From an uncultured Anaerovibrio sp. (GTDB lineage: Bacteria > Bacillota > Negativicutes > Selenomonadales > Selenomonadaceae), in assembly GCF_902786545.1 (NCBI RefSeq), contig NZ_CADACU010000001.1: DNA of 64,000 nucleotides; one strand, written 5' to 3'. This document shows, one piece after another, positions 1 through 64,000 of the stretch. A program made the position numbers and the translations under genes. Numbering within the stretch: position 1 is the stretch's first letter; every line of letters begins with the position of its first letter. Below the pieces are notes generated by a model. The model ran no database searches and was not told where the DNA came from. It was given only the letters and a program-made list of their open reading frames with translations.

Positions 1-2
1 AT

Positions 3-845
3 ATGATACCAATGAATTTTGCCACTCCGGAAAAACGAGGTAATTACATCCTCTCCGGCAGCTTTGCCAGCAAAGCCTGCAAGGAAGCCGAAATTCTTGG
101 ACGAGGATATGTGGCCGCCTCCAGCAAAGAGGTAGACTACAAGCACATACCAACCCAGGATGAAATCAAACTGAGCGATGACGCGGCTTATCTCCATGTG
201 TGCTACAACAATACCATTTACGGCACCGAATATCATTACATTCCGGAAACCGGCGATGTACCACTCATAGCTGATATGTCATCGGATATTTTGTCCCGGC
301 CGCTGGACTTTTCCAAATTTAGCTTTATTTATGCCGGTGTGCAGAAGAACCTGGGGCCAGCCGGAGTAGTGCTGGTAGTAGCCAAAAAATCCATGCTGGA
401 ACAGAGTCCATCTGACCTACCTACTATGCTGAGATATGATACCTTCTACAACAAGAATTCCCTTTACAATACCCCACCGGCTTTCTGTATTTATATGGTG
501 GGCAAGACGGCAAAGTGGCTTAAGGCCCAAGGTGGTCTTGAGGCCATAGCCAAGGTCAACAAAAAGAAAGCTGCGCTGGTCTATGATGCAATAGATAACA
601 GCAACGGCTTCTATCGAGGCCACGCCGACAAGGACAGCCGGTCCTTTATGAATGTGACCTTCCGGCTGCCTAGTGAGGATTTGGAAAAGAAATTTGCTGC
701 TGAGGCCCTGGAAAACGGTCTCAGCGGTGTGAAGGGCCATCGCAGTGTTGGCGGTATGCGTACCTCCATTTACAATGCTATGCCATATGAAGGCTGTGAA
801 AAGCTGGCTGACTTTATGACAAAATTCCAAAAAGCTAACGGTTGA
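3..845 (+). CDS. serC: Phosphoserine aminotransferase, C-terminal 280 aa (5' end outside window)
   Basis: ORF open to the window edge. Motifs GVQKNLGPAGV and KGHRSVGGMRTSIYNAMP are typical of SerC. Followed by a strong hairpin terminator. Confidence 0.9.
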   Translation: MIPMNFATPEKRGNYILSGSFASKACKEAEILGRGYVAASSKEVDYKHIPTQDEIKLSDDAAYLHVCYNNTIYGTEYHYIPETGDVPLIADMSSDILSRPLDFSKFSFIYAGVQKNLGPAGVVLVVAKKSMLEQSPSDLPTMLRYDTFYNKNSLYNTPPAFCIYMVGKTAKWLKAQGGLEAIAKVNKKKAALVYDAIDNSNGFYRGHADKDSRSFMNVTFRLPSEDLEKKFAAEALENGLSGVKGHRSVGGMRTSIYNAMPYEGCEKLADFMTKFQKANG

Positions 846-860
846 TTTTAAATAAAAAAA

Positions 861-891
861 GTGTGTGAGGCAGATGCTTCACACACTTTTT
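861..891. terminator. Bidirectional rho-independent terminator between convergent serC and the DUF4127-like gene
   Basis: GTGTGTGA / TCACACAC stem with a 10-nt loop, an A-run upstream and a T-run downstream. Confidence 0.7.
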
Positions 892-899
892 ATTTACAT

Positions 900-2594
900 T
901 CACTCCGCAGGGCGGATTCTGGCTTCAAACAGCCGATTCCATGGACTGGTAAGCCGTAAACTCTTTATAAAATCATTCTGAGGCAGATTTTTCTCGGCAA
1001 ATAACTGCAACAGGCTGGTAGCCCGCCACTCGATCTGGCTTTTGTTTTCACCTAAAACATTGTATACACCTGCGCCCTCAAACCAGGACAATTGTCTTGC
1101 CACCACCTGACGGACATTGGCCTGATAAGCCCAATCATCCATATACCGAATGGTCAGCAATCGGTTTTTATCAGTTTCCTTCATAGCTCTGGCCAAAACG
1201 CCCTGAGCCAGTGCAAAGCCCACGCTGTTGGTCGGCGTATTCCAGCCGGAATACGATTGCACTTCGTAAAGCAGATGTCGTCTGTTCAATTCCTCCATCA
1301 GGGCATTATCCGAACCATTTACAAAGGATACATCAGCTATCCCCACCGGATAGCCTTTTTTCAGGGCATCCTGCACCATATCAGCAAAGTATTTCACCCC
1401 AGGGCGCAGATTAGTACCGTTAATGTACCAGTTGGCCCCCATATTTTCCCCATTGGAATTGGTATTAACCAGCAACAGCAAATCAACCCGTTCTGGCGAC
1501 TCCGAATACCGGCCTCCTATGAGCTGTACATGGTCTTTTACGGTAGTATCAATAGGTTCATCCGAATAAGCAGGAATAATAATTTGACCATTTCCCCAAT
1601 TATATTGGGATGAAACCACCGGATAACTATCCCTTATGTCATTTACGGCTCTGGTCAACATCAACAAGCCCACTTCATCCAGGCCTGCCAAATTATGCAC
1701 ATGCTCTACGCCCAATTCACTGGCAAAAGCCTTTAAATGCCGACTTTCCATATGGGTCTGGGACCATCTGGCATTATCATCCCGACCTAAAACCAACCGT
1801 TCAAAAACATTTGATTTGGCTAATTTTAATAATTCTTTGTTGATATTATAATTCTTTTCCCGACGCCCCAACCAGTCCTTGATATATTCCTTCGGTATCA
1901 AGTCCTGCAAAAAAGCCCGCTCTTTTTCCTCCTGGAAAGATAACGGCTGCACATCAGCCATATCACTCAGCACCGTGTAGCGGAAAATATCCAGGCCATA
2001 GCGTCGATAATACTCCGGTTCCTCAGTACCGGAATGCTCCCCGGAGCTTGGAGTACGCATAATTGATGCGAAGACATATAATTTTGCCTCCGGATACTTC
2101 TCCTTGTACTGTGCAAACCGGGCCGTCCGTTTCTTCAGCGTATTTTCCGGAATATTATGCTTTCTTGAGCCTACCAAACTGCCATATATCATACTGTCCG
2201 ACGATATTACTATAGCCTTTATTTCCGGATTAAAAGCCTGCACAGGCTCCTTGGACTTATTTTTCTTTTTTTCTTCCTTGGTTGGCTTTCTAAAAATTGT
2301 TGTATTCGTTTCCAACCATTCCCACAGCTTGTCAGAATCTCCGAGATTTTCCCGGTTCCCCAACAGCTCTTCCGGCGGGATTATCAGCTCATAGCCCAAC
2401 TTACTGATAGTATCAGCCGGCATCTCATCCGATACCGGCCGATTATCCTGCGGAATAAATACGATTTTACCCTTGTTAAGGCTATTATTGTACAGTTCAG
2501 CCCGACTGCCGTGTTGACTCTTGGAGCCGGCCAGGGCTTCTCCGGTCATCAACAGACACAGCAGGCACATCCATAAAACAATAATCTTCTTCAT
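900..2594 (-). CDS. Secreted DUF4127-like protein (564 aa)
   Basis: N-terminal signal peptide (MKKIIVLWMCLLCLLMTGEALA). The KIVFIPQDNRPVS segment resembles the conserved PLDxRP start of DUF4127 proteins as I recall it. Long uninterrupted ORF. Confidence 0.5.
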   Translation of the reverse strand: MKKIIVLWMCLLCLLMTGEALAGSKSQHGSRAELYNNSLNKGKIVFIPQDNRPVSDEMPADTISKLGYELIIPPEELLGNRENLGDSDKLWEWLETNTTIFRKPTKEEKKKNKSKEPVQAFNPEIKAIVISSDSMIYGSLVGSRKHNIPENTLKKRTARFAQYKEKYPEAKLYVFASIMRTPSSGEHSGTEEPEYYRRYGLDIFRYTVLSDMADVQPLSFQEEKERAFLQDLIPKEYIKDWLGRREKNYNINKELLKLAKSNVFERLVLGRDDNARWSQTHMESRHLKAFASELGVEHVHNLAGLDEVGLLMLTRAVNDIRDSYPVVSSQYNWGNGQIIIPAYSDEPIDTTVKDHVQLIGGRYSESPERVDLLLLVNTNSNGENMGANWYINGTNLRPGVKYFADMVQDALKKGYPVGIADVSFVNGSDNALMEELNRRHLLYEVQSYSGWNTPTNSVGFALAQGVLARAMKETDKNRLLTIRYMDDWAYQANVRQVVARQLSWFEGAGVYNVLGENKSQIEWRATSLLQLFAEKNLPQNDFIKSLRLTSPWNRLFEARIRPAE

Positions 2595-2605
2595 ATTATC
2601 TCACA

Positions 2606-3283
2606 TTATCTTATTACAGCATTTATAATCATCTGTTTAATATCATCCGGCAAATCGACCTTAGTTTTAAATGTAATATAACCTTCATGGGGTGTAGCAG
2701 ACTCTATGCTGAACATATCCAGCAGCCGATGCCCATGCAGCTGGGTAGCCGCCAAATCGCTCTTTTCCAGTGTTTGTCTAAAATCCACCGTCACCCGGTT
2801 ACCATCTATCTTGGTTGGTAAATCATCGCTTAATACAATCTTTCCGAAAAGATTCTGCACCATGGACAGGGACAGGCGGGAAAAAAACCAGGAACCCAGC
2901 CCGTGGTCCTTCAAAGCCCTTTCCTTCACCCGATAAGTTATATAGGTGTTATTCTGGTTGTGAACCATTTCTTCAATATACCCGGATAACTCAATCCGGC
3001 CAATAGATTTAGTCGTAGCCTTGATTTCAATCCGACCGTTTTCATGAGAGGCAATCGCCACGCTGGTAATATTTCTGTCTTCGCCGGTGAGTCGTTCAGT
3101 CAAGGCATCATTTATCACTGAGTCAGGTACAGCAATGCTACCATTTAGAATATCCACCAAGGATTCATGGCTCCAGGTCTGCTGTACCACCCGTATTACC
3201 GGTTCATAATCCTCAATAGCCTGAGAAACCTGTCCCCAGTCTATATTGGCAGCTGCCTCTATTATCGCTGGTGGTAAATCCAT
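2606..3283 (-). CDS. Hypothetical protein (225 aa)
   Basis: Uninterrupted ORF spaced 11-14 nt from both co-directional neighbours. No motif recognised. Confidence 0.5.
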   Translation of the reverse strand: MDLPPAIIEAAANIDWGQVSQAIEDYEPVIRVVQQTWSHESLVDILNGSIAVPDSVINDALTERLTGEDRNITSVAIASHENGRIEIKATTKSIGRIELSGYIEEMVHNQNNTYITYRVKERALKDHGLGSWFFSRLSLSMVQNLFGKIVLSDDLPTKIDGNRVTVDFRQTLEKSDLAATQLHGHRLLDMFSIESATPHEGYITFKTKVDLPDDIKQMIINAVIR

Positions 3284-3297
3284 ACAAATCTCCTTGA

Positions 3298-4017
3298 TTA
3301 CTTTTTGCCTGTTGCCGCAGCTTTTTCCTCTTCAGCATTCTCCATTCGGATGTCCTGCCACAGCTTTCTGGCATCATAATACAGTTTATTATCAACCATT
3401 TTAAGCTCTTTATCGTTAATCAGCCTGCTAAGATATGATGCACACTGCTCCCGATTACCAACCCGATTAAAAAGGGTTGCCAGCAGATACATAACCATAT
3501 TATCAGTTAGGCTCTCAACCGGATACCGCTCGGTCATCAATGAGCGTTCATACAAATCAATAGCCTTCTTAGCCCATTCCATTTCCTCATCCTTCATTTC
3601 CATGAGGCGATAAATCCAAGACATACGCAATGTGAGTCCAGCCAAACGGGACAGAGGAGCATTTACGGCTTCAGCACAATAAATCGCCAACTGATACGAA
3701 GCCACCGCATCCGGCAAATTGCGCTCCGGAGAAAAAATGAACGAAACCCGTCTTTCCTTCAAAAATTGGGCCAATGCCGCCCGATGGCGGTCAGGCAAAA
3801 CGGTGAGGAAATGTTTCTCGTCAGCAGCATAACCACAATGCTCACAGGCCAAAATCGTATAAAAATACGGGTTAAAATCACGATAATGGCAGCAATAATC
3901 ATCATCGGTCCGCTGTATCATAAGCCGTGATTTAACTTTTACGATACGGGTGTTTTGTCCACACACCGGGCAAGGCTTTTCCACCACAAAAGTAAATTCG
4001 TTTGCCATATTTACCAT
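3298..4017 (-). CDS. DUF2225-like zinc-ribbon protein
   Basis: CPVCGQ ... CEHCGYAA zinc ribbon followed by a helical repeat C-terminus, the layout I recall for DUF2225. Confidence 0.65.
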   Translation of the reverse strand: MVNMANEFTFVVEKPCPVCGQNTRIVKVKSRLMIQRTDDDYCCHYRDFNPYFYTILACEHCGYAADEKHFLTVLPDRHRAALAQFLKERRVSFIFSPERNLPDAVASYQLAIYCAEAVNAPLSRLAGLTLRMSWIYRLMEMKDEEMEWAKKAIDLYERSLMTERYPVESLTDNMVMYLLATLFNRVGNREQCASYLSRLINDKELKMVDNKLYYDARKLWQDIRMENAEEEKAAATGKK

Positions 4018-4054
4018 CCTTCTTTTCGTATCTCTTCAAAAGAGAACTTATACA

Positions 4055-4675
4055 TCACTCATTAGCTGCACTCTTACCAGCCTTTTTTTTGGCTTTATAT
4101 TCTGTTTGAGCTTTTTCCAGCTTCGCTATTGAATTAGCATCCAGTTTACTGTTCACCCGCTTGGCCAGATCCACCTGATGACTCATACCATAATCCAAAA
4201 TCGCCACATAAAATTTATAGGCAAAACTTTGATGGGACAACTCCTCAAGCTTGATCTCCTGCTCGGCGGGATCCTGCTCAATAACAGTGAATGTATAGTC
4301 CAGATAATCCGTGTTCTGTACTTTAACCGTCTTGGCCTTAATGTCGAACTTCAGATATTCGGCCACTCCAGCCAGTTGGTTGAACCCCTCAACAGATTTG
4401 CCGTTCCACCGGCGCTTGGAAATAACATCGTGGACCATCAATTCATCATATACCTTCAAAACTGGTGCAATAATAATATTGGTATCCACTTCACCTCTGG
4501 CGTTACTCCCAAAGTGAATCTGTTGGCGATTGAAATAATAATCCATTCGTGAAGATGATTGAACCCACTCAAACACCTCCGCCGGGATTTCCTCCAACTC
4601 AGGGGATGCCGCACTTACCATGCTTCCTCCCAAGCTGCAAATCAAAATAGAAAAAATAACTAATAACTTCTTCAT
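4055..4675 (-). CDS. Secreted hypothetical protein (206 aa) with Lys-rich tail
   Basis: Signal peptide MKKLLVIFSILICSLGGSMVSA. ORF in an operon-like array. Confidence 0.6.
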   Translation of the reverse strand: MKKLLVIFSILICSLGGSMVSAASPELEEIPAEVFEWVQSSSRMDYYFNRQQIHFGSNARGEVDTNIIIAPVLKVYDELMVHDVISKRRWNGKSVEGFNQLAGVAEYLKFDIKAKTVKVQNTDYLDYTFTVIEQDPAEQEIKLEELSHQSFAYKFYVAILDYGMSHQVDLAKRVNSKLDANSIAKLEKAQTEYKAKKKAGKSAANE

Positions 4676-4756
4676 AAATAAAATTCCTCCAAAACCATTC
4701 TTTTCAAAAGTTTATTCTATCCTTCTATGATGAAAAACTAATGAAAATTCCCCATA

Positions 4757-5698
4757 TCAGTCATTATCATCTGAACGGTACAGGGCATCCAGTTCATATG
4801 GAGTTTCCTGATAAACATAATAATTCAACCAGTTGGTAAACAGGAGATTGGCCACTGAACGCCATCTCATAATCGGGCGCCTGGACGGATCATCATTGGG
4901 ATAATAATTCTTTGGCAAATTAACATCGGCCATACCCGCTGCCATATCCCGGTCGTATTCGGCCTTTAATGATAATGGATCATATTCGGCGTGGCCGGTA
5001 ATGAAAAACTGCCGCTTGGCCAGATTGGCAATCACATAAACTCCGGCCTCACTGTCCGACTCCGCCAGAATATCAAGACAATGAATTTTTTCTATATCCT
5101 CCCGCCGAATCTCCGTGTGCCGGGAATGGGGTACAAAAAATTCATCATCAAAGCCCCGGAAAAGCCGCTCATTTTCCACGCAAAGATGATGCCTATACAC
5201 GCCAAAAATCTTCGGTGCCACATCATACTTCTTTATCCCATAATGATAATACAGTCCTGCCTGCGCCCCCCAGCAAATATGAAAAGTTGAATACACATGG
5301 GACTTGCTCCATTCCATTATCTCCGTTATCTCGTCCCAGTATGTCACCTCCTCAAAAGGCATCCGTTCCACTGGTGCACCGGTAATAATAAAACCATCAT
5401 ATTTCTTATGGCGTACCTCTGCAAATGTTCCATAAAACTCGGTTAAATAATCCATAGATGTATGAGTAGGAACATAGGATTCTGTATATATAAAATCCAC
5501 CTCGACCTGCAAAGGCGTGTTGCCCAACAGCCTCAGCAACTGGGTTTCTGTAGTCTGTTTCATGGGCATCAAATTTAAAATCAAGATTTTTAATGGACGG
5601 ATATCCTGGCTATAGGCCCGATCCGAATCCATCACGAATATATTTTCACCCTCCAGAATTTTCGTTGCCGGAAGGTTATTTGGTATCTTAATTGGCAC
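4757..5698 (-). CDS. metA: Homoserine O-acyltransferase (MetA family)
   Basis: N-terminus [11 protein letters not shown]..., full-length 313 aa, and a [18 protein letters not shown] core typical of MetA. Confidence 0.9.
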
Positions 5699-5726
5699 AA
5701 AATCACCTCAAGGGATATGATATAGC

Positions 5727-6608
5727 TTATTTATTTGTATCCAAGCTATATCTTTTTACCCAGCTTTCATGGTCTCCCTCATAAACTCTGAGTACTTTAA
5801 GAGTCTTCTCACTGTTTGACTCCTTTGCGATGGCAGAATACATGCCATCAGTGGTATCGGTGATATCTTTCCACCCATTATCAGGGGTCCAATTAAGCAC
5901 TCGAATCACCTTTTCTGTATACTGGGGAATGTTTACCGCCTTTTTCTGGAAGACTATCTTAGTGACAGCATCGCTGGCGTTCTTTATCTCCTGCCATTCC
6001 CAGAATATCATATTCTCACCTTTCAGGCGCATGGTAGTGGTATCAGCCATAGCATAAGTTACGCCGCCATCCCGGTTTGACTCCTGCCAAAGGGACAGCC
6101 AGCGGTCATCGGCCTGACGCCGTTCATTTTCTCCCAACCCGAATATCGTATCAACGATAAAGCAGTAAAAGTCCTCATCAAATTCCTGGGAATTCATTTC
6201 TTTAGGACGCAGCGGGCTGTAAGTTTTTTCCCACACCTTTTCATCAGCCTTATTGAAAAATGTTTCATTAACATAGGCCAAAGTCCGGTTCTGAGGATTT
6301 ACCTCCACCTCGGCCACACTATAAGACAAATCACCCGGCTTGATGTCAGTCAAACCATAATTTTCCAGTGTTTCCTTGGCGCCGGCAAAACTATAGTTGG
6401 TTTTGGTCCAGGCACTTATCTGCACTGCCATCCTGCCAAACGACTTAGTCACCTGTACTTTGGCCGGTGCAAAAAATTTGCTGTATTTATCATCAGAGGA
6501 AATCCAGTACCACTCCGCATTATTATTGGCCGCCATGCAGGCTGACATCATCAGCAAAAAACTGCATACACAGACAAATCCAAATATCAATCGGCGTAAC
6601 AATTTCAT
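5727..6608 (-). CDS. Secreted hypothetical protein (about 293 aa)
   Basis: The tracked ORF runs to 6824, but the internal ATG at 6608 gives a classic signal peptide (MKLLRRLIFGFVCVCSFLLMMSACMA). That start also removes the overlap with the divergent gene and its promoter. Confidence 0.6.
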   Translation of the reverse strand: MKLLRRLIFGFVCVCSFLLMMSACMAANNNAEWYWISSDDKYSKFFAPAKVQVTKSFGRMAVQISAWTKTNYSFAGAKETLENYGLTDIKPGDLSYSVAEVEVNPQNRTLAYVNETFFNKADEKVWEKTYSPLRPKEMNSQEFDEDFYCFIVDTIFGLGENERRQADDRWLSLWQESNRDGGVTYAMADTTTMRLKGENMIFWEWQEIKNASDAVTKIVFQKKAVNIPQYTEKVIRVLNWTPDNGWKDITDTTDGMYSAIAKESNSEKTLKVLRVYEGDHESWVKRYSLDTNK

Positions 6609-6714
6609 CACTCCCACAAATAATTTGCAAATCAAAAGTAAGAAACAATTCGTCAACTTATATATTAACATAAAAAGAAGAATATTTACACCTAATAAGG
6701 CAAAAAGTATATCC

Positions 6715-6743
6715 TTGAGCGTAATAACGGTATATGCTACAAT
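6715..6743 (+). promoter_or_regulatory. Sigma-70-type promoter TTGAGC-N17-TACAAT with TG extended -10
   Basis: Hexamers read directly. The AGGAGGA RBS at 6754-6760 precedes the ATG at 6768. Confidence 0.5.
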
Positions 6744-6767
6744 GCCCATATACAGGAGGACTATATT

Positions 6768-7331
6768 ATGACTTACACAAATTTTCAGGTAGGAGAAAAA
6801 TTCCCTCTGCCCATAAAAAACCAAGGTGATGGTGGCATGTTCCAGATAGATGCCAACGGCTGTATGTTTATTCTGCAGTTGAGCCGAACTGATATCATTG
6901 CAGTGGAAGCCTTCCGTACCGGAGCCATGGAGCTGGCCCTATACGAGGAGGACGGGTTGCTGTTTTTCCTCTACAAAATTGATGGAATATTTAAGGACGG
7001 ATGGGGAGATTCACCTTTGGGGCTGCACCTGCTGCCACCGGGTATGAAGCCATGCATTGCTGATTTGGATGACCCGGTTCTACATCTCTATCTGGTGGAT
7101 ACCAATTTACAAATATTGCTGGCCCAGCGTACAGTAAGCCTTACTCCGGAATTCCATCAGCTGCTGCAGAAAAAGGTGCAGGAGCAGCTGGAAAGCAGTT
7201 TATCCCCCGGGGCTTTTGTCAACAAGCTGCAGGACATATGGAAACGAAACACCTCCAAGGACATGAGCGAAAAAGCTCTGGCCAAACAAAAAGTTGAGCT
7301 TGATATCCCGGCCCCACCAACATTAAACTAA
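6768..7331 (+). CDS. Hypothetical protein (187 aa)
   Basis: Good RBS and promoter upstream, terminator downstream. No motif recognised. Confidence 0.55.
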   Translation: MTYTNFQVGEKFPLPIKNQGDGGMFQIDANGCMFILQLSRTDIIAVEAFRTGAMELALYEEDGLLFFLYKIDGIFKDGWGDSPLGLHLLPPGMKPCIADLDDPVLHLYLVDTNLQILLAQRTVSLTPEFHQLLQKKVQEQLESSLSPGAFVNKLQDIWKRNTSKDMSEKALAKQKVELDIPAPPTLN

Positions 7332-7335
7332 AAAA

Positions 7336-7376
7336 GGCAGGAAATAGGATCACAAAATCCTATCTCCTGCCTTTTT
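7336..7376. terminator. Bidirectional rho-independent terminator
   Basis: 15-bp stem GGCAGGAAATAGGAT / ATCCTATCTCCTGCC with one mismatch, flanked by an A-run and a T-run, between convergent genes. Confidence 0.7.
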
Positions 7377-7382
7377 CCTGTT

Positions 7383-8234
7383 TTAATCCAAATCCACCAT
7401 AGTCCGCTGCCGCTTATTAAAGGTTACCCCCTGGGTATATCCATAGCATTTAACATAGTCGATGGCATCACCGATATAACTGCCACAGTCCTCCGGCTTA
7501 TGGGCATCCGAACTGGTAATGATTGGCAATCCGGCCTCCGAGGCCAGCTTCATAAACTTGTAGTATGGGGTTATCTCAGCAATCGGATAACGATACACTG
7601 TCCCGGTATTTACATCCACGCACATATTAGCCTTTTTCAGAGCGGCTATGGCCCGTTTCAGATATGGCGTTGCATCAAAGTCCGGAATCATCCGATACAG
7701 GCGAATATTGTAGGGATGTCCCAACACATCATAGAGGCCACTGGCTACCATATGTTCAATTTCCTGGGTATAAGCCTCATAAATTTCATCCAGGGTGTGA
7801 TTATCCCATTCTGCCTTTATTTCCTCTGAATCATAAGCCCAGCCCCGAATGAAATGAATCGAACCGATGATATAGTCAAAATCATAGCCCTTTAAAATTT
7901 CCGCTACTTGCTCCTGATTTTGGAAATTACATACCTCAATACCGACTTTAGCCGTATATCCGGCTGATTTTAGCTTCTCCATAAATTCAAAATACTCATC
8001 CAATGTATATTTGAACTTATTCTTTTTGAGCCACTGCTGCTGAAACTTTCCCACAAAGGACTCATCCAAGATTAAATCATCATAATACAGCTGTTTGAAT
8101 TCCGGAAAGGTATGGCTATGCTCCGTAATACCGATTTCAGTCAAGCCACGCTTGGCTGCTGCTTCAAAAAAGCCCTTAGCCCAGTCCACATCATAAGAAC
8201 CTTTTTCAAAGTGCATATGATAATCGTATCTCAT
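7383..8234 (-). CDS. PHP-domain histidinol-phosphatase family protein (HisJ/HisK type)
   Basis: YDYHMHF..TEHSH..SIHF..GHP..SSDAH metal-ligand pattern of the PHP family. Start moved to the ATG at 8234, which has a GAGAGGG RBS. Confidence 0.75.
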   Translation of the reverse strand: MRYDYHMHFEKGSYDVDWAKGFFEAAAKRGLTEIGITEHSHTFPEFKQLYYDDLILDESFVGKFQQQWLKKNKFKYTLDEYFEFMEKLKSAGYTAKVGIEVCNFQNQEQVAEILKGYDFDYIIGSIHFIRGWAYDSEEIKAEWDNHTLDEIYEAYTQEIEHMVASGLYDVLGHPYNIRLYRMIPDFDATPYLKRAIAALKKANMCVDVNTGTVYRYPIAEITPYYKFMKLASEAGLPIITSSDAHKPEDCGSYIGDAIDYVKCYGYTQGVTFNKRQRTMVDLD

Positions 8235-8266
8235 AATTTTACCCTCTCTTTCCTTCAAATCAACTG

Positions 8267-9067
8267 TCAAATAAGCCCCTGACGCATAAATTCCTTTATC
8301 TGATACATTACCCCATATTCGGCATTGGTTTTGGTAACAAACCGGGCCGCCGCCTTAATCTCTGGATAGGCGTTACCCATGGCGTAGCTGTAATACACCG
8401 CCTGCATCATTTCAAAATCATTCATATAGTCCCCAAAGGCTGCACATTCCTCCGGTTTAAAGCCAAACCTTTTCTGTACCTCTTTGATGGCCCATCCCTT
8501 ATTGGTGCCGGGATTAAGAATATCCACCCAGTAATTACCGCTAAGGCACACCTGCAAATCCGGCGAAAACTTCTCCATCACCGGCAATATGTTGTGCTCG
8601 GCATCTCCCCGCTGACAATCACAAATGGCAATTTTGATGAACTCATCATCCACAGTCTCAAAATCATCCACAATAATACTGTGAGTGAAAAATCGACGGG
8701 CTTCCCCAATATATGGTCGCCATTCCTCCCGCACATAGGCATTTTTCTTGCCACATAATATTGGATAAATGCCCGGTGTGGCATCCGCTGCGGCTATTAC
8801 CTTACGAATATGATCCATCGGCATAGGACTGGAACAGATTTCCTCGTCATTATACACGCTAAAGGAGCCGTTTTCCGCCAAAAACATAAATTCATCCTTG
8901 TATTGCGCCATTTGTTCAATCAAGGCAAAATACTGCCGGCCACTGGTTGGAGCAAAAATCACGCCCCGACGCTTCAACTCTCCCATGACTTCGTCAAAGT
9001 TCGGTGGCAGATGCCCCTGGTCATCTAACAGGGTTCCATCCATATCCGAAAAAATAATTTTAATCAT
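8267..9067 (-). CDS. Cof-type HAD-IIB phosphatase
   Basis: IIFSDMDGTLLDD motif I and GDYMNDFEM motif IV. Start moved to the ATG at 9067 (MIKIIFSDMDG); the longer tracked ORF overlaps the upstream gene. Confidence 0.8.
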   Translation of the reverse strand: MIKIIFSDMDGTLLDDQGHLPPNFDEVMGELKRRGVIFAPTSGRQYFALIEQMAQYKDEFMFLAENGSFSVYNDEEICSSPMPMDHIRKVIAAADATPGIYPILCGKKNAYVREEWRPYIGEARRFFTHSIIVDDFETVDDEFIKIAICDCQRGDAEHNILPVMEKFSPDLQVCLSGNYWVDILNPGTNKGWAIKEVQKRFGFKPEECAAFGDYMNDFEMMQAVYYSYAMGNAYPEIKAAARFVTKTNAEYGVMYQIKEFMRQGLI

Positions 9068-9071
9068 AAAA

Positions 9072-10064
9072 TCATCCTTTGCGCCCGTGATAAAGGCACC
9101 ATGGCTCCTCGGCCATATAATCACCATCGTTGTAAAAGGCCGCTCTGGCCCGGCAGCCACCGCAGGCCCCCTTGTATTCACAGGCACCGCAGCCATCCTT
9201 ATAGTCCAAAGTACGCAAGGTCTTCAGTACTTCATTATTCTGCCATATTTCATCAAATGGTGTTTTTCGCACATCCCCTAATTCCATATTGAGATAAGCG
9301 CAAGGCTGTACCTTGCCCCGGGGGCTAATAATACAGTAAGCCGTTCCCGCCAGACAGCCCCGCCGGAATCGGGTTTTTATCCCCATCTGGTCCGCAATCC
9401 GCATAAACTGCGGAGCACAGGTTGGCTTCAATTCAATGTCCACCTGCTGTTGTTTTTTCATAATCCGGGTAAGGGTATCCTCGTACTGCTCGGCCCGTAA
9501 TGACTCTGCTTCAATGGACTTAGCCCGGCCGGTTGGTACCAAAAAGAAAAAATGATGGGCCACCGCACCCTTTTCCACTGCAAAATCCGTAATAGACTCC
9601 AGCTCAGCGTTATTCCAATCCATTACCGTAGTATGAATCTGGAATGGCAAACCGGCCTTCCGACAATTATCCATGCCCCGGACGGCACCTTCCCATGCCC
9701 CTGGAAATTTACGGAATTCATTGTGCTTAGCCTTATCCAGGGAATCGAGAGAAATCCCCATTCCCATAGCACCGGCCGCCTTTAATTTTTCCGCCATTTC
9801 CATAGTAATCAATGTCCCGTTGGTGCCAAATACCGGCCGCAGTCCTAACTTAGTGGCATAAGCCACCAGCTCCACAATATCCGGTCGCATTAGAGGCTCA
9901 CCACCGGAAAAAATCATTATTTTGAATCTGGCCCTGGCTATCTGCTCCAATAGAGTTTTGGCCTCCTGGGTGGACAGCTCCTCTTCAGCCTTGCAGCCGG
10001 CCTCACGGTAGCAGTGATCACAATACATATTGCAGGCATTGGTTACATTCCATGAAACTATCAT
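9072..10064 (-). CDS. Radical SAM/SPASM enzyme, NirJ2/AhbD-like
   Basis: CNMYCDHCY radical SAM cluster motif near the N-terminus and a C-terminal Cys-rich CGACEYKGACGGCRARA SPASM motif. 1-nt stop/start overlap with the upstream paralog. Confidence 0.6.
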   Translation of the reverse strand: MIVSWNVTNACNMYCDHCYREAGCKAEEELSTQEAKTLLEQIARARFKIMIFSGGEPLMRPDIVELVAYATKLGLRPVFGTNGTLITMEMAEKLKAAGAMGMGISLDSLDKAKHNEFRKFPGAWEGAVRGMDNCRKAGLPFQIHTTVMDWNNAELESITDFAVEKGAVAHHFFFLVPTGRAKSIEAESLRAEQYEDTLTRIMKKQQQVDIELKPTCAPQFMRIADQMGIKTRFRRGCLAGTAYCIISPRGKVQPCAYLNMELGDVRKTPFDEIWQNNEVLKTLRTLDYKDGCGACEYKGACGGCRARAAFYNDGDYMAEEPWCLYHGRKG

Positions 10065-11257
10065 CAGCCCTTCAAACCTCCTGAAATGCCGATTTCCTCA
10101 TCTGTTAAATAACATGATGGATCTGACTCCCAAAAATCACCGGTACGGGCTTCCGCTCTGGTCCGGAAATTGCCATTACAATTGTCCAGATACTTGCACT
10201 TGCTGCACCGTCCCTTTAACAGGCTCTTACGGTCCTTCAGCCCGGCCATAATTGGGTGGCTGGTATCCTGCCATATCTCACTGAACTTTCTTTCCCTAAT
10301 ATTACCAAAGGTATGGTGCTGGGTAAACTGATCCGGATGAACATAGCCAAACGGATCCACCTCGCCAAAGGCAATACCTGACCGATTGCCTCCGTTAAGG
10401 GATATGTATTTCTTTATCTGCTCGGCCAGCTGGGTATCACCAGCGGATACAGCCTTTAAATACATATATACACCATCACAGTGATTATCCACGGTGAGAA
10501 TTTCCTTCTCCAGCCCCCGATCCTCAAAATCCTTGGTCCGGCGAATAATGGTATCCATAGCCTGGCGGGACTCTTCCGGTGTCACATCCTCATCCATCAT
10601 ATGATTGCCCCGGCCGGAATAAACCAGATGATAAAAACATACCCGGTTAATATTTTCCCGCTCAATAAAATCAAAAATATTATCCAGCTCCTGAATATTG
10701 TGATGGTTAATAGTAAACCGCAAGCCCACTCGCTGTCCTACCGCCACACAGTTTTGAATGCCGGCCATGGCTTTTTCATAGGCCCCTTCCTGTCCCCGAA
10801 ATTTATCATTTACATCCTTTAAACCATCCAGGGAAATCCCAACATAGCCTACGCCAATATCCTTTATCCGCTGGGCTACTTCTTTTGTAATAAGGGTTCC
10901 ATTGGTGGACAGGGTTGGCCTTACACCCTTTCTCTGGGCATACTCTGCCAACTCAAAAAAATCAGGCCTAATCAGCGGTTCACCACCGGAAAACAACAAA
11001 ACCGGCACCCTGAAATCAGCTAAATCATCAATAAACCGCTTGGCTTCATCAGTAGTCAGTTCATCCTGATATTTTTTACTGTCAGAATTCATATAACAAT
11101 GACGACACTTCAAATTACAGGTTTTGGTGGAATTCCACACCACCACCGGTCCCATACCTTCACCGGCCCCGTTTTTTGCACTGCGGGCTCCCTTGGTATA
11201 TCTCAATGAGTCACCATAATACTCTCTGGCAAATAATAACTTTGTAACACTTATCAT
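10064..11257 (-). CDS. Radical SAM/SPASM enzyme, NirJ1/AhbC-like
   Basis: CNLKCRHCY motif, an N-terminal LLFAREYYGDSLRY segment recalled from the NirJ/AhbC family, and a C-terminal CSKCKYLDNC motif. Confidence 0.6.
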   Translation of the reverse strand: MISVTKLLFAREYYGDSLRYTKGARSAKNGAGEGMGPVVVWNSTKTCNLKCRHCYMNSDSKKYQDELTTDEAKRFIDDLADFRVPVLLFSGGEPLIRPDFFELAEYAQRKGVRPTLSTNGTLITKEVAQRIKDIGVGYVGISLDGLKDVNDKFRGQEGAYEKAMAGIQNCVAVGQRVGLRFTINHHNIQELDNIFDFIERENINRVCFYHLVYSGRGNHMMDEDVTPEESRQAMDTIIRRTKDFEDRGLEKEILTVDNHCDGVYMYLKAVSAGDTQLAEQIKKYISLNGGNRSGIAFGEVDPFGYVHPDQFTQHHTFGNIRERKFSEIWQDTSHPIMAGLKDRKSLLKGRCSKCKYLDNCNGNFRTRAEARTGDFWESDPSCYLTDEEIGISGGLKG

Positions 11258-11287
11258 TATGTATCCCCTAAATATATATGTCCAGCC

Positions 11288-11908
11288 CTAATTGCTTATC
11301 CCGGCAATTATCAGCTTCAATTTCATTTCTATATTTTTTTCAAACGGTATATCTATATGACTATAGGCCGCCGCCTGAAACATTGAATGAAACATTTCGG
11401 AAATAATTTCCGCCGTAACATCCTGTCTGAACTCACCCTTGGCCTGGCCTTCTTTAATCAGTCTCAAAAAGACCCCCATAAACTCCGGTGGCTGCAATCC
11501 CGCCGGTCGGCTGCTCCGTCCTTTGGCATGAGTCATGGCCCCGGTGAACAGCAATGGCAACAAATACCGGTTTTTCCCCACCAGCCGGGCGGTAAACAGA
11601 ACCATTTCCGCAAGAATGACCTTGCTGCTGGTATTGTTGGCCATTATAGTCCGCAGCTCGTCGGACAAGGTACCGGTAAACCGGTTAAGTAGGCTGAGCA
11701 GCACATCCTCCTTAGAGGAAAAATAGTTATAAAAGGTACCCAGTCCCATTCCCGCCGTATTCATAATATCAGCAATGGAAGTATCCATAAAGCCCTTTTC
11801 TGAAAACAACACCACTGCCGTATCCAGTATCTCATTACGAGCTTTTATTTTCTTTTGCTCCCGCCGGCCCAGTTTTTCTTGTTCCACACTGCCACCTGCC
11901 TTCTTCAT
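11288..11908 (-). CDS. TetR/AcrR family transcriptional regulator
   Basis: N-terminal HTH (ILDTAVVLFSEKGFMDTSIADIMNTAGMGLGTFYNYFSSKEDV) and about 200 aa length. Confidence 0.85.
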   Translation of the reverse strand: MKKAGGSVEQEKLGRREQKKIKARNEILDTAVVLFSEKGFMDTSIADIMNTAGMGLGTFYNYFSSKEDVLLSLLNRFTGTLSDELRTIMANNTSSKVILAEMVLFTARLVGKNRYLLPLLFTGAMTHAKGRSSRPAGLQPPEFMGVFLRLIKEGQAKGEFRQDVTAEIISEMFHSMFQAAAYSHIDIPFEKNIEMKLKLIIAGISN

Positions 11909-11938
11909 AAATTATTTTTATTCACAGGCCTTCAATAT

Positions 11939-11953
11939 ATGAATGCCATTCAT
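11939..11953. promoter_or_regulatory. Palindromic candidate TetR operator ATGAATG-N-CATTCAT
   Basis: 7-bp inverted arms between the predicted -10 and the tetR start codon. Confidence 0.45.
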
Positions 11954-11968
11954 CTTTACAGCCACTAA

Positions 11969-11997
11969 AGTATAACATAAAAGACCAGTGACTGCAA
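11969..11997 (-). promoter_or_regulatory. Sigma-70-type promoter TTGCAG-N17-TATACT for the tetR-led operon
   Basis: Hexamers and 17-nt spacing read on the minus strand. Confidence 0.5.
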
Positions 11998-12001
11998 AAG
12001 C

Positions 12002-12033
12002 AAAAATAAAAAGGCGAAGCAAACGCTTCGCCT
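12002..12033 (-). terminator. Rho-independent terminator after tRNA-Arg
   Basis: AGGCGAAGC / GCTTCGCCT stem with a 4-nt loop, followed on the minus strand by TTTTATTTTT. Confidence 0.75.
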
Positions 12034-12044
12034 AAAATCTCAAA

Positions 12045-12122
12045 TGGTGACCCAGGAGGGACTCGAACCCCCGACCCCTTGATTCGTAGTCAAGTACTCT
12101 AATCCAGCTGAGCTACTGAGTC
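12045..12122 (-). tRNA. tRNA-Arg (anticodon ACG), CCA encoded
   Basis: Manual cloverleaf. Acceptor GACTCAG/CTGGGTC, D-arm GCTC..GAGT, anticodon stem CTTGA/TCAAG with loop CTACGAA, T-arm GGGGG-TTCGAGT-CCCTC, discriminator A plus CCA. Close to the E. coli tRNA-Arg(ACG) sequence from memory. Confidence 0.9.
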
Positions 12123-12151
12123 ATTGACTGGTCTAAATAACCAGCAGACAT

Positions 12152-12180
12152 ATTCTACCTCTATATAATCTTTTTGTCAA
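12152..12180 (-). promoter_or_regulatory. Near-consensus promoter TTGACA-N17-TAGAAT driving tRNA-Arg
   Basis: Hexamers and spacing read directly, about 30 nt upstream of the tRNA 5' end. Confidence 0.65.
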
Positions 12181-12215
12181 ATAATTTCTTTAATAACGCA
12201 ACTGGGCTTCGAAAA

Positions 12216-12350
12216 GCCAGATGGAGGTCTATAAGGGGACATCAGTTTCCCTTGGCACTTGGCGAGCACAAACCTCAGTGCCGTGCGAGCTTAGTACCAT
12301 TAGGGAAACTGTCTCGAGCGCGAGCGTGCCCCGTTAGACCTGTATCTGGC
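12216..12350. repeat. 135-nt imperfect palindromic structured element (MITE-like repeat or structured RNA), copy 1
   Basis: Terminal arms GCCAGATGGAGGTCTATAAGGGGAC and GTGCCCCGTTAGACCTGTATCTGGC pair. Inner helices are CAGTTTCCC/GGGAAACTG and GGCACT/AGTGCC, with a side hairpin CTCGAGCGCGAG. No ORF. Confidence 0.6.
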
Positions 12351-12374
12351 TAAAACAGATATGGGATAAAATGG

Positions 12375-12734
12375 TTACAGTTCAGCCTTCTTCACTCCAT
12401 CGGGACAAATGGCCTCACTCAGCTTCAAAAACTCCTTATCAGTTCCGCTACAGGAAAAAATCTTCTGCTGATCTGCCTGAACTGGCTGATTTTCCTCTAC
12501 CCGACTGATATCCAGCTGTATCCGGTTATGCTTATCCTGCCGAAAGGAGTACTCCCCCCGGGTGCTAAGCCATTCATTGACCATCTCCAGATTGATAAAG
12601 GAAGCTTTTTTGTTGTACTCCTTATATTCTTCCGTGGCCGCTGCCGCTGCCTGCTTCATATCGGAAAAGCTGCCCAGAAGATACACATCCAAACTAGTTT
12701 CTGTAGTAATCAGTTTTGTAACAATATATGCCAT
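12375..12734 (-). CDS. Hypothetical protein (119 aa), translationally coupled to the yqeB-family gene
   Basis: TGATG stop/start overlap at 12734. No motif recognised. Confidence 0.5.
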   Translation of the reverse strand: MAYIVTKLITTETSLDVYLLGSFSDMKQAAAAATEEYKEYNKKASFINLEMVNEWLSTRGEYSFRQDKHNRIQLDISRVEENQPVQADQQKIFSCSGTDKEFLKLSEAICPDGVKKAEL

Positions 12735-13597
12735 CAGCTATCTTTCCTCATCTTTTTCCATTTATACCATGGCAGCCGCGATTTCTTCGGCTGCTGGTTT
12801 TCCCAGGCAATTATTGCCTCCAGCACTGAGCCGGACACACAGCGTGACTTGGCGGAAATACTCATACAATTGGCTGGTTTGGTACTTGGATCAATCTCAG
12901 CAATTTTCAATCCTGTCCGCACCGGGCAGTCATCGTGGAGCATCCCCCGCAGCACTCCGGCAATCGGTGTACGAATTTCCAGCACATGACCGCCTTCCAC
13001 ATGAAGCTTGGCAATAAGCTCATTTTTATTGATTACATAGGCGGTCGGATGTCCAGCCTCCAAATAACCGTCACAAGGGGAGTTTATGGAATGGGAGGCC
13101 TTCATCAGGGCTCTGGCTTCCACTGTTTCCTTCTCCGGCATCGCTATACCATCATAAATTATCCGACCCAGATTGTGCCCACGGGAGGTTTCAATGACAC
13201 AGCTCACATCCTTGCCGGCTATAAAACCGGGACCTATGCCAATGGTTAATGGAGCCATATCCTTATGGGTTCCCATATTTCGCTTGGCATAAATGGCATC
13301 CACCAGCACATTCGGCCTCAGCTTGCCCAAGCACTTGGCCTCTGGGTCAACCATGATAACAATATTCCCTTCCTTCAACAGCCGTTCCGCCTGCTTCAAA
13401 TCATCCGCCCGATAACAGGTAGTCCGTTCCACACTGGCCTCTCCGTCGTATATTGCCTCCGAAAAAACGATATTTCTCCGGATAGCCGAAGGAAATTGTC
13501 GCTCCAGCATTAAAACCTTATAACCAGTATTATATAAACGATGGGCGATACCTGTGGCCAGCTCACCGCCCCCACGAATAACCACCAGTTTCTTCAT
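12734..13597 (-). CDS. YqeB/EF2563-family protein (selenium-dependent molybdenum hydroxylase accessory family)
   Basis: N-terminal Rossmann-like MKKLVVIRGGGELATGIAHRL and a size of about 287 aa match my recollection of the short YqeB family. Confidence 0.55.
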   Translation of the reverse strand: MKKLVVIRGGGELATGIAHRLYNTGYKVLMLERQFPSAIRRNIVFSEAIYDGEASVERTTCYRADDLKQAERLLKEGNIVIMVDPEAKCLGKLRPNVLVDAIYAKRNMGTHKDMAPLTIGIGPGFIAGKDVSCVIETSRGHNLGRIIYDGIAMPEKETVEARALMKASHSINSPCDGYLEAGHPTAYVINKNELIAKLHVEGGHVLEIRTPIAGVLRGMLHDDCPVRTGLKIAEIDPSTKPANCMSISAKSRCVSGSVLEAIIAWENQQPKKSRLPWYKWKKMRKDS

Positions 13598-13614
13598 TGC
13601 TCATACACGCCTTT

Positions 13615-14277
13615 CTAGCTGTCCTCATAAATGCGGACCCGGAGTTTTAATCCCCGTTCATCACATATCTTCTGGCATTTATCGATTTCCTGCTGGTTTT
13701 CAACTTTTTCTACTACCGTCATAACCACATTAGAAATATATTCCTTGCAATTCTGGGCAAAATCCAGCATGGCATCAAATGACTTCAGCCCGTACTTCGC
13801 CCGGGTGAGTTCCAAGTACCGCTGGGCATTGGATGCATTTAAGCTTATGGAAATAGTATCCAAAATTCCTCCGGCAAAATCACCGGCAGTAGACCGGCCA
13901 TGAGCCAAATCAGACAATCCATTCGTGTTTAGCCGTGTCTTAACCTCAGGGTGGACTGCCTTAATATACTTTAACAGCTCCACCACTGCGTCCAGACGCA
14001 TGGTTGGCTCACCAAATCCGCAAAAAACTACTTCAGATACATATTCCCATGGCAAATTGTCCAACTCAGCCTTCACCTGTTCCACTGCAGGCTCAGTCTT
14101 GAGCCACAGGCTGCTTTCCTCAGCCATTTCCTTCATATGGCGCAAACAAAAGGTGCAAGCACAATTACATTGATTAGTCAGATTGACATATACGCCCCGT
14201 TTACCTTCGGGCTGTTCCCTCAGACTGTCTTTTATGGGCAAATATCGTCCCCCACTATGAGTTGCATATACTATCAT
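13615..14277 (-). CDS. Radical SAM protein (small, TatD-associated-type)
   Basis: YVNLTNQCNCACTFC CxxxCxxC motif. 220 aa. Confidence 0.7.
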   Translation of the reverse strand: MIVYATHSGGRYLPIKDSLREQPEGKRGVYVNLTNQCNCACTFCLRHMKEMAEESSLWLKTEPAVEQVKAELDNLPWEYVSEVVFCGFGEPTMRLDAVVELLKYIKAVHPEVKTRLNTNGLSDLAHGRSTAGDFAGGILDTISISLNASNAQRYLELTRAKYGLKSFDAMLDFAQNCKEYISNVVMTVVEKVENQQEIDKCQKICDERGLKLRVRIYEDS

Positions 14278-14293
14278 ATCTTCTCCAGCTTTC

Positions 14294-15124
14294 CTATTTC
14301 AGCTCAGTTAAATACTCCTCAAAAGCCAAGCCGTAATTCCATGGCAGATCCAGTTCCACGGTATATTCCAACACCTTATTTATAAAATCTGCCGCTTTTT
14401 CCACTGCTTCATTAAGGGTGAGACCATTTATCAGACTGCCGGCCACAATAGCCGCAAAGGCATCGCCGGTACCGGACCGATCATCCCCCACCTTGTCCTT
14501 TACCACGAAATTCTGACTGCCATTTTTCTCGTACACATAATTCTTAATATGCTTATCATCACTAAGGCCTGTGATAACCACCTGCTCTGGTCCCTTTTCC
14601 GCCAGAGCCCTGGCCATGGATACCAGCTGCTCTTCGCTGGCCTGGCCATTCTTTGGATATTCAATGTCCAAAAGCTGGCAGACTTCCGTAAGATTTGGTG
14701 TCACCAGGTCAGCCCATTTCAACAGGCGTCGCATTTCCCGGCACATCTCCGGCGTATAGGAGGAATACAGCACACCATAATCTCCCATAACTGGATCTAC
14801 CATCACCTTGGTATCATCATTTTTAAACCGATGAATGAATTCCTCCACAATATTGATTTGTTCCAAAGACCCCAAAAAGCCGGTGCAAATCCCATCAAAC
14901 TCTATATTATGCTGCTGCCAGTTTTCCATATAGGGCATCATCCGCTGAGTATAATCATCCAGATAATGCGGCTTAAAGCCGGTATGTACTGACAATATCG
15001 CGGTTGGTAAAGGACAAGCCTGGATTTTCATAGCGGAAATCAAGGGCAGCTCCACTGTAATGGAGCAACGGCCGAAGCCGGTAATATCATTAACCAACGC
15101 GATGCGTTTCTGCCGTTTTTTCAT
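14294..15124 (-). CDS. Pyridoxal/pyridoxamine kinase (ribokinase superfamily)
   Basis: N-terminus IALVNDITGFGRCSITVELPLISA and C-terminal GTGDAFAA anion-hole motif. Confidence 0.8.
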   Translation of the reverse strand: MKKRQKRIALVNDITGFGRCSITVELPLISAMKIQACPLPTAILSVHTGFKPHYLDDYTQRMMPYMENWQQHNIEFDGICTGFLGSLEQINIVEEFIHRFKNDDTKVMVDPVMGDYGVLYSSYTPEMCREMRRLLKWADLVTPNLTEVCQLLDIEYPKNGQASEEQLVSMARALAEKGPEQVVITGLSDDKHIKNYVYEKNGSQNFVVKDKVGDDRSGTGDAFAAIVAGSLINGLTLNEAVEKAADFINKVLEYTVELDLPWNYGLAFEEYLTELK

Positions 15125-15131
15125 TCGTCAA

Positions 15132-16349
15132 TCACCCTTCTGTGTTATTTTTCACTAACCGCAACGGCGGCCGTTCCGTCTGCGGAGTCTGCCGCAGGGC
15201 TCGGGCTATAAGGGCCTGTTCCCGCTGTTTATGGGTCTGGCGACTGATATTGATCAGTATACCCACCGCAAACATAGAAGTTATCAAGGATGTACCACCA
15301 TAACTGATAAACGGCAATGGTACACCCACCACCGGGAACATACCGCTGACCATAAATAGATTAGCCACCGCCTGTCCACCTATAAGCAACAAAATGCCTA
15401 CCCCCAGCAGTTGTCCATACAGGTCTCGGGCATATCGGGCAATCTGAGCCGTATACCAGCAAAAAGCCAGATACACCAACAAGATACCTACTACCACAAA
15501 AAAGCCCATTTCCTGACTAAAAACTGCAAAGGCAAAATCTGTATGTGCTTCTGGCAAATAATCATATTTGCTGAGACCCTGACCTATTCCCATACCAAAC
15601 AGGCCCCCAGACCCAATGGACATCAACGACCGGCAGGTCTGATATCCCTTATCCTGCATATACGACCATGGATCATAGGCTACCATTATTCGTTCAATCC
15701 GATATGGCTGCATGTAGCACATCCCTATTACCGCTACTGCACCCAGCAGAAGCAACCATTTCAGCTTGTGCCATTTCAGGCCACCAACAACCAGCATAAT
15801 GGCCGGAATACCAATAATAATACAGGCTGTACCCATATCAGGTTCAAAATGTACCAGCAGTGCCATGAGCAGAATTATCCCATACTGGCGGTTAAATATA
15901 TTGATTTCCTTGCCAAAATTATTTCGGAAGGAAATATAATACCCTGCCAGCATAATACTGCACATCTTGGCAAATTCCGCCGGCTGTACAGAAAGCCCAG
16001 CCACCAGAATCCATCGCTTGGAGCCGTTGACCGACACTCCAAAGCCAAGAATAAACACCAAGGCAATTATTATCAATCCCGATACCGGTGTTATCCAGGC
16101 CCGCCATTTGTGGTAGTCCACTCTGGCGGCAATACTGCAGGCCACTGCTCCCACCACCATACTGATAATATGGCGCTTCAAATAATAATATGGTGTACCG
16201 CAATCCCGTTCAGCCATAACAAAGGTCGAACTGAACACATTGAACAGTCCGGCTATCAATAATATAATCACCATAGCCAGTACAGCCTCATGATGGTTGT
16301 TCCATATCTTGTTGCGTTTCTTCCTATCCAGACGCTCACGCATAGTCAC
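15132..16349 (-). CDS. FtsW/RodA/SpoVE family peptidoglycan glycosyltransferase
   Basis: About 10 TM segments. PEAHTDFAFAV and LPFISYGGTS motifs are characteristic of SEDS proteins. Confidence 0.85.
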   Translation of the reverse strand: MTMRERLDRKKRNKIWNNHHEAVLAMVIILLIAGLFNVFSSTFVMAERDCGTPYYYLKRHIISMVVGAVACSIAARVDYHKWRAWITPVSGLIIIALVFILGFGVSVNGSKRWILVAGLSVQPAEFAKMCSIMLAGYYISFRNNFGKEINIFNRQYGIILLMALLVHFEPDMGTACIIIGIPAIMLVVGGLKWHKLKWLLLLGAVAVIGMCYMQPYRIERIMVAYDPWSYMQDKGYQTCRSLMSIGSGGLFGMGIGQGLSKYDYLPEAHTDFAFAVFSQEMGFFVVVGILLVYLAFCWYTAQIARYARDLYGQLLGVGILLLIGGQAVANLFMVSGMFPVVGVPLPFISYGGTSLITSMFAVGILINISRQTHKQREQALIARALRQTPQTERPPLRLVKNNTEG

Positions 16350-16996
16350 GGGAATGTTACCTCACAACGATTGATTTTTTCACCAAATCCGCTAAACTTC
16401 CGCTCATATTCGGTCATTATATTATCCGGCCGATTTTCCCCATGAAGATCAAAGGACACATCATCCACCTTCAGTCCGGCTTCTTCAAACTGTTCCAAGG
16501 AAAAATCAAACAATGGCCGATTATCAGTCTTGAATATCAATTTCCCCGGGTGCTTCAGCAGCTTGGAATAACGCCGTAAAAACCCAATATGGGTCAAACG
16601 CCGTTTGGCGTGCCGCGCCTTTGGCCATGGATCACAGAAATTCACATAAAACTGATCCACTTCACCCTCGGAAAAAATATTCTCAATGTTATTTATATCA
16701 AACACCAACAGCTTTACATTGGTCAGCTCCAGCTCCCGGATTTTCTTGGCGGCCATGTACAGCACATCCTGCTGGGCTTCAATGCCAATAAAATTTATTT
16801 CAGGATGCCGCAGGGCCATCTGACTGATAAAATCGCCCTTGCCGGTACCCAGCTCTACATAAAGCTCGCCACTCCGACCAAAGACTTCTGCCCACTTTCC
16901 CTTTTGCTCCTCACCCGCCGGATTATCCTTTGGAAATACAAAGTCATCAAAATTATGAATAGCCTGATCCACCCAAGGCTTTCTTCTCAAACGCAC
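16346..16996 (-). CDS. trmB: tRNA (guanine-N7)-methyltransferase
   Basis: VRLRRKPW.. start, GTGKGDF SAM motif and FCDPWPKARHAKRRL motif. Start reassigned to the GTG at 16996, 7 nt after a GGAG RBS; the tracked ORF extends into the repeat element. Confidence 0.85.
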   Translation of the reverse strand: MRLRRKPWVDQAIHNFDDFVFPKDNPAGEEQKGKWAEVFGRSGELYVELGTGKGDFISQMALRHPEINFIGIEAQQDVLYMAAKKIRELELTNVKLLVFDINNIENIFSEGEVDQFYVNFCDPWPKARHAKRRLTHIGFLRRYSKLLKHPGKLIFKTDNRPLFDFSLEQFEEAGLKVDDVSFDLHGENRPDNIMTEYERKFSGFGEKINRCEVTFP

Positions 16997-17042
16997 AATA
17001 TCGCTCCTATTCTGTAATTTATAGGTATACTTTTTGCCTACA

Positions 17043-17125
17043 GCAACTGTCAACCAGATGGATGTCTATACGGGACAAGGGCTCCAACACAAGCGTACCC
17101 ATTAACCCCGCCTCTGACTTAGTAC
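17043..17125. repeat. Partial second copy of the palindromic element (one arm plus fragments), overlapping the trmB promoter region
   Basis: GCAACTG-N4-CCAGATGGATGTCTATACGGGAC matches copy 1 (GCAACTG-N12-CCAGATGGAGGTCTATAAGGGGAC). CTTAGTAC is also shared. The opposite arm is absent. Confidence 0.5.
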
Positions 17126-17128
17126 AGA

Positions 17129-19105
17129 TTATTTCTTATCAAATCCATACTTTTTAAGATACCGATACAAGGTTACCCGGCTGACATGCAGAAGGTTGGC
17201 CATCCGGCTTACATTGCCCCCGGCGGCCTTCCACGCCTTGACGAAAATATCCTTATCTTCCTTCCACTTGTTATCAGGCTTAACATCCCCCATCAGATTG
17301 ATGTCCTCCGGACGAATGACTCCATCAGCGGTCTTAAAGAAGGCTACCTCAATGACCCCCTGCAGTTGCTTTATATTCCCCGGCCAATCGTAGTTCATCA
17401 ACAGCTCCACGGTTTCCGGGGCAATCTCCTTGACCGCCATCTGGTGCTGGCTGGCCAATTCATTGACAATATGGTTGGCCAAATCCCGGATATCCTCTCT
17501 ACGGTTTCTAAGAGATGGAATCCTTATCACACTGCGGGAGATAATATCATATAACTCACGGGAAAACAAGCCCCTTTCCGTCAGGCGCTTCAAATCGCTG
17601 TCACAAGCCCCAATAATCCGCACATCAATGGAGCGTTCCACATTTTCCCCCACCCGGTTTGACTGGCTGGTATTAAGGGCTGCCGCCAATTCCACCGCGA
17701 TATTCCGTGGCATTTTCTCGATTTCATCAATAAACAGGGTACCGCCGGAAGCCAGTTCCAGCTTGCCTGGATGACTGATATCCGTATTCAGGGCCACCCC
17801 AAACAATTCCTGTTCCAGGATTTCCGGGGTAGTATCACCGCAATGAATAGTAATCAGTGGTCCTGCCGCCCGTGGGCTGGCCTGATGTATACCATGGGCC
17901 ATGCGCTGCTTACCGGTTCCTGATTCACCCTGAATAAGCATATGATGCTTGTTCCGGGCAATTCGCAGGGCCTTGTCCTTGATGGAATTAAAATTGGTGC
18001 CACCGCTGACCAACGAATTGAGGCTGTATTTCGCCGTAAAACCAGCCGCATGGGCCACCAATGTCCGCAAATCTTCAATCGGCATGGAGACGGCTACTAC
18101 ACTATGTACCGTATCATCAGCATTATAATCCAATGGCACTACTGTAGTAATGTCCTCGTATGTCTTGGCCTGAGTAATCCAGGTCACTTCTTTATTGTAG
18201 GATGGAACTCCCTTGAACCCCCGATAAATAGGAGTATGACGATAGTTCATAATAACATCATTAAGATTGGTTTTCAGCTCATCATTGCCGTTTTTCTGAG
18301 CACCAATCCCCATGAGACGGCTCATACCCAGCTTATTGGCATAGGCCACCTCATCCCCAGCCATTACATGGTACACCGCAAACGGTGTAGCATCCAGGAT
18401 AGCTTCCTGGGCTTTTATCCGAGTGTATTGGTGCAAATATCCTTCCAATGACTGTTTAATAGTCAGCAGCATGGCAATAATAGCATCCTGAGGCATATCC
18501 GACTGCTCCACTGCCACCAAAGTAATAATATAGGAAATCTCATTGTCTACCACTACCGGAGCCGAGCAGGCATCACTTTGCTGACACTCCTTGGCCCACA
18601 TCTCCGGACCAAACAACCAAAATGGGGACTTATGTTCATAGGTAATACTTATACTGGATGTACCAATGTCCTCGATGCCAACCCGTACACCTTCGATTTC
18701 GCCTGGCGTCATCTGATAAAAAGGCATGGAATAGCTTTTTAGAACAGTGCAGTTGGCATCCAGCAAAAGCAGGCTGATATTATACTTTTGGAAAAACTCC
18801 CTAACATTAACACTGATATTTTCCAAATAATCAATAGCCGGCTTATTCTGCTTCTGAATCTCCTTCAGTTCCTCCACTGACAGGCGGTTAGCCGTTGACA
18901 TCTTTTCATAATCCACCCTTAGGCTGGCACTTTTGGCCCAGGATTTGGCTACCCAAGGGTGCACATTGGGGTCAATCTCTCCCTGTTCAATAAATCTATT
19001 ATAGTACGCTTCCAGCTTCTGTCTGCTCCGTCGTTCCCTAATCATCAATGCGGCCCTCTCTTTCCCGTAATCAAATTTATTCCTTCCCAAAATTTCACAT
19101 ATCAT
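17129..19105 (-). CDS. AAA+ enhancer-binding-type transcriptional regulator (AcoR-like N-terminus, Fis-type HTH) lacking the GAFTGA loop
   Basis: Walker A GESGTGK, GGTLFIDEI, DWPGNIKQL, and a C-terminal HTH (ANLLHVSRVTLYRYLKK). The sequence between ELFG and GGTLF reads VALNTDISHPGKLELAS. Confidence 0.85.
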   Translation of the reverse strand: MICEILGRNKFDYGKERAALMIRERRSRQKLEAYYNRFIEQGEIDPNVHPWVAKSWAKSASLRVDYEKMSTANRLSVEELKEIQKQNKPAIDYLENISVNVREFFQKYNISLLLLDANCTVLKSYSMPFYQMTPGEIEGVRVGIEDIGTSSISITYEHKSPFWLFGPEMWAKECQQSDACSAPVVVDNEISYIITLVAVEQSDMPQDAIIAMLLTIKQSLEGYLHQYTRIKAQEAILDATPFAVYHVMAGDEVAYANKLGMSRLMGIGAQKNGNDELKTNLNDVIMNYRHTPIYRGFKGVPSYNKEVTWITQAKTYEDITTVVPLDYNADDTVHSVVAVSMPIEDLRTLVAHAAGFTAKYSLNSLVSGGTNFNSIKDKALRIARNKHHMLIQGESGTGKQRMAHGIHQASPRAAGPLITIHCGDTTPEILEQELFGVALNTDISHPGKLELASGGTLFIDEIEKMPRNIAVELAAALNTSQSNRVGENVERSIDVRIIGACDSDLKRLTERGLFSRELYDIISRSVIRIPSLRNRREDIRDLANHIVNELASQHQMAVKEIAPETVELLMNYDWPGNIKQLQGVIEVAFFKTADGVIRPEDINLMGDVKPDNKWKEDKDIFVKAWKAAGGNVSRMANLLHVSRVTLYRYLKKYGFDKK

Positions 19106-19348
19106 CTTATTTTATCATCAGTGATTTTCTACTGCAAATTTTCTGATGAAAAAGTTACATTTTTAGGCTAATAATTAGTCAAAATATGTAATATTATGTT
19201 TACCCTACACTAACGGGTGCTAAGTCTTTCTTTTTAGATGAACGCCAAGCACCTGTGACGCTGAGAATAAATTCGGCTAAACTCAGTGAAAGATTACAGC
19301 TCTCGCTGAATAAGTCTCATTTTACTGCTTTATTCAAAGGGGCAAATA

Positions 19349-19357
19349 TGGTATAAT
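19349..19357 (+). promoter_or_regulatory. Extended -10 element TGGTATAAT
   Basis: Read directly, about 45 nt upstream of the ATG at 19403. The -35 is weak. Confidence 0.4.
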
Positions 19358-19402
19358 TTTTCTGCGTTTGTGCAAATTTTTTTAAGATAGGTGATTATTT
19401 CA

Positions 19403-19738
19403 ATGTCTACCCAATATAAGAAAATCCAGAAAAAAACTGCACCAAAAACCAATGCAGTTGCCAAATCAAATTTAAAACCTAAAGCCAGCCGGGATTTGCT
19501 GCTGATTATTCTGATAGTATTTACCCTGCTCATTCTTGGGCTGGCCTGGTCCAATATGGATAATCTCGGTCGGGGCATGTATGCCTGCCTCAGTGTTGGT
19601 ATGATTGTGGTTTATGTGAACCGGCATGCCAACTTCAGCGACAAAGTCCATCGAATTCTCATTGGAGTCAGCCTGGCTACCCTGTGCTCCTCCATCGCGC
19701 TCCTGTGCCTGAGTGTATATTACCAGTTCTTCGCCTAA
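19403..19738 (+). CDS. Small membrane protein (about 111 aa, 3 predicted TM)
   Basis: Lys-rich N-terminus followed by hydrophobic segments. ATG at 19403 inside the tracked ORF. Confidence 0.5.
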   Translation: MSTQYKKIQKKTAPKTNAVAKSNLKPKASRDLLLIILIVFTLLILGLAWSNMDNLGRGMYACLSVGMIVVYVNRHANFSDKVHRILIGVSLATLCSSIALLCLSVYYQFFA

Positions 19739-19799
19739 GGCATAATTAAATCCATACTAGTAGTGCATTCTTGCATTCATGTTTTATTTTGCCATAAAA

Positions 19800-19839
19800 A
19801 GACCCCCATAAGTTAGATTGGCCTAACTTATGGGGGTCT
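19800..19839. terminator. 17-bp hairpin; the T-run is on the minus-strand side only
   Basis: AGACCCCCATAAGTTAG / CTAACTTATGGGGGTCT perfect stem with a 6-nt loop. The minus strand continues TTTTTATGG. Confidence 0.5.
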
Positions 19840-19998
19840 CTACAGTTGCGACCTGGGTGGTTTTTCTGTTGATATGATTTATTTGCAATAACACATATTA
19901 TTGTCTTAGCAGGATTATCCTTTAACCATGAAGAATACTTCTCAGACAAGTAACTATTGAAATAGTCCATTAGCTCATCATAAAGGAGGAAAAATATT

Positions 19999-20571
19999 AT
20001 GAAGAAACAATCTATACGAATCCTATTATTGGTTTTAACCCTTGTTTGCGCCATGGCCTCGGTTGCTACAGCCGCAGCCTTGCCCCGGGTGGCCTTGATT
20101 TACACCAATAACGCCAACACTACCTACGATACAGAACTGGACAGCTGTGTACTGGATAATCTCAACAAGACCCTATCCCAGCATTTCGAAGTTGTTAAAA
20201 ATGACACAGTGGTGCAAAAACTGACAGATATGGGTATGACCGATCTTTCCATGGCAGAACGCCGCGATATCCTAGATGCCGTTGCCGGCGAGGAATGTAC
20301 CTATGTTATTTGTCTTTCCCTGGAGCCGTTTCAACGCAAGGAGAAAATCACCTTCTTCACCCAGGGGATTGAAATGATTGCCACCGTTCCGTGCAAAATT
20401 ATCGATGTTAAAAACGACCGTTATATCTATAACGGTAAGTTCGTAGAAAAGCAATCGGACAGCACCTGGATTGGCTCTGTTGGCAACAAGTCGGTGGCGC
20501 TCCAGGCCCTCCAGAAAGTAAACAAGGGCCTCAACAAAATTTTAAATGAAAAAATGCTTGTGGCTAAATAA
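19999..20571 (+). CDS. Secreted hypothetical protein (190 aa)
   Basis: AGGAGGA RBS, signal peptide MKKQSIRILLLVLTLVCAMASVATA, terminator downstream. Confidence 0.6.
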   Translation: MKKQSIRILLLVLTLVCAMASVATAAALPRVALIYTNNANTTYDTELDSCVLDNLNKTLSQHFEVVKNDTVVQKLTDMGMTDLSMAERRDILDAVAGEECTYVICLSLEPFQRKEKITFFTQGIEMIATVPCKIIDVKNDRYIYNGKFVEKQSDSTWIGSVGNKSVALQALQKVNKGLNKILNEKMLVAK

Positions 20572-20639
20572 AAATGTATGCCATATAGTTCAACCAGGAC
20601 AATCCCTTCGCTATTCACCAAAAAGGGCCTGACTGAAAT

Positions 20640-20675
20640 ATACCCTCCTCCCTGGACATCCAGGAAGGAGGGTAT
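20640..20675. terminator. Bidirectional terminator between convergent genes
   Basis: 16-bp stem ATACCCTCCTCCCTGG / CCAGGAAGGAGGGTAT with one mismatch, a 4-nt loop and a T-run after it. Confidence 0.7.
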
Positions 20676-20679
20676 ATTT

Positions 20680-22182
20680 TTATGGAATCCGACGGTCTTC
20701 CCCGTCGGTTATTACTTTCTTCCAACCATAGTACTGGGCATACATTATGTTATGGCTGCCCTCCGGCCGTGGCTCCAAATCCGAGCCCCAGGCCAAAATA
20801 TCCGTATTCCAGGTAACACAAGTCCATACTTCACAAACTTCATCCGCCAGCGGCCATACATCAATCTGATGCACTACCACCAGCTCCTTTTCCCTATTGG
20901 CATTTATATAGTCGATGCGGCTCATCCATTGCTGACGCACATCCCACTCCACCTTGCAGGTGAAAGCTGCCGTAACCAGTAACAAGGCCATCCCAATCAC
21001 TGTAACAGTCTGCCATATAGGCCTGCATTTCTGCCAAACGGCTTGATTGTTCAATAGCTCCTTCAAGGCAGACAGAGAGGCAATTATCACCGCCACGGTG
21101 GAAAAAAAGCCCGCCCGGGCTGGTGCTACTGGAACAAACAGCATAATAATCATAACGGATATGGCTCCCCCCAGCATAGCAGCCTGAAATCTGGTGGTCC
21201 GGTTCCAGCGTTGCCCAACCGGAAGCTGCCAGATATAAAAGCCAATAAGCCCCAACAAAGGAATCCATAACTTGGTGACAGCCAAAAAACACTCAAAGAA
21301 GTTTATTTGAAACATTAACGGGGTCCAATACATATCAGCTGGGAGACCCGGATTATATTCATACAATCTCTGCAGCTCTAACCGGACCATTTCCCCCGGA
21401 GCCTGGGTCAGCATCAATCCCCCAATGCACAGGAATAGGAATCCTACTATCATCCATAACTGCAGCTGCCTCTGCTGGCGAAAATAAAGCAGGGCCAATA
21501 AAGCAATAAACCCTGTGGCCGCGGCGCCAGTTTCCACGGACCAGCCGGCACACAAGCCGCTTATCGCCATAAGAGGAACTGCCCAGCGAGGTGGTTTTTG
21601 CCAAAAATCAGGCTGCCAATATTTTGCCGCAAAGGGCATCAGAAACAGAAATTCCAACAGCCCCATCCATAAAAATACACAGCTGCCACACATCCATAAA
21701 GTGGTCAAAAAAGGATCCGGCAGCAGGAACCAAAAACTCAGCACAAGCCATAGCATATAAGTACGGTTCATGGACCGCAGGGAAAGTCCGGTGCCCAGGC
21801 GGAAGGCCAGTAACATCAGTCCGCCAAATACCAGTGTATTAAACACATTAAATAGTTCCTTCCCCTGCCAGGCAAACAACTGGGTCAGCCCAATTCCCAG
21901 AATCCGTCCCCCCCAGGTAAAATAATGTGACCACTGACTGATGATGATATCACCAAAGGAGGTAATACGCTCTCTTGGCCCTACTCCATCCAGCAGATTG
22001 CCCCGATCGGCTCCATCCCAGATAAAAGCGTAAGGAATATCATCTGACACCATAGGCAGCATAAAATTTCTCACTAAAAACAATCCTATAAAAAGCAAAA
22101 ATATCATCTGCCAAGAAAACAGTTTGTTGATTGATTGTTCGCCATTTTTCACTAGTTGTCTGTCCCCCCGTATTTCTCCCAA
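20680..22182 (-). CDS. GT-C-like polytopic membrane protein, paralog 2 (putative glycosyltransferase)
   Basis: About 11-13 TM segments. SDDIPYAF acidic motif directly after TM1. The shared WxHYFxWGGR block and overall colinearity with the upstream paralog are visible by eye. Confidence 0.55.
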   Translation of the reverse strand: MGEIRGDRQLVKNGEQSINKLFSWQMIFLLFIGLFLVRNFMLPMVSDDIPYAFIWDGADRGNLLDGVGPRERITSFGDIIISQWSHYFTWGGRILGIGLTQLFAWQGKELFNVFNTLVFGGLMLLAFRLGTGLSLRSMNRTYMLWLVLSFWFLLPDPFLTTLWMCGSCVFLWMGLLEFLFLMPFAAKYWQPDFWQKPPRWAVPLMAISGLCAGWSVETGAAATGFIALLALLYFRQQRQLQLWMIVGFLFLCIGGLMLTQAPGEMVRLELQRLYEYNPGLPADMYWTPLMFQINFFECFLAVTKLWIPLLGLIGFYIWQLPVGQRWNRTTRFQAAMLGGAISVMIIMLFVPVAPARAGFFSTVAVIIASLSALKELLNNQAVWQKCRPIWQTVTVIGMALLLVTAAFTCKVEWDVRQQWMSRIDYINANREKELVVVHQIDVWPLADEVCEVWTCVTWNTDILAWGSDLEPRPEGSHNIMYAQYYGWKKVITDGEDRRIP

Positions 22183-23684
22183 TCGAACTCCCGGTCAATC
22201 CGGATGCTTTTTAAACCATAGTATTGGGCAAATATATTGGAACGGTTATCCGTCGGCTTATATTCAAGGTCTGCCCCATAAATCAGGTGATAGATGGTCA
22301 GGGAACGCGGTCCTAACCATTCATCCAGATTGTCGGGTATATATAAGGCAGAAACCACAATTTCATCATCCTGACGATGCTCATTCACATAAACCTTCCG
22401 ATCCTGCCACTGCTGGGCGTAAGAATTTTCTACATACAAGGCCCCCACAAAGGATAAAACCACATAAACAAAGGCTATAATGCCGGTTCCCAGTGCCAGT
22501 CTCCGCCAAAGCAAGGAATTCTGCAATACATCCCGCAAATAAGGAACACATTCCTTTAAGGCCGCCACCGAAGCTATGGTCAAAAACATAGTGGAGTGAA
22601 AGCCGGTATGGACCTTAAATTCCGGGGAAAACATCATCAGAACCAGTATTTCCAACCCAGCCAGAAGGAAGGCTATTATATAGGATTTATCACCACGCTT
22701 TTTTTCTCTCTGCATAAAATATAGCAGCAAAGGTAAAAACAAAAAGGCTTCCCATAAAATAACCGGCAAAAAACCTTCCGTGAAATTTCGGTAAAACATA
22801 GCAGGGGTAAAGAGCTGTTGGGCAGGCAATACATAATCCGCCTCGTACTCCAGCATATATTCCTCCCGCATTATGGAGCCCGGTGCCAGAATCAACAGCA
22901 TACAGCCAATAACAGCACCGCCAACTCCGGCCAGCATCCATGGACTTAATTTTCCCTCCCGATGGCGGATGGCTATCGAAGCCATTCCCAACAGAGTTAT
23001 GGTAACTAGGCTACCACCTTCCTGGGACCAGCCAGCCAGCAATCCCAACAGTGCCATCAGCAGCCATGCCCACTTGGGCCAATTCCTGCCAAACTCCCTG
23101 TTTCGATACGCCAGGGCATAGGGCAACAATAAACCACATTCCCACAAGCCAGTCCACATATATACACAGGTCCCCGTCATCCAAATCATGGTGGTTATGT
23201 AGTCCAATACACCAAAATTTAGTCCAATAATCACCCACAAAAAACATCCCTTGGCTTTTGCCGGTGATATTATTTTTCCCATAGCCAACCAATATAGAAC
23301 CAGCATCAACAGCAAATACACCAGGGTGTTGCACAGAGCAAAACCAGCTTTTTCCTGCCAGGCAAAAAATTGAATAATCAGCATGGAAAATGTACGACCG
23401 CCCCAAGAAAAATAATGGTTCCACTGGGATATGACAATATCCCCAAGGCTTTCAAGCCGTTGCCGTGGTCCGATGTCATCCAATAAATTCCCGCCGTGCT
23501 CCGAATTCCAGATAAAGGCATAGGCATAGTCATCACCACTCATGGGCATTAGCTGACTTCGCCAGAAAAATATCAGCCCAAAAATAAGCAATATGGCCTG
23601 CCATGGCAATTTATTCCATATTTTCTCTATACCACTTATCATATATAAGCACCTCAACCCACAAATAGAAAAGCTGCATTTCAT
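22152..23684 (-). CDS. GT-C-like polytopic membrane protein, paralog 1 (putative glycosyltransferase)
   Basis: SGDDYAYAF motif after TM1 and a QWNHYFSWGGR block. ATGA overlap with the RND stop; an alternative start is the ATG at 23642. Confidence 0.55.
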   Translation of the reverse strand: MKCSFSICGLRCLYMISGIEKIWNKLPWQAILLIFGLIFFWRSQLMPMSGDDYAYAFIWNSEHGGNLLDDIGPRQRLESLGDIVISQWNHYFSWGGRTFSMLIIQFFAWQEKAGFALCNTLVYLLLMLVLYWLAMGKIISPAKAKGCFLWVIIGLNFGVLDYITTMIWMTGTCVYMWTGLWECGLLLPYALAYRNREFGRNWPKWAWLLMALLGLLAGWSQEGGSLVTITLLGMASIAIRHREGKLSPWMLAGVGGAVIGCMLLILAPGSIMREEYMLEYEADYVLPAQQLFTPAMFYRNFTEGFLPVILWEAFLFLPLLLYFMQREKKRGDKSYIIAFLLAGLEILVLMMFSPEFKVHTGFHSTMFLTIASVAALKECVPYLRDVLQNSLLWRRLALGTGIIAFVYVVLSFVGALYVENSYAQQWQDRKVYVNEHRQDDEIVVSALYIPDNLDEWLGPRSLTIYHLIYGADLEYKPTDNRSNIFAQYYGLKSIRIDREFDWEKYGGTDN

Positions 23685-26600
23685 TCAGCAGCTTTTCCTT
23701 GGCGATTTCCCTCATATGTCCGGCTAATCAGTATGAACAGCAGTGGAATAACAAATACACCCAAAACAGTACCAACGGTCATGCCGCTTACTACAGCGAC
23801 TCCCATACTGCACCGGGATACACTGCCGGCCCCATCAGCAAAGGCTAATGGCAGGCAGCCAACTACAAAGGCAAAAGAGGTCATAATTATCGGTCTAAAC
23901 CGCAATTTAGCCGCAACCATTACCGCCCTTAACGGAGTCATTCCATTATCCACCCGTTCTTTGGCATACTCCACAATTAGTATGGCATTTTTAACTGTCA
24001 GCCCTACCATCAAAAGGATACCAATCTGAACGAATATACTTACCGGGATATCCGTTAACACCATTCCCAGCAATGCGCCACCAATACCCAATGGCACCGA
24101 CAGCAACACGGCCACCGGCAAGCTCCAGGACTCATACAGCGCCACCAGACACAGGAAAACAAATAATATACCCAAAGCCAAAATGTACACCACATCCTGC
24201 TGAGCCCGTTTTTCCTGCTGACTGTCCTTGGACCAGGCCAAACGATAACCCGTCCCTACTACCTTATTGGCAGCCTCTTCAATGGCCTCCATTGCCTCGC
24301 CGGAAGAATATCCATCAGCAGCGGTAACTGTCACCTGAAAACTCCGCACACCGTTATACCGGCTGATATAGGCCGGACCAACCCCCTTGTTGGATTGTAC
24401 CAGACTATTTATCGGTACCATCACTCCGTCTGCACTGCGGACATACAAATACCGCAAATCCGTTTCAGTGGCCCTATAGCCTTGATCAGCCTGCAATACC
24501 GTCTTGTACACCTGACCGTAGCGATTAAAATCATTTACTTCCTGACCACCTAGAAGCACTTCCAGGGTAGAATATATATCCGCCAGGTTCACATTCAGCT
24601 CCTTGGCCCGGTCCTCATTGACGGTAAAATCAATATAAGGCGTATTTATAGAAAAGCCAATATCCACCTCGTCCAGCTCTTCCCGACTTTTTGCTTCTCG
24701 ATACAGGGCCAAGGCCAGGTCACTAAGCTCCTGATCCGTATGACCGGTAATATCCATTACTTGCAGAGAAATGTCCCGGGAAATGAACGGGGCCACCACC
24801 AGCCCATGTGCCTCTGGTATAGACTGTTGGACTGCTTCATTGGCCGATGCAACAATATCTTCTGTATTAGCCCCCAACTCCCTGCGTTCGTCCCAATCCT
24901 TCATGGCCACAAACATTATTCCTGCACTGGACTTGGTAGTATCACTCAATAGATCCGCCCCAGTAACACCTACAATATTGGCCAAAGCATCATTTTGCAG
25001 CAAGGCTTCGGTCAGACGGTTGAGGGAATCAGCCGTACGGTTCATAGAGGTTCCTTCCGGCAGATTAACCCCAACCATATAGTACCCCTGATCCTCGCCA
25101 GGGATAAATTCAGTTGGCAACAGCCGATAAACAACGACAATTAACGCCGTCAGTACCGCCAATCCGGTCAATATCATACCGGTGCGTCGGATACACCAGC
25201 CCAAACCCTTTAAATATCTTTGCTGACAAGACCGGAAAAAAGACTGAAATCGACTTAACAAACGGTTATTATCTTGCTGTACACTCAATGATGGCAAAAT
25301 AAGCACACAAAGTGCCGGTGTAAGGGACAACGCCACTATTGCCGAGATACCCATGGATACGGCTATAGTCAAGGCAAACTGACGATACAAGATTCCCGTC
25401 ATTCCCTCAAAAAAAGCCACCGGCAAAAATACAGCCAACAAAACAAAAGCTATGGCTATAACCGGCTTTTGCACAATGCCCAAAGCCGCCATGGTAGCTT
25501 TCTTGATATCCTGTTCCCCCCGTTCCTGCTCCTGCATAACGCTTTCAACCACTACGATAGCATCATCTACCACCAGACCAATGGCCAAAATCAAGGCAAA
25601 CAGTGTAAGAAGATTTAGAGTAAAGCCCAGTAGCCTAAAGGCAATAAAGGTGGCTATAAGCGATACCGGTATAGTCAAAATGGAAATAATTGTCGCTCCA
25701 CGGTTCTGCAAAAATATATACATGATTATCATAACCATGATAATCGCTTCAATAAAGGTATACGATACCTCATGCATGGATTCAGAAATATACTTCGTCC
25801 GGTCTACTACTATTTTTAATTCCATATCCGGCGGGAAAGACTGCTTCGCCGTGTCCAAAATTTCCCGCACTTTAGTGATAGACTCCAACGCATTGGCGTT
25901 ATCCGCCAGAGAAATGCCATAGGCCGCGGCCGGCTTGCCATCAACGAAGGACAGATAACGGGTATCCTTGGCGCCTTCACTTATCCGCGCCACATCGCTC
26001 AAGCGGGTAATAGCGCCATTTTCCGACTTTAACACTATTTTCGCAAAATCTTCCGGGGTCTGCTTAGTGTTCATTACCCGGCCAATCAACTGCTTTTCCT
26101 GAATAGACGGCGAAGGCGATTTCCCCAAAGAGCCTACTGCTGGTCGGCTGTTTTGCTCCTTAATAGCGCCAGTAACATCGTTTACAGCCAATCCCCGTAC
26201 AGCCAACTTATCCGGCTGCAGCCAGATACGCATAGCGTAATCCTCCGAGTATTCGTCCACACTGCCTACACCGGATACCCGCTTTATCTGATCCAGAAAA
26301 TACGCTTTGGCGTAATTTTGCAGATAAACACTGTCATAGGTTCCATTAGGTGAACACAAAGCCATAACAAAAATCGTGTCCTTAGTACTGCGGCTAACCT
26401 GAATCCCAGATTCCTGAACCTCTTGAGGCAATCGTGAAAGAATCGTCTGCAGGCGATTCTGAACATTCACCGTAGCAATATCGCCAGCAATACCATAATC
26501 AAAGGTGATGCTCAACTGATAGCTGCCGGAAGAATCCGAATAAGAGCTGAGGTTATCTATCCCCTCTATGCCTCTTATTTCATCTTCAATAATTTTGGCC

Positions 26601-26782
26601 ACAGTATCCTGCAACACTTGGGCATCCGCCCCGGGATACTCAGTGGTAACATTGACCGTAGGCTGATTCATATTAGGATATTCCTCTACAGGCAGCTGCA
26701 CTGCCGCAAGTATTCCCAGCAATGTCAGCAAAATAGCCCCTACTACAGCCTGTAGCGGATGTTTAATAAAATATTGAGCCAA
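23681..26782 (-). CDS. RND efflux permease (AcrB/HAE1-like, 1033 aa)
   Basis: Typical N-terminus FIKHPLQAVVGAILLTLLGILAAVQLPVEEYP and a 12-TM, two-large-loop layout. TTG start 7 nt after a GGGGGA RBS. Confidence 0.85.
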   Translation of the reverse strand: MAQYFIKHPLQAVVGAILLTLLGILAAVQLPVEEYPNMNQPTVNVTTEYPGADAQVLQDTVAKIIEDEIRGIEGIDNLSSYSDSSGSYQLSITFDYGIAGDIATVNVQNRLQTILSRLPQEVQESGIQVSRSTKDTIFVMALCSPNGTYDSVYLQNYAKAYFLDQIKRVSGVGSVDEYSEDYAMRIWLQPDKLAVRGLAVNDVTGAIKEQNSRPAVGSLGKSPSPSIQEKQLIGRVMNTKQTPEDFAKIVLKSENGAITRLSDVARISEGAKDTRYLSFVDGKPAAAYGISLADNANALESITKVREILDTAKQSFPPDMELKIVVDRTKYISESMHEVSYTFIEAIIMVMIIMYIFLQNRGATIISILTIPVSLIATFIAFRLLGFTLNLLTLFALILAIGLVVDDAIVVVESVMQEQERGEQDIKKATMAALGIVQKPVIAIAFVLLAVFLPVAFFEGMTGILYRQFALTIAVSMGISAIVALSLTPALCVLILPSLSVQQDNNRLLSRFQSFFRSCQQRYLKGLGWCIRRTGMILTGLAVLTALIVVVYRLLPTEFIPGEDQGYYMVGVNLPEGTSMNRTADSLNRLTEALLQNDALANIVGVTGADLLSDTTKSSAGIMFVAMKDWDERRELGANTEDIVASANEAVQQSIPEAHGLVVAPFISRDISLQVMDITGHTDQELSDLALALYREAKSREELDEVDIGFSINTPYIDFTVNEDRAKELNVNLADIYSTLEVLLGGQEVNDFNRYGQVYKTVLQADQGYRATETDLRYLYVRSADGVMVPINSLVQSNKGVGPAYISRYNGVRSFQVTVTAADGYSSGEAMEAIEEAANKVVGTGYRLAWSKDSQQEKRAQQDVVYILALGILFVFLCLVALYESWSLPVAVLLSVPLGIGGALLGMVLTDIPVSIFVQIGILLMVGLTVKNAILIVEYAKERVDNGMTPLRAVMVAAKLRFRPIIMTSFAFVVGCLPLAFADGAGSVSRCSMGVAVVSGMTVGTVLGVFVIPLLFILISRTYEGNRQGKAAE

Positions 26783-26851
26783 TGATTTTTCCCCCTGCCA
26801 TCTATAGCAAAATGACTGTCACCCAACGATGAAGCTCGCTTAGGATAAGCC

Positions 26852-28588
26852 TCAATCAATCTCCAACATAAATCTGTTTTCATCCCCGGCCGACAGATAC
26901 CGTCGCTTCGGCAAATCAGCCGTAATCGACTCGATAAAGTGCTCCCGCCAGGAAAACTCCCCCTGCTGTACTACAGCAATAATATCATAAGGCGGGGCAT
27001 TATCCCGCACAGACATGATTATTGCCTCAGCTGGGTCACTGCTCAAAAGAAAGGATATTTCCAATTGAAAAACATTCCCCTCAGCCCGTTCCACCGCATG
27101 CATTCCTATCTCTTCCACCAGCAATCGCAGGCGTATTATTTTGGCCGCAGATACTCCCAGTTTCTGCAGGTCCTGGGCTACCTTGACAGACAGATCCATC
27201 ACTTCATCCATAACGCTATTGATATCGTAGGACAGCTGGCGATTCGTCCGTGCCTTGTCCATCAACAGCAGATTGCGGCCATGATGTCGGAGCTTGACCA
27301 CAGCCAGGTTAATACCGTAAGCTGCCACAAAGGCACCACCGATTCCAAGCCACATGCCTTCTATACCATACCACTCCCCCAGTAGCATACCTGCCGTGGG
27401 CAGGACCAGCAACAGCATGGTTTTTACCAGCAATCCCTGACTCCAGTGCTTTATATAAATATAATAATTGCTGTACATAAGGGTAATACCCAAAAACACC
27501 GTAAAAATCAAAAAACATCGCAGGGACCGGGTTGCCTCCACTGCAATAGATTTCTCAGCAACACCAAATATATATGGCAAAATTGGTGCACCTATAATTC
27601 CTACAACGGATACCAGCAGGCTAATGGCAATGGTTGCGGCAATGCCCAGCCGCATGGTCTTTTTAATGCACAGAAGATTTCCCTCCGCGTGATACTGACA
27701 AACCATTGGTTGCAGGCAATCCACCACCCCGGTATACAGGGCAATCACCAGCACCAAAACATTGGTGATTACCGTTACAACAATAATATGGCTTTCACCC
27801 CAACGGGCAATCACATAGGTGGACAGTATCACCGGAAGTACAGATAAGTAAAGGGTATCTATCGAATGATAAAAGCTATAGGTAAGTCCCCGAAATATTT
27901 GGCGAAAATCCCACCACCAGCTGAACTTCAGACGGCTTTTATCTGAAAGCAAAAAACGGCATTGCATAAAGCAAGAGATCAAAGTACCAATAACGGTAGC
28001 CAGACCAATCCCCATAACTCCCAGCTCATGGCACAGTACAACATCCAAGATAACATTAACCACCATGGCAACTACCGATGCCATAGCACAAATCTGTTCT
28101 TCTCCCTCTTGTACCAAAAATGTATATATAAAAATATTCAGAAACACAACCGGTGGAAGCCATTTTATGGCACTGTAATAAGCCAGAGCATAGGCCATCA
28201 GCTCCGGCGATATTTTCCAAAAGGCCAATATTTTTTCCTGAAAAGTCCCGAGGAGCACAACTAGACCTATCCCTAGCCCCAGAGATAATATTATGCCCTG
28301 GCTGAAAAATTGGCTCACTGCAATCCGATCGTCCTGCCCCTGAGCATAGGCAGCCATCATTCCCAGACCGTCAGCTATCATATAACTGATAAAAAACAAC
28401 ATGGGTAACAATGGAAATACCAGGGACATTGCGGCTACAGCCTCACCGCAAATCATCTGCCCTGCCACAACATTATCAATCAATACAAGTACATATGATA
28501 TCGTCATGGCCACCATTGACGCCATAAAAACTGACCGAAAACGGGTCGATACAACCGTTTTTTTCCCCAACTCAGTCAAAAATTTCAT
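26852..28588 (-). CDS. MATE-family transporter with about 144-aa C-terminal cytoplasmic extension
   Basis: 12 TM with MATE-like N-terminal pattern (IDNVVAGQ..GEAVAAMSLVFPL). The extra soluble tail spans aa 435-578. ATGA overlap with the upstream gene. Confidence 0.75.
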   Translation of the reverse strand: MKFLTELGKKTVVSTRFRSVFMASMVAMTISYVLVLIDNVVAGQMICGEAVAAMSLVFPLLPMLFFISYMIADGLGMMAAYAQGQDDRIAVSQFFSQGIILSLGLGIGLVVLLGTFQEKILAFWKISPELMAYALAYYSAIKWLPPVVFLNIFIYTFLVQEGEEQICAMASVVAMVVNVILDVVLCHELGVMGIGLATVIGTLISCFMQCRFLLSDKSRLKFSWWWDFRQIFRGLTYSFYHSIDTLYLSVLPVILSTYVIARWGESHIIVVTVITNVLVLVIALYTGVVDCLQPMVCQYHAEGNLLCIKKTMRLGIAATIAISLLVSVVGIIGAPILPYIFGVAEKSIAVEATRSLRCFLIFTVFLGITLMYSNYYIYIKHWSQGLLVKTMLLLVLPTAGMLLGEWYGIEGMWLGIGGAFVAAYGINLAVVKLRHHGRNLLLMDKARTNRQLSYDINSVMDEVMDLSVKVAQDLQKLGVSAAKIIRLRLLVEEIGMHAVERAEGNVFQLEISFLLSSDPAEAIIMSVRDNAPPYDIIAVVQQGEFSWREHFIESITADLPKRRYLSAGDENRFMLEID

Positions 28589-30186
28589 GCAAGCAGCTCC
28601 AATACTGATTTATCCGCTTCCTGTAGCCCCTTCAGCATTTCATCCACCAACTCGGACAAATAGCTCATTTTCCCTTCTGAATACCGACTGGCATCATATT
28701 CTATCTTCATACGGTAAGTACCATCGGCTTCAGCCACCACATGAATATCCAAGGAATTTTCCACCGCTGAAGCTTTGTTTTGCGGCAACTCCTGCAACAG
28801 GGCCATAGTACCACAAAGCGGAAAATCTCCACCGGCATTCCCCATCAAATTGCCTTTTTGTAAAATAAAGGTTGCACAGTCATCCTCCAGTCCTTCAGTA
28901 TACACCGTATCAAGACTGTCACGATACTGAAAGCCCTCGGCCACCTTTTTATCCAAATCCTCAATCAATTCCTGTACAGAAATATCGTTATGAAAATCAT
29001 ACCGTATTGGCATCTGAACAAGCATTAGGCCCATCAGTCGCATTTCCGCCCTGGTGGTACGGCCATTATGTACATAACTCATAATAGCCTCCCGACTGCC
29101 GGCCGACTTGGCTATAGCCAACATCACCGCAGCCATCAAAAAGGTATGCTCCGGATATTTTGTTTCCGCAAAAAAACTCTTCTGGATATTCTGCAGTTGT
29201 CTGAAATGGGCGTTAAATTTCCAGGACCCTTCATGTTTATCACTAGGTGGCAAATGCTTTTTTTCATCAAAGCCCTTCAGCATTTCCCGCCAATAGGCTT
29301 CCCCTACTGCATTCCTCGGCCGTCCGCATTCCTGCAATATATAGTCAGCATAGCTAATATCATTCTGCTTTATCGGTCTTCCCTTATAACGGAGATCCAG
29401 CTCACGGAAAAATAGCATAGCCGTAGCCACACCATCCATTATTACATGATAAAAATCCAAATACATATATTTCCCGGATGGGGTAATAATCAGATATATA
29501 CGAAATAAAGGCCGGTCAATAATTTGATATGGGCGCTTCAATTCCAGCTTTCGCTTTTCAAATTCATCCTCAGACAATGACTCAATCCGCACCTTGGACA
29601 AACTTCCATCAAAACGCTGGCATATTTCTCCGGTCTCCGGGTGGAATAATATCCGGCAACGGAAAATGTCGTGCGCCGACAGAGTGTCATTTATAGCCCC
29701 AGCCAGGCGTTCCATATCCAGGGAATCATCCAGTTTAGCCAGTCCGCCTTCATTCATCATAGTTGAGTTTGCCTTTTGAAAATGGGTATCCATCATCCAA
29801 CGCTGAATTGCCCGAAGAGGATAAAAGCCCGTCATACTGTCTGACACGGCACCATCTCCCACTTCCGCACTGGTATTGACAATCTCCACAAAGTGATTAA
29901 ATCCGGTCATATCAAATACATCTGCCACACTGGACTGCGGATTGACTACCCGAAATTTTATATTTTCCCTATCAGCATGTTTTTTGGCCATAAGAATAGC
30001 ACGAAGGCCCGCCGATGACATATATTCCAGGCGTGAAAAATCCACATCCAGCCTGGATACCTTCGTAGCAAATTCTTCAATACTGTGATTAAAGGCATCT
30101 ACCGTTGTGGCATCAAGCCGTCCATCCAGTTCCAGCACCAATACCCCGGCCGATATATCCTTCCTCATATTTATTTTAAGACTCAT
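28585..30186 (-). CDS. STAS domain fused to an NRPS-type condensation / HHxxxDG acyltransferase domain
   Basis: The N-terminal 100 aa have the anti-sigma-antagonist pattern (LELDGRLDATT ... DFSRLEYMSSAGLRAIL ... VFDMTGF). Then come YPLRAIQRWMM (C1-like) and FYHVIMDG (C3 motif, nt 29431-29451). Start set to the ATG at 30186, 9-10 nt after GGAAGGG. Confidence 0.75.
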   Translation of the reverse strand: MSLKINMRKDISAGVLVLELDGRLDATTVDAFNHSIEEFATKVSRLDVDFSRLEYMSSAGLRAILMAKKHADRENIKFRVVNPQSSVADVFDMTGFNHFVEIVNTSAEVGDGAVSDSMTGFYPLRAIQRWMMDTHFQKANSTMMNEGGLAKLDDSLDMERLAGAINDTLSAHDIFRCRILFHPETGEICQRFDGSLSKVRIESLSEDEFEKRKLELKRPYQIIDRPLFRIYLIITPSGKYMYLDFYHVIMDGVATAMLFFRELDLRYKGRPIKQNDISYADYILQECGRPRNAVGEAYWREMLKGFDEKKHLPPSDKHEGSWKFNAHFRQLQNIQKSFFAETKYPEHTFLMAAVMLAIAKSAGSREAIMSYVHNGRTTRAEMRLMGLMLVQMPIRYDFHNDISVQELIEDLDKKVAEGFQYRDSLDTVYTEGLEDDCATFILQKGNLMGNAGGDFPLCGTMALLQELPQNKASAVENSLDIHVVAEADGTYRMKIEYDASRYSEGKMSYLSELVDEMLKGLQEADKSVLELLA

Positions 30187-30335
30187 ATAAAGCATCCCTT
30201 CCCATGTATAAGGTAACTCACTATTTCTTATCTCTAATAAAATTTTACCAAAAAAAGAAAAATTTCTCAGTAGAATTTAAAATTATTTCTCTTATTATCC
30301 TTAAATTTAGGAACAAATGCAAGGAAAAGTATTTC

Positions 30336-30371
30336 AAAAAAATGTACGGCCCGGGCTTATGGCCCAGGCCG
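30336..30371 (-). terminator. Rho-independent terminator of the atp operon
   Basis: CGGCCUGGGCC / GCCCGGGCCG stem containing a U-G wobble that pairs only on the minus strand, followed by the T-rich tail TACATTTTTTT. Confidence 0.75.
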
Positions 30372-30405
30372 TCTGATTGTACAATAGAAAATTTAATTAT
30401 GTTTT

Positions 30406-30822
30406 TTATTCACCGTGCTTACCCAAGGCAGTCAATCGGGCTGCAGCACGCTTCAGGGCAGCTTCGGCCCTGATAATATTTATATCCACGCCGCCAGCCT
30501 TGTAGTCATCAATGCGCTTTTTAGCCCGGTTAAATGCCTTTTGGGCACGCTCCTCATCGATATCCTCAGGCAGCTCAGCCACGGAAGCCAGCACCGAAAT
30601 CTTATCCGGCTGTACCTCCATAAAGCCACCACCCACGGCCACCAATTTTTCTGCTCCATCAATTTTTACCCGCATGGCATGGGGAATGAGTCCCGTTACC
30701 AATGGAGCATGATGCGGCAAAATACCCAGCTCACCGGCTGTAGAACGGACAATCAGCATTTCGATGTCAGCGGCATAAACCACTTTATCCGGAGATACAA
30801 TCTCTAGCTTTATTGTAGCCAT
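30406..30822 (-). CDS. atpC: F1 ATP synthase subunit epsilon
   Basis: Position after atpD; sequence MATIKLEIVSPDKVVY... typical. Confidence 0.9.
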   Translation of the reverse strand: MATIKLEIVSPDKVVYAADIEMLIVRSTAGELGILPHHAPLVTGLIPHAMRVKIDGAEKLVAVGGGFMEVQPDKISVLASVAELPEDIDEERAQKAFNRAKKRIDDYKAGGVDINIIRAEAALKRAAARLTALGKHGE

Positions 30823-30825
30823 TGA

Positions 30826-32250
<1,425 letters not shown>

Positions 32251-33102
32251 TTACTTCAATGCCTCAGCACCGCCCACGATTTCTGTAATCTCGCGGGTTA
32301 TGCCGGCCTGACGAACTTTATTATAGTGCAAATCCAATTTTGCGATAAGCTCCTGAGCATTATCCGTAGCGTTACTCATTGCATTCATGCGGGAACTGAG
32401 CTCACTGGCAGCTGCCTGTAAGAGTGCGGCATAAATGGTGGTAACCAGATACTGCGGTAGCAAATACCCCAAAACTTCAGCTGCATCGGGCTCGTAGATA
32501 TACTCTGTCCGAATACCGCCCTCCTCCGCTGCAAGGCCGCTGAATGGCAGCAGCTTTACTGTTTCCGGAACGCAGTTTATCGCTGAAACAAACCGGGTAT
32601 ATACCATATACACCTCTTCAATATCACCTGATTCAAATCTGGCGATGATATCATCAGCAATAGCCTTGGCATGTTCATACTTTGGCCGTTCGCTGATACT
32701 GGTGTATTCGCTGCATATATTGTAGCTACGGTTAGCAAAATAATCTTTTACTTTACGGCCCACAGCTATTATCTGAGTGTTTCCCTTGTCTTCAATCTGA
32801 GCCACAGCTTCTTTGATTGCGTTGCTGGAATACGCACCAGCAAGGCCTTTATCAGAAGCCATTGCCAAAATCAGACGCTTCCCTCCTGGATGGGTTTCCA
32901 GCAGGGGATGACTGAAATCAGTCACATTAGCGGCAACTTCAGATACTACCTGGGCCATTTTTTCTGCATAAGGCTTATTGGCAACAGCAGCCTCTTTGGC
33001 CTGACGAAGGCGGGAGGTTGCTACCATGTTCATGGCATTTGTGATTTGCTGTATACTTTTTACGCTCTTGATACGACGGCGTATATCCTGTAAACTAGCC
33101 AA
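32251..33102 (-). CDS. atpG: F1 ATP synthase subunit gamma
   Basis: MASLQDIRRRIKSVKSIQQITNAM N-terminus and a C-terminal ITREITEIVGGAEAL. Confidence 0.95.
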   Translation of the reverse strand: MASLQDIRRRIKSVKSIQQITNAMNMVATSRLRQAKEAAVANKPYAEKMAQVVSEVAANVTDFSHPLLETHPGGKRLILAMASDKGLAGAYSSNAIKEAVAQIEDKGNTQIIAVGRKVKDYFANRSYNICSEYTSISERPKYEHAKAIADDIIARFESGDIEEVYMVYTRFVSAINCVPETVKLLPFSGLAAEEGGIRTEYIYEPDAAEVLGYLLPQYLVTTIYAALLQAAASELSSRMNAMSNATDNAQELIAKLDLHYNKVRQAGITREITEIVGGAEALK

Positions 33103-33121
33103 ATAAAATCACCTCACTGCC

Positions 33122-34639
33122 TTATGCCATTTTGTAGGTTACAGTTTCCTTGAATTCCTCAATACACTTGGAAATCTCTGCTTCTAAGGCATCATCAAGC
33201 TTCTTCTGGTCAGCAATCTTATTCAGAACATCCTCATGTTCACTGTGCATAAACTTCAGAAGATCAGCCTGGAAAGGAACTACCTTCTCCACAGGAATAT
33301 CTGTCAGGAAGCCACGAACAGCTGAGAATATAACTACAACCTGCTCCTGAACAGCCAATGGTGCGTACTGAGCCTGTTTCAGGGTCTCAACCATACGGGC
33401 ACCACGATCAAGCTGTGCCTTAGTAGCCTTATCAAGGTCAGAAGCAAACTGGGCAAATGCAGCCAACTCACGATACTGCGCCAAATCAAGACGCATTGTA
33501 CCGGCAATCTGCTTCATGGCTTTTATCTGAGCACTACCACCTACACGGGATACAGACAGACCTACACTGATTGCCGGACGGATACCTGAATAGAATGCAT
33601 CCGTCTCCAGCATAATCTGGCCATCAGTAATGGAGATTACATTGGTAGGAATATAGGCCGATACATCACCGGCCAAGGTCTCGATGATTGGAAGAGCGGT
33701 AATAGACCCAGCTCCCATAGCATCAGACAGTTTCGCCGCACGCTCCAACAGACGGGAGTGTAGATAGAATACATCACCTGGATATGCTTCACGCCCTGGT
33801 GGACGACGGAGCAACAGGGACATAGCACGATATGCTGCTGCATGCTTGGTCAAATCATCATATACACAAAGAGCATGGCCACCCTTATACATAAAGTACT
33901 CAGCCATAGCAACACCGGCATACGGTGCCAAATACTGCAACGGAGCACTATCAGATGCTGTAGCCACAACTACGATGGTGTAGTCCATAGCCCCGGCATC
34001 TTCAAAGGTCTTAACCACACGGGCAACGGTGGATGCCTTCTGACCGATGGCTACATATACGCAGATACAGTTCTGACCCTTCTGGTTCAGAATGGTATCT
34101 ACGGCAATAGCAGTCTTACCGGTACCACGGTCACCAATTATGAGCTCACGCTGGCCACGACCGATAGGTACCAAGGCATCGATAGCCTTCAGACCAGTTT
34201 GGAGTGGCTCATGTACTGACTTTCTGTCAGCAATACCAGGTGCCTTATACTCTACTGGGCGATATTCTGTTGTATTGATAGGTCCCTTGCCATCAACCGG
34301 ACGGCCCAATGCATCAACTACACGGCCAACCATTGCTTCACCGACCGGAACCTGCATGATGGTGCCGGTTCTCTTTACCATATCACCTTCCTTGATGGCT
34401 GTATCGCCACCAAGAATAACCGCACCAACATTGTCCTGCTCAAGATTGAGCACCAGACCATATATATCGTTACCGAAATCCAACAGCTCGCCGGCCATTG
34501 CCTTACTAAGGCCATGGACATGGGCGATACCATCACCGATTTCGATAACAGTGCCTACATCATCAACATTCAAATCTACATTATAATTTTTGATTTGATC
34601 CTTGATAATGGCTGTTATTTCTTCCGGATTCATTTTCAT
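33122..34639 (-). CDS. atpA: F1 ATP synthase subunit alpha
   Basis: Walker A GDRGTGKT. 505 aa. Confidence 0.95.
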
Positions 34640-34662
34640 ACTTCGCTGTCACCCCATTTTTC

Positions 34663-35205
34663 TCAATTACTTGCCATCAATTCAGCCTTCAGGGCCTGCA
34701 AACGGCCAGTAACACTGCCGTCTATACGCTTATCGCCAAGCTTAACAACTACGCCGCCAATGATTTTCTGATCCTTGTGCATACGAAGCTGTATTTTCTT
34801 GCCAGTTACCTCTTCCAATTTGCTGCCAAGGCTTGTCTGGAGTTCCGACTTCAAATCAAAGGCACTGGTAACATCAGCGATAACAATACCCTGCTCCTTG
34901 TTGGACAATTCCTGATAGCACTCATTAATGGCTTCCAGTAGCACGATACGGCGCTTGTCCACCAACAGCAGCAAGAACTTAAACATCAAGTCTGAAACCT
35001 CTCCCTGCACCAGCTTAGAAAGAATATCCTTCTTCGCCTGAGGCTGTACCTGCGGGTTGGTCAGGAAGCCCTTCAAATCTGCATGAGAAAAAAGGTCTTT
35101 GCTAACCTTGGCCAGCTCCTTACCATATTCCTCAAGCTTATTATCCTCTTTGGCAATCTCAAAGATTGCGACCCCGTATTTACGGGCAAGCTGTATATTT
35201 AACAT
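34663..35205 (-). CDS. atpH: F1 ATP synthase subunit delta (OSCP)
   Basis: Operon position and size (180 aa). Confidence 0.85.
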   Translation of the reverse strand: MLNIQLARKYGVAIFEIAKEDNKLEEYGKELAKVSKDLFSHADLKGFLTNPQVQPQAKKDILSKLVQGEVSDLMFKFLLLLVDKRRIVLLEAINECYQELSNKEQGIVIADVTSAFDLKSELQTSLGSKLEEVTGKKIQLRMHKDQKIIGGVVVKLGDKRIDGSVTGRLQALKAELMASN

Positions 35206-35702
35206 GGCAAATCACCAATCTTGTCCTTATCGAGCTGGTCTATAAATTCCTTGATAAGCACTTCGTTCTCATTAGCATCTATCTTCTTGGAAACTATTTT
35301 TTCGGCAGCGGCCACAGACAAAGCAATAACCTCGCCCTTGAGCTTTTCAACAGCTTGTGCCCTCTCCCGCTGAATTTCCTGCTGAGCAGCCTGTTTCATC
35401 TGCTCGATTTCAGACTTGGTTGCCTGGATGCTAGTCTCGTGCTCCTCGTTAGCACGCTTCTCAGCCTTATCCATAATATCCTGTGCCTTCAAACGGGCTC
35501 CGGCCAGCTGGTCCTGATATTCCTTCAGGGTGGCCTGCGCCTTTGCGGCATCATCATCAGCCTGTTTAATACTGTTGGCGATTTTTTCTTCACGCTCTTT
35601 CAGGATTTTTACGATAGGCTTGTAAGCAAACACACGAAGAAGAATAACCAAGAGAAGGAAGTTCAGCATCTGCGCAAGTAATGTTGCGTTAATATCTATC
35701 AA
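35199..35702 (-). CDS. atpF: Fo ATP synthase subunit b
   Basis: Single N-terminal TM plus a long charged helix; operon position. Confidence 0.85.
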   Translation of the reverse strand: MIDINATLLAQMLNFLLLVILLRVFAYKPIVKILKEREEKIANSIKQADDDAAKAQATLKEYQDQLAGARLKAQDIMDKAEKRANEEHETSIQATKSEIEQMKQAAQQEIQRERAQAVEKLKGEVIALSVAAAEKIVSKKIDANENEVLIKEFIDQLDKDKIGDLPC

Positions 35703-35746
35703 TTCTATTGCCTCCTCTACTTATCACCTCACCAATAAATACAAAA

Positions 35747-35998
35747 TTATTTGATGAGTGGGTTAGCGTACAGCATAATCAGGGCAATAACGGTTGCAAT
35801 AATACACATTGCCTCAATCAAACCTACAGAAATAAGGGTATTGGTAAAGAGTGCATTCTTTGCCTCTGGCTGACGGGTCAAACCTTCAATAAATTTGCTG
35901 GTTACCAGTGAGTCACCGAGAGCGGCACCAACTGCTGCCAAACCCATAATAATACCTACACCGATCATAGCTGCCGCTACCATAATTGCATTTTCCAT
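35747..35998 (-). CDS. atpE: Fo ATP synthase subunit c
   Basis: Hairpin proteolipid with an RQPE loop and a conserved carboxylate (GLIEA). Confidence 0.9.
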   Translation of the reverse strand: MENAIMVAAAMIGVGIIMGLAAVGAALGDSLVTSKFIEGLTRQPEAKNALFTNTLISVGLIEAMCIIATVIALIMLYANPLIK

Positions 35999-36071
35999 TA
36001 GATAATCCTCCTTAAAAGTAATAAAGATAAATTGCTGCTCCCGTCACGATTTTTGTTCCGGAAATCAGCCA

Positions 36072-36743
36072 CTACTCTTCACTGTCCTTAACTGCGTTTG
36101 CAAGATAAGCCATGGAAAGGCTTGTGAAGATAAATGCCTGTACTCCGCCGATAAATATACTGAATGCCAGCCAGATAACTGATGGAATCGGCATCCAGAT
36201 TGGTACCAGCTTCAGCAGGATAATAATGAGAATTTCACCTGCCAAAATGTTACCAAATAGACGGAAGGCCAAGGTGATTGGCTTCGCCACTTCCTCAATA
36301 ACATTGATGACTACAAATATTGGGAACGGCTGGAAGAAATGCTTAACATAATGCATCCCTTTCATATAAAGTCCCAATACATGTACTATCAACACAATGA
36401 GCAAAGCTAAGCCAAATGTGGTGTTCAGGTCGTTTGTCGGAGATGCCATAGTCGGCACCAGACCAAGCCAGTTGGCTACAATCAGGAAAAGGAACAGCGT
36501 AACAATCAACGGGCAAAGGAACTCTCCCTTAGGCCCAAGATTGGTGGCCACCTGTTCTCTCAACCACACGATGAGTGCCTCAACAATGTTTTGTGTACCA
36601 GTAGGTACCATTTTGAGGTTCCTGGTGGCAAGTATGGCAATCAATAAAACAATGCCCATACTTATCCAGGTCATCACCAGGGTTTCCCAATTAAAGGTCA
36701 GGCCGGCAAACTGCACTGTTTCGCGAACACCGATTTCGTGCAT
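36072..36743 (-). CDS. atpB: Fo ATP synthase subunit a
   Basis: LAFRLFGNILAGE motif. Confidence 0.9.
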   Translation of the reverse strand: MHEIGVRETVQFAGLTFNWETLVMTWISMGIVLLIAILATRNLKMVPTGTQNIVEALIVWLREQVATNLGPKGEFLCPLIVTLFLFLIVANWLGLVPTMASPTNDLNTTFGLALLIVLIVHVLGLYMKGMHYVKHFFQPFPIFVVINVIEEVAKPITLAFRLFGNILAGEILIIILLKLVPIWMPIPSVIWLAFSIFIGGVQAFIFTSLSMAYLANAVKDSEE

Positions 36744-36804
36744 AACCTATACCCCCTTTACTGCGTATGTGCCAAGACACATACATAAGATACTACATTG
36801 GACA

Positions 36805-37182
36805 CTAAAGATATCTGCTATAGTTGGTCTGAATCAACAACACCATACCCAGCACATATATAATGGCAAAGCCTGTAACAACTGCTACAAACTGCTCCAC
36901 CGAAATCTGGATAGCTGCGCCAAAAACCACTACCAACAATATCAGTCGTAAAATAAGACCAGCCGCCATTGTGCTTTTTGCCTGAGCCACAGTCATATCT
37001 GCACTGCGCCACAATCGGCCCAGCATAATGCCATACCAGGCAAAGCCCAACAGATAACCGGCAAACAAACCACAAATCAGGCCAAGCTGCTCATATGCCA
37101 GCAAAGAAATAATAACCATAATTGTTATCACTGCCAGCATCTTTACCATCTTGCCCATATTGGCCAATATAATATCCCGCAT
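36805..37182 (-). CDS. atpI: ATP synthase subunit I
   Basis: Small 4-TM protein upstream of atpB. Start set to the ATG at 37182, 4 nt after a GGAGGAG RBS. Confidence 0.7.
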   Translation of the reverse strand: MRDIILANMGKMVKMLAVITIMVIISLLAYEQLGLICGLFAGYLLGFAWYGIMLGRLWRSADMTVAQAKSTMAAGLILRLILLVVVFGAAIQISVEQFVAVVTGFAIIYVLGMVLLIQTNYSRYL

Positions 37183-37333
37183 ACTTCTCCTCCGACAGCG
37201 GATTAACTCCCCTGTCTTCGTTGAATAATATAATTGCTGCATAGAGCAATGAATACCTATGCAGAGTAATTATATCACAAACTATTATAAAGTTTCACCA
37301 TTATTTCTGAATAGTCAAACCAAAACGGCATAT

Positions 37334-37561
37334 TTATTTTATTTCTTTAAGCTGTTTGTATGTCAAGTAAAAAGCTACAGGAAACCCCAATATAATACCA
37401 GTTAATTTCCCGCCATATTCCAACCCCAGCCAGTCATCTGCCATACTGCCCAAGAAAATGCATATACCAATCACTACTGCAAAAAATATACCGATGCTGC
37501 CTAAAATGCCAAAGGCCTTCAGGCTCTGCTTCAGTCCGCTGACATCTGAATTTTTTTCCAT
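37334..37561 (-). CDS. AtpZ/AtpI-family small membrane protein
   Basis: 2-TM, about 75 aa protein at the head of the atp operon. ATG at 37561, 6 nt after GAAGGTG. Confidence 0.65.
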   Translation of the reverse strand: MEKNSDVSGLKQSLKAFGILGSIGIFFAVVIGICIFLGSMADDWLGLEYGGKLTGIILGFPVAFYLTYKQLKEIK

Positions 37562-37660
37562 ATCCGGCACCTTCGAATATTTTACTTATCTGTACTATTA
37601 CAAATACAACAAATAAATTAAAAATCCTCTTTATAAGTAAAAAATAATTGCCTTATCAAA

Positions 37661-37669
37661 ATTATAACA
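37661..37669 (-). promoter_or_regulatory. Extended -10 TGTTATAAT, candidate atp operon promoter
   Basis: Read on the minus strand immediately after the wecB terminator. The -35 is weak. Confidence 0.4.
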
Positions 37670-37671
37670 AC

Positions 37672-37707
37672 CAAAAAGACACATTGAAATATGGATTATT
37701 TCAATGT
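37672..37707 (-). terminator. Rho-independent terminator after wecB
   Basis: ACATTGAAAT / ATTTCAATGT stem followed on the minus strand by GTCTTTTTGG. Confidence 0.7.
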
Positions 37708-37724
37708 GCCCTTGTAATATATGC

Positions 37725-38885
37725 TTATTTTGCCACGAAACGGTCTGGTTTGGCATGTCCTTTGGCATACTTGTAAAGAATGGCCTCCACTATGCGACGG
37801 GATGCCTGTCCATCACCATAAGGATTGCAGGCTTCGGCCATACGATTGTATTCAGCCCTATCCGTCAGCAGCTTCTTGGCTTCCTCGTATACCACCTTTT
37901 CATCTGTGCCGATAAGCTTCACAGTACCAGCCTCCACGGCTTCAGGCCGCTCAGTGGTATCCCGCAGTACCAAGACCGGTTTGCCCAGAGCCGGAGCTTC
38001 CTCCTGCACTCCACCGGAATCAGTAAGTATCATATAGGCCCGGTGCATAAGATTGGCAAATGGCTCATAATCCATTGGGTCAATAAGATACACCTTATCA
38101 TGGCCTCCTAATTCCTCCTTGACCACTTCCCTGACCTTTGGATTCTTGTGAACCGGGAATACAATCTCCACATCATCGAATTCCTCAGTAAGCTGCCGCA
38201 GAGCCTTATAGACATTCCGCATTGGCTCGCCCAAATTTTCCCGGCGATGGGTGGTAACCAAAATCACCCGTTTATTTTTATAGTCAATATTCTGCAATAT
38301 TTTGTTTTCAAATATAAAATCATCCCGGACTGTCTTATGGAGAGCATCGATAACCGTGTTACCGGTGACAAAGATTTTCTCAGTGTCAATGGACTCAGCC
38401 TTAAGATTGTTTTCCGATGTGTTGGTAGGTGCAAAATGCATATCCGCAATGGAGCCAGTGAGCTTCCGGTTCATTTCCTCCGGAAATGGCGAATACTTGT
38501 TATGGGTTCTGAGCCCGGCTTCCACATGACCAACAGCGATTTGATGATAATACGCTGCCAAGGCCCCGGCAAAGGTCGTAGTTGTATCACCATGTACCAG
38601 CACAATGTCCGGCTTTTCCTTCTGCAATACCTTATCCAGCCCCATCATGGCCCGAGATGTAATATCAAATAAGGTTTGACCGGCTGCCATAATGTCCAGG
38701 TCATAGTCAGGCTTAATACTAAACAAATTCAGCACCTGATCCAGCATATCCCGATGCTGAGCAGTTACTGCCACCACTGGCTTGATTTCATCAGGATGTT
38801 TGGCCAGTTCAAGTACAACCGGAGCCATTTTTATTGCTTCTGGGCGGGTACCGAATACGGTCATAACTTTTATTTTCTTACCCAT
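37725..38885 (-). CDS. wecB: UDP-N-acetylglucosamine 2-epimerase (non-hydrolysing)
   Basis: KVMTVFGTRPEAIKMAPV N-terminus, HVEAGLRT and TDSGGVQEEAP motifs. Confidence 0.9.
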   Translation of the reverse strand: MGKKIKVMTVFGTRPEAIKMAPVVLELAKHPDEIKPVVAVTAQHRDMLDQVLNLFSIKPDYDLDIMAAGQTLFDITSRAMMGLDKVLQKEKPDIVLVHGDTTTTFAGALAAYYHQIAVGHVEAGLRTHNKYSPFPEEMNRKLTGSIADMHFAPTNTSENNLKAESIDTEKIFVTGNTVIDALHKTVRDDFIFENKILQNIDYKNKRVILVTTHRRENLGEPMRNVYKALRQLTEEFDDVEIVFPVHKNPKVREVVKEELGGHDKVYLIDPMDYEPFANLMHRAYMILTDSGGVQEEAPALGKPVLVLRDTTERPEAVEAGTVKLIGTDEKVVYEEAKKLLTDRAEYNRMAEACNPYGDGQASRRIVEAILYKYAKGHAKPDRFVAK

Positions 38886-38920
38886 TATTATCCCCTTCTA
38901 CATTCTGAAACTACTTTATC

Positions 38921-39958
38921 TCAAGGATTTTTCATCCGAAGAATTCCCAGCTTCTTGGCACCAAGGAATACCACCAACAATACACAAACAACAATAGCGA
39001 TGGCAATGCCACCGGAAACCTCGTTCAGCAGCACTGCGCTAAAGCCTAACAACGCACTGATAACATACATCAGCAGAACAGCCTGTCTCTGGTTGAACCC
39101 CAAATCCAGCAGTCTGTGATGAAGGTGCCCTTTATCAGGCTTAAAGATTGGTACCCCGCCCCGATAACGACGGATAATAGCAAAGGAGGTATCCATAATA
39201 GGCACGCCCAAAGCTAAAATAGGTACAATCAGAGCAATAGTGGCAGCGCTTTTAACAGCTCCAATGACCGATATGCCGGCTAGCATAAAGCCCAAAAACA
39301 TACTGCCAGTATCTCCCATAAAGATTTTGGCCGGGTTGAAATTGTACCGCAAAAACCCGATAGCGGCTCCAGCCAAGGCCGCGGTAAGAATTGTAACCAG
39401 CATAAAATCATTCTGAATAGCCACCAGCAAAATTGTAATAGAGGCAATAGTCGCCACCCCGGCGGCCAGACCATCCAATCCATCAATCAAATTAACCGTG
39501 TTGGTCAATCCCACAATCCAGAAAATTGTAGCTGGAACGGCAAAATATTCCAAATAAAAATAATCACCAAAGGGATCGGCTATAAAGTCAATCTGCACTC
39601 CAAAACCAACCAGCACAGAAGCCGCCACTATCTGGCCCAGCAGCTTTACCTTGGCTGGCAGACACTTATAGTCATCCACAATACCCAACAACACTATCAG
39701 GGAACTGCTGACCAGTAACCCGATAACCCCGGTTCGCACATCGTCTGGCAATAAATTCAAATCCAATGCAAACAAAGTACCAGCCATAAAGGCCAGATAT
39801 ATTCCAATGCCACCAATTCGTGGTATTGGCTTCTGATGTACTTTTCTGGCATCCGGAGCGTCCAATGCACCAGTTTTGTCGGCAAACAATATAACAAACG
39901 GTGTAATTACCAACGAAACAACTAATGCAATCAATAATGCCCAAATAAAATTCGGCAT
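38921..39958 (-). CDS. wecA: Polyprenyl-phosphate GlcNAc-1-phosphate transferase (MraY/WecA/TagO family)
   Basis: PRIGGI, NLIDGLDGLA and MGDTGS motifs in about 10 TM. ATG at 39958 after an AGGTGA RBS. Confidence 0.75.
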   Translation of the reverse strand: MPNFIWALLIALVVSLVITPFVILFADKTGALDAPDARKVHQKPIPRIGGIGIYLAFMAGTLFALDLNLLPDDVRTGVIGLLVSSSLIVLLGIVDDYKCLPAKVKLLGQIVAASVLVGFGVQIDFIADPFGDYFYLEYFAVPATIFWIVGLTNTVNLIDGLDGLAAGVATIASITILLVAIQNDFMLVTILTAALAGAAIGFLRYNFNPAKIFMGDTGSMFLGFMLAGISVIGAVKSAATIALIVPILALGVPIMDTSFAIIRRYRGGVPIFKPDKGHLHHRLLDLGFNQRQAVLLMYVISALLGFSAVLLNEVSGGIAIAIVVCVLLVVFLGAKKLGILRMKNP

Positions 39959-40028
39959 ATAATTCACCTGCTTTCTCAAGACCATACCGATTTTACATCA
40001 GTGTGAAAGCATTGTCAATATAGTGTTA

Positions 40029-40487
40029 TCACTTAATATCCTTCGGCTCAACCTCAACAGTGGAACCATCCGGTTCCAAATAAATCACCTTATCAAGCAT
40101 GGCATTTCTGAGCATTCGGCGACATAACAGGCATGGCTTGCCGGAGGCCAGGGTGCCATCCGCATTATAGCCCACAATATAGGCTGTAGCCCCCTTCATC
40201 TTTTCGGGATCGCCATTGATAATAGCATTTTGCTCAGCATGTACTGCTACACATAGCTCATAGTTTTGTCCCGGCTTTATACCCAGACGCTGCCTTTCGC
40301 ACATGCCGGTATCAATACAGTTGGCCTCCCCCCGGGGAGCTCCATTATAGCCAGTGCTGACAATTATCTTATCCTTGACAATAATAGCCCCATATCTTCG
40401 TCTGAGGCAAGTGGACCGGCGCCCCACTGCTTTGGCAATATCCAAAAAATAGTCATTCCATTCCGGTCTTTCCTGTGTTTCTCCCAT
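40029..40487 (-). CDS. comEB: dCMP deaminase (ComEB type)
   Basis: WNDYFLDIAKAV, HAEQNAI and PCLLC zinc motifs. Start set to the ATG at 40487; the longer tracked ORF overlaps the upstream gene. Confidence 0.85.
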   Translation of the reverse strand: MGETQERPEWNDYFLDIAKAVGRRSTCLRRRYGAIIVKDKIIVSTGYNGAPRGEANCIDTGMCERQRLGIKPGQNYELCVAVHAEQNAIINGDPEKMKGATAYIVGYNADGTLASGKPCLLCRRMLRNAMLDKVIYLEPDGSTVEVEPKDIK

Positions 40488-40488
40488 T

Positions 40489-40896
40489 TTATTCTCCCCT
40501 TCGATCTGACAAGAAACGCCTTGCCAAAATAATTGCCACAAAATCATCCACCGGCTCTGGCGGCACCTGCATACTGGTTGGCAAAAGCTTCCGCCACCCC
40601 TTAGGCGGTTTTGCCTTCCAATATTCCTGCCGGGCCAGCTGGGTGGTATAATACTCATCCACCTCCACCAGCTCCAGCTTTGGATAATTTTTCTCTATTT
40701 CTGTCTGCGCAGTCTGGCTGGTGGTGCCATTCCCAATTACCAGAGCAGACGCCCCGCAGGCTTCCAACTGCTCCCCGATAATCTTCATAAGATCATCAGT
40801 TTTTACAACCTTCTGATAAAGCACCGTTCCTGACGGGTCCAACACCGCAACCCCACACTTATCCCGTCCCGGGTCAACAGCTATGATGTTATCCAT
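40489..40896 (-). CDS. YqgF/RuvX-like RNase H-fold protein
   Basis: IIAVDPGRDKCGVAVLD N-terminal acidic motif and VDEYYTT motif. Confidence 0.5.
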   Translation of the reverse strand: MDNIIAVDPGRDKCGVAVLDPSGTVLYQKVVKTDDLMKIIGEQLEACGASALVIGNGTTSQTAQTEIEKNYPKLELVEVDEYYTTQLARQEYWKAKPPKGWRKLLPTSMQVPPEPVDDFVAIILARRFLSDRRGE

Positions 40897-40959
40897 CTAA
40901 TTACCCCTTATTTGTCACAGACTAGATCGAAATACTTGCTTTAGATTTACTAGAAATTG

Positions 40960-42183
40960 TTAAAACAGTCCTCTGGAACCAATCACCTTCAGGCGCAGGC
41001 GTAATGGGCCAAACACCTCACAGGTTCCCTTGGAATAGGCATAAATCATCGCCTTGCCGTTATTATGATGCAATTCATCAATTACCTTGTAAATTTCTTC
41101 TCCATCAATCACACCAACATTACCGGAAATCGGGTCCGGCAGCATTCCTTTGCGAGTGGCAATGCCGTTTACTTCCCGCAGGAATGAAGTAATTGCCCCA
41201 TCAACTTCTTCCTCATTGTTTATATCCACATTGATATTACTTGTAGCAATCAGCTCATCGTCATCAAAAACCTTACGGTTGCGGAACAGCTGTAGCACCG
41301 TTCTAACGCTTTCACCCCTCACCATATTTCCAATGGAAATAACGCGGACAATCACATCATCCTTGCTGGTAGAAATCACTTTGGCAGCTCGTTCATATTC
41401 GGATTCCAATACCCAAATCTGCTTTTCTTCCTCAGTAGCCTCGTCTCCCAGTCGACGGGAAATATTGTTACGGGCGATTTCCGTCAACATCTGCAAATCA
41501 CCTAAGATCTCTTCTTCACGACGGCCAGCTTTTACCACACCACTGGATAATACTTCACCGGCCCGGAAGGTTATATCGCCTTCCCGCATAATCTGTATAC
41601 CGGTGGCCAGATTTTCGTTGCTGACTTCCAGCTGCTTGTTGGCCTCCACCAGCTTGGCATTACCTTCCATCAGCTTGCTGTTACTTTCCTCCAGCTTGGA
41701 ATTGTTTTCCGACAGGGAGTGATTTTTTTCCGTAAGCTCGTTATTGGCTACTTCCAAAAGACTGTTGCCCCGCTGCAACTCCACAGCGCGCTGTTCAAGT
41801 GCATTGCGTTGGGCATTAAGCTTTTCTACCGCTGCCTGAGTTTCTTTTAATTCTTCGTTGGTTTTATTTTGCTCTGCCTTGGCCTGCTCCAGTTCTCTGG
41901 AGGCGGTTGACAGGCGCTGCTCCGCTTCTGCCATGGAATATCGCAGTTGTTCCATGCCGAACAAAGCTGTCCGTACATTTTCCGACACTGTAGTCATTAC
42001 CGCCAAAGTTACGGTGGTAATGCTTATACCGGTCAATATTGTTACCAAAATAGATGTATATTTCGGTCTAAGGCCAAACATGGTCAGCTTTTTCTTGCCG
42101 ACTCTTGACCCCAGCCGGTCACCGATAAAAGCAATGGCTCCACCTGTAACAACCAGAACCATAATCAAAAACAGACCATACAT
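40960..42183 (-). CDS. DUF3084-like membrane-anchored coiled-coil protein
   Basis: N-terminal TM plus IGDRLGSRVGKKKLTMFGLRPKYTS (recalled DUF3084 signature) and a long heptad-rich central region. Confidence 0.6.
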   Translation of the reverse strand: MYGLFLIMVLVVTGGAIAFIGDRLGSRVGKKKLTMFGLRPKYTSILVTILTGISITTVTLAVMTTVSENVRTALFGMEQLRYSMAEAEQRLSTASRELEQAKAEQNKTNEELKETQAAVEKLNAQRNALEQRAVELQRGNSLLEVANNELTEKNHSLSENNSKLEESNSKLMEGNAKLVEANKQLEVSNENLATGIQIMREGDITFRAGEVLSSGVVKAGRREEEILGDLQMLTEIARNNISRRLGDEATEEEKQIWVLESEYERAAKVISTSKDDVIVRVISIGNMVRGESVRTVLQLFRNRKVFDDDELIATSNINVDINNEEEVDGAITSFLREVNGIATRKGMLPDPISGNVGVIDGEEIYKVIDELHHNNGKAMIYAYSKGTCEVFGPLRLRLKVIGSRGLF

Positions 42184-42215
42184 GCAGAGTCACTCCTCCT
42201 CGCTAAACAAATATC

Positions 42216-43313
42216 TTATCGTGCTGCCCTGTGCATCAGCCAGCAGCCTGCCAACAATCCTATAATATTAGGCAACCATACTGCCAACATAGGATCCACC
42301 GTGCCACTCTGTGCTATGGCTCCGGCCATGGTCATAAGACTATAATAAATGAAAATAATTATTATACTAATGACAAATCCACGCGACGAGCTGTTTCTAT
42401 TTGGCTGCATTCCCAATGGGATAGCCACCAATGTAAATATCAAGCTGGCCATCGGTATAGTTACCCGTTGATAAAGCTCTGCTTCCAGCTTAGAGGTGTT
42501 AACATACTGGGCCCGCATAATCTCAATCTGTGCCTTCAGTTCCTTCATGGACATCTCCTCCGGCTTCTTTTGGGAGCGGATTATCTCATTTGGACTCTGA
42601 TTGATTGGCAATACCTGGGAATTAAAATGCATGGTGTGATGCGTTTCCCCCTTGGATACATCATAAATAATCCCAGAATACATTGTCCATTGGTTGTTCT
42701 GCCACTTAGCATATTCAGCATTTTCCACATGGGATAAATTGCCCTCCTCAAAGGCCTGCATGGAAATTCCATACATGGTGTTTGTATCGGCCTCATACTG
42801 ACGGGCATAAATCAACCGCTGAATCGTGCCTTCACGGATTTCCTTTATAATGATGTGCTCCTGGGATTGAGGAGCCAAATTGCCTTTTATTTCGTAATTC
42901 AGTACATTGCTGTACGCTTCATTGGACCATGGCACCACATATTCATTAAAGCCAATGGCAAAAACACTCACCACTGCCCCCAAAGCGATAGCCGGCATAG
43001 CAATGCGGTAAAAGCTGATGCCACAGGACTTCATGGCCGTTATTTCACTATTTCCGGACAATCGTCCAATAGTTAAAAGACTGGCCAACAGCATGGACAT
43101 AGGGAAAGTCCAAATCACAACACCAGGCAAACTCAGAACAAAAATCTTCGCCACTGAAGCCAGCGATGCACCATATTCCGTTACATACTGTGCGATACGG
43201 AACAAAGTTCCAGAGCCGATAAATACGGCTGAAAAGGCACAGATGCCAAATATAAAGGTCTTAAAAACCTCTTTTAGTATGTATATATCTAAAATTCTAA
43301 TACGCATCCGCAT
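42216..43313 (-). CDS. LptF/LptG-family LPS export permease (only one copy here)
   Basis: YjgP/YjgQ layout: RILDIYILKEVFKTF start, 3 TM, a beta-jellyroll-sized loop, then 3 TM. Adjacent to lptB. Confidence 0.8.
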   Translation of the reverse strand: MRMRIRILDIYILKEVFKTFIFGICAFSAVFIGSGTLFRIAQYVTEYGASLASVAKIFVLSLPGVVIWTFPMSMLLASLLTIGRLSGNSEITAMKSCGISFYRIAMPAIALGAVVSVFAIGFNEYVVPWSNEAYSNVLNYEIKGNLAPQSQEHIIIKEIREGTIQRLIYARQYEADTNTMYGISMQAFEEGNLSHVENAEYAKWQNNQWTMYSGIIYDVSKGETHHTMHFNSQVLPINQSPNEIIRSQKKPEEMSMKELKAQIEIMRAQYVNTSKLEAELYQRVTIPMASLIFTLVAIPLGMQPNRNSSSRGFVISIIIIFIYYSLMTMAGAIAQSGTVDPMLAVWLPNIIGLLAGCWLMHRAAR

Positions 43314-43318
43314 TACCT

Positions 43319-44038
43319 CTATAGTTTAAAGTCCTTACCAAGATAGAATTTCTTGGCAAGCTCGCTGTTGGCAATAGTCTGACTGTCTCCTTCAAGAAGG
43401 ATTTTACCATTATTCAGAATATAGGCCCGATCCACTATATGCAAGGTTTCCCGCACATTATGGTCAGTGATGAGAATACCCATTCCCCGCTTTTGCAGGT
43501 ATTTGATAATCCCCTGAATATCGGCCACGGCCAAAGGGTCAACTCCGGCAAACGGCTCATCCAACAGAATAAACTGTGGCTCCAAGGCCAGGCAACGAGC
43601 GATTTCCACCCGGCGCCGCTCGCCACCGGACAGCTCGGTTCCCAGCCGGTCAATAACATGGGAAACATGAAATTCTTCCAGCAGCTGCTTCACCCGTTTT
43701 TTCCGTTCATCCTTGTCCTTTATACTGGCTTCCAAAATTGCCATTATATTTTCTTCAACAGTGAGATTTCGGAAAATTGATGCCTCCTGGGCCAGATAGC
43801 TGATTCCCAGCTTAGCCCGTCGATACATGGGCAAATCTCCTATAGGAATTTCCGACAAAAAAACCTCACCGGCAGTCGGCTTTTCCAATCCCACAATCAT
43901 ATAAAATGTGGTGGTCTTTCCGGCGCCATTTGGTCCCAAAAGACCCACAATTTCCCCCTTGTAAACCTTCAGGGAAACATTGTCCACTACATTTCGCTTC
44001 TTGTATGTCTTAACTAAATTCCTGGCCTCAATATGCAT
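43319..44038 (-). CDS. lptB: LPS export ABC transporter ATP-binding protein
   Basis: Walker [10 protein letters not shown], signature LSGGERRR, and a C-terminal YLGKDFKL tail typical of LptB. Confidence 0.9.
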
Positions 44039-44073
44039 TGATCAGCCCTCCAAAACATCTATGTAAATCCTCA

Positions 44074-44772
44074 TTATTTGGCCTTCAATTTTCCATCTTC
44101 AGCCAAAAATACGGTCAATTTATTGCTCTTTAAGGTGTTGTTATCCTGCACAGCCCAAGCATTGCCCGTGAGCACTGCCTTACCGTTTTCGCCGCCAAAA
44201 TAATCCACCTGATCACCGCCGGCTTCCAGATTATTCTTTGGGCTTTCCATATGAGCATTGCCCTTGCCAATAATCCGGTCATTCATCATATAGCCTTCCA
44301 TATAATCTGCCGTAAAGGTTCCATCTATGGACGAAATGGTTCCACCGGATGGAATAAGGACATACTGGTTTGTATCAAAATATTCCACCTGGGGGCCGGA
44401 AAAGTGCTTATCCGCCTTGGTCCCGTTTACAGAACCTACAGCAATAATATGGTTGCTGCCGTCAGTTGACACCAAATCCGCTGTTACCCGCATATCTTCC
44501 TTGGTGGCAACCACATTACCGGACACCTTGCCGTCCTTATTATTGACATCAAACTCCGCATAATCACCGGTAACCCTGGCTTCACCCTTAATCATGATAA
44601 CATTGCCGCTGGCCGTGGCCATGCCGGTATTCATATCATATTCTACCACTTCAGCATCAAGGCTGGTCTTTTCCTGAGATGCATCCGGTGCAGCAAAAAT
44701 CGTTCCGGAAATGGCGATAGTGGTAATACCTGCTAAAATAATTGCTTTTTTTATGTTAGTCCTGATTTTCAT
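44074..44772 (-). CDS. lptA: LptA/OstA-like periplasmic LPS transport protein
   Basis: Signal peptide, repetitive beta-rich OstA-like sequence, position between lptC and lptB. Confidence 0.6.
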   Translation of the reverse strand: MKIRTNIKKAIILAGITTIAISGTIFAAPDASQEKTSLDAEVVEYDMNTGMATASGNVIMIKGEARVTGDYAEFDVNNKDGKVSGNVVATKEDMRVTADLVSTDGSNHIIAVGSVNGTKADKHFSGPQVEYFDTNQYVLIPSGGTISSIDGTFTADYMEGYMMNDRIIGKGNAHMESPKNNLEAGGDQVDYFGGENGKAVLTGNAWAVQDNNTLKSNKLTVFLAEDGKLKAK

Positions 44773-44775
44773 GGC

Positions 44776-45330
44776 TTAATTTCCTTTCTCAAAATGAGCC
44801 CCGCCAACCGCCTTAAATTTTTTAAAGCCGTTACTGCTCTCTATTCGGTCAGCCGTCGCCTTAACATGTTCTTTTTCGTATTCCAGCCGGGCATCCCCCT
44901 TCATCGCCAGGGTATCTTCTGCCGGGAGCCATTCCACTTCCTGGCAGGAGAATTTACCTCCGTCACTGCTTTTACCGGCAACCCCATTCACCACAATCAG
45001 ATGATGAGTTTTATCTTCATAGGTTGCCTTGGGAGCCGTCAACTCCACAGTGCGTCCATCCTCAAAATTGAAGGTTGCCTTCACATTTGTGAGGGACGCA
45101 TTCTTGGTATCTATATCCATTTCAATATCTTCAGCCTTAATTGTCCACAATATTCGTCCATCTTTTTCCTGACTGATGGTATTGCCATCAAAGCTAACCA
45201 CCCGTTGGTCCAATGGAGCCGGCTCATTCTGAGGCCCGTTCGGAATATTGGTAACTGCCCAAACAATCAGTATTACCAGCAGTACTGAAGAAATGGCCAC
45301 TATAGCCTTTCCTTTTTTACTCATTCGCAC
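44776..45330 (-). CDS. lptC: LptC-like membrane-anchored LPS transport protein
   Basis: Single N-terminal TM, about 180 aa, beta-rich, upstream of the lptA-like gene. Confidence 0.6.
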   Translation of the reverse strand: MRMSKKGKAIVAISSVLLVILIVWAVTNIPNGPQNEPAPLDQRVVSFDGNTISQEKDGRILWTIKAEDIEMDIDTKNASLTNVKATFNFEDGRTVELTAPKATYEDKTHHLIVVNGVAGKSSDGGKFSCQEVEWLPAEDTLAMKGDARLEYEKEHVKATADRIESSNGFKKFKAVGGAHFEKGN

Positions 45331-46231
45331 TTACCTCTGTCTTTACCGTGTGATGCTTCTGAACCCGTTGCTCCGGCGGAGTGTTCCACCGTTTTTGGAA
45401 CCATAGCCACTGAGTCGGATTGTCCAGAATAACCTTTTCCAATATCTTGGTCATCTTGTAAGTCAGATTAAATAAATCTTTATCCGCATCGCCAGTATCT
45501 TCATAACGGAGAATATCCCCCACCAGCACCTTGTGGTGTCCGTCCGGCTGTCGCAGAATAAAAGCAGGAATTATCGGTGAGTTGAATTTCTTGGCAAACA
45601 CCGCTGCCCCCATGGGCGTAGAAGCCGTCTTCCCTAAAAACTCAATAAATGCTCCGCCAGGACCGGCGTCCTGATCCGCCAAAAATCCTAAAATACGGCC
45701 TTTCTTCAAGGCCTTGGCGGCCGACAGCAGCTCACTGGTCCCCCGGGAGAAAATCTCCACATCAATAGTCGCCCGCAAATCATTCAGGGCATTGGTATAA
45801 TCCATATTAGGCTGTTGCTTGGCAATAGCACTTACCGGCAAATCATTCATGGTGAACGCGGCTGACAGCCATTCCCAGTTACCTACATGCCCGGTCAATA
45901 CCACCACTCCCCGCTTTTCAGCCAGGGCTGCCTTCATAGTATCCAGATTTATAACCTCAATATGTTTGGTGAAATTTTCCTTGTTAAGCGCCGGCATATA
46001 TAAAACTTCCATGAAATTTTTTCCCATGTTAATGAAGGATTCCCTCACCAGCCTTTGGGCTTCCGCCTCATCAATCTTCAAAGATTCCCTCATCTGTTTT
46101 ATCGCCAGATTGCGCTGTTTTTTTATGAACTTGTAATATAATTTTCCCAGACCACTGCCAGCCTTCATCAAGAGACTGTATGGGGTCCGACAGGCTACCC
46201 AGCTCAAAAACATCAGAAGTTTATATACCAT
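45317..46231 (-). CDS. Lipid A late acyltransferase (LpxL/HtrB family)
   Basis: LTGHVGNWEW catalytic HxxxxE-type motif; size and context. Confidence 0.75.
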   Translation of the reverse strand: MVYKLLMFLSWVACRTPYSLLMKAGSGLGKLYYKFIKKQRNLAIKQMRESLKIDEAEAQRLVRESFINMGKNFMEVLYMPALNKENFTKHIEVINLDTMKAALAEKRGVVVLTGHVGNWEWLSAAFTMNDLPVSAIAKQQPNMDYTNALNDLRATIDVEIFSRGTSELLSAAKALKKGRILGFLADQDAGPGGAFIEFLGKTASTPMGAAVFAKKFNSPIIPAFILRQPDGHHKVLVGDILRYEDTGDADKDLFNLTYKMTKILEKVILDNPTQWLWFQKRWNTPPEQRVQKHHTVKTEVSANE

Positions 46232-46257
46232 AAATATCCCCCACCAAAAGAATATAC

Positions 46258-46818
46258 TTATTGGGTCAATTCATCAACCCTTGGTTTTGCCACGAAGCTT
46301 TCCACCAGTGAATCCCATTTTCCCTGTTGTTTTAGGATATACTCGATGATATCCCGCACCGCTCCATTACCACCATTATGGTCAGCAATTATTGCCGCGT
46401 GCTGCTTTACTTCTTCCATGGCATCACCCACGGCACAGCTTAAGCCCGCCTGCAAAAGTAGTGGCAAATCATTTAAATCATCCCCAACATAAGCTACTTC
46501 CGCATCTGTCAGAGAAAATTTTTCCTTCAGCTCAATGTAGGCCTGCCGCTTATCGCTGCAGCCCTGCCAAATGGCTGAAATTTTCAATTCATTAGCCCGG
46601 TTTTCTACAATTTTTGACTTACGACCGGTAATGATGGCACTCTTTAGTCCAGCCTTATGCAGTAAAGCAATACCCATGCCATCTCTGGCTGAAAAGGACT
46701 TCATTGCCTCTCCATCGTTTCCCATGTAGATATGACCATCGGTTAGCGTTCCATCTACATCAAAAACAACCATTTTTACCCGTCTGGCCGCCTGTACAGC
46801 ATTGTCTTCAGCAATCAT
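46258..46818 (-). CDS. kdsC: Kdo-8-phosphate phosphatase
   Basis: VFDVDGTLTDG and GDDLNDLP HAD-IIIA motifs. Confidence 0.85.
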   Translation of the reverse strand: MIAEDNAVQAARRVKMVVFDVDGTLTDGHIYMGNDGEAMKSFSARDGMGIALLHKAGLKSAIITGRKSKIVENRANELKISAIWQGCSDKRQAYIELKEKFSLTDAEVAYVGDDLNDLPLLLQAGLSCAVGDAMEEVKQHAAIIADHNGGNGAVRDIIEYILKQQGKWDSLVESFVAKPRVDELTQ

Positions 46819-46819
46819 C

Positions 46820-47788
46820 TCATACTACTCCCTGCCGCAGCAAATCAGTAAGATGAACAATTCCAACTGGTTTATTGTCAGTATCCACCACCGGCAACAC
46901 GGTGATTGGCCGTGGCTTGTGTTTCTCCATAATACTCAGGGCCGAAGCCGCCAACTGTTCCTTGGCTATAGTCTGTGGATTTCTGGTCATCAGCTTATCT
47001 ACTGATTCATCCAGGAACTGACTGCCCTTGGCCAACCCCCGTCGAATATCACCATCAGTCACCAAACCGATGAAATTGCCATCATCATCCACCACTGAGG
47101 TAGCACCCAGCCCCTTGTCCGTCATCATAAAGAGTGCCTCCTTGGCTGTTGCGCTGTAGTGAATAATTGGATTATCCTCACCACTATGCATAACATTTTC
47201 CACGGTAAGCAACAATTTTCGTCCCAAGGAACCACCCGGATGGAACAGGGCAAAATCCTGCTTGGTGAAATTTCTTGCCTCCAGCAGCGCCACCGTAATG
47301 GCATCTCCCATGGCCAAGGTTGCCGTAGTGCTGGCAGTAGGTGCCAACCCCAATGGACAAGCTTCTCTCTCCACACTGACATCCACAAAATAATCGGCAT
47401 TTCGTCCGAGAGAAGACTCCCGTCGGCCGGACATCGCCACGATCTTAGCCCCAATCCGCTTAATAACCGGTAAAATATTCACAACCTCCGCACTTTCACC
47501 GCTGTTGGAAATGGCAATAACCACATCATCAGCCGTTACCATTCCCAAATCACCATGAAAGGCCTCGGCTGGGTGCATAAAGAAAGCCGGTGTACCGGTG
47601 CTGGCCAGACTGGCCGCAATTTTTCTTCCTACATGCCCTGATTTACCCATACCGGTAATAATTACTCTGGCATGGCAATCCAAAATGCACTGTACTACTT
47701 TTTCAAATTCGTCATCTACATGATCAATCAGCTTTATAACTGAATCAGCCTCAATACGCAGAGTCTGAATCGCCGAATCTTTTATCAT
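46820..47788 (-). CDS. kdsD: Arabinose-5-phosphate isomerase (SIS plus tandem CBS)
   Basis: GMGKSGHVGRK SIS motif and C-terminal CBS pair. Confidence 0.9.
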   Translation of the reverse strand: MIKDSAIQTLRIEADSVIKLIDHVDDEFEKVVQCILDCHARVIITGMGKSGHVGRKIAASLASTGTPAFFMHPAEAFHGDLGMVTADDVVIAISNSGESAEVVNILPVIKRIGAKIVAMSGRRESSLGRNADYFVDVSVEREACPLGLAPTASTTATLAMGDAITVALLEARNFTKQDFALFHPGGSLGRKLLLTVENVMHSGEDNPIIHYSATAKEALFMMTDKGLGATSVVDDDGNFIGLVTDGDIRRGLAKGSQFLDESVDKLMTRNPQTIAKEQLAASALSIMEKHKPRPITVLPVVDTDNKPVGIVHLTDLLRQGVV

Positions 47789-47951
47789 CAGTCTGACTCC
47801 CTCGATTTATTATAACGCCATTGTTCAAATTTTTCTTTTTTCAGAAGAAAAATCTTCCAATTAGCGTTTCAACGAGGTGGGAGATATGCTCACCACCTGT
47901 TGTAGTTTGTTTTCACCCCCACCTAAAGAGGAGGGGGACATCTTCACTTCG

Positions 47952-48776
47952 TTATAACTCTTTTCTTACAATGTCATGAATAGCAATAGCACTCTTTAAC
48001 AGGTCTTCCAGCTTATCCAGATAAACCATATTAGGTCCATCGCACAGCGCCTCTTCCGGATTATCGTGAACCTCCATGAAAAGTGCATCCACTCCAGCAC
48101 CTACTGCGGCCCGGACCAAATGCGGTACATATTCCCGATTGCCCGCTGAGCAGGTGCCAGCTCCACCTGGCAGCTGTACACTGTGGGTACCATCAAATAC
48201 TACAGGATAACCAAAGGATCTCATTATAGGGAATGTACGCATATCTACTACCAGATTATTGTAGCCAAAGGTTGCCCCCCGTTCAGTCAACATAATCTGG
48301 GAACAGCCTCCTTCATGAAGCTTATCCACTACATTGCGCATATCTCCCGGTGCCATAAACTGACCCTTTTTGACATTCACTACCGCACCGCTCTTGGCTG
48401 CAGCGTAAAGCAGGTCGGTCTGACGGCACAGAAAAGCTGGTATTTGAATGATATCAGCTACCTGAGCTACCGGCTTTACCTGTTCTTCCGTGTGGACATC
48501 AGTCACAATAGGAACCTGCAGCTCGTCCTTAATAGTCTGCAGCATTTCCAATCCTTTTTTCAGTCCAGGACCACGGAAGCCATTAAAAGAGGACCGGTTA
48601 GCCTTATCAAAGGATGCCTTGAATACATATGGTATTCCCAGGCGTCCGGTGATTTCCTTGATAGTGCGGCCAATCATCAGGCAACGGTCCAACCCCTCCA
48701 AAACGCATGGACCAGCCAGCAAGGCCAATGGTTTGCCATTACCAATTTCAAAATTTCCCACCTGAACAGTATTCAT
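47952..48776 (-). CDS. kdsA: Kdo-8-phosphate synthase
   Basis: KASFDKANRSS, QIPAFLCRQTDL and VFDGTHSVQLPGG motifs. Confidence 0.95.
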   Translation of the reverse strand: MNTVQVGNFEIGNGKPLALLAGPCVLEGLDRCLMIGRTIKEITGRLGIPYVFKASFDKANRSSFNGFRGPGLKKGLEMLQTIKDELQVPIVTDVHTEEQVKPVAQVADIIQIPAFLCRQTDLLYAAAKSGAVVNVKKGQFMAPGDMRNVVDKLHEGGCSQIMLTERGATFGYNNLVVDMRTFPIMRSFGYPVVFDGTHSVQLPGGAGTCSAGNREYVPHLVRAAVGAGVDALFMEVHDNPEEALCDGPNMVYLDKLEDLLKSAIAIHDIVRKEL

Positions 48777-48793
48777 AATGCGTACCCACCTTC

Positions 48794-49540
48794 CTAGGCC
48801 TTCGGCCCATTTAAACCATTTTTGTATGCTTTATTCACTGCTTCCAAATCGGCTGGTGTATCCACTCCAACAAAATGGAAATCAGTCTTAATAACCTTAA
48901 TTTTATACCCATTTTCCAAGGCCCGCAGCTGCTCCAGCGACTCGGTCTGTTCCAGTTCCGTTGGGGCCATTTTGGCATAATTGAGCAGGAACTCCCGCTT
49001 ATAGGCGTAAATTCCGATATGCTTATAAACCGCCATTCCGGTCTTTTCCCGGAAATATGGCAATGGCGAACGGGAAAAATACAGCGCATAGCCTTTCTTG
49101 TCCGTTACTACTTTTACATTATTTGGATTATCGATATCAGCCTGATTGGCCATAGGTGACATTACCGTGGCCATCTGCAGCTCAGGATCATCATCAAAGG
49201 ACGCGGCCAGTTCATCGATGAGAGCTGGCTCTATCATAGGTTCATCCCCCTGCACATTTATGATTAGCTCTGCTTCCGGATGGGCAGCTGCCACCTCCGC
49301 CAGACGGTCTGTTCCGGTGGGATGGTCCTTGGCTGTCATCATTGCGTTTCCGCCATTCTGTACAACCGCATCATAGACCCGCTGATCATCCACCGCCGCA
49401 ATAACCCCAGTAAGCCTGGTAGCTTTGGCCGCCTGCTCATAGACACGGACTATCATAGGCTTGCCGGCTATATCAGCCAGTGGTTTCCCCGGAAGCCGGG
49501 TCGATGCAAACCGGGCTGGAATAACGCAAAGTGTATTCAT
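48794..49540 (-). CDS. kdsB: CMP-Kdo synthetase
   Basis: VIPARFASTRLPGKPL N-terminus and NVQGDEP motif. Confidence 0.95.
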   Translation of the reverse strand: MNTLCVIPARFASTRLPGKPLADIAGKPMIVRVYEQAAKATRLTGVIAAVDDQRVYDAVVQNGGNAMMTAKDHPTGTDRLAEVAAAHPEAELIINVQGDEPMIEPALIDELAASFDDDPELQMATVMSPMANQADIDNPNNVKVVTDKKGYALYFSRSPLPYFREKTGMAVYKHIGIYAYKREFLLNYAKMAPTELEQTESLEQLRALENGYKIKVIKTDFHFVGVDTPADLEAVNKAYKNGLNGPKA

Positions 49541-49545
49541 AATAA

Positions 49546-52032
49546 TCAGCCTTTCTGTTTACGCTGCGCCAGTTTATCCTTCAGCAGCTGTTCAAATTCA
49601 TTCTTGCCATCCTGCAATACCACTTCAACAGTTAGAATATATACAGGAATAGCCCTTTCCTCCGGCACAGCCGCCAAAAATTCCATTGGCAGCTTTACCG
49701 CATCTTTTTCAGTAGTGACAATGGCCTCAGCCCCCTGACGGACCGCCTGCTCCATGGCATCCACCATTTCCTCCTGAGTATACTCATGATGGTCCGGGAA
49801 CCGGAAGCTTTCAATTATTTCAGCCCCGGTACTGCAAACCGTCTGCTCAAAAGAAGTAGGATTACCAATAGCTGACAGGGCTACAACCTTTTTCCCCTTA
49901 ATGGTGGAAATCGGCATCCCCTCATCGGCAATATTCCGTTTCCAATCACACAACTCAATACAGGACTGAGGATGATGGATACTTTCCACTACAATTGGAT
50001 TACTGCCATATTTGGCAATCTGATCCCGGATATACTTGTTAAATCCTGGCAGACCCTGATCCACCTTTGTCATAAGGCATACATCAGCCCGCTCCAGATG
50101 AGTTATTGGCTCTCTAAGAGTCCCCCGTGGCAGCACATAGCCATTGCCGAAGAGATTTACTGAGTCAATCAGCACCACATCAACATCCCGCTTCAGCTTC
50201 CAGTGCTGGAAGCCATCATCCAGGATGGCAACTTCGGCCCCAAAATGTTCCACAGCATATTGTCCAGTTTTGGACCGGTCCGGCCCTATCAGCACCGGAA
50301 CCTCCGGCAGATGCTTAGCCAACATATAAGCCTCATCGCCGGCCTGATCTGCTTCCATATAAATGTGTTTTCCATCCGACACCAACCCAACCTCGCCTTG
50401 CCATTTGGCCCGATACCCACGGTTGAGAATTACCACCCGGTAACCCAAATCACGGATATACTTGGCCAGATGCTGCGCTGTCGGAGTTTTACCTGTACCA
50501 CCTACGGTGATATTACCCAGGCTTATCACAAAGCAATCCAATTTTTTGCTCTGGATTATCCCAAATTTATAGCAATCAAGCTTTAAGTTAACCAGCACGC
50601 TGTACACATGGGACAACAAATACAATATAATGACAATACCACGGGTAAGCAACCCCTGTGGTTCTTTATTGTGAACAAGCTGCATGAAATATGTCTGAAA
50701 GTTTTCCAGCTTGTCAGTGGCTTTAACCTTATTCTGCTCCACCTTAATCAAAAGGTCATTGAGAATATCTGCCGTGCGTTCCGCCGCTCCCCGGTTTTCC
50801 CGGCAAATGGCCAGAGTCTCTTCCTCCATGCGATGGCGTTCATCATCATCCTGGAAAAGCTTCAGGGCTTCCTTTGCCAAATCGGCCCCATTTTTTACTG
50901 TTACAACGGCATTACGATTTTTGAACAGTACATGGGTATCCTTGAAGTTGAACATATTCGGTCCCACGATGATAGCCTTGCCATGGGCCGCCGGTTCCAG
51001 TATATTGTGCCCCCCGTGGGGTATCAGACTCCCCCCAACGAAAATCACATCACCCACACTGTACATTTTCCCCAGCTCGCCAATGGTGTTTAAAATAACC
51101 ACATCATGACCGGTAGAATATTGTTCCTGCAGCTGGGTTCGAGTAACTGCGGTAAAGCAATATTGATCACACAAATCAAGAATTGCATTAGTTCTTAGTA
51201 CGGAGCGGGGTGCTATCACCAGCTTAGCCTCTGGAAATACCCGCTTAATATCATTATAAGCCTTTAAAACATGCTCTTCTTCCCCTTTATGGGTGGAGCC
51301 GGCCAAAAATACGCCCTGATTATCACCAAGCCCCAGCTCCAACAGAAGGTTGTGCTTTTCCGCCTCACTGACATTGGTATATGTCTGGTCAAACTTGGTA
51401 TTGCCGGTCACCGTCACCAGTGCCGGATCAGCCCCTAATTTAAGGATATTGTCCGCATCAACCTTGGACTGCATGGCAAACACCTTAATAGAGCTTAATA
51501 TCTCATCCCACAGGCTGTATAAATAACGATACCGTTTAACGCTCTTGTCACTAATACGGCCATTTACCATCAGTACCGGTATATCCAGTTTCTTGCAAGC
51601 CCGGAGGAAGTTTGGCCAAAGCTCTGTTTCCACCGGCATAAACACTCTTGGACGCACCCGATACACCAAATTGGCCGAAAGCCACGGCAAGTCAAACGGA
51701 AAATGAATGATACTGTCCGCATCCTTGATAATCCGATTGGCCATTTCGTAGCCACTGCTGGTAAAGACGGATACCAGTATTGGGCTTTGCGGAAATTTCT
51801 TGTGGAATTCCGTTATCAGCGGACTGGCCGCCACAATTTCTCCGACAGAAGCAGCATGAACCCATATGCAATTTTTCCGGGCCACCTTATCCAGGGCATG
51901 CTTTGGCAAAAAACCAAGCTGTTGCTTTATTCGCTGAACAAAGCCCTTTTCCCGGACAGCCCGAACGCAGAATACCGGCGTAAACAATATGACCGCCAGT
52001 ATGGCCGCTATATGGTACACTAAACGCAGCAT
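49546..52032 (-). CDS. Fused Kdo transferase (WaaA/KdtA, N-terminal) and tetraacyldisaccharide 4'-kinase (LpxK, C-terminal)
   Basis: aa 1 to about 425 match WaaA (WVHAASVGE, GGSLIPHGGHNILEPA). aa about 455-828 match LpxK (membrane helix, then GNITVGGTGKTP P-loop and DDGFQH). Single uninterrupted 828-aa ORF. Confidence 0.85.
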   Translation of the reverse strand: MLRLVYHIAAILAVILFTPVFCVRAVREKGFVQRIKQQLGFLPKHALDKVARKNCIWVHAASVGEIVAASPLITEFHKKFPQSPILVSVFTSSGYEMANRIIKDADSIIHFPFDLPWLSANLVYRVRPRVFMPVETELWPNFLRACKKLDIPVLMVNGRISDKSVKRYRYLYSLWDEILSSIKVFAMQSKVDADNILKLGADPALVTVTGNTKFDQTYTNVSEAEKHNLLLELGLGDNQGVFLAGSTHKGEEEHVLKAYNDIKRVFPEAKLVIAPRSVLRTNAILDLCDQYCFTAVTRTQLQEQYSTGHDVVILNTIGELGKMYSVGDVIFVGGSLIPHGGHNILEPAAHGKAIIVGPNMFNFKDTHVLFKNRNAVVTVKNGADLAKEALKLFQDDDERHRMEEETLAICRENRGAAERTADILNDLLIKVEQNKVKATDKLENFQTYFMQLVHNKEPQGLLTRGIVIILYLLSHVYSVLVNLKLDCYKFGIIQSKKLDCFVISLGNITVGGTGKTPTAQHLAKYIRDLGYRVVILNRGYRAKWQGEVGLVSDGKHIYMEADQAGDEAYMLAKHLPEVPVLIGPDRSKTGQYAVEHFGAEVAILDDGFQHWKLKRDVDVVLIDSVNLFGNGYVLPRGTLREPITHLERADVCLMTKVDQGLPGFNKYIRDQIAKYGSNPIVVESIHHPQSCIELCDWKRNIADEGMPISTIKGKKVVALSAIGNPTSFEQTVCSTGAEIIESFRFPDHHEYTQEEMVDAMEQAVRQGAEAIVTTEKDAVKLPMEFLAAVPEERAIPVYILTVEVVLQDGKNEFEQLLKDKLAQRKQKG

Positions 52033-52050
52033 GTAATGTTTTCTCCTCGC

Positions 52051-53781
52051 TTAGGCGTTGTTATTACGGAACTGTATATTATAGAGATTGCTGTACAAAC
52101 CATTTTGATTTAACAGCTCTTCATGGGTGCCATGTTCAACTACATGGCCATTCTCTACTACATAAATCTGATTGGCATTGAAAATTGTGGACAGCCGATG
52201 GGCGATTACAAAGGATGTCCGCCCTTCCATCAGCTTGTCCAGAGCATCCTGCACAATCTTTTCACTTTCAGTATCCAAAGCCGAAGTGGCCTCGTCTAAA
52301 ATCAATACCCGTGGATTTTTTAAAATTGCCCGGGCAATAGCCAAACGCTGTCGCTGACCACCAGACAGATTTAACCCCCGCTCACCGATTTTTGTTTCAT
52401 AGCCTTCCGGCAATTCCCGAATAAACTCATCAGCATTGGCTGCCTTGGACGCCGCAATAATTTCTTCATCAGTGGCATCCAGCCGGCCATAGCGGATATT
52501 TTCCATTACGGTAGTACTGAACAGCATAGTTTCCTGTGGTACCAGCCCAATCTGCTCTCTGAGGGAATTGGTGGTAACCTCACGGATATCATAGCCATCA
52601 ATGCTTATACTGCCGGAATCAATATCATAAAATCTTGGAATAAGATTAGCGATAGTGGACTTGCCGCTGCCGCTTGGTCCTACCAGGGCAATCATCTGCC
52701 CCGGCTCAGCCTGGATACTGACATTGGACAGAGCCGCCTGCCCTTCCTTATAGGAAAAAGTAACATTATCAAATATTACCCGCCCCTCAATCGCCGGCAA
52801 TTCCTTGGCATCAGGCGCATCCTTAATTTTCTCGTCCATATCCATGACATCAAATACCCGGTCAGCCGCCGCCATGGCTTTCTGAATCGCACCATACACC
52901 CGGCTCAATCGTTTTACCGGATTTGCCAAATTGACCGCATAAGTCAAAAAAGCCACCAATTCACCGGCAGTAATTGTTTCATTGACTACCTCATAGCCAC
53001 CGAACCACACGATAAATGTCACTGCAACAGCAGCCAAAAATTCCACCGTTGGAGTCAACAGGCTCATCAGCTTGACATTTTTCATTGCCGCCTGAAAGTT
53101 TAAAATGTTTTGATGTTCAAAACGATTGATTTCATAGGCTTCACGCACAAATGACTTCACAACCCGGATAGCGGAAATACTTTCCTGCAGCATGGAGGTA
53201 ATATCCGCCATTCGCTCCTGTATAAGCGTACCGGAGGACTTCAGCTTGCGGCCAAAAATCTTCATGGCATACCCGACCAGCGGAATGGTCATCAAAGTCA
53301 ATAAACTTAGCCGCCAGTCCAAATACACCATCATCACCAGCGAACCAACCAATATAGACGACTCAGTAACCATCTCAATAAGGTTATTTACGATAGCATT
53401 CTGCATGGCCGCCACATCATTGGTAATATAACTCATCACCGTACCGGTCTGCTGTTTATCATAATAGGATAAGGGCATATTCTGAAACTTCTTGAAAAGA
53501 ATACTTCTGACATCAATAATTACCCGCTCACCCACATAGGAAACCAGGTAACTCTGCCCATAATAGAATACTCCCCGTATAAACATAACCACCAAAATGC
53601 CTATGGCAATCAGGTTCAGCATATACATATCCCGGTCCATAAGCACCTTGTCAATCATATCCTTGATAATCCAAGGCAAATACAGATTGGCTCCAGCTGC
53701 CATAATAATGCAGAACACGGCCAGCACCAATCGTTTAATATACGGTTTTATATACATAAGCAACCGCTTATAATTCTTCAT
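52051..53781 (-). CDS. msbA: Lipid A export ABC transporter (half-transporter)
   Basis: 6 TM plus an NBD with GPSGSGKST, LSGGQRQR and ILILDEATSALD. Located in the lipid A cluster. Confidence 0.85.
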   Translation of the reverse strand: MKNYKRLLMYIKPYIKRLVLAVFCIIMAAGANLYLPWIIKDMIDKVLMDRDMYMLNLIAIGILVVMFIRGVFYYGQSYLVSYVGERVIIDVRSILFKKFQNMPLSYYDKQQTGTVMSYITNDVAAMQNAIVNNLIEMVTESSILVGSLVMMVYLDWRLSLLTLMTIPLVGYAMKIFGRKLKSSGTLIQERMADITSMLQESISAIRVVKSFVREAYEINRFEHQNILNFQAAMKNVKLMSLLTPTVEFLAAVAVTFIVWFGGYEVVNETITAGELVAFLTYAVNLANPVKRLSRVYGAIQKAMAAADRVFDVMDMDEKIKDAPDAKELPAIEGRVIFDNVTFSYKEGQAALSNVSIQAEPGQMIALVGPSGSGKSTIANLIPRFYDIDSGSISIDGYDIREVTTNSLREQIGLVPQETMLFSTTVMENIRYGRLDATDEEIIAASKAANADEFIRELPEGYETKIGERGLNLSGGQRQRLAIARAILKNPRVLILDEATSALDTESEKIVQDALDKLMEGRTSFVIAHRLSTIFNANQIYVVENGHVVEHGTHEELLNQNGLYSNLYNIQFRNNNA

Positions 53782-54938
53782 TCAGTTCCCTCCCGGCCGG
53801 CTTTACCATATTTCTTAGCCGCCGCTATAATTCTTGCTGCTACCCGGACAGCCGCCCCCGGTTCCCCCAGCTTCGCAACGGCTTCCTTAAGTCCCTGGAC
53901 TACTGTCGGACGATAATCGGCATCAGCATAATATTTTCTTGCCTCTTCAAAAATCCGGGTGCCAGTGACCTCTGACTGAAGGAGCTCCTTTTGAACCTCC
54001 CGGCCGGCCAAAATATTCGGCAAAGTGAAAAAATCAATGTCCACCAGCAATTTGCCAATAGCGTAAGACAACGCCGCCATACGGTACAAGCACACACATG
54101 GCAACCCCATAATGGCCGCCTCCATTACCACCGTCCCGGAGGTAGCCAGAGCAAACAAGCCAATATTCATCAAATCATAGGTGTTATCCTGAGTATAATG
54201 GATATCAACATTATATCTGCTTACAATGGCTTCAATCAGCTGTCGGCTGATCCCCGGTGCCACCGGCAAATAAAATTCCAGCCGATTATTATCTTTTTGC
54301 AAAAGCTCTGCCGCCGCCAACATCGGTGGCAGAAGCTGTGTTATTTCATGTTTGCGGCTTCCCGGCAATAATACTACCGGCGAAGCTCCAGGCGTGACTT
54401 TAAAAAATTGGCGGGCTTCCTCCTGAGACATAGATGGCTTCACAGTATCAAGCAATGGGTTCCCGTTAAAAGAAATATTCGCTCCGGCCGCTTCATATAC
54501 CGGCAATTCAAAAGGAAAAATAGCCGCCAGTTCATCAGCAATAGCTCCACATTTCCTGGCCCGCCCTTTACGCCATGCCCAGGCCGATGGTGGAATGTAC
54601 GAAAACACCGGTATCCCCATAGCTTTGGCTCGTTTGGCCAAGCGCCAATTAAAATCCGGATAATCAATCAGCACCAGCAAGTCCGGTTTTTCCTGTCGCA
54701 TAAACTCAGTCAATTTATCCAACAGCTCAAAAATCTTGCGGAGATTTTTTATAACCTCCCAGACTCCCATGACACTGTATTCTTTCATATCAGCACAAAG
54801 CCTTATGCCCGCCGCCGCCATTTTTTCGCCGCCAAAACCCACCAGCTGAATCGCCGGATCCTGAGCCAAAATGGCCTTAGCCAAGCTTTCGCCGTGCAAA
54901 TCTCCGGAGGGCTCGCCTGCTGAAAACATTATTTTCAT
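53778..54938 (-). CDS. lpxB: Lipid-A-disaccharide synthase
   Basis: KIMFSAGEPSGDLHG N-terminus. ATG at 54938, 7 nt after GAAGGAGGA. Confidence 0.9.
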   Translation of the reverse strand: MKIMFSAGEPSGDLHGESLAKAILAQDPAIQLVGFGGEKMAAAGIRLCADMKEYSVMGVWEVIKNLRKIFELLDKLTEFMRQEKPDLLVLIDYPDFNWRLAKRAKAMGIPVFSYIPPSAWAWRKGRARKCGAIADELAAIFPFELPVYEAAGANISFNGNPLLDTVKPSMSQEEARQFFKVTPGASPVVLLPGSRKHEITQLLPPMLAAAELLQKDNNRLEFYLPVAPGISRQLIEAIVSRYNVDIHYTQDNTYDLMNIGLFALATSGTVVMEAAIMGLPCVCLYRMAALSYAIGKLLVDIDFFTLPNILAGREVQKELLQSEVTGTRIFEEARKYYADADYRPTVVQGLKEAVAKLGEPGAAVRVAARIIAAAKKYGKAGREGTE

Positions 54939-55051
54939 CCTGCTGTCCTCCTTCAAACATAATCGTACACTCTATTATCTCACATTTCGCTTCAACGCAC
55001 AAGAAAGGGACTGGATTACTCAGCCCCTTTCTCAAATATTTTCATAAAATT

Positions 55052-55861
55052 TTACTCCATTACGGCAATAGTTATATCATTGGCATCAGCCAACTCAATA
55101 ACCCGGTCTTTATCCACCAGCAAAGTCCGGCCAGCTTCAATAACCAAAGCCTTGGCTCCCACCGCAATCATACTTTCAATAGTGGTCATACCAACCGCAG
55201 GAACATCAAACCGCAAATCCTGTTTTGGCTTGGCAACCTTGGCCACTACTGCGCCACCCCGGGCCAATTCCCCTCCTCGACGGATACAGGCATCGGTTCC
55301 CTCTATTGCCTCAAGCGCCATTACGCCCAACTGTTTCACCACAGCCGTCTGCCCCACATCAAGGCGACCAATTTCTCTGGCCATTTCCATTCCAAACTTC
55401 ATATCCTTAAGCTCATCTTCGGTTGGCTGGCGTTTGGTCAAAACCCCTTTTGCCGGCATCAACGGCTTTATCAGGGCAGTCTGATCCAATGCTTCCAATC
55501 CATCCTTGGCCAATTCGGCCACAAAGGACAGCATCAGGGTATCGTCCTTCCGGTCCGGCAAAGTAAAAATAAGGGAAAGCATCCGCAAATCTGGCTGTAC
55601 ATGCTGACCACTGTACAAGATTTCCTTGGTAACCTTTCCCAGCATGGTAACCTTCGTTACCCCATTTTCCTTGAGATAATCTATAATCGCCTGCAGCTGG
55701 GCAATACTTATATCCTTATAACCAGCTGTACAGCTTTTTAAATCCTCGTCAACACCTGGAATTAAACCAACTGCATATACCTCATAGCCCATGGCCTTGG
55801 CTGCCATTGCACATTCTACTGGCAAACGGCCAACTCCGGCCAACAGCCCTATCTTTTCCAT
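55052..55861 (-). CDS. lpxI: UDP-2,3-diacylglucosamine diphosphatase (LpxI, DUF1009)
   Basis: IGLLAGVGRLP N-terminus, DVGQTAVV and EGTDACIRRGG motifs. Sits between lpxA and lpxB. Confidence 0.8.
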   Translation of the reverse strand: MEKIGLLAGVGRLPVECAMAAKAMGYEVYAVGLIPGVDEDLKSCTAGYKDISIAQLQAIIDYLKENGVTKVTMLGKVTKEILYSGQHVQPDLRMLSLIFTLPDRKDDTLMLSFVAELAKDGLEALDQTALIKPLMPAKGVLTKRQPTEDELKDMKFGMEMAREIGRLDVGQTAVVKQLGVMALEAIEGTDACIRRGGELARGGAVVAKVAKPKQDLRFDVPAVGMTTIESMIAVGAKALVIEAGRTLLVDKDRVIELADANDITIAVME

Positions 55862-55877
55862 ATTCATCCTCCGACAA

Positions 55878-56717
55878 TCAATCCTCTGCTTCATCCGAAG
55901 CTTTGGAATTATGTCTGGCGTTAGGCCGACAAATTCCCCGGTCTGCTTTCCTTAAAAATTCCAGCATATGCTCTACTTCTTCGCAGGATTCCACCTGTTC
56001 CTCAATGGCACTTATCGCATCCTCCAGCCGAAGACCGGAACGGTACAGCAGTCTATATGCCTGTTTAATTTTCTTTCTTGATTCTATGGATATCCCCGAA
56101 CGGGAAATACCTACGCTGTTAAGGCCACAAGCCGCTGCCGGCGAACCTTCCACAATGGTAAACGGAACAATATCATGAATATTTCTGGACATACCGCCCA
56201 CCATAGAATTACGGCCAATCCGAACAAACTGATGTACACCGGCCATGCCGCCCACAACAGCTTTATCCTCAATTACCACATGACCGGCCACCATAGCGGC
56301 ATTAGCCATGATAACATGGTCACCCAGCACACAGTTATGGGCTACATGAACATAGGCCATCAACAGGCAGTCATCGCCAATACGGGTTACCTCTTCCTCA
56401 CCACAGGCCCGGTGAATGGTACAAAATTCATGAATCTTGGTGCGGTCACCAATCTCCACATAGCTGCGTTCACCCTTGAATTTCAGATCCTGTGGCTCCT
56501 CACCGATGGATGCCCCCTGAAATATATGGCAATCCTTGCCAATTTTGGTCCAGCCAGTAATAACTACACTAGGTCCCACTTCAGTACCGTCACCGATCTC
56601 CACATTTTCACCGATAACCGTAAAAGGACCAATTTTTACATTCTTCCCCAGCTTTGCCTTGGGATGAACCACGGCAAATTGATGTATATCTGCAACAGAA
56701 TTTTTGCTATCTGTCAT
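55878..56717 (-). CDS. lpxA: Acyl-ACP:UDP-GlcNAc O-acyltransferase
   Basis: Hexapeptide repeats and NSVGISRSG/YRLLYRSG C-terminal domain motifs. ATG at 56717 after an AAGGAG RBS. Confidence 0.9.
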   Translation of the reverse strand: MTDSKNSVADIHQFAVVHPKAKLGKNVKIGPFTVIGENVEIGDGTEVGPSVVITGWTKIGKDCHIFQGASIGEEPQDLKFKGERSYVEIGDRTKIHEFCTIHRACGEEEVTRIGDDCLLMAYVHVAHNCVLGDHVIMANAAMVAGHVVIEDKAVVGGMAGVHQFVRIGRNSMVGGMSRNIHDIVPFTIVEGSPAAACGLNSVGISRSGISIESRKKIKQAYRLLYRSGLRLEDAISAIEEQVESCEEVEHMLEFLRKADRGICRPNARHNSKASDEAED

Positions 56718-56874
56718 AAAACTACACTCCTTTAGTATGCCCCACAGTCTATACATACTCTAATATATAATAATAATATACACTGCATCAGCTACACCTG
56801 ATTTTAGGCCAAATTTGACCGTTTTGGGGGCAAATACTAAACATTCCTCTATTTATCTAGCTAATTTATCTAAT

Positions 56875-57312
56875 TTATTCCTCCGGGCGCTGCAAAGCAA
56901 AGGTAAAATCGCCCTGAGCAGCAAAAACATCATCAACAAATGCTTCTGCGTGCAAACGGCCATAATCACCATGAACCTTCATCAATTCAGCCTTCATCAC
57001 CAGCTGATCACCTGGTATTACCATTTTCTTGAACTTGATATTGTCCATACCGCCAAAGAGGGCAATCTTTCCCCGGTTTTCCTCCGGATAAAGCATAGCA
57101 ATACCCCCTACCTGGGCCATGGCTTCCAAAATCAATACTCCCGGCATAATTGCCTTGTGCGGAAAATGGCCATGAAACTGTGGCTCATTATAGGTTACAT
57201 TCTTGATTCCGGTTGCTGACTTGAATGGGTCAATCTCAATAATCCGATCTACCAGCAAAAAAGGAGCTCTGTGCGGCAAAATTTTCTTAATCTCGTCTAT
57301 CTCCAATACCAT
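56875..57312 (-). CDS. fabZ: 3-hydroxyacyl-ACP dehydratase
   Basis: ILPHRAPFLLVDRI and FHGHFP..PGVLILEAMAQ motifs. Confidence 0.95.
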   Translation of the reverse strand: MVLEIDEIKKILPHRAPFLLVDRIIEIDPFKSATGIKNVTYNEPQFHGHFPHKAIMPGVLILEAMAQVGGIAMLYPEENRGKIALFGGMDNIKFKKMVIPGDQLVMKAELMKVHGDYGRLHAEAFVDDVFAAQGDFTFALQRPEE

Positions 57313-57336
57313 AAAAAAATACCTTCTTCCTTTTTA

Positions 57337-58164
57337 TCATTTACAAAATGCTTCATACAACTTCTTGGCCATAGTCGTGTTTAGGGAATGACCGGATTTT
57401 ACAGCAACAATATGCCCCTTTATAAAGCCAGCCAACCGCAGGTCGCCCACAATATCCAGTATCTTATGGCGCACCAGCTCATCCGGATATCTAAGCTCGT
57501 TCATCCAGCCCTGGTCATTGTAAACTATGACATTTTCCATGGTACCACCCAGGCCCAACCCCATTTTTCGCAAAGCCTCAATCTCAGCTTCATAGGCGAT
57601 GGTCCGGGCCGGAGCCACCTCTTTCCCATAAATCTCCTGATTGATTTCATAATCACCATACTGAATACCAATCACAGGATGGGGATTGATGGAAGTAAAG
57701 CTTACACGGAAACCGTCATATGGCAATGCCAGTACAAATTTATCACCGTCATCCACCCGATACAATTTATCGATGACAATCTCCCGGCGGAGTTGGGGTA
57801 ATTCCTTTCCCCCCGCTTTTTGAATAAGCTCCATAAACACCTTACTGCTGCCATCTGCCACCGGCGGTTCCTCACTGTCAATCAGTATCCGGCAGTTATC
57901 AATGCCCATGGCATTAAAGGATGACATAAGGTGCTCTATGGTAAACATCTTTATTCCATTTTCTTCAATAGTGGTTGCCCTAAGGGTCGATGTAACATTT
58001 GAGGCCTTGGCCGCCACCTGCGGTTCCCCCGGCAAATCGCTTCTCACAAAAACTATGCCTGTATCAGCTGCAGCTGGTTGCAGGGTCATATGCACATCAA
58101 CACCTGAATGTAATCCTACACCTACATAACTCACTTCGGAATTAAGGGTAGTTTGATAAGCCAA
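57337..58164 (-). CDS. lpxC: UDP-3-O-acyl-GlcNAc deacetylase
   Basis: GVGLHSG, TIEHLMSA-like and RHKILDIVGDL motifs. Confidence 0.95.
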   Translation of the reverse strand: MAYQTTLNSEVSYVGVGLHSGVDVHMTLQPAAADTGIVFVRSDLPGEPQVAAKASNVTSTLRATTIEENGIKMFTIEHLMSSFNAMGIDNCRILIDSEEPPVADGSSKVFMELIQKAGGKELPQLRREIVIDKLYRVDDGDKFVLALPYDGFRVSFTSINPHPVIGIQYGDYEINQEIYGKEVAPARTIAYEAEIEALRKMGLGLGGTMENVIVYNDQGWMNELRYPDELVRHKILDIVGDLRLAGFIKGHIVAVKSGHSLNTTMAKKLYEAFCK

Positions 58165-58244
58165 ATTCAGCCCTCCTTGACATAAAATATCAGTTTAATT
58201 TTACCTAATCTTTAATTATTCTGCAAGACTATCGGTCCAGCCTA

Positions 58245-59123
58245 CTAATCCAAGCCGATGCTGCGCACCGATTTCCACCGGTCATGGAGCCAGAACCAGT
58301 CCTCCGGATATTCCCGGATATGGCTTTCCAGCAAATCCATAACCTTTTGAGTAGCCTGCTCAATATCTGCCTTTTTATTATCGGTCTTTTCCACATAAAT
58401 CGGCGGATAAATCTTTATATGATGGCCCCCATCAGGACGGTGCATAATCTGTCCGTGAAAAATCGGGGCATTCTGAAACCGGGCCAAGGTTGCCGGTCCG
58501 GTAAAGCAGTTGGTCTTTCGGTTGAAGAAATCAAGAATTATTCCATCCCGCAGACTTGGATCCTGGTCTGTAATAAGGCCGATCATCCAGCCCTCCTGAA
58601 TCATCCTGAACATTTCCCGCACCCCGCTGGTGTAGGTAATATGCATTCCTACCAGGCTACGGTATTCATTGATAAACCGGTCCATGGCGCCATCCTTCTG
58701 TTTACGGGCCACACCAACCAACGGTACACCATATTGGGCCAATGCCGCCCCCATAAGCTCCCAGCTATCACTGTGGGAAGTGGCAATTATCCCTCCCTGT
58801 TTCTTTTTAATAGCCTCCTGCAGATATTCCAGCCCCTCAATGGTCACATATTCCCTTATATAGCCATCTTTTATCAGCTCCGGGTAACGCAATACTTCCA
58901 TGAGCATAGGGCCAAACTGCACCCAGGAGGCCCTGGCAATACGCCTTGCCTCCGGCTCATCCACAGCCAGACAACGGATAATATTATCCACCGCCATTTT
59001 TTTACGCTTATTGGGTACCACCGCCCACGACAGTCTACCCAAAAAGGTCCCAAGGCGGTTGCAGTGTTTCATTGAGAACCGGCAGGCCAGCCAGCTCAAT
59101 AATTTCATCAAATAATAACCCAT
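58245..59123 (-). CDS. Second lipid A late acyltransferase (LpxL/LpxM family)
   Basis: IIATSHSDSWEL motif and colinearity with the 45317-46231 product. Confidence 0.7.
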   Translation of the reverse strand: MGYYLMKLLSWLACRFSMKHCNRLGTFLGRLSWAVVPNKRKKMAVDNIIRCLAVDEPEARRIARASWVQFGPMLMEVLRYPELIKDGYIREYVTIEGLEYLQEAIKKKQGGIIATSHSDSWELMGAALAQYGVPLVGVARKQKDGAMDRFINEYRSLVGMHITYTSGVREMFRMIQEGWMIGLITDQDPSLRDGIILDFFNRKTNCFTGPATLARFQNAPIFHGQIMHRPDGGHHIKIYPPIYVEKTDNKKADIEQATQKVMDLLESHIREYPEDWFWLHDRWKSVRSIGLD

Positions 59124-59141
59124 TTAGCTACTCCTCAAAAC

Positions 59142-61184
59142 CTACTGTATTATCTCCGGGTGACGGACCAGCCAACCGGTAATATCCATAAGTGACTCCC
59201 GCTCGTTCAAATATTTCTCTACGCCAGTTTGTGTATGAACCGGCTCAGCCGATTCAGCCAACTGTTCGCTGGTTTTTTCCTTATAGGAGCCTATGCTGTC
59301 ACTGGTCATCCAGCTATAAGGTGTAACCACGCGCTCAATTGGCTCCATAAGAGAGTTCTTTATTGAATAATATTCAAATCCTTTTGGCGCAATCAGTTCC
59401 ATAATGGTCGGCAATATATTCATATGTTCACCCAAGAGATTTTCGCCCAACATATCTGCTGTAAGCTCCGGGTGATGGATATAAAATGCCGTCAGCATAC
59501 TTTCCCGAAGCATCTGTTCACGGCGTGGCAAAACTCCTTTGTCAAACGGCAATACCGCTGCCGCATGGTCTCCTGTTACAATAAACAGACTGTCAGGATA
59601 TTCTGCCTTCATCGTTTTGACAAATTTCATCAAACACCGGTCAGCATAGCACACTCCCATAAAACGCCGTGCTTCCACATCGTCCCGTCGAAGCTTTTCA
59701 GGCATCTCCGGCATCAATTTGTCAATATCAAGACCATATTCATGATAAGGAAGATTATACGGTCCATGATTGGAGGTCGTATAAATAAAGTGGAACTGTG
59801 GCTCATCATCATGTTGCCTGATGATGTCTGCCACATTATCCAAATAGATATGGTCATAAACGCCCAACCAGGTCTGAGGAGAACCCGGCGGACAAAAATC
59901 CGGTCCACCATGTACCTCATCAAACCCCGCAGCCGGTACAAAATGCATAAGACTGCCCCAGTTTAGGCTTCCACCATACCAGAAACTGGTATGATAGCCC
60001 AATTTTTTCATCTGCCCGGCCAGGGAGGTGGGAATTTTATTTATATCGCAGCTCCAAAACGCCTTGTTCTCGTTTAGCTCCAAATCACAGTCATACATAC
60101 CCAACAAAAGGGTACTTAATGCCGTTTGGGATATAAGCCCACCCGGCTGGAAATTGGATATGGTAACCGTTCCCGGTTCCTTTTGAAAATTCTTGCTGGC
60201 ATCCATCAAATGAAGCTTATCATAAACCTTGTCAAAGGGCGCCTGACATTGGCTTTCACCCAACAAATAAAAGATATGGCGTGGCTTGGTTATCCGTGGT
60301 CCTTTGGCAATATGACAAAAATGCTTCAGTGGATTATCATTTTCACCGGTAAACTTAGGGCACAATTGCTTTATACTGTCCTTCGAAGCCAAATCATCCT
60401 TCTTTACAAACTCCGGAACCGGATGCTTCAGCACAATCTCCAGGGCAATCAAATCATCTACAGTGGCTTTGCCCAAGAATACATCCTCTTTTACAATGGC
60501 TGGTACCTCATCCCATTCCGGCTTATTTCTGTGCCGAAAGGTTCCGCCAAAACGAAACCAGTAAAAAAGGGCGATGCTGAACAGAAACATCAATGTATTA
60601 ACCGCATATTGCAAATATGCGCTATCCAGTGACACAAATGCAACAGGGGGAACTGCCAGCAGCAGCTGTCCTAACCCAATGCAGATTGCCACATAGGGGA
60701 TAAAGCTTAACAATATCCACCCGCCGTGATTCTGGTTAAAGAAAATATCCGCCAAATTTTTCTTATCGGCATTTTTGCCAAACAGCAAATTTTTATTTAT
60801 TATGTCATGATAATGATAATAAAAAATCATTTTGGTCCAAAACAGGACATACAAAACCACCAAATAAAGCGTAATAAAGCTAAGCCGGATGGTATCCCCT
60901 ACTGCATAATATTCCTTCAGGAACACGCCGGGAATGGTAACAGCTACAAGTGGTATCAAATAGGCATAGGCATTAAAATCCATGCCCCACCAAAAGCCGT
61001 AGCGAAAGCAATGGTACAGCTTAATACTGCCCCATTCCTTCAATCTTTTTGGACCAAAATATAATATAAAAACCAATCTGAATAACGCACACATTAAGGG
61101 TGGCAATATAGCCAGCTTAATGTCCTGCTGCCATCCCATAAAAAATATGTCAAATAATGTCAATGTCATCACTCCTAATAGCAC
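59142..61184 (-). CDS. Membrane-anchored sulfatase/LTA-synthase-family transferase
   Basis: N-terminal half is polytopic. The C-terminal half carries alkaline-phosphatase-superfamily motifs (LLGESQ, TSNHGPY, IVTGDHA). The start is ambiguous (61184 GTG, 61169 ATG or 61163 TTG). Confidence 0.65.
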   Translation of the reverse strand: MLLGVMTLTLFDIFFMGWQQDIKLAILPPLMCALFRLVFILYFGPKRLKEWGSIKLYHCFRYGFWWGMDFNAYAYLIPLVAVTIPGVFLKEYYAVGDTIRLSFITLYLVVLYVLFWTKMIFYYHYHDIINKNLLFGKNADKKNLADIFFNQNHGGWILLSFIPYVAICIGLGQLLLAVPPVAFVSLDSAYLQYAVNTLMFLFSIALFYWFRFGGTFRHRNKPEWDEVPAIVKEDVFLGKATVDDLIALEIVLKHPVPEFVKKDDLASKDSIKQLCPKFTGENDNPLKHFCHIAKGPRITKPRHIFYLLGESQCQAPFDKVYDKLHLMDASKNFQKEPGTVTISNFQPGGLISQTALSTLLLGMYDCDLELNENKAFWSCDINKIPTSLAGQMKKLGYHTSFWYGGSLNWGSLMHFVPAAGFDEVHGGPDFCPPGSPQTWLGVYDHIYLDNVADIIRQHDDEPQFHFIYTTSNHGPYNLPYHEYGLDIDKLMPEMPEKLRRDDVEARRFMGVCYADRCLMKFVKTMKAEYPDSLFIVTGDHAAAVLPFDKGVLPRREQMLRESMLTAFYIHHPELTADMLGENLLGEHMNILPTIMELIAPKGFEYYSIKNSLMEPIERVVTPYSWMTSDSIGSYKEKTSEQLAESAEPVHTQTGVEKYLNERESLMDITGWLVRHPEIIQ

Positions 61185-61260
61185 AACAGTATTCTATCAT
61201 ATTTCTTTATGTTTGTAATATCCCCTTTACCGGGTATAGTTTTTGTTGTCACACACAAAA

Positions 61261-61281
61261 AATAGCTGCCGGAAGCAGCTA
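61261..61281. terminator. Hairpin terminator between lpxD and the LTA-synthase-like gene
   Basis: ATAGCTGC / GCAGCTAT stem flanked by A6 and T6 runs. An extended -10 TGATAGAAT follows on the minus strand. Confidence 0.65.
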
Positions 61282-61285
61282 TTTT

Positions 61286-62308
61286 TTATTTTTCTTCCAA
61301 TTCCTTTATTTTCTTTTCCATAGCCTTCAGCTTCTTGGACATATCGGAAATCTTCTGCAGATGAGCCTGCATCCGAAGCCATTCCTGATGTGGACGAGCT
61401 GGGAACCCGGCATAGAACACGCCCTCCGGAGTATTGCCGATAATTCCACTTCTGGCAGCAAATACTGAATTACCACCGATATCAATATGTCCTACTGTAC
61501 CAGTCTGGCCCCCAAAGGTTACATTAGAGCCTGTATTGGTGGAACCGGAAATGCCCACCTGCGCCACAATCAAATTGTTGGGACCAATATGGCAGTTATG
61601 ACCGATATGCACCAGATTATCAATCTTAGTACCATGACCGATAATGGTGGAACCAATGGTAGCCCGGTCAATGCCTGCATGAGCACCGATTTCCACATCA
61701 TCCTCCAGCACCACATTTCCCACCTGAGGAACCTTGGTGTGAACCCCATCCTTGGTAGTAAATCCGAAGCCATCGGCACCGATAACGGCTGAGCTGTGAA
61801 CAATCACCCGCTTGCCTACTTTGCAGTGCTCCCGCACCGTTACACTTGAGTAAAGGATTGTATCATTATCGACAGTGGCATACTGCCCCACATATACATG
61901 CGGATAAATGGTTACCCGATCACCGATAACTGCATGGTCATCAATATAAGCAAATGGCAATATGGTAACCCCTTCACCGACAACTACATCCTGCCCAATG
62001 TGGGCTGCCGGGCTAACGCCCTTTTCATGGGCAATCGGTGGAATAAAAGTTGTAAGCAAAACCGCAAAGGCAGCTCTTGGGTTCTCTACATAAATCGCCG
62101 GAAGCGGAAAATCAACTGAAACAGAATTAGGCAATAACACTGCTCCAGCCTTGGACTTGGCGGCTTCCTCCACATGAGCCTCATCTGCAAAGGTAATGGT
62201 GTCCTTATCAGCCCCTTCAATATTGTTTACACTGCTGATAACCAGATCCGGCTCACCAGCCAAACGCCCCCCTACCAGATTTGCTATGTCCTGTAATGTC
62301 ATCTTCAT
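61286..62308 (-). CDS. lpxD: UDP-3-O-acylglucosamine N-acyltransferase
   Basis: N-terminal MTLQDIANLVGG, hexapeptide repeats, C-terminal helix. Confidence 0.95.
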   Translation of the reverse strand: MKMTLQDIANLVGGRLAGEPDLVISSVNNIEGADKDTITFADEAHVEEAAKSKAGAVLLPNSVSVDFPLPAIYVENPRAAFAVLLTTFIPPIAHEKGVSPAAHIGQDVVVGEGVTILPFAYIDDHAVIGDRVTIYPHVYVGQYATVDNDTILYSSVTVREHCKVGKRVIVHSSAVIGADGFGFTTKDGVHTKVPQVGNVVLEDDVEIGAHAGIDRATIGSTIIGHGTKIDNLVHIGHNCHIGPNNLIVAQVGISGSTNTGSNVTFGGQTGTVGHIDIGGNSVFAARSGIIGNTPEGVFYAGFPARPHQEWLRMQAHLQKISDMSKKLKAMEKKIKELEEK

Positions 62309-62321
62309 AATATTTCTCCCT

Positions 62322-62789
62322 TTACTGGAGCTTCGCTATAACCTCGTCGGTAACATCCACGCCGCCGGTAATCAGTCCATCCTTGCCATTGCTGTTAACC
62401 ACAGCGTCCAGCTTCTTTTCCTGGGCAATACCGTCCATAGCGGCATAAATCTTGGATTTTACCTGAGTAGCATACTGCTGCTGAATGCCAGCTGCCTGCA
62501 TTTTCAATTGCTGCTGCAGCTCCTGGAACTTCTGGGCCTCTGCCTCAGAATTTACTTTAGCTGCCTCTTCCTGCAACTGCTTTTCGGCATCCTTCTGGAA
62601 ATCCTCCATACGGGTCTTCATCTCGTCCATGGATTCCTTAATCTGCGGAGCCTCCTGCTGAACCCGGGTATAGTCCACATAACCGATATTCACCTTACCG
62701 CAGCCCGCAGTCAAAAAAACTGCACACAAAGCTGCTATTACCAAAAACAATGTCTTTTTCTTTGCTTTCATTGAATATGCCTCTTTCAC
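62322..62789 (-). CDS. skp: Skp/OmpH-family periplasmic chaperone (155 aa)
   Basis: Lipoprotein-like signal peptide, coiled-coil core, C-terminal GGVDVTDEVIAKLQ typical of OmpH proteins. Directly upstream of lpxD. Confidence 0.8.
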   Translation of the reverse strand: MKEAYSMKAKKKTLFLVIAALCAVFLTAGCGKVNIGYVDYTRVQQEAPQIKESMDEMKTRMEDFQKDAEKQLQEEAAKVNSEAEAQKFQELQQQLKMQAAGIQQQYATQVKSKIYAAMDGIAQEKKLDAVVNSNGKDGLITGGVDVTDEVIAKLQ

Positions 62790-63851
62790 TTATTGTATAT
62801 TTTTCATTTCCTGCAACATTTCCTGGGTTAAATCCAAAGTATTAAGCCCAAGAACCGGTGACCGCAGCTCATGCCAATCACCCACCTTAAAGGTTTCATA
62901 CTCCAGCCCCCGGATATTGTCAATCGGATCTGCTATTATCAGATTCAGGTGATGAATAATAGCTAATTTAGCAGCCCTACTGGCTATATCATCAAATATC
63001 TTTTGCTTCAAAAGCTTGATTTCCGCCAGCTTTACATCCAGAGTCGCCTGTTTTTTTGCTATATTCATTTTCAACTGTATTGGTTTTATGGCATCATCAA
63101 TGGCCTGAGCATTCCGCTCCTGCACCTGAGCCATATGCTGCAGCTCCTCTGTTCTGGATCTTTGCTGAATACTGTCCCGCTGCGCAGCCAAGCTACGCCG
63201 TTCTTCACCGGTTTCAGCCTCTACCTGGGCTTCGTAGCGCCGCTGCTGATCCTGCAAAAGTTCATTTTGCTTCCTGGCCCGTTCATCCTTCAATCGCCGC
63301 CATTCATCTTGCATGGCTTGCTTTTCAGCTTCAGACAATTCCAGTACCACTGCATTATCAGCCTTTAGCTGCAGATTTAAAATTCTATTGCCATATTCCT
63401 GATCAAGCGCAGCCCGCTCCCGATCAAAGTCCGGCTTCATCCGCTCATATATGGCATCGGATTTGGCCTTTAGCTCTTCCATTTTCTGGGAAAAGTTGGT
63501 GATTATTTCCAGATTGGCCCGTTGCTTTGCAGCATCATCAAACAGCTTTTTATCTGGCTGCACCGCCTTCATGGTCATCTCAAAATCCTTCAATTCCAAC
63601 TCAGCCGTCAAACTGGCGGCTTCCTGCACCAAGACCTGCAACTTGCCATAATCTTTATGAGCCTTCACCAAGGTTTCCATATCCAGAACACCAATATCAG
63701 GTTCATCTACTATAGGTGGTTTTTCTTTTGGATTAGTACACAGGAAAAAAACTACTAAACACAAAACCGTTATAGCAGCTAACCCCAAACCTATCCGTTT
63801 CATTCTCAAGCTGTTATTGTGTTTCGGTTCATCCTGCTTGTTAACAGCCAT
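62790..63851 (-). CDS. Long OmpH-like coiled-coil protein (about 353 aa)
   Basis: N-terminal TM/signal anchor, very long Glu/Gln/Arg-rich coiled coil, C-terminal LDLTQEMLQEMKNIQ tail. ATG at 63851 after a GGGAG RBS; the longer TTG-initiated ORF would run through the upstream terminator hairpin. Confidence 0.6.
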   Translation of the reverse strand: MAVNKQDEPKHNNSLRMKRIGLGLAAITVLCLVVFFLCTNPKEKPPIVDEPDIGVLDMETLVKAHKDYGKLQVLVQEAASLTAELELKDFEMTMKAVQPDKKLFDDAAKQRANLEIITNFSQKMEELKAKSDAIYERMKPDFDRERAALDQEYGNRILNLQLKADNAVVLELSEAEKQAMQDEWRRLKDERARKQNELLQDQQRRYEAQVEAETGEERRSLAAQRDSIQQRSRTEELQHMAQVQERNAQAIDDAIKPIQLKMNIAKKQATLDVKLAEIKLLKQKIFDDIASRAAKLAIIHHLNLIIADPIDNIRGLEYETFKVGDWHELRSPVLGLNTLDLTQEMLQEMKNIQ

Positions 63852-63879
63852 AAGAACTCCCTTCATCCTGCGTAATAAA

Positions 63880-63906
63880 GTACCGAGCAACCAGTGTGCT
63901 CGGTAC
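63880..63906 (-). terminator. Hairpin terminator after the partial upstream ompH-like gene
   Basis: GTACCGAGCA / TGCTCGGTAC perfect 10-bp stem with T-rich flanks. Confidence 0.55.
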
Positions 63907-63932
63907 TTTTGTCATCATATTACAAGTCGTAA

Positions 63933-64000
63933 TTACTTGTTCAACTTCTTGATTACATCCTGGGTCAGGTCGGTACCACCATAAACCACAGCTTCCTTAT
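63933..64000 (-). CDS. C-terminal fragment of a third OmpH/Skp-like protein (rest outside window)
   Basis: The minus-strand translation ends ...KEAVVYGGTDLTQDVIKKLNK*, matching the C-terminal pattern of the 155-aa Skp. Confidence 0.5.
   Translation of the reverse strand, partial: KEAVVYGGTDLTQDVIKKLNK

Follow-up and report, generated by a model that had tools for sequence, protein, structure and literature searches.

A five-gene operon of an uncultured Anaerovibrio sp. with a STAS-condensation enzyme, a MATE transporter, an RND permease and two predicted GtrC-type glycosyltransferases: a candidate system for an envelope glycoconjugate

Five minus-strand genes of an uncultured rumen Anaerovibrio sp. 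raise the question of what a STAS-condensation fusion, a MATE transporter, an RND permease and two paralogous membrane proteins could do together. The genes occupy positions 20680-30195 of a 64,000-nucleotide stretch of contig NZ_CADACU010000001.1, hereafter called the window. An earlier interpretation, made from the letters of the DNA only (the sequence-only reading), had proposed acylation, flipping and periplasmic transfer of an envelope molecule. The five-gene make-up is without a studied counterpart and thus points to a candidate route by which the cell envelope is assembled or modified. For comparison, 80 loci were fetched from rumen bacteria, and gene maps were prepared for 30 representative loci.

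All five open reading frames of the tightly coupled block were present as claimed. In the order of transcription these are gene 1 (28585-30195, 536 aa), gene 2 (26852-28588, 578 aa), gene 3 (23681-26782, 1033 aa, TTG start), gene 4 (22152-23684, 510 aa) and gene 5 (20680-22182, 500 aa). These coordinates imply the 4-nt ATGA overlaps at 28585-28588 and 23681-23684, and the 69-nt gap between genes 2 and 3 (26783-26851) contains the expected ribosome-binding site (GGGGGA) ahead of the TTG start, which gives MAQYFIK. The upstream boundary was also found: the intrinsic terminator of the atp operon behind atpC (30346-30372, minus strand; 11-bp G+C-rich stem, then T7), which lies outside the system, is followed by an AT-rich leader (30196-30345, minus strand) with the ribosome-binding site GGGAAGGGA and a promoter-like site, CTGAGA-17-TGnTAAAAT, at 30242-30270. 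The leader matched no Rfam family. Directly 3' of the gene 5 stop, the hairpin that had been taken as the downstream boundary is real and strong (about 20639-20676, minus strand; 17-bp stem with one mismatch), but its T-tract is weak and it is absent from the output of a consensus terminator scan; it is probably the operon terminator. The reported 31-nt overlap of genes 4 and 5 (22152-22182) exists only if gene 5 starts at TTG 22182. The alternative start GTG 22152 overlaps gene 4 by 1 nt (TAGTG), is served by a GGGGGGA ribosome-binding site and agrees with the MVKK..LSWQ N-termini of Selenomonas orthologs, and is therefore at least as plausible. Two modules, genes 1-2 and genes 3-5, make up the operon.

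The domain assignment of gene 1 was borne out by Pfam STAS (67 bits) and Condensation (134.5 bits) and by TIGR00377 (71 bits; cut-off 53); 360 homologs were found. The STAS domain (29863-30162, minus strand; aa 12-111) carries the motif Y-x-[SA]-S-A-G-L-R, in which Ser was invariant in 41 of 41 sequences, and a profile of the homologs matched SpoIIAA, RsbV and TM1442 in the PDB. Ser61 (30013-30015) is presumably the equivalent of the phospho-acceptor Ser58 of SpoIIAA, judging from the motif alignment. The NRPS-type condensation domain (28624-29832, minus strand; aa 122-524) had been described as bearing HHxxxDG. The actual letters are YHVIMDG (29431-29451), but the catalytic His, Asp and Gly were invariant in 12 homologs, so that the protein is regarded as an enzyme (C enzyme below) and not as a mere STAS carrier. 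Its best PDB relatives were the C domains of bacitracin synthase 3, PvdL and surfactin synthetase. The mycobacterial systems PapA5/PapA1-3 + MmpL (PDIM, sulfolipid) resemble the operon by logic, in that they pair the gene of a condensation-fold acyltransferase with that of an RND-superfamily transporter for an envelope lipid. The analogy drawn earlier did not hold, however: canonical NRPS domains are the nearer relatives of the C domain, PapA5 did not appear among the PDB matches, the pump is of the HAE1 and not the MmpL type, and the MATE, STAS and GtrC-like parts are without counterpart there.

The product of gene 2 was likewise assigned correctly as a MATE protein with an additional C-terminal domain (MatE 85 bits, followed by about 145 residues without a Pfam assignment). 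Its membrane part (27287-28588, minus strand; aa 1-434) has about 12 transmembrane helices by hydropathy analysis and was closest to DinF-BH and PfMATE among PDB entries. The cytoplasmic tail (26855-27286, minus strand) was modelled with AF2 (pLDDT 74, pTM 0.71), and the top 21 Foldseek PDB matches of the model were all SpoIIAB, RsbW or UsfX (E from 7.6e-6, prob 1.0, TM 0.64-0.72). Weak sequence matches to HATPase_c_2 and RsbW were in register at the N and G1 boxes, and a homolog (P0128) has the precomputed architecture PF13581+PF01554. An RsbW-like tail was present in 47 of 50 MATEs neighbouring a C enzyme. The ATP motifs in the window protein are degenerate, with His at the N-box Asn and Ala at the first G1 Gly, and sequence comparison gave no G2 box. 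The tail thus models as a GHKL (anti-sigma switch-kinase) fold of the SpoIIAB/RsbW type with degenerate ATP-binding motifs; because key ATP-binding residues are missing, it is probably a docking platform only in this genome.

Given the STAS domain in gene 1 and this predicted fold in the tail of gene 2, the two genes appear to carry the matching halves of a SpoIIAA/SpoIIAB-type partner-switching pair, a pairing that the sequence-only reading had missed although the extra domain itself was real. The resemblance to SpoIIAA-SpoIIAB-SpoIIE and RsbV-RsbW-RsbU of Bacillus comprises a STAS domain with a phosphorylatable Ser, a partner of the SpoIIAB/RsbW fold and, in relatives of the operon, a SpoIIE-type PP2C phosphatase with sensory input alongside. 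Unlike in Bacillus, neither half is free: STAS forms the N-terminal part of a biosynthetic enzyme, and the kinase-like domain makes up the tail of a MATE. A sigma factor plays no part, and the ATP-binding motifs of the window protein are degenerate. A purely regulatory device, in which the MATE tail serves as an anti-sigma factor anchored in the membrane and is antagonized by the STAS-C protein, so that the pair controls a sigma factor or another transcription regulator by transport or substrate load, would suit the structural matches of the tail, the nearest of which are all anti-sigma factors, and the match of the STAS domain to the anti-sigma antagonist family. It is very improbable: no conserved sigma-factor gene accompanied the pair in the 30 locus maps, nor did one figure among the conserved neighbour families; the catalytic residues of the C domain are retained; and partner-switching modules with non-sigma outputs are well known and have been reviewed (PMC8256260).

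The switch was followed further through the phosphatase. In relatives, a dCache-HAMP-PP2C (SpoIIE-type) phosphatase is encoded beside the C enzyme-MATE pair. The C enzyme was scored as STAS-bearing in 18 of 20 such loci, and in the remaining 2 the tblastn map still gave a STAS match in the C enzyme; no locus with a STAS-less C enzyme had this phosphatase. The two halves do not always coincide, with an RsbW-like MATE beside a STAS-less C enzyme in 15 loci and the reverse (STAS-bearing C enzyme, MATE without the RsbW-like tail) in 3 Lachnospiraceae or Oribacterium loci. No PP2C phosphatase was found within the 64-kb window. Phospho-control in this genome is doubtful on account of this and of the degenerate ATP motifs.

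The first module was met again in about 50 rumen loci, in many of them together with an A-T-C NRPS module, and C enzyme and MATE genes are adjacent in 47 of the 80 loci; their 4-nt ATGA overlap is kept in Anaerovibrio and in Selenomonas caprae. Many relatives carry the A-T-C module between the two genes. This qualifies the earlier statement that carrier, adenylation, membrane-fusion and outer-membrane channel genes are missing, which holds for the operon and, by our searches, for the 64-kb window, where the sole match of an A-T-C query was the C domain of gene 1 itself. A related cluster of NRPS, MatE, anti-sigma antagonist and serine phosphatases is already known from Methanobrevibacter ruminantium M1 (mru0066-mru0071; Leahy et al. 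2010, PMC2812497), also from the rumen and with the same layout as the bacterial 'type B' loci. It differs in having a complete two-module NRPS and free STAS proteins, and is known from annotation only; the window operon is without A/T domains and adds the RND and two GtrC-like genes.

These contexts bear on a natural-product pathway with a two-step export relay, in which the C enzyme would make a soluble or amphiphilic amide or ester, the MATE would take it across the inner membrane, the AcrB-type pump with MFP and OMF proteins encoded elsewhere would carry it from the periplasm across the outer membrane, and the GtrC-like pair would alter the producer's own LPS in self-protection or glycosylate the product. 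In its favour, the C domain has its closest relatives among canonical NRPS C domains, the orthologous C enzyme and MATE are accompanied by an A-T-C-type protein in 16 of the 80 loci, and the A domain of this protein passed the amino-acid adenylation cut-off of TIGR01733 in the loci scanned (L019, L078). Many relatives of the first module lie in ordinary NRPS contexts without glycan genes, which favours a secreted small molecule, and the same layout around mru0068 was read as sensing, regulation and export of a nonribosomal peptide (PMC2812497). C enzymes of this family occur across phyla but only in rumen and gut taxa, a distribution that suggests an ecological trait (antagonism or signalling) spread by transfer. 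Free-standing C domains also make fatty-acid amides in gut Clostridia (PMC13142362). The OaaA/OaaACP/OaaC systems of these gut anaerobes may likewise use a small or non-carrier-bound acceptor, but they have the motif DHxxxDS where YHxxxDG is found here, a difference that speaks against the pathway; the stand-alone C-domain structure gave only a weak, partial match (12kh_A, E 1.9e-7), and the Clostridia systems lack STAS, a MATE tail and glycan genes. Against it stands also that neither the window nor the 10-kb flanks of any Anaerovibrio locus contained an A or T domain. Overall, such a pathway is somewhat less likely than the envelope model preferred below, but competes with it seriously.

Gene 3 was confirmed as an RND pump (ACR_tran 972 bits; TIGR00915 989 bits, cut-off 940), specifically an AcrB/CmeB-type (HAE1) permease. 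Its match to CmeB and AcrB covers the full length (about 720 bits), as would suit the export relay just described. In contrast to the tripartite AcrAB-TolC and CmeABC pumps, there is no membrane-fusion or outer-membrane partner in the operon; no AcrA or TolC homolog was detected in the 64-kb window or in the 80 loci, and the surroundings of the RND gene are free of MFP and OMF genes in all 9 loci that have it, which counts against the relay. The protein is a typical multidrug-type homolog, and its role in an envelope model is ad hoc.

Genes 4 and 5 encode polytopic membrane proteins that scored 328 and 364 bits against DUF6056. The family profile aligned with GtrC of phage epsilon34 at an hhalign probability of 99.94%, and by this comparison DUF6056 is the family of that enzyme, of the bactoprenol-P-glucose-dependent O-antigen glucosyltransferase class; relatives of GtrC add glucose to the O-antigen (PMC2629481, PMC3688519). 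The earlier call of GT-C-like enzymes using polyprenyl-P-sugars at the periplasmic face was supported as to homology with GtrC-type glycosyltransferases, but not as to a GT-C fold: the hhalign probability against ArnT and GT39 was 0.4, and DUF6056 gave no PDB matches. The DD motif is conserved in gene 4 (D51-D52, 23529-23534, minus strand) and gene 5 (D47-D48, 22039-22044, minus strand); across 71 family members D48 was invariant and D47 at least 90% conserved. The epsilon34 enzyme is encoded in a gtrA-gtrB-gtrC operon, DUF6056 occupies the same position on a Providencia plasmid, and further members adjoin GT2 or GT39 genes in Monoglobus and Pseudobutyrivibrio. The GtrC-type enzymes of gtrABC cassettes (phage epsilon34; Salmonella STM0557-0559; Shigella Sf phages) work at the periplasmic face, where bactoprenol-P-sugar serves as their sugar donor; the homology of genes 4 and 5 to the epsilon34 enzyme extends to the motif P-x-x-x-DD-Y. 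The operon differs in having neither gtrA nor gtrB, two GtrC-like paralogs instead of one, and linkage to an NRPS-type C enzyme, a MATE and an RND pump. No gtrB-like GT2 was found in the window.

DUF6056 gene pairs lie less than 10 kb from a C enzyme in 13 loci and five arrangements, and in 3 loci, which have a MATE or no flippase gene and lack gtrA, the gene immediately after the C enzyme encodes a PgfS/ArnC-like GT2. A natural-product pathway explains this repeated linkage to GtrC-like or GtrB-like genes only ad hoc. The RND and two GtrC-like genes join the first module in Anaerovibrio and Selenomonas, where all five genes were contiguous in 9 loci. Anaerovibrio lipolyticus LB2005 (L003) also carries this set of five. 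The claim of a conserved unit thus holds in Anaerovibrio and, with permuted order, in Selenomonas; occurrence in two gene orders and at least three chromosomal contexts makes the arrangement more than chance. A neighbourhood without a common pathway, in which MATE and RND serve drug or toxin resistance and the C enzyme and GtrC-like genes are passengers, is accordingly improbable. The modules are indeed separable: a closely related Anaerovibrio MAG (L006; relatedness judged from the flanks) carries genes 1-2 without the second module at this site, a 3-kb insert lies between the modules in 3 Selenomonas ruminantium loci, the RND gene occurs in only 9 of 80 loci, and gene 5, the most conserved of the five between genera, has a discordant history. 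Such a reading leaves out, however, the translational coupling at all junctions of the window operon, the contiguity in two orders and several contexts, the recurrence of DUF6056 pairs or GtrB-like GT2 beside the C enzyme in unrelated arrangements, and the STAS/RsbW-like complementarity that ties gene 1 to gene 2.

The explanation that we prefer, tentatively, is that the two modules together modify and/or export an envelope-associated acylated glycoconjugate. We infer its substrate, docking, phospho-control and order of steps as follows. In the conserved core, an NRPS-type enzyme would transfer an acyl or aminoacyl group, and its translation is coupled to that of a MATE of the MOP superfamily. 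The STAS domain may dock on the SpoIIAB/RsbW-like tail, so that the enzyme would work at the mouth of the MATE and couple synthesis to translocation; docking may depend on the phosphorylation state of Ser61, which in relatives would be set by the neighbouring membrane dCache-HAMP-PP2C phosphatase. The second module would contribute the AcrB-type pump and two GtrC-type glycosyltransferases using polyprenyl-P-sugars at the periplasmic face. The C enzyme would acylate or aminoacylate a polyprenyl-P-sugar or another lipid-linked acceptor at the inner face, the MATE would flip it in place of GtrA, the GtrC-like pair would transfer it to LPS or another surface glycan, and the RND pump would move product or by-products on from the periplasm.

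The acylate-flip-transfer model of the sequence-only reading is in this respect plausible from sequence, and the GT2 (a polyprenyl-P-sugar synthase) beside C enzyme and MATE in relatives, without GtrA, fits it. The Arn (L-Ara4N lipid A) and three-component systems (PgfS/PgfM1, GtrB/YfhO) follow the same course with GT2, flippase and GT-C: a polyprenyl-P-sugar is made and tailored inside, flipped, and transferred outside. The GT2 adjoining C enzymes in 3 relatives matched PgfS/ArnC over its full length. In contrast, these systems are not known to tailor with an NRPS-type C enzyme or to flip with a MATE, and the GT2 is absent from the window. In comparison with L006, the locus was 59-68% identical, the flanks 87-97% and the upstream atp genes 88-97%; variation so much stronger in the locus than in the flanks is what surface-structure loci typically show.

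The five minus-strand genes proposed at 20680-30195 were recovered with an identical ORF list: gene 1 (STAS-condensation), gene 2 (MATE transporter with a C-terminal tail), gene 3 (RND permease, 23681-26782), and the DUF6056 paralogs gene 4 (22152-23684) and gene 5 (20680-22182). The domains assigned to the five products by the sequence-only reading were confirmed in outline by Pfam and NCBIfam. Both predicted ATGA overlaps were present, and the 69-nt gap has its own ribosome-binding site (GGGGGA) and TTG start as described. The overlap of genes 4 and 5 was also found; beside the TTG at 22182 proposed as the start of gene 5, GTG at 22152, with a TAGTG overlap, a GGGGGGA ribosome-binding site and an N-terminus like that of the Selenomonas orthologs, is at least as likely. 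The block is bordered on one side by the atpC terminator and an AT-rich promoter region and on the other by a strong hairpin, in agreement with the earlier description. Promoter-like and terminator-like matches in the scanned region were near shuffled expectation, and base composition was unremarkable. A search of 19000-31500 against Rfam (E<=1) revealed no riboswitch or leader RNA, its sole match being a chance sRNA.

Related loci were collected by a scan of species-representative genomes, resulting in 80 loci with 10-kb flanks (numbered L001 onwards). The five proteins were mapped on these loci and all neighbouring ORFs were clustered. Conservation of gene order in relatives, which had been suggested as a check, was found: the five-gene unit recurs in Anaerovibrio and, permuted, in Selenomonas. 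In Anaerovibrio sp. JC8, A. lipolyticus LB2005, Anaerovibrio sp. RM50 and one MAG, all five genes recur with their order unchanged, in a chromosomal context different from that of the window. L001 reads atpC followed by genes 1, 2 and 3, as in the window, and its contig ends there. In Selenomonas ruminantium and S. caprae, RND-DUF6056-DUF6056 precedes STAS-C-MATE, with a 3-kb insert in three loci. Schwartzia carries STAS-C with a divergent MATE and two DUF6056 genes on the other strand, with no RND gene. L034 reads DUF6056-C-C-C-MATE-DUF6056-GT2-MBL hydrolase. Of the 80 loci, 47 have the condensation enzyme (C enzyme) and MATE genes side by side, 9 have an RND gene and 13 a DUF6056 pair. From these arrangements the five-gene unit is real and recurrent, and it is built of two modules, genes 1-2 and genes 3-5. 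That it represents a mere gene neighbourhood is improbable.

L006 (9983-13305, corresponding to 26855-30132 of the window) comes from a MAG of Anaerovibrio, the genus to which the window also belongs; here only genes 1 and 2 separate the atp operon from the genes that follow. Judged by its flanks the MAG is a close relative: the proteins of its atp genes and of the genes beyond the site share 87-97% identity with those of the window, and the products of genes 1 and 2 only 68% and 59%, respectively. This makes the locus a hypervariable island in a conserved setting, with the RND gene and the two DUF6056 genes present or absent. A sigma-54-dependent activator gene downstream of the operon (Sigma54_activat, AAA lid, HTH_8; 17129-19105, minus strand) is probably unrelated, because L006 shows that it is kept by the atp-side context with or without genes 3-5. 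Two ORFs without family match, 19999-20571 (plus strand) and 19746-20054 (minus strand), separate the operon terminator from the conserved genes further on, in a region missing from L006. They could be components of the variable island or spurious ORFs.

The STAS domain of gene 1 scored 67 bits in Pfam (cut-off 22.6) and 71.3 bits with TIGR00377 (cut-off 53.45), and the family profile matched SpoIIAA, RsbV and TM1442 in the PDB. Ser61 lies within Y-M-S-S-A-G-L-R, of which the second serine is invariant in all 41 family STAS sequences; by this motif, Ser61 is presumably the counterpart of the SpoIIAA phospho-acceptor. The condensation domain matched PF00668 with 134.5 bits over profile positions 2-433 of 456. 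Its active-site motif, taken earlier as HHxxxDG, reads YHVIMDG and retains the catalytic His, Asp and Gly; Y249-H250-x-x-M253-D254-G255 is invariant in 12 homologs. This domain is closest to canonical NRPS C domains; among PDB entries, bacitracin synthase 3 matched at E 2.5e-27. The analogy drawn to PapA5 and MmpL was abandoned, as PapA5 is missing from the 47 PDB matches at E<=1e-3 and the pump belongs to HAE1. Membership of the PapA5 and MmpL families was rejected on the match to canonical NRPS C domains and on an ACR_tran score of 972 bits versus 65 for MMPL. Membership of the fatty-acid-amide (OaaC) family was rejected on a differing active-site motif and weak similarity. As noted before for the operon, carrier and adenylation domains are lacking: no A or T domain was found in the operon or window. 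Candidate acyl donors are acyl-CoA, acyl-ACP and a carrier whose gene lies elsewhere.

Homologs of gene 1 numbered 360, almost exclusively of rumen or gut origin (metagenomes or isolates), and included Anaerovibrio (74-96% identity), Schwartzia, Selenomonas, Acidaminococcaceae and Fretibacterium; the 80-locus scan added Succiniclasticum, Quinella, Oribacterium and Lachnospiraceae. From each Anaerovibrio species genome, the scan recovered a single member of the family.

Gene 2 has the twelve-TM MatE repeat architecture: it matched PF01554 (MatE) with 85 bits in two stretches, with DinF-BH and PfMATE as best PDB matches, and scored 99.5 with TIGR00797, which is below this subfamily's NCBIfam cut-off of 147.4. 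About 145 C-terminal residues have no Pfam or NCBIfam assignment. In the window this tail gave a sub-threshold match to HATPase_c_2 (17.2 bits, cut-off 27.4, E 0.005), and the tail of a distant ortholog matched the same family at E 7.6e-4 over profile positions 5-123 of 127. A profile of 27 tails weakly matched an RsbW structure of the PDB, with both the N box and the G1 box in register. One homolog has a precomputed PF13581+PF01554 architecture, and a fragment is named 'anti-sigma regulatory factor (Ser/Thr protein kinase)' in one source. The tail was also modelled with AF2 (pLDDT 74, pTM 0.71); when this model was compared with the PDB using Foldseek, the top 21 matches were all SpoIIAB, RsbW or UsfX (probability 1.0, E from 7.6e-6, TM 0.64-0.72). 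These three proteins bind STAS antagonists. From the model and the sequence matches, the extra domain of the MATE proteins is predicted to be an RsbW-like domain; it is carried by 47 of 50 neighbouring MATEs, and about 30 loci combine such a tail with a STAS domain. A protein search with the MATE tail alone gave 3 matches, and a concatenated MATE+DUF6056 profile gave 6, none of them DUF6056.

The STAS domain on gene 1 and the RsbW-like tail on gene 2 would hence form a split partner-switch pair. In common with the SpoIIAA/SpoIIAB module are a STAS domain with a conserved serine and, at the fold level, a GHKL partner; in contrast to that module, the ATP motifs of the window tail are degenerate and the PP2C phosphatase is absent. 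The tail reads EEIGMHAVERA, with His at the N-box Asn in the RsbW alignment, and RDNAPPYD at G1, and has no G2; the N-box Asn is kept in Anaerovibrio JC8 and A. lipolyticus. No cognate PP2C (SpoIIE/RsbU-type) phosphatase was found in the 64-kb window. Across the family, 20 of the 80 loci contain a dCache-HAMP-SpoIIE (PP2C) phosphatase gene, which as a rule immediately precedes STAS-C and in A. lipolyticus (L003) lies about 2 kb upstream. In 18 of these 20 loci the C enzyme was scored with a STAS domain; in L021 and L024 a STAS match appears in the tblastn map and the ORF call missed the gene. Loci with a STAS-less C enzyme have no phosphatase. We infer that the STAS domain docks the gene 1 enzyme on the MATE tail, with phospho-control across the family; in the window genome, docking may be constitutive. 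Partner switching is best known for sigma-factor control, and a few of its outputs, such as SypA in Vibrio polysaccharide production, still await explanation. A sigma-factor regulatory role for the present pair is very improbable. If the docking model is right, partner switching would extend to a biosynthetic enzyme and its transporter, both controlled directly at the post-translational level.

Genes 4 and 5 are 37% identical and belong to a family of 2,760 representative clusters, for which the literature search returned no account of function. DUF6056 genes occur in GtrA-GT2-DUF6056 (Providencia pTJ519), GT2-GT39-DUF6056-acyltransferase-GT39-GT2 (Monoglobus) and DUF6056-GT2 (Pseudobutyrivibrio). 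Gene 20 of Salmonella phage epsilon34, the 'GtrC' of gtrA-gtrB-gtrC, is labelled DUF6056 in RefSeq. A 71-sequence profile including genes 4 and 5 was aligned to epsilon34 GtrC by hhalign with 99.94% probability and E 3.5e-37 over 370 columns, covering a P-x-x-x-D-D-Y motif in the loop after the first TM helix; among the 71 members, D48 of this motif never varies and D47 is kept in at least 90%. Gp20 of epsilon34 is 30-40% identical to STM0557 (PMC2629481), and the STM0557-0559 locus adds alpha-1,4-glucose to O-antigen galactose (PMC3688519). By sequence homology DUF6056 is thus assigned to the GtrC (epsilon34/STM0557) family. Because of this homology, genes 4 and 5 very probably encode polyprenyl-phosphate-sugar-dependent glycosyltransferases acting at the periplasmic face. 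A GtrA flippase and a GtrB polyprenyl-phosphate-glucose synthase were not found in the operon or window. An AF2 model of gene 5, built on an alignment of the two window paralogs, reached a pLDDT of 38.7, too low to read a fold from it. Sequence searches for GT-C were negative with Pfam (19 members, E<=10) and with profiles against the PDB; hhalign of DUF6056 with E. coli ArnT, and of the 71-sequence profile with ArnT plus two GT39 proteins of Monoglobus, gave a probability of 0.4, and one DUF6056 member showed one weak EpsG match.

Gene 3 encodes an AcrB-type permease (TIGR00915, 989 bits, cut-off 940), which aligned over its full length with CmeB and AcrB (about 720 bits). Compared to a tripartite HAE1 pump, the permease is present and the adjacent membrane-fusion and outer-membrane factor genes are absent from the window and the 80 loci. 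Searches with E. coli AcrA and TolC (tblastn, E<=1) gave no match in either, and such genes may be located elsewhere.

On the best-supported reading, module 1 would comprise an enzyme docked on its transporter, with the STAS and RsbW-like parts taken from a partner switch, and module 2 would combine periplasmic glycosyl transfer with an RND pump. As the most economical model, a lipid-linked sugar would be tailored, flipped by MATE and transferred by GtrC-like enzymes. This model is preferred tentatively, because C enzymes and MATEs are found repeatedly with GtrC-like and GtrB-like genes and with no GtrA. In L034, L067 and L070, a GT2 gene with a full-length PgfS/ArnC match directly follows the C enzyme gene; L034 and L070 also encode MATE, and gtrA is in none of the three. 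The main rival, in which an NRPS-type product is secreted by MATE and then the RND pump acting in succession, is possible at a lower level of confidence. It is favoured by the multidrug type of the pump and by the NRPS contexts of relatives. Of the 80 loci, 16 encode a second, larger C-family protein (638-1,237 aa) along with STAS-C and MATE; their hosts are Succiniclasticum, Acidaminococcaceae, some Selenomonas, Fretibacterium, Oribacterium and Lachnospiraceae. Where scanned (L019, L078), this protein has an A-T-C layout with an A domain above the cut-off of TIGR01733, the model for amino-acid adenylation. No A-T-C gene was found in the 10-kb flanks of the loci from Anaerovibrio species genomes. 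S. ruminantium MAG UBA3715 has both locus types in one genome (L013 and L031), one reading RND-DUF6056-DUF6056 ... STAS-C-MATE and the other PP2C-STAS-STAS-C-(A-T-C)-MATE. In Selenomonas, the A-T-C protein could therefore serve the first locus type in trans.

The tailoring, flipping and transfer of a lipid-linked sugar can be extended to a complete mechanism, which as a whole is unlikely: phosphorylation-gated docking of STAS on the RsbW-like MATE tail would couple the synthesis of an acylated or aminoacylated polyprenyl-sugar to its flipping, and the GtrC pair would install the product on the surface of diderm Firmicutes. If true, LPS or surface glycans would be decorated by a new route, and a partner switch would for the first time have an enzyme-transporter complex as its output rather than a transcription factor. 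The docking model, if right, would connect NRPS-type chemistry with periplasmic glycosylation of the Gtr type. It would also offer a handle on envelope biogenesis of Negativicutes, diderm Firmicutes with a poorly known outer-membrane biology.

All parts of the operon belong to known families, and the neighbourhood of NRPS, MatE, STAS and phosphatase genes has been noticed before. A phosphatase-STAS-NRPS-MatE-phosphatase layout around mru0068 of the rumen methanogen M. ruminantium was described in 2010 and was read, without test, as sensing, regulation and export (PMC2812497). A literature search on STAS-condensation and MATE-RsbW fusions returned nothing. New are the recognition of the predicted RsbW-like MATE tail, and hence of a putative split partner-switch pair, the sequence-based identification of DUF6056 as GtrC, and the modular link of NRPS-type and Gtr-type genes with an orphan AcrB-type pump. 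The two annotation corrections, DUF6056 to the GtrC family and the extra MATE domain to a predicted RsbW-like domain, hold independently of the model. The core pair occurs widely among abundant bacteria of the rumen (Selenomonas, Anaerovibrio, Succiniclasticum, Quinella, Schwartzia); together with the look-alike cluster in a rumen methanogen, this suggests that the product may matter to rumen ecology.

At least one potABCD-type gene (spermidine/putrescine ABC importer) is present in 34 of the 80 loci, mostly in Selenomonadaceae and Quinella MAGs, and none in the window. In the mapped loci, it is often located directly downstream of a usually STAS-less C enzyme on the same strand; pot-linked loci include L039, L047, L049 and L076. 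Bacteria of these loci attach polyamines to peptidoglycan. A polyamine acceptor with VibH-like chemistry is conceivable. Amidation of the free D-Glu carboxyl fits poorly, because C-domain chemistry needs a thioester donor, and plain synteny may explain the pot genes, since pyruvate kinase is conserved on the other side in 9 loci.

Several features of individual loci were recorded. In S. ruminantium, a CsoR/RcnR/FrmR-type 'metal-sensitive repressor' gene lies directly 5' of RND-DUF6056-DUF6056 (L011:383-748, L013:778-1143), and the 3-kb insert encodes an Hpt-domain protein and an ORF of about 577 aa that looks 2-isopropylmalate-synthase-like by eye. An SLH-domain protein is encoded between or near MATE and DUF6056 in Schwartzia (L009:13421-14863) and also in L015 and L076; it reads as resembling the OmpM/Mep45 outer-membrane tether of Negativicutes, on the SLH domain only. 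In the monoderm versions from Oribacterium and Lachnospiraceae (L055, L065, L078), the C enzyme still has its STAS domain and the A-T-C protein is retained, and the MATE is only 441-454 aa long and without the RsbW-like tail; an amino-acid permease gene adjoins in L065 and a carboxyltransferase gene in L078. A metallo-beta-lactamase-fold hydrolase (Lactamase_B_2, 375-377 aa) is encoded one or two genes 3' of the PgfS/ArnC-like GT2 in L034 (10367-11500), L067 (8069-9196) and L070 (13977-15110).

Across genera, gene 5 shows 63-81% identity versus 44-56% for the other four genes, with the Schwartzia MATE as an outlier (20-22%). The window gene 5 is 76-78% identical to Selenomonas versus 63-64% to other Anaerovibrio, unlike genes 1-4, which suggests its lateral replacement. 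The ortholog in a Schwartzia MAG (L009:14942-16444) is split into 288 and 210 aa by a frameshift or an assembly error. A lone DUF6056/GtrC-type gene, without gtrA or gtrB beside it, is located among blaCTX-M, blaTEM and IS26 at 3947-5590 of L085, the conjugative IncFIA resistance plasmid pE112_EC1091 of E. coli.

Follow-up and report, generated by a model that had tools for sequence, protein, structure and literature searches.

A STAS–condensation fusion protein and a MATE transporter with an RsbW/SpoIIAB-like tail: a putative enzyme–exporter tether in an uncultured Anaerovibrio sp.

Partner switching and described enzyme–transporter systems

Partner switching is a textbook mechanism of sigma-factor control, and its direct action on enzymes has been shown only recently. 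In nature, STAS domains are bound by proteins of the RsbW/SpoIIAB type. The locus described here lies in a 64-kb stretch of DNA from an uncultured Anaerovibrio sp. (hereafter, the window). It resembles the SpoIIAA–SpoIIAB–SpoIIE and RsbV–RsbW–RsbU/P modules of Bacillus in having a STAS domain with a serine at the phosphorylation site and a putative partner domain of the HATPase_c_2 fold; PP2C (SpoIIE-family) phosphatases and canonical kinases, which those modules contain, are likewise encoded in clusters related to this one. It differs from them in that the antagonist is fused to a non-ribosomal peptide synthetase (NRPS) condensation (C) enzyme, that no sigma factor is associated, and that the RsbW-like domain forms the C-terminus of a MATE transporter and has neither the N-box Asn nor the ATP lid, and no intact G1 box.

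Stand-alone transferases of the C fold are known. VibH is a free-standing C domain with norspermidine as its amine acceptor, and the mycobacterial PapA5/PpsE–MmpL7 and PapA1/2–MmpL8 systems contain C-superfamily acyltransferases coupled to transporters. The fusion protein of the window (STAS-C) is similar in kind, and its link to MATE and RND exporters is genomic and probably also functional, but none of those systems couples through a STAS/RsbW pair. Transporters of the SLC26/SulP family carry a C-terminal STAS domain that makes protein–protein contacts at the cytoplasmic face. These transporters and their STAS domains have been reviewed (PMC8256260). They share with the MATE protein the presence of a partner-switch-family domain on a transporter, but the arrangement is inverted here: the MATE/MOP transporter holds the RsbW-like half and the soluble enzyme holds the STAS domain.

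Two described switches act on enzymes. All4160 of Anabaena is a STAS–glycosyltransferase that operates with the phosphatase HenR and the kinase Alr3423 (PMC13555669); as in the window, STAS is fused to a biosynthetic enzyme, and the system is a precedent for a partner switch acting on an enzyme. The SiaABCD system of Pseudomonas aeruginosa (PDB 6KKO) acts on the enzyme SiaD, and SiaB/SiaC are among the fold matches of the MATE tail. In both, an RsbW-type kinase and a PP2C phosphatase set enzyme function through Ser/Thr phosphorylation, rather than sigma activity. The present locus differs in its C-domain enzyme, in an RsbW-like partner that resides in an exporter and is probably non-catalytic, and in its predicted output, which is enzyme–transporter coupling and not a simple on/off switch.

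In the rumen organism Methanobrevibacter ruminantium M1, unfused phosphatase, antagonist, NRPS and MatE genes are grouped together, with serine phosphatases, an anti-sigma antagonist and a MatE exporter encoded around the NRPS of mru0066–0071 (Leahy et al. 2010, PMC2812497). That gene set equals the one found in the type-I clusters discussed below, but the genes are separate and were read as regulators of NRPS expression, and no STAS-C or MATE–RsbW fusion was reported. The view of a preliminary description of this DNA, that the STAS–C architecture had not been described, holds within the searchable literature, although databases do annotate such fusions automatically.

The STAS-C and MATE genes and their operon

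The features of the locus are listed in Table 1. A Shine–Dalgarno sequence, GGGAAGGG (30196–30203), stands immediately next to the ATG at 30195 and 9 nt ahead of the one at 30186, and the equivalent of Met4 is the start of the homologues. Given this spacing and these homologue starts, the start at 30186 is likely, and the gene as first delimited (28585–30186, 533 aa) is likely the true one. A sequencing frameshift joining two genes can be excluded, since STAS and C domains are both present, full-length and at 97–100% coverage, in more than 100 protein clusters among the matches listed, and STAS is found on the C protein in 48 of 85 typed loci (the window and 84 fetched loci; the total includes three duplicates). 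The architecture is therefore found in other genomes, and the full-length fusions come from rumen and gut anaerobes.

Table 1. Features of the STAS-C locus. Positions are those of the window; residues of STAS-C are numbered from 30195.
Feature	Coordinates	Strand	Basis or remark
Two tandem DUF6056/GT_STM0557_N genes (GtrC-like polytopic glycosyltransferase)	20680..23684	(-)	Pfam DUF6056, E 1e-97 and 2e-108
AcrB-type RND transporter	23681..26782	(-)	Pfam ACR_tran, E 5e-292
MATE C-terminal tail, RsbW/SpoIIAB-fold (HATPase_c_2; predicted), degenerate ATP-binding boxes	26855..27268	(-)	residues 441-578
MATE transporter core, 12 TM	27269..28588	(-)	Pfam MatE, TIGR00797, hydropathy
STAS–condensation fusion gene	28585..30186	(-)	533 aa from Met4; mechanical ORF starts at 30195, 536 aa
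NRPS condensation domain	28624..29832	(-)	residues 122-524; Pfam, PDB sequence matches, Foldseek
Active-site motif YHVIMDG (HHxxxDG variant)	29431..29451	(-)	homologue alignment
Flexible linker, STAS to C domain (predicted)	29836..29871	(-)	residues 109-120, ~12 aa; pLDDT <50
STAS domain, anti-sigma-antagonist type	29863..30162	(-)	residues 12-111; Pfam, TIGR00377, AF2
Ser61 codon	30013..30015	(-)	SpoIIAA/RsbV phosphorylatable-Ser position, N-terminus of helix alpha2
Promoter-like site, extended -10	30242..30270	(-)	CTGAGA-17-TAAAAT, preceded by TG; consensus match only
Intrinsic terminator after atpC	30346..30372	(-)	11-bp stem, 9 G-C pairs, then T-run

The N-terminal domain of STAS-C matched Pfam STAS (PF01740; E 1.5e-18, 67 bits against a cutoff of 22.6), STAS_2 (E 3e-14) and the NCBIfam 'anti-sigma factor antagonist' model TIGR00377 (71.3 bits against a cutoff of 53.45), and in the AF2 model its secondary structure follows the order beta-beta-alpha-beta-alpha-beta-alpha-beta, as in SpoIIAA. 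Judged by these profile matches, it belongs to the SpoIIAA/RsbV antagonist subfamily, as the pattern noted earlier, which included the motif EYMSSAGLRAIL (found in the domain), had implied, and not to the SulP type. The Ser said to occupy the phosphorylatable position of DSSGLG proved to be Ser61, in YMSSAGLR; it aligns with the phospho-Ser and is invariant in 26 homologues that are 43–96% identical. In the AF2 model, helix 61–76 begins at this residue. The linker that follows the domain varies in sequence and length among homologues (alignment A1) and is predicted from the model to be disordered.

The remainder of the protein matched Pfam Condensation (PF00668; E 5.9e-39, 134.5 bits against a cutoff of 30.6). 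Its PDB sequence matches were the C domains of BacC, PvdL, Txo and TycC, and a Foldseek search with the AF2 model retrieved NRPS C domains (Txo2, TycC, SrfA-C, RzmA) at E 4e-22, in agreement with the C-domain fold, a pseudo-dimer of CAT-like lobes. Both STAS and C assignments hold, then, at the level of HMMs and of predicted fold. The landmarks cited in the preliminary description, the C1-like YPLRAIQRWMM and FYHVIMDG, are both situated in this domain, nt 29431–29451 encoding the YHVIMDG part of the latter. His250 (catalytic), Asp254 and Gly255 are invariant in the homologue alignment, and the first His of HHxxxDG is replaced by a nearly invariant Tyr (YHxxxDG). On the evidence of its sequence the C domain is complete and its catalytic His intact; condensation activity itself is inferred. 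No A or T domain was found in the 64-kb window, so the acyl donor must come from elsewhere, and could be an acyl-CoA, an acyl-ACP or an unlinked A-T protein.

The start codon of the MATE gene is situated on the stop codon of the STAS-C gene (ATGA, 28585–28588), and the two genes are translationally coupled. The MATE core matched MatE (PF01554) in two stretches (E 5e-24, 85.2 bits) and gave 12 merged hydropathy peaks. The TIGR00797 score of the protein (99.5 bits) falls below the cutoff of 147, which indicates a divergent member of the family. Some MATE homologues also matched MurJ (PF03023).

A gap of 69 nt separates the MATE gene from the AcrB-type RND gene downstream, which has no adaptor (MFP) gene beside it, and the MATE–RND association recurs in Anaerovibrio and Selenomonas loci. 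The GtrC-like genes overlap the AcrB gene and each other and are probably part of the same operon; they recur, in differing layouts, in 18 loci. A weak PHROG match of a GtrC-like gene was to a GtrB/C fusion, and STM0557–0559 is a gtr operon. On the other side, the terminator after atpC divides the atp operon from that of STAS-C and bounds a promoter region that belongs to the STAS-C and MATE genes alone. From the presence of the RND pump and the GtrC-like genes in the operon, the product of this diderm Firmicute would seem either to exit the cytoplasm or to be deposited in the cell envelope.

The C-terminal tail of the MATE protein

The MATE protein ends in 138 residues that are cytoplasmic according to hydropathy. 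Against Pfam HATPase_c_2 (PF13581) the tail of the window gave an E value of only 0.005, below the gathering score, but 11 of the 16 window-type tails and 12 of the 13 type-I tails matched that family, the latter with E values as low as 4.8e-10; the tail at one type-I locus, L001, scored 35.4 bits, above the gathering score of 27.4. Window-type and type-I tails aligned with an hhalign probability of 98% and, on this comparison, are homologous. The AF2 model of the tail was very confident (pLDDT 92.8), and its top 21 Foldseek matches in the PDB were all RsbW, SpoIIAB, UsfX, Rv1364c-RsbW or SiaB (TM 0.6–0.73), the best being the RsbV–RsbW and SpoIIAA–SpoIIAB complexes (E 1e-6, TM ~0.7). The tail is accordingly modelled as an RsbW/SpoIIAB (Bergerat/GHKL alpha/beta sandwich) fold.

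The nucleotide-binding motifs were aligned with those of SpoIIAB (1TIL) and of the canonical kinases in related clusters, without superposition on a nucleotide-bound structure. The N-box position reads EEIGMH or EEICG, with no Asn (versus ExxxN), G1 reads DNAPP or DDGEE and not DxGxG, and in window-type tails only about 5 residues separate the helices that border the ATP lid in SpoIIAB. With its G1 box not intact and no N-box Asn or lid, the tail is probably a pseudokinase, as far as can be judged without such a superposition. It remains possible, though unlikely, that the tail is an active kinase which phosphorylates Ser61, a PP2C reversing the reaction, and so turns C catalysis on and off by allostery and not by localization. 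The fold itself is that of a kinase family, E53 and D89 of the tail, which correspond in the alignment to the catalytic Glu and the adenine-binding Asp, are conserved, some type-I tails retain a G-x-G in the lid region (RGIGLH in L001), and the invariance of Ser61 and the co-occurrence of PP2C with STAS-bearing C proteins would also fit. The degenerate boxes are difficult to reconcile with this, and so are the separate kinases of canonical type that some of these clusters (L023, L025, L027 and L033) encode; the N-box of those kinases reads EEILVN and the G2 box PGGYGIF, and the tails of the same clusters have neither box.

Degenerate boxes, the absence of any kinase or phosphatase gene from the 64-kb window, and the existence of STAS-less and tail-less variants might also be taken to mean that STAS and tail are vestiges in decay that no longer serve a function in this organism. 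That is scarcely tenable: both domains are full-length, the tail is modelled with the high confidence noted above, and many polar residues are invariant in homologues down to about 40% identity, among them S61, G63 and R65 in STAS and Q11, S13, R61, E70, R88, D129 and E130 in the tail.

The fold matches of the tail include the SpoIIAB–sigmaF and UsfX–SigF complexes, and anti-sigma activity is the classical role of the family. The tail could, in principle, sequester a sigma factor that STAS-C releases, with transcription as the output. Such a switch might, for example, feed substrate or export status back to gene expression, and would be near the reading given to the unfused M. ruminantium genes by Leahy et al. 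It is considered quite improbable. No sigma-factor gene was present among the conserved gene clusters of the 85 typed loci (which is absence of evidence only), and the tail belongs to a small family (277 representatives at E <= 0.001) whose full-length members are nearly all MATE fusions. Fusion of the antagonist to a catalytically intact enzyme is, moreover, hard to square with a purely transcriptional output.

Related loci and the proposed tether

It is apparent from the typed loci that other partner-switching components often accompany STAS-C. A PP2C (SpoIIE-type) gene occurs in 25 of the 48 loci with STAS on the C protein versus 1 of the 37 without, and a gene for an A-T-C NRPS module adjoins in 25 of the 48. 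Besides this module, related clusters add dCache-HAMP-PP2C phosphatases, RsbW-type canonical kinases and stand-alone STAS proteins, the last with a Y-x-S-S-A-G-[LI]-R loop identical to that of STAS-C. A tailed MATE gene is found within 6 kb in 41 of the 48 loci.

The association is not absolute. In 17 clusters a tailed MATE occurs with a C protein that has no STAS, and the tail may therefore have another ligand or bind free STAS; in three Lachnospiraceae clusters STAS is present on the C protein, the MATE is tail-less, and no local RsbW-like gene was found. Mirror-tree partial correlations did not discriminate (STAS–tail given C, 0.42; C–tail given STAS, 0.41), and favoured STAS–tail co-evolution only within the window type. 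The loci in which tailed MATE and STAS-C occur apart leave some room for the proposal that STAS docks a carrier protein or a nucleotide, the tail being unrelated and its adjacency coincidental. The window-type cluster has no dedicated T domain, which makes ACP plausible as the donor, and the STAS domain of Escherichia coli YchM/DauA has reportedly been crystallized in complex with ACP. This proposal is nevertheless judged very unlikely, as the STAS in question is of the SpoIIAA/RsbV subfamily, not the SulP type, and co-occurs with PP2C, and in the 41 loci it adjoins the domain structurally closest to cognate STAS partners.

On balance, and with considerable reservation, the data are best read as a tether: contact between STAS and the tail would hold the C enzyme at the MATE exporter. 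The domain identities, the folds, the coupling of the genes, their conservation and their co-occurrence are shown by the analysis; binding, phospho-control, channelling and product are all inferred. The halves of a partner-switching module would have been fused in a two-gene unit, one to a biosynthetic enzyme and the other to an exporter. STAS, carried on its flexible linker ahead of the C domain, would bind the MATE tail as an antagonist binds an anti-sigma kinase, the tail acting as a docking pseudokinase and not as a kinase. The C enzyme would then sit where the transporter opens to the cytoplasm, and its amide or ester product would be formed at the site of export; alternatively, docking may allow the C enzyme and the MATE pump to gate one another. 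These considerations suggest a partner-switching module rewired for coupling product synthesis to export.

Regulation of the tether, where present, would target Ser61, which is invariant. A sensor PP2C (dCache-HAMP-SpoIIE) and a separate canonical RsbW-type kinase, both encoded in related clusters, may set its phosphorylation and with it turn docking on or off, and the stand-alone STAS proteins, having the same phospho-loop, may be competitors. As no kinase or phosphatase is encoded within the 64 kb, the tether in the window would be either constitutive or controlled in trans. The preliminary description had inferred a transferase governed by a partner-switch-like contact. That inference is strongly and independently supported by the RsbW/SpoIIAB-like fold predicted for the tail of the coupled MATE and by the PP2C, STAS and kinase genes of related clusters, although binding and phosphorylation remain inferences.

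A more specific version, in which the complex is signal-gated and its product is an acylated or aminoacylated envelope component and not a secreted antibiotic, is doubtful at present. An extracellular ligand at the dCache-PP2C would lead to dephosphorylation of STAS and docking of the C enzyme on the pseudokinase tail, which would confine synthesis of the product to the mouth of the MATE/MOP pump. In operons of the window type, the envelope product might be polyamine-containing or polyprenyl-linked. As a lead only, potABCD is situated directly downstream of STAS-less paralogues, and the acceptor of the C enzyme is possibly a polyamine.

Provided that STAS binds the tail, no earlier case would exist of an NRPS-type enzyme brought to its efflux pump by an adaptor pair that is dedicated to the task and potentially phospho-switchable, and the pair would show in concrete molecular terms how bacteria link natural-product synthesis to export and avoid self-intoxication. 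It would also provide a portable tethering module for pathway engineering and a role for about 280 MATE proteins (50%-identity representatives) with unexplained tails. Should the signal-gated envelope version prove true, it would add to the pathways of cell-surface modification a new class assembled from NRPS and partner-switch components. Among the dominant anaerobes of the rumen (Selenomonas, Anaerovibrio, Succiniclasticum, Quinella), where small-molecule ecology is tied to fermentation and methane output, the locus points to a widespread, uncharacterized product or modification of the envelope.

Domain composition of STAS-C and its operon

It is apparent from profile searches that STAS-C consists of a STAS domain (residues 12-111, numbered from the ATG at 30195; Pfam E value 1.5e-18) and a condensation (C) domain of the non-ribosomal peptide synthetase (NRPS) type (residues 122-524; Pfam, 5.9e-39). 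The protein also scored 71.3 bits against TIGR00377, 'anti-sigma factor antagonist', for which the NCBIfam cutoff is 53.45. In an alignment of 26 homologs (43-96% identical), Ser61, within Y-M-S-S-A-G-L-R, is invariant; it occupies the position of the phosphoserine in the SpoIIAA/RsbV motif DSSGLG. The active-site motif of the C domain is Y-H-x-x-x-D-G, with the second (catalytic) His, the Asp and the Gly invariant and a conserved Tyr in place of the first His of HHxxxDG.

In the AF2 model of STAS-C, strands and helices alternate as in SpoIIAA and helix alpha2 begins at Ser61; a disordered linker (residues 109-120) comes next, and then the body of the C domain, which matched NRPS C domains with an E value of 4e-22 (Foldseek). 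Sequence searches returned the C domains of BacC, PvdL, Txo and TycC, and the domain resembles ordinary elongation or starter C domains. Because the linker is disordered and the confidence of the model is only moderate overall (pLDDT 76, pTM 0.65), no conclusion was drawn as to intramolecular docking of the STAS domain on the C domain.

A Shine-Dalgarno sequence, GGGAAGGG, is situated 9 nt upstream of the ATG at 30186 and directly abuts that at 30195, and the homologs start at the equivalent of Met4, the residue encoded at 30186. This spacing and these starts identify 28585-30186 as the probable gene, as the preliminary description had it; the STAS and C-domain motifs quoted there were all present in the ORF, and both domain assignments were borne out by profile searches and by fold. 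The possibility, raised at the same time, of a frameshift or two-gene artefact was ruled out, since both domains are full-length in more than 100 listed protein clusters and since a search of other genomes for the same architecture located the fusion in 48 of 85 typed loci.

The strong terminator after atpC is followed next by an extended -10 promoter-like site, and the operon then runs on the minus strand from 30186 to 20680 in the order STAS-C, MATE-tail (a MATE transporter with an additional C-terminal domain), AcrB, DUF6056, DUF6056. The start codon of the MATE-tail gene lies inside the stop codon of STAS-C (ATGA overlap), and the succeeding junctions are a 69-nt gap, a 4-nt overlap and a 31-nt overlap. 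No gene for a periplasmic adaptor (MFP) or outer-membrane factor adjoins the AcrB-type gene of the window, which is unusual for an HAE1-type pump and reminiscent of the adaptor-less MmpL lipid exporters. The AcrB-type gene in S. caprae is preceded by divergently oriented genes. The DUF6056 genes of the window encode GtrC-like polytopic membrane proteins; for this family, found in 18 of the 85 typed loci in varied layouts, positions and orientations, no relatives of solved structure were found and there is essentially no literature. The recurrence of DUF6056, together with the adaptor-less RND transporter, hints that the product is destined for the envelope rather than secreted as a free metabolite.

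No A domain and no SpoIIE/PP2C, free STAS, A-T-C, potBCD or RsbW-like kinase gene was detected in the 64-kb window using tblastn and an A-domain HMM, and no riboswitch or other RNA element was found in the leader with Rfam at the gathering threshold. Coordinates of the features, including those in loci from related genomes (L numbers), are listed below.

Coordinates of features in the window and in loci fetched from related genomes
Feature	Source	Position	Strand	Remarks
STAS-C ORF	window	28585..30195	-	encodes 536 aa
MATE-tail gene	window	26852..28588	-	MatE, E 5e-24 (Pfam)
AcrB-type RND transporter	window	23681-26782	-	ACR_tran, E 5e-292; secondary MMPL match
DUF6056 / GT_STM0557_N genes	window	20680-22182 and 22152-23684	-	two tandem paralogs
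Strong terminator	window	30372-30346	-	after atpC
Divergently oriented ORF	window	19999-20571	+	190 aa; no Pfam or NCBIfam match
Sigma-54-dependent activator	window	17129-19105	-	658 aa; just beyond the operon; no Pfam family match in the N-terminal 370 residues
tRNA gene	window	12048-12122	-	sole Rfam match at gathering threshold in 64 kb
AcrB-type RND transporter	L012	3864-6995		likewise without adjacent adaptor or outer-membrane-factor gene
SpoIIE-type phosphatase	L008	5626-7881
ANL-family enzyme	L008	20836-21602
Second partner-switch module	L023	17045-17830	+	144-aa kinase at 17396-17830; SpoIIE gene from 17901
Cluster with three STAS-less C paralogs	L004	7296-17870		similar cluster in L041
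pot-linked type-III loci (L045-L077), examples	L055	2908-3996
	L061	8240-9301
	L077	14061-14885

The C-terminal tail of the exporter

The MATE protein of the window has 12 hydrophobic segments and a K/R-rich N-terminus, so its C-terminus is inferred to be cytoplasmic; a tail of 138 residues (441-578) comes after the last TM segment. The window tail alone matched the Pfam profile HATPase_c_2 weakly (E value 0.005). The same profile was matched by 11 of 16 window-type tails (best 5e-6) and by 12 of the 13 tails of a second MATE lineage in related clusters (best 4.8e-10), and the tail from L001 reached 35.4 bits over nearly the whole profile, exceeding the gathering score of 27.4 bits. Window-type tails and those of the type-I loci described below are homologous (hhalign, probability 98%, E value 2e-13). 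Only 277 matches to the tail profile were obtained among 1.84 billion representative proteins, the full-length ones being almost all MATE fusions of about 570 aa, and a word-indexed homolog search with the tail alone returned only two.

Searches of the PDB by sequence only, with the tail and with tail profiles, gave nothing significant (RsbW, 6m36, E value 0.9; matches to ACP and VP4 were spurious), and a fold search was therefore needed. The AF2 model of the window tail was highly confident (pLDDT 92.8, pTM 0.86). Its 21 best PDB matches, with a best E value of 1e-6 and TM-scores of about 0.6-0.73, were all partner-switching anti-sigma kinases, namely RsbW from RsbV-RsbW, SpoIIAB with SpoIIAA or sigma-F, UsfX of Mycobacterium tuberculosis, the RsbW domain of Rv1364c, and SiaB. 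The exporter thus bears the fold whose natural partners are domains of the type found on the enzyme.

With kinases as its structural relatives, the tail might itself be an active kinase. The tails were aligned to SpoIIAB, the sequence of which was checked against PDB 1TIL; comparison of the tail profiles with the single SpoIIAB sequence using hhalign anchored only the beta-strand/G1 region (probability 8-37%) and was used for motif registration only. The SpoIIAB G1 box, LTVRDEGVGIPD, aligns with MSVRDNAPPYDI in the window tail and LHFRDDGEEFDP in type-I tails, while the N-box helix of the tails is VEEIGMHAVERA or LEEICG and lacks the Asn of the E-x-x-x-N motif. In the window-type tail model, the helices corresponding to those on either side of the SpoIIAB ATP lid are only about 5 residues apart. 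Kinase activity was accordingly judged unlikely, though not dismissed; at the level of motifs, the MATE tails are probably docking pseudokinases. UsfX, a non-phosphorylating anti-sigma factor of the same fold, is a possible precedent for a non-kinase tail. Canonical N and G2 boxes (EEILVN and PGGYGIF) are found in a stand-alone 144-aa protein encoded in four related loci.

The combination of transporter and anti-sigma-type tail is already expressed in automated JGI names, 'Na+-driven multidrug efflux pump/anti-sigma regulatory factor (Ser/Thr protein kinase)'. A membrane-anchored anti-sigma factor with a transcriptional output was held to be an improbable alternative.

Window-type and type-I MATE proteins are only about 18-20% identical, in TM core and tail alike, and their STAS-C partners share about 52% identity over the C domain and about 35% over the STAS domain. 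As judged from these identities alone, divergence or exchange has gone much further in the exporter with its tail than in the enzyme.

Layouts of related loci and substrate leads

A scan of one genome per species yielded 80 loci, nearly all from rumen or gut anaerobes; these, five loci fetched earlier and the window, three being duplicate copies, made up the typed set of 85. The closest are from Anaerovibrio (68-83% identity), followed by Selenomonas, Schwartzia, Succiniclasticum, Acidaminococcaceae, Quinella, Fretibacterium, Lachnospiraceae and Oribacterium. Four layouts were distinguished. Type I comprises dCache-HAMP-SpoIIE (PP2C), with or without a STAS, together with STAS-C, an A-T-C NRPS module and MATE-tail, and is extended in some loci by another STAS, a kinase and a second SpoIIE. 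Type II, that of the window, has no A-T-C and comprises STAS-C and MATE-tail, to which an AcrB-type RND pump and two DUF6056 genes are often added; type III has STAS-less C paralogs and a MATE with a shorter tail; and in type IV, from Lachnospiraceae, STAS-C and A-T-C are accompanied by a MATE without a tail.

A tailed MATE was found no more than 6 kb away in 41 of the 48 loci whose C protein bears STAS. SpoIIE phosphatase genes were present in 25 of these 48, versus 1 of the 37 loci whose C protein does not, and A-T-C in 25 versus none; these locus counts are not phylogenetically independent. The loop Y-x-S-S-A-G-[LI]-R is common to stand-alone and fused STAS domains, which could therefore be recognized by the same enzymes and the same tail.

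Among Anaerovibrio relatives the STAS-C/MATE-tail pair is constant and its surroundings are variable; in L011, as in the window, the pair comes after the atp operon. L008 (Anaerovibrio lipolyticus LB2005), whose operon is otherwise like that of the window, has two genes that the window lacks, one for a SpoIIE-type phosphatase, about 2 kb upstream of the operon, and one for an ANL-family adenylating enzyme, starting about 1.4 kb downstream. Downstream of the MATE-tail gene in L023 is a second, complete partner-switch module (a 111-aa STAS protein, a 144-aa RsbW-like kinase with canonical N/G2 boxes and a SpoIIE-type phosphatase of about 740 aa), and L025, L027 and L033 likewise have one there. 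In L004 and L041, three tandem STAS-less C paralogs, MATE-tail and two DUF6056 genes are accompanied by a GT2 glycosyltransferase and a metallo-beta-lactamase-fold protein, another layout tying the C/MATE pair to glycan-type genes. The Lachnospiraceae/Oribacterium (monoderm) clusters L059, L067 and L078 encode MATEs of 441-454 aa without a tail, and no PP2C or kinase gene was found in them. A carboxyltransferase gene (514 aa) follows the MATE gene in L078; L067 has a same-sized gene at that position (domain content not scanned), and TupA-like ATP-grasp and amino-acid permease genes upstream.

The A-T-C partner is supplied in type-I clusters and not in window-type clusters, so in the latter general metabolism or an unlinked A-T protein must provide the donor. 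As to the acceptor, homologs of potA, potB, potC and potD (a spermidine/putrescine ABC importer) directly follow the STAS-less C gene in type-III loci, on the same strand with gaps of 0-90 nt, or an overlap in L068. This hints at a polyamine acceptor for the C-domain family, as in VibH. The other genes flanking these paralogs are housekeeping genes, and the linkage could also be conserved synteny among related genomes. The polyamine lead brought up the cadaverine-peptidoglycan transferase of Selenomonas. That enzyme links an amine to a free carboxylate, whereas C domains need a thioester donor; the function was therefore not adopted for STAS-C, and no paper supporting it was found.

A proposed tether between enzyme and exporter

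The model best supported by these data, and one given somewhat better than even chances, is one of tethering: the flexibly linked STAS domain would bind the RsbW-like tail of the MATE pump and thereby hold the condensation enzyme at the cytoplasmic side of its exporter. Where a cluster has a kinase and a sensor phosphatase, the contact would be switched according to whether Ser61 is phosphorylated, and free STAS proteins may compete for it; in the window, the tether would be either constitutive or under the control of unlinked genes. What has been observed is the domains, their folds, the coupling of the genes and their co-occurrence; binding, phospho-control and channelling are inferred, without a model of the complex.

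Two observations run counter to tethering: 17 STAS-less clusters retain tailed MATEs, and the three tail-less Lachnospiraceae clusters have the STAS domain and no local partner-switch gene. The latter would be compatible with docking of the STAS domain to something else, such as an ACP; with a tailed MATE near most of the STAS-bearing enzymes, this was thought quite improbable. That the STAS domain and the degenerate tail are merely decaying relics was considered most improbable. A mirror-tree/partial-correlation test did not separate STAS-tail co-evolution from shared operon history and was not discriminating.

In the rumen archaeon M. ruminantium, an NRPS has been described as surrounded by serine phosphatases, an anti-sigma antagonist and a MatE protein, which were read as regulators of expression and export, but neither a STAS-C nor a MATE-tail fusion was reported there (Leahy et al. 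2010, PMC2812497). No paper in the literature searched combines 'STAS domain' with 'condensation domain', and no relevant combination of STAS, NRPS and anti-sigma was found in it; within that scope, the statement in the preliminary description that the architecture had not been described holds. Partner-switch modules acting on enzymes are already known, as in All4160 (a STAS-glycosyltransferase, PMC13555669) and SiaABCD, and STAS-C/MATE-tail is thus a variation on a known theme. What is new here is that each half of the switch is part of a fusion, the one with a C-domain enzyme and the other, degenerate, with its MATE exporter.

Follow-up and report, generated by a model that had tools for sequence, protein, structure and literature searches.

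A MATE family exporter with an RsbW/SpoIIAB-like pseudokinase tail that may serve as a dock for STAS domains

The 64-kb window, i.e. the whole stretch of DNA that was analysed (64,000 nucleotides, from a rumen bacterium), contains an operon in which a gene for a MATE transporter with a soluble C-terminal tail (hereafter MATE-tail) follows a gene for a fusion of a STAS domain and a nonribosomal peptide synthetase (NRPS)-type condensation domain (STAS-C). The relevant features are:

20680..22182 and 22152..23684, minus strand: two DUF6056 membrane protein genes (Pfam)
23681..26782, minus strand: RND pump gene (Pfam)
26852..28588, minus strand: MATE transporter gene, 578 aa (open reading frame; Pfam MatE, 5e-24; TIGR00797; hydropathy scan)
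26852..27271, minus strand: RsbW/SpoIIAB-like pseudokinase domain, aa 440-578 and the stop codon (family profile, PF13581, PDB match, AF2, Foldseek)
26945..26953, minus strand: former G2 box, S546-W-R548 (translation; MAFFT alignment of tails with kinases of the same loci)
26996..27007, minus strand: remnant G1 box, R528-D529-N-A531 (translation; family consensus R-D-x-G, with the Gly lost here)
27098..27115, minus strand: remnant N-box helix, E492-E493-I-G-M496-H497 (translation; alignment to RsbW and intact kinases)
28585..30195, minus strand: STAS-C gene, 536 aa (Pfam STAS, 1.5e-18; Condensation, 5.9e-39)
30007..30030, minus strand: STAS phospho-acceptor loop, L-E-Y58-M-S-S61-A-G (translation; alignment of 36 STAS domains with SpoIIAA)
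30242-30270, minus strand: promoter-like site with an extended -10, ahead of the STAS-C start (consensus scan only)
30346-30372, minus strand: strong terminator-like hairpin after atpC (consensus scan only)

The membrane part of the MATE protein matches Pfam MatE (PF01554) in two stretches, with 85.2 bits against a cut-off of 24.9 bits; the score for TIGR00797, 99.5 bits, is under the cut-off of that model (147 bits). Twelve hydropathy peaks, taken as 12 transmembrane segments, span aa ~19-431, with the last peak at aa 413-431, and downstream of aa 440 the hydropathy scan reveals no hydrophobic segment. A preliminary description of this DNA had pointed to a soluble extension after the last transmembrane segment, at 26852-27286 (aa 435-578 and the stop codon). 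This extension is real and about 140 aa long, and the peptide quoted there is found in the translation.

Tails of this kind form a conserved family rather than the 'fossilised' one-off pair envisaged earlier. A word-indexed protein search returned just three, and later 16, homologues, mostly fragments. A full HMMER scan recovered 66 representatives of 50%-identity clusters, mostly 560-578 aa long and carrying the same tail. Residue and motif counts given below were taken over 55 family tails, and genomes were scanned for tail-bearing loci with an 8-sequence subset of the alignment as the query.

The tail of the window protein, taken alone, matches PF13581 (HATPase_c_2) weakly (E=0.005; 17.2 bits, under the gathering cut-off of 27.4 bits), but 23 of the 55 family tails match this family at E<=1, the best of them at 8.7e-7. 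The best sequence match of the family profile in the PDB is RsbW (6m36, E=0.008), and an HMM built from the tails alone gives 13-26 bits for the intact kinases encoded in the same loci. The AF2 model built on 55 family sequences has pLDDT of 90.3 and pTM of 0.84; with three sequences pLDDT was 55.6. When this model was used as a Foldseek query, the top 18 PDB matches were all RsbW, SpoIIAB or UsfX (E from 1.9e-6 to 3e-4; TM 0.53-0.73), and the structural matches also included SiaB-SiaC (6kko) and the kinase domain of Rv1364c (3ke6). The topology of the tail is beta-alpha-alpha-beta-beta-alpha-alpha-beta-beta. Two other comparisons were uninformative: a phmmer search of the PDB with the window tail produced only noise, and hhalign of the tail family against one SpoIIAB sequence aligned the G1 region alone, with 12% probability. 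The possibility that the resemblance is due to chance, the tail being an unrelated or disordered extension, could draw on the subthreshold 17-bit match to PF13581 and on the phmmer result, but is refuted by the family-level profile matches, the confident AF2 model and the clean Foldseek ranking, which leave it with practically negligible probability. Thus, the exporter ends in ~140 residues that are homologous to the anti-sigma-factor serine kinases RsbW and SpoIIAB. The evidence supports homology to the PF13581 kinases at the sequence level, without curated Pfam membership. The GHKL module of the SpoIIAB/RsbW type that had been recognized by eye, and its lack of catalytic motifs, are accordingly well supported, and the AF2 model and its Foldseek matches show the Bergerat alpha/beta sandwich fold.

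The tail has lost residues needed for Mg-ATP binding, as judged from alignments. In the N-box of the window tail, both Glu residues are present, but where the Mg-binding Asn would stand, both the HMM and the MAFFT alignments place His497 (the Met previously assigned to this position, Met496, lies one residue earlier); an Asn occupies this position in only 2 of the 55 tails. The two Glu residues, E53 and E54 in tail numbering (E492 and E493), are present in 54 and 48 of the 55 tails, respectively. In the G1 columns, R is found in 51 tails, D in 52 and G in 47, and the second Gly of D-x-G-x-G is not kept. The reported absence of the DxGxG glycines therefore holds for the window tail (D-N-A-P-P), but not for the family, where 47 of 55 relatives retain D-x-G. 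The GxG of the G2 box is changed to S-x-R (of the 55 tails, 48 have the S and 43 have the R), so that the GGLG of the kinases aligns with SSLR of the tails, and the ATP lid is ~9 aa shorter than in intact kinases from the same loci (MAFFT). Those kinases retain E..N, DxG and GxG.

These changes bear on the possibility that the tail still binds ATP and, through an unusual active site, works as a serine kinase on Ser61 of the STAS-C protein; it would then regulate this protein instead of simply docking it. The catalytic-base Glu is retained, most relatives keep D-x-G, and the phospho-Ser of the STAS domain is conserved despite the absence of a nearby kinase; furthermore, four metagenome loci (L042, L044, L054 and L055) encode PP2C and STAS without any other kinase domain, so that the tail is the sole kinase-like module there. 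However, the Mg-coordinating Asn is missing, the lid is shortened, both G2 glycines are replaced, the window protein additionally lacks the G1 Gly, and the intact kinase paralogues in the same loci hold all of these motifs. We consider an active kinase improbable.

The STAS-C protein consists of a STAS domain (aa 12-111) and a Condensation domain (aa 122-524), and its gene overlaps the MATE-tail gene by four nucleotides, ATGA (gcATGAaa at 28588-28585); both the overlap and the N-terminal STAS domain had been noted previously and are correct. PDB matches of this protein are NRPS C domains, SpoIIAA-like 4hyl and RsfB (8ih8_A). The Condensation domain (PF00668) scores 134.5 bits and contains the catalytic HHxxxDG motif in the form YHVIMDG; of the associated C domains, 24 include this region, and every one of them has [HY]HxxxDG. 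The STAS loop Y58-M-S-S61-A-G-L corresponds to Y53-M-D-S56-T-G of RsbV and F-M-D-S58-S-G-L of SpoIIAA; among the STAS partners, the Tyr is present in 36 of 36 and the phospho-Ser in 35 of 36.

Downstream of the MATE-tail gene, the RND and DUF6056 part of the operon (20680..26782) keeps its gene order in loci of Anaerovibrio and Selenomonas; a search of the PDB yielded no sequence related to DUF6056. The candidate promoter and terminator place a putative operon boundary within 30242..30372, and the Rfam search detected no riboswitch near the operon.

Of 18 Selenomonadaceae loci, 15 have STAS-C adjoining MATE-tail, and the 4-nt overlap is conserved. More distant tail-bearing MATE genes adjoin genes for free STAS domains, sensor PP2C phosphatases and intact RsbW-like kinases, in the orders MATE-tail, sensor-PP2C(-kinase), STAS, or MATE-tail followed directly by STAS; others adjoin genes for A-T-C enzymes. 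Thirteen metagenome loci have flanks of 4 kb or more on each side, and partner-switching components were detected in 9 of them; the metagenome loci are not phylogenetically independent. The reliable neighbour counts are those from a six-frame HMM scan; the Pfam tally under-counted STAS because greedy ORF calling on high-GC metagenome contigs took spurious antisense ORFs. All 39 STAS, 33 PP2C and 16 kinase matches were located within 4 kb of the MATE gene, and none in the 297 kb beyond. The loci provide about 35 unique tail-STAS pairs, which cluster phylogenetically. Condensation enzymes also recur beside the family, as A-T-C in L020, L086, L087, L094, L096, L098 and L100. Locally built HMMs detected neither PP2C nor kinase in the 64-kb window, a point against a STAS switch here; in Anaerovibrio lipolyticus (L010), PP2C/kinase partner-switching genes lie 2 kb upstream. 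The tail family appears to be wired to live partner-switching modules in other lineages, and the predicted link of the tail to STAS, with 15 of 18 conserved adjacencies and the distant STAS, PP2C and kinase neighbours, is much stronger than could be known from the window.

The binding surface points in the same direction. Tail residues E53 and E54 align with Ser48 and Glu49 of RsbW, which, in the crystal structure, bond Tyr53 and Ser56 of RsbV, with Glu49 contacting Ser56 (PMC7340262). Because these are the RsbV-bonding residues, the STAS-facing surface of the tail is probably retained. As for interologs, the tail matches chains C and D (UsfX) of 8ih8, and the neighbouring STAS domain matches chain A (RsfB) of the same structure. 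Against STAS docking, the tails do not conserve the helix 1 residue that corresponds to Arg20 of SpoIIAB.

Alternatively, the tail could work without STAS, as a regulatory or oligomerization domain that dimerizes via beta1/alpha1, as RsbW does, or uses what was once the nucleotide pocket to bind a small ligand, with the STAS-C adjacency reflecting only a shared pathway. The family-conserved polar residues (E53/54, E71, R89, D90, S107, R109, N132, R133) occupy the former N-box, G1 and G2 positions, which suggests a conserved pocket. Moreover, the tail is kept without a nearby STAS gene in L003, which has no STAS-C gene, and in L016, where it is paired with a condensation gene lacking STAS (both cases count against STAS docking), as well as in L018, L019, L022, L066 and L072; these last five loci and L021, where the neighbour is C plus cNMP-binding, contain no partner-switching gene in the available flanks, which likewise counts against STAS docking. 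In contrast, at least three unrelated arrangements bring STAS, PP2C and kinase genes next to the family, and these genes occur nowhere else in the flanks; in the tail itself, nothing is better conserved than the two Glu residues that face the STAS serine. On balance, a STAS-independent tail seems unlikely, but it deserves serious consideration.

All the closest structural relatives of the tail, SpoIIAB, RsbW and UsfX, are anti-sigma factors, so the tail could also be a membrane-tethered anti-sigma factor that keeps a sigma factor at the transporter and releases it upon STAS binding, linking export to transcription. However, there is no sigma-70 family domain among the 25 families listed (of 70 matched) for the neighbours of 12 dereplicated loci, nor among the 25 listed (of 50) for the other genes of the window, and the annotated loci L034, L094, L100 and L020 contain no sigma factor gene. 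This scenario is very improbable.

Judging from sequence and gene order, STAS most likely has its receptor in this pseudokinase tail. We propose that the cytoplasmic tail keeps the STAS-binding face and would act as a dock to which a cognate STAS domain binds. In the layout that would be ancestral and is still widespread, the STAS domain would be free-standing, with its phosphorylation set by an adjacent sensor PP2C that is often fused to an intact RsbW-like kinase; unphosphorylated STAS would leave the kinase for the transporter tail, and export would be tuned. In the Selenomonadaceae lineage of the window, STAS would have become fused to a stand-alone condensation (acyl- or peptidyl-transfer) enzyme that is translationally coupled to the exporter, and STAS-tail binding would either hold this enzyme at the exporter mouth or allow the enzyme to gate the exporter. 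Synthesis and export of the product would thus be coupled, together with the co-operonic RND pump and the two DUF6056 membrane proteins. Docking of the biosynthetic enzyme onto the exporter is a step that may occur, as suggested by gene context and interolog reasoning. For the proposal as a whole, comprising the STAS-docking tail, the ancestral switch and the condensation fusion that couples synthesis and export, we estimate a probability slightly better than even (about 0.55). A more specific version, in which MATE-tail represents a new class of partner-switching output, with a phosphorylation-controlled STAS protein alternately engaging an active RsbW-like kinase and the pseudokinase decoy on the transporter, thereby gating export, and with the Selenomonadaceae fusion hard-wiring a synthesis-export complex for an envelope or secreted metabolite, is tentative, at somewhat less than even odds.

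The tail resembles SpoIIAB, RsbW and UsfX (PF13581) in size, the Bergerat fold, the Glu of helix 2, R/x-D-x-G after strand 3 and the neighbouring STAS gene. Unlike these kinases, it lacks the N-box Asn and the G2 glycines, has the shortened lid, forms the C-terminal part of the same polypeptide as a 12-TM MATE transporter and has no sigma factor as a neighbour. Partner-switching systems with non-sigma outputs are known, namely, SiaABCD of Pseudomonas aeruginosa, SypE/SypA of Vibrio fischeri, HsbR/HsbA and BtrUVW. In these systems, PP2C, an RsbW-like kinase and STAS are likewise encoded together and act on a non-transcriptional target. In the present case, however, the proposed target differs, being a kinase-derived pseudokinase decoy fused to a transporter, and our literature searches found no transporter-fused pseudokinase as a partner-switching output. 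Rv1364c of Mycobacterium tuberculosis is a sensor-PP2C-RsbW-STAS fusion, and metagenome relatives similarly encode sensor-PP2C-RsbW-like fusions beside MATE-tail, but Rv1364c is a soluble regulator of sigma F in which a transporter is not involved. In mycobacterial PDIM export, the exporter MmpL7 has a cytoplasmic domain to which the biosynthetic enzyme PpsE binds; the domains are unrelated, and the proposed MATE dock would be a recycled signalling pair.

Two other cases are related to parts of the proposal. In All4160/HenR of Anabaena PCC 7120, a STAS domain is fused to a sugar transferase under PP2C/kinase control, and the phospho-Ser governs function (bioRxiv 10.64898/2026.04.08.717354). 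With its N-terminal STAS domain on a biosynthetic enzyme and a conserved phospho-Ser, All4160 is a precedent for STAS-C; by contrast, STAS-C has a condensation domain of the NRPS type as its enzyme, its neighbour is a pseudokinase carried by a transporter, and no phosphatase or kinase was found in the window. STAS-type modules regulate membrane transporters in SLC26/SulP proteins, which have a C-terminal STAS domain, and in MlaB-MlaF (PMC8256260, PMC7367683). Compared with these, the polarity is reversed here, the kinase-like partner being on MATE and STAS on another protein, and the transporter belongs to the MATE family rather than SulP or ABC.

The searches yielded no description of a fusion between MATE and an RsbW-like domain and no paper on the proposed form of partner switching. 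To our knowledge, next to nothing is known of how MATE exporters are controlled after translation, and the partner-switching outputs known to us are sigma factors and a few enzymes. The related loci suggest that the tail binds STAS-domain proteins, which would allow either a switch for signalling or an enzyme of biosynthesis to plug straight into a transporter. If the proposal holds, sensing of the environment would be linked directly to efflux, a dead kinase would have been re-employed as a protein dock, and small NRPS-like enzymes could be tethered in this way to the exporters of anaerobes that are abundant in rumen and gut.

A further point against docking is that an NCS2 permease gene invariably follows the STAS gene in the metagenome group, and this permease could be the real partner of STAS in these loci. 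In the NCBI annotation, the MATE-tail protein is named only 'MATE family efflux transporter', and a 534-aa STAS-condensation enzyme is named 'anti-sigma factor antagonist'.

The soluble C-terminal tail (aa 440-578) of the MATE exporter is a degenerate RsbW-type domain; in the genome it associates with STAS, PP2C and kinase modules as well as with condensation enzymes. The exporter gene with such a tail (MATE-tail) and the STAS-condensation fusion gene (STAS-C) upstream of it occupy the following positions:

28585..30195, minus strand: STAS-C, upstream of MATE-tail (Pfam)
26852..28588, minus strand: MATE transporter with the tail, 578 aa (ORF call)

The MATE portion comprises the first ~430 residues (Pfam MatE, 5e-24, two repeats; TIGR00797, 99.5 bits), and the hydropathy scan yielded 12 peaks, the last one at aa 413-431, with no hydrophobic segment past aa 440. 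Lys and Arg are abundant at the N-terminus and in the central loop, and therefore the C-terminus should be cytoplasmic. The segment singled out in the preliminary description, 26852-27286, corresponds to aa 435-578 plus the stop codon, and the ATGA overlap with the upstream STAS-encoding gene is indeed present at 28585..28588. The STAS-C protein consists of STAS (aa 12-111, 1.5e-18) and an NRPS-type condensation domain (aa 122-524, 5.9e-39), as detected by Pfam, which also identified an RND pump followed by two DUF6056 membrane proteins 3' of MATE-tail. Given the strong terminator-like hairpin after atpC and the promoter-like site upstream of STAS-C found by consensus scan, these five genes look like a single operon.

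The RND and DUF6056 part of this putative operon (20680-26782, minus strand), which is co-conserved with STAS-C and MATE-tail in Anaerovibrio and Selenomonas, includes tandem multi-TM DUF6056 paralogues of 510 and 500 aa and an RND pump without an adjoining membrane-fusion protein gene. Between the DUF6056 genes and a sigma-54 activator lies the sole plus-strand gene of the stretch (19999-20571), a 190-aa ORF that starts with a signal-peptide-like segment and has no match in Pfam.

The likeness of the tail to a SpoIIAB/RsbW-type GHKL module, initially judged by eye, was borne out by profile and structure comparisons. PF13581 (HATPase_c_2, the RsbW/SpoIIAB family) matched the window tail alone at E=0.005 (17 bits), under the curated cut-off. 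A word-indexed search yielded only three close relatives, each fused to MATE; one fragment is named 'anti-sigma regulatory factor (Ser/Thr protein kinase)' by JGI. A HMMER scan with a three-sequence tail profile over 1.84 billion representatives retrieved 66 proteins at E<=1e-3, most of them 560-578 aa long and matched at ~435-575, so that MATE-plus-tail is a conserved family. In the alignment of 55 full-length tails (A2), 23 sequences matched PF13581 (best, 8.7e-7), against at most two for any other Pfam family, and the best PDB match of the profile was RsbW (6m36, E=0.008). The AlphaFold2 tail model built from A2, unlike the poor one from three sequences, reached a pLDDT of 90.3 and a pTM of 0.84, with a beta-alpha-alpha-beta-beta-alpha-alpha-beta-beta topology. 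The top 18 Foldseek matches of this model in the PDB were RsbW, SpoIIAB or M. tuberculosis UsfX only (E 1.9e-6 to 3.4e-4, TM 0.53-0.73), followed by the Rv1364c kinase domain, SiaB and histidine-kinase CA domains. The profile matches, the model and the Foldseek ranking thus make the predicted GHKL (RsbW/SpoIIAB-type) fold well supported.

The motifs were aligned with those of SpoIIAB and of intact RsbW-like kinase domains of the same loci, which contain E-x-x-x-N, D-x-G and G-G-L-G. In the tails, the helix-2 Glu pair is kept (E53, 54/55; E54, 48/55) and R-D-x-G is mostly retained (G, 47/55); the N-box Asn is present in only 2 of the 55, the ATP lid is ~9 residues shorter than in the intact kinases, and S-x-R occupies the G-x-G position. 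The window protein reads EEIGMH, RDNA and SWR at these three stretches. The earlier suggestion of a catalytically dead module agrees with the missing Asn, the short lid and S-x-R, and a still-active atypical kinase appears improbable. The loss of the N-box Asn holds, but its placement at Met does not: in the alignments the lost Asn corresponds to His497, one residue later. Going by these motifs, Mg-ATP binding has probably been lost. Although homologous to anti-sigma kinases, the tail lacks their defining catalytic motifs and falls under the Pfam threshold, and therefore was not classed as a functional one. That it is a tethered anti-sigma factor is highly improbable, given that no sigma-70 domain occurs among the 25 neighbour families listed per search.

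In the RsbV-RsbW crystal structure (PMC7340262), the RsbV residues bonded by RsbW Ser48 and Glu49 are Tyr53 and Ser56, the phospho-acceptor. The profile alignment places the tail Glu pair, the most conserved feature of the tails, at the Ser48/Glu49 positions. STAS-C carries the STAS motif Y58-M-S-S61-A-G-L, and the associated STAS sequences retain the Tyr (36/36) and the Ser (35/36); the STAS domain of STAS-C and the free STAS proteins of distant loci share 25-35% identity. One solved complex, 8ih8, is matched on both sides, the tail resembling UsfX and STAS resembling RsfB. The most likely reading is that the tail would bind unphosphorylated STAS.

All 16 tail loci from the genome scan belong to Anaerovibrio or Selenomonas, and the window itself probably comes from an Anaerovibrio. 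In 13 of the 16, STAS-C is the gene directly upstream of MATE-tail; metagenome contig L001 and the window share this order, which brings the total to 15 of 18 Selenomonadaceae loci. The 4-nt overlap is preserved, and the RND and two DUF6056 genes are usually alongside. The true exceptions are L003, where atpC directly precedes MATE-tail without STAS-C, and L016, where MATE-tail is followed by an overlapping condensation gene without a STAS domain; the third locus, L009, is unreadable upstream because its contig ends inside the MATE gene. A regulatory or dimerisation role of the tail that is independent of STAS is rather unlikely. In Anaerovibrio lipolyticus LB2005 (L010:2708-4963), a dCache-HAMP-PP2C (SpoIIE) sensor phosphatase is encoded ~2 kb upstream of STAS-C, with a PD-(D/E)XK transposase-like gene in between; neither the other Anaerovibrio loci nor the window have this phosphatase gene. 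The L001 orthologue is called as two genes (2808-4539; 341 + 250 aa) split at ~aa 295-301, owing to a frameshift or to faulty assembly.

Among distant family members, the genes preceding P0017 encode PP2C, an intact HATPase_c_2 protein of 138 aa (2e-21) and a condensation-domain enzyme (A-T-C), in that order, and P0021 has a condensation + cNMP-binding protein nearby; the flanks of the others, all on short contigs, contain nothing relevant. A metagenome scan with the divergent tail subgroup yielded 80 loci, in which six-frame HMM scans detected these recurrent arrangements:

MATE-tail / sensor-PP2C-RsbW-like kinase / STAS
MATE-tail / sensor-PP2C without kinase domain / STAS
MATE-tail / STAS directly
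PP2C / MATE-tail
A-T-C / MATE-tail

Pfam confirmed the arrangements in L034 (SpoIIE 2e-51, HATPase_c_2 5e-17, STAS 6e-17), L094 and L100. Of the 13 metagenome loci whose flanks extend 4 kb or more each way, nine contain partner-switching parts and 11 contain either these or a condensation enzyme. All STAS (39/39), PP2C (33/33), kinase (16/16) and C-domain (25/25) matches fall no farther than 4 kb from the MATE gene, with none in 297 kb of farther flank, counts that come from HMMs derived from the matches themselves and from non-independent loci.

In L042, L044, L054 and L055, the sensor-PP2C gene lacks the RsbW-like kinase domain fused in sister loci, and the MATE tail is the sole kinase-like module beside STAS. 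In L094 (1056-11575) and L100 (1496-8411), a single-module A-T-C protein is encoded directly upstream of MATE-tail, accompanied by HAMP-PP2C, an FGE-sulfatase-like gene, an MMPL-type pump and a LolA-like protein in the former, and by an Orn/DAP/Arg decarboxylase and an aminotransferase in the latter; these sets hint that an acyl- or aminoacyl-amine is exported.

As a complication for tail-STAS binding, an NCS2 permease gene always directly follows the free STAS gene in the metagenome group; the permease could be an alternative partner or second target of STAS. The juxtaposition of STAS and a UraA-fold permease is reminiscent of a split SulP/SLC26 arrangement. In L034 (11114-13124), L058, L065, L070 and L071, the NCS2/Xan_ur_permease-type protein is ~565 aa long with a ~100-aa N-terminal extension, and a uracil phosphoribosyltransferase gene often comes next.

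Under the tail-STAS binding model, binding would ancestrally have placed export under the control of a sensor phosphatase/kinase pair; in the window lineage, where STAS and the condensation enzyme are fused, the tail may tether the enzyme to its exporter. Catalytic activity of the enzyme is probable, since every associated C domain that covers the motif region retains [HY]HxxxDG. The HMM scan detected no phosphatase or kinase for STAS in the 64-kb window. The non-sigma partner-switching systems SiaABCD and SypE/SypA would be closest in working to the proposed scheme; All4160, a STAS-enzyme fusion controlled by PP2C and kinases, is similar to STAS-C as such a fusion; and SLC26/SulP transporters, which carry STAS themselves, are the mirror image of MATE-tail. 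No account of a MATE/RsbW-like fusion turned up in the literature searches.

Elsewhere in the window, a possible peptide-maturation cluster lies at 9072-14277 (minus strand): a pair of genes for radical SAM/SPASM proteins, one for a TetR regulator, one for a further radical SAM protein and an unassigned ORF of 287 aa, along with a tRNA at 12048-12122. Outside 20-34 kb, the Pfam tally includes LpxC, LpxB, LpxK, LpxI, Kdo transferase, two lipid A acyltransferases, LptF/G and an ABC exporter, a lipid A/LPS set that fits a diderm Firmicute (Negativicutes) chromosome.
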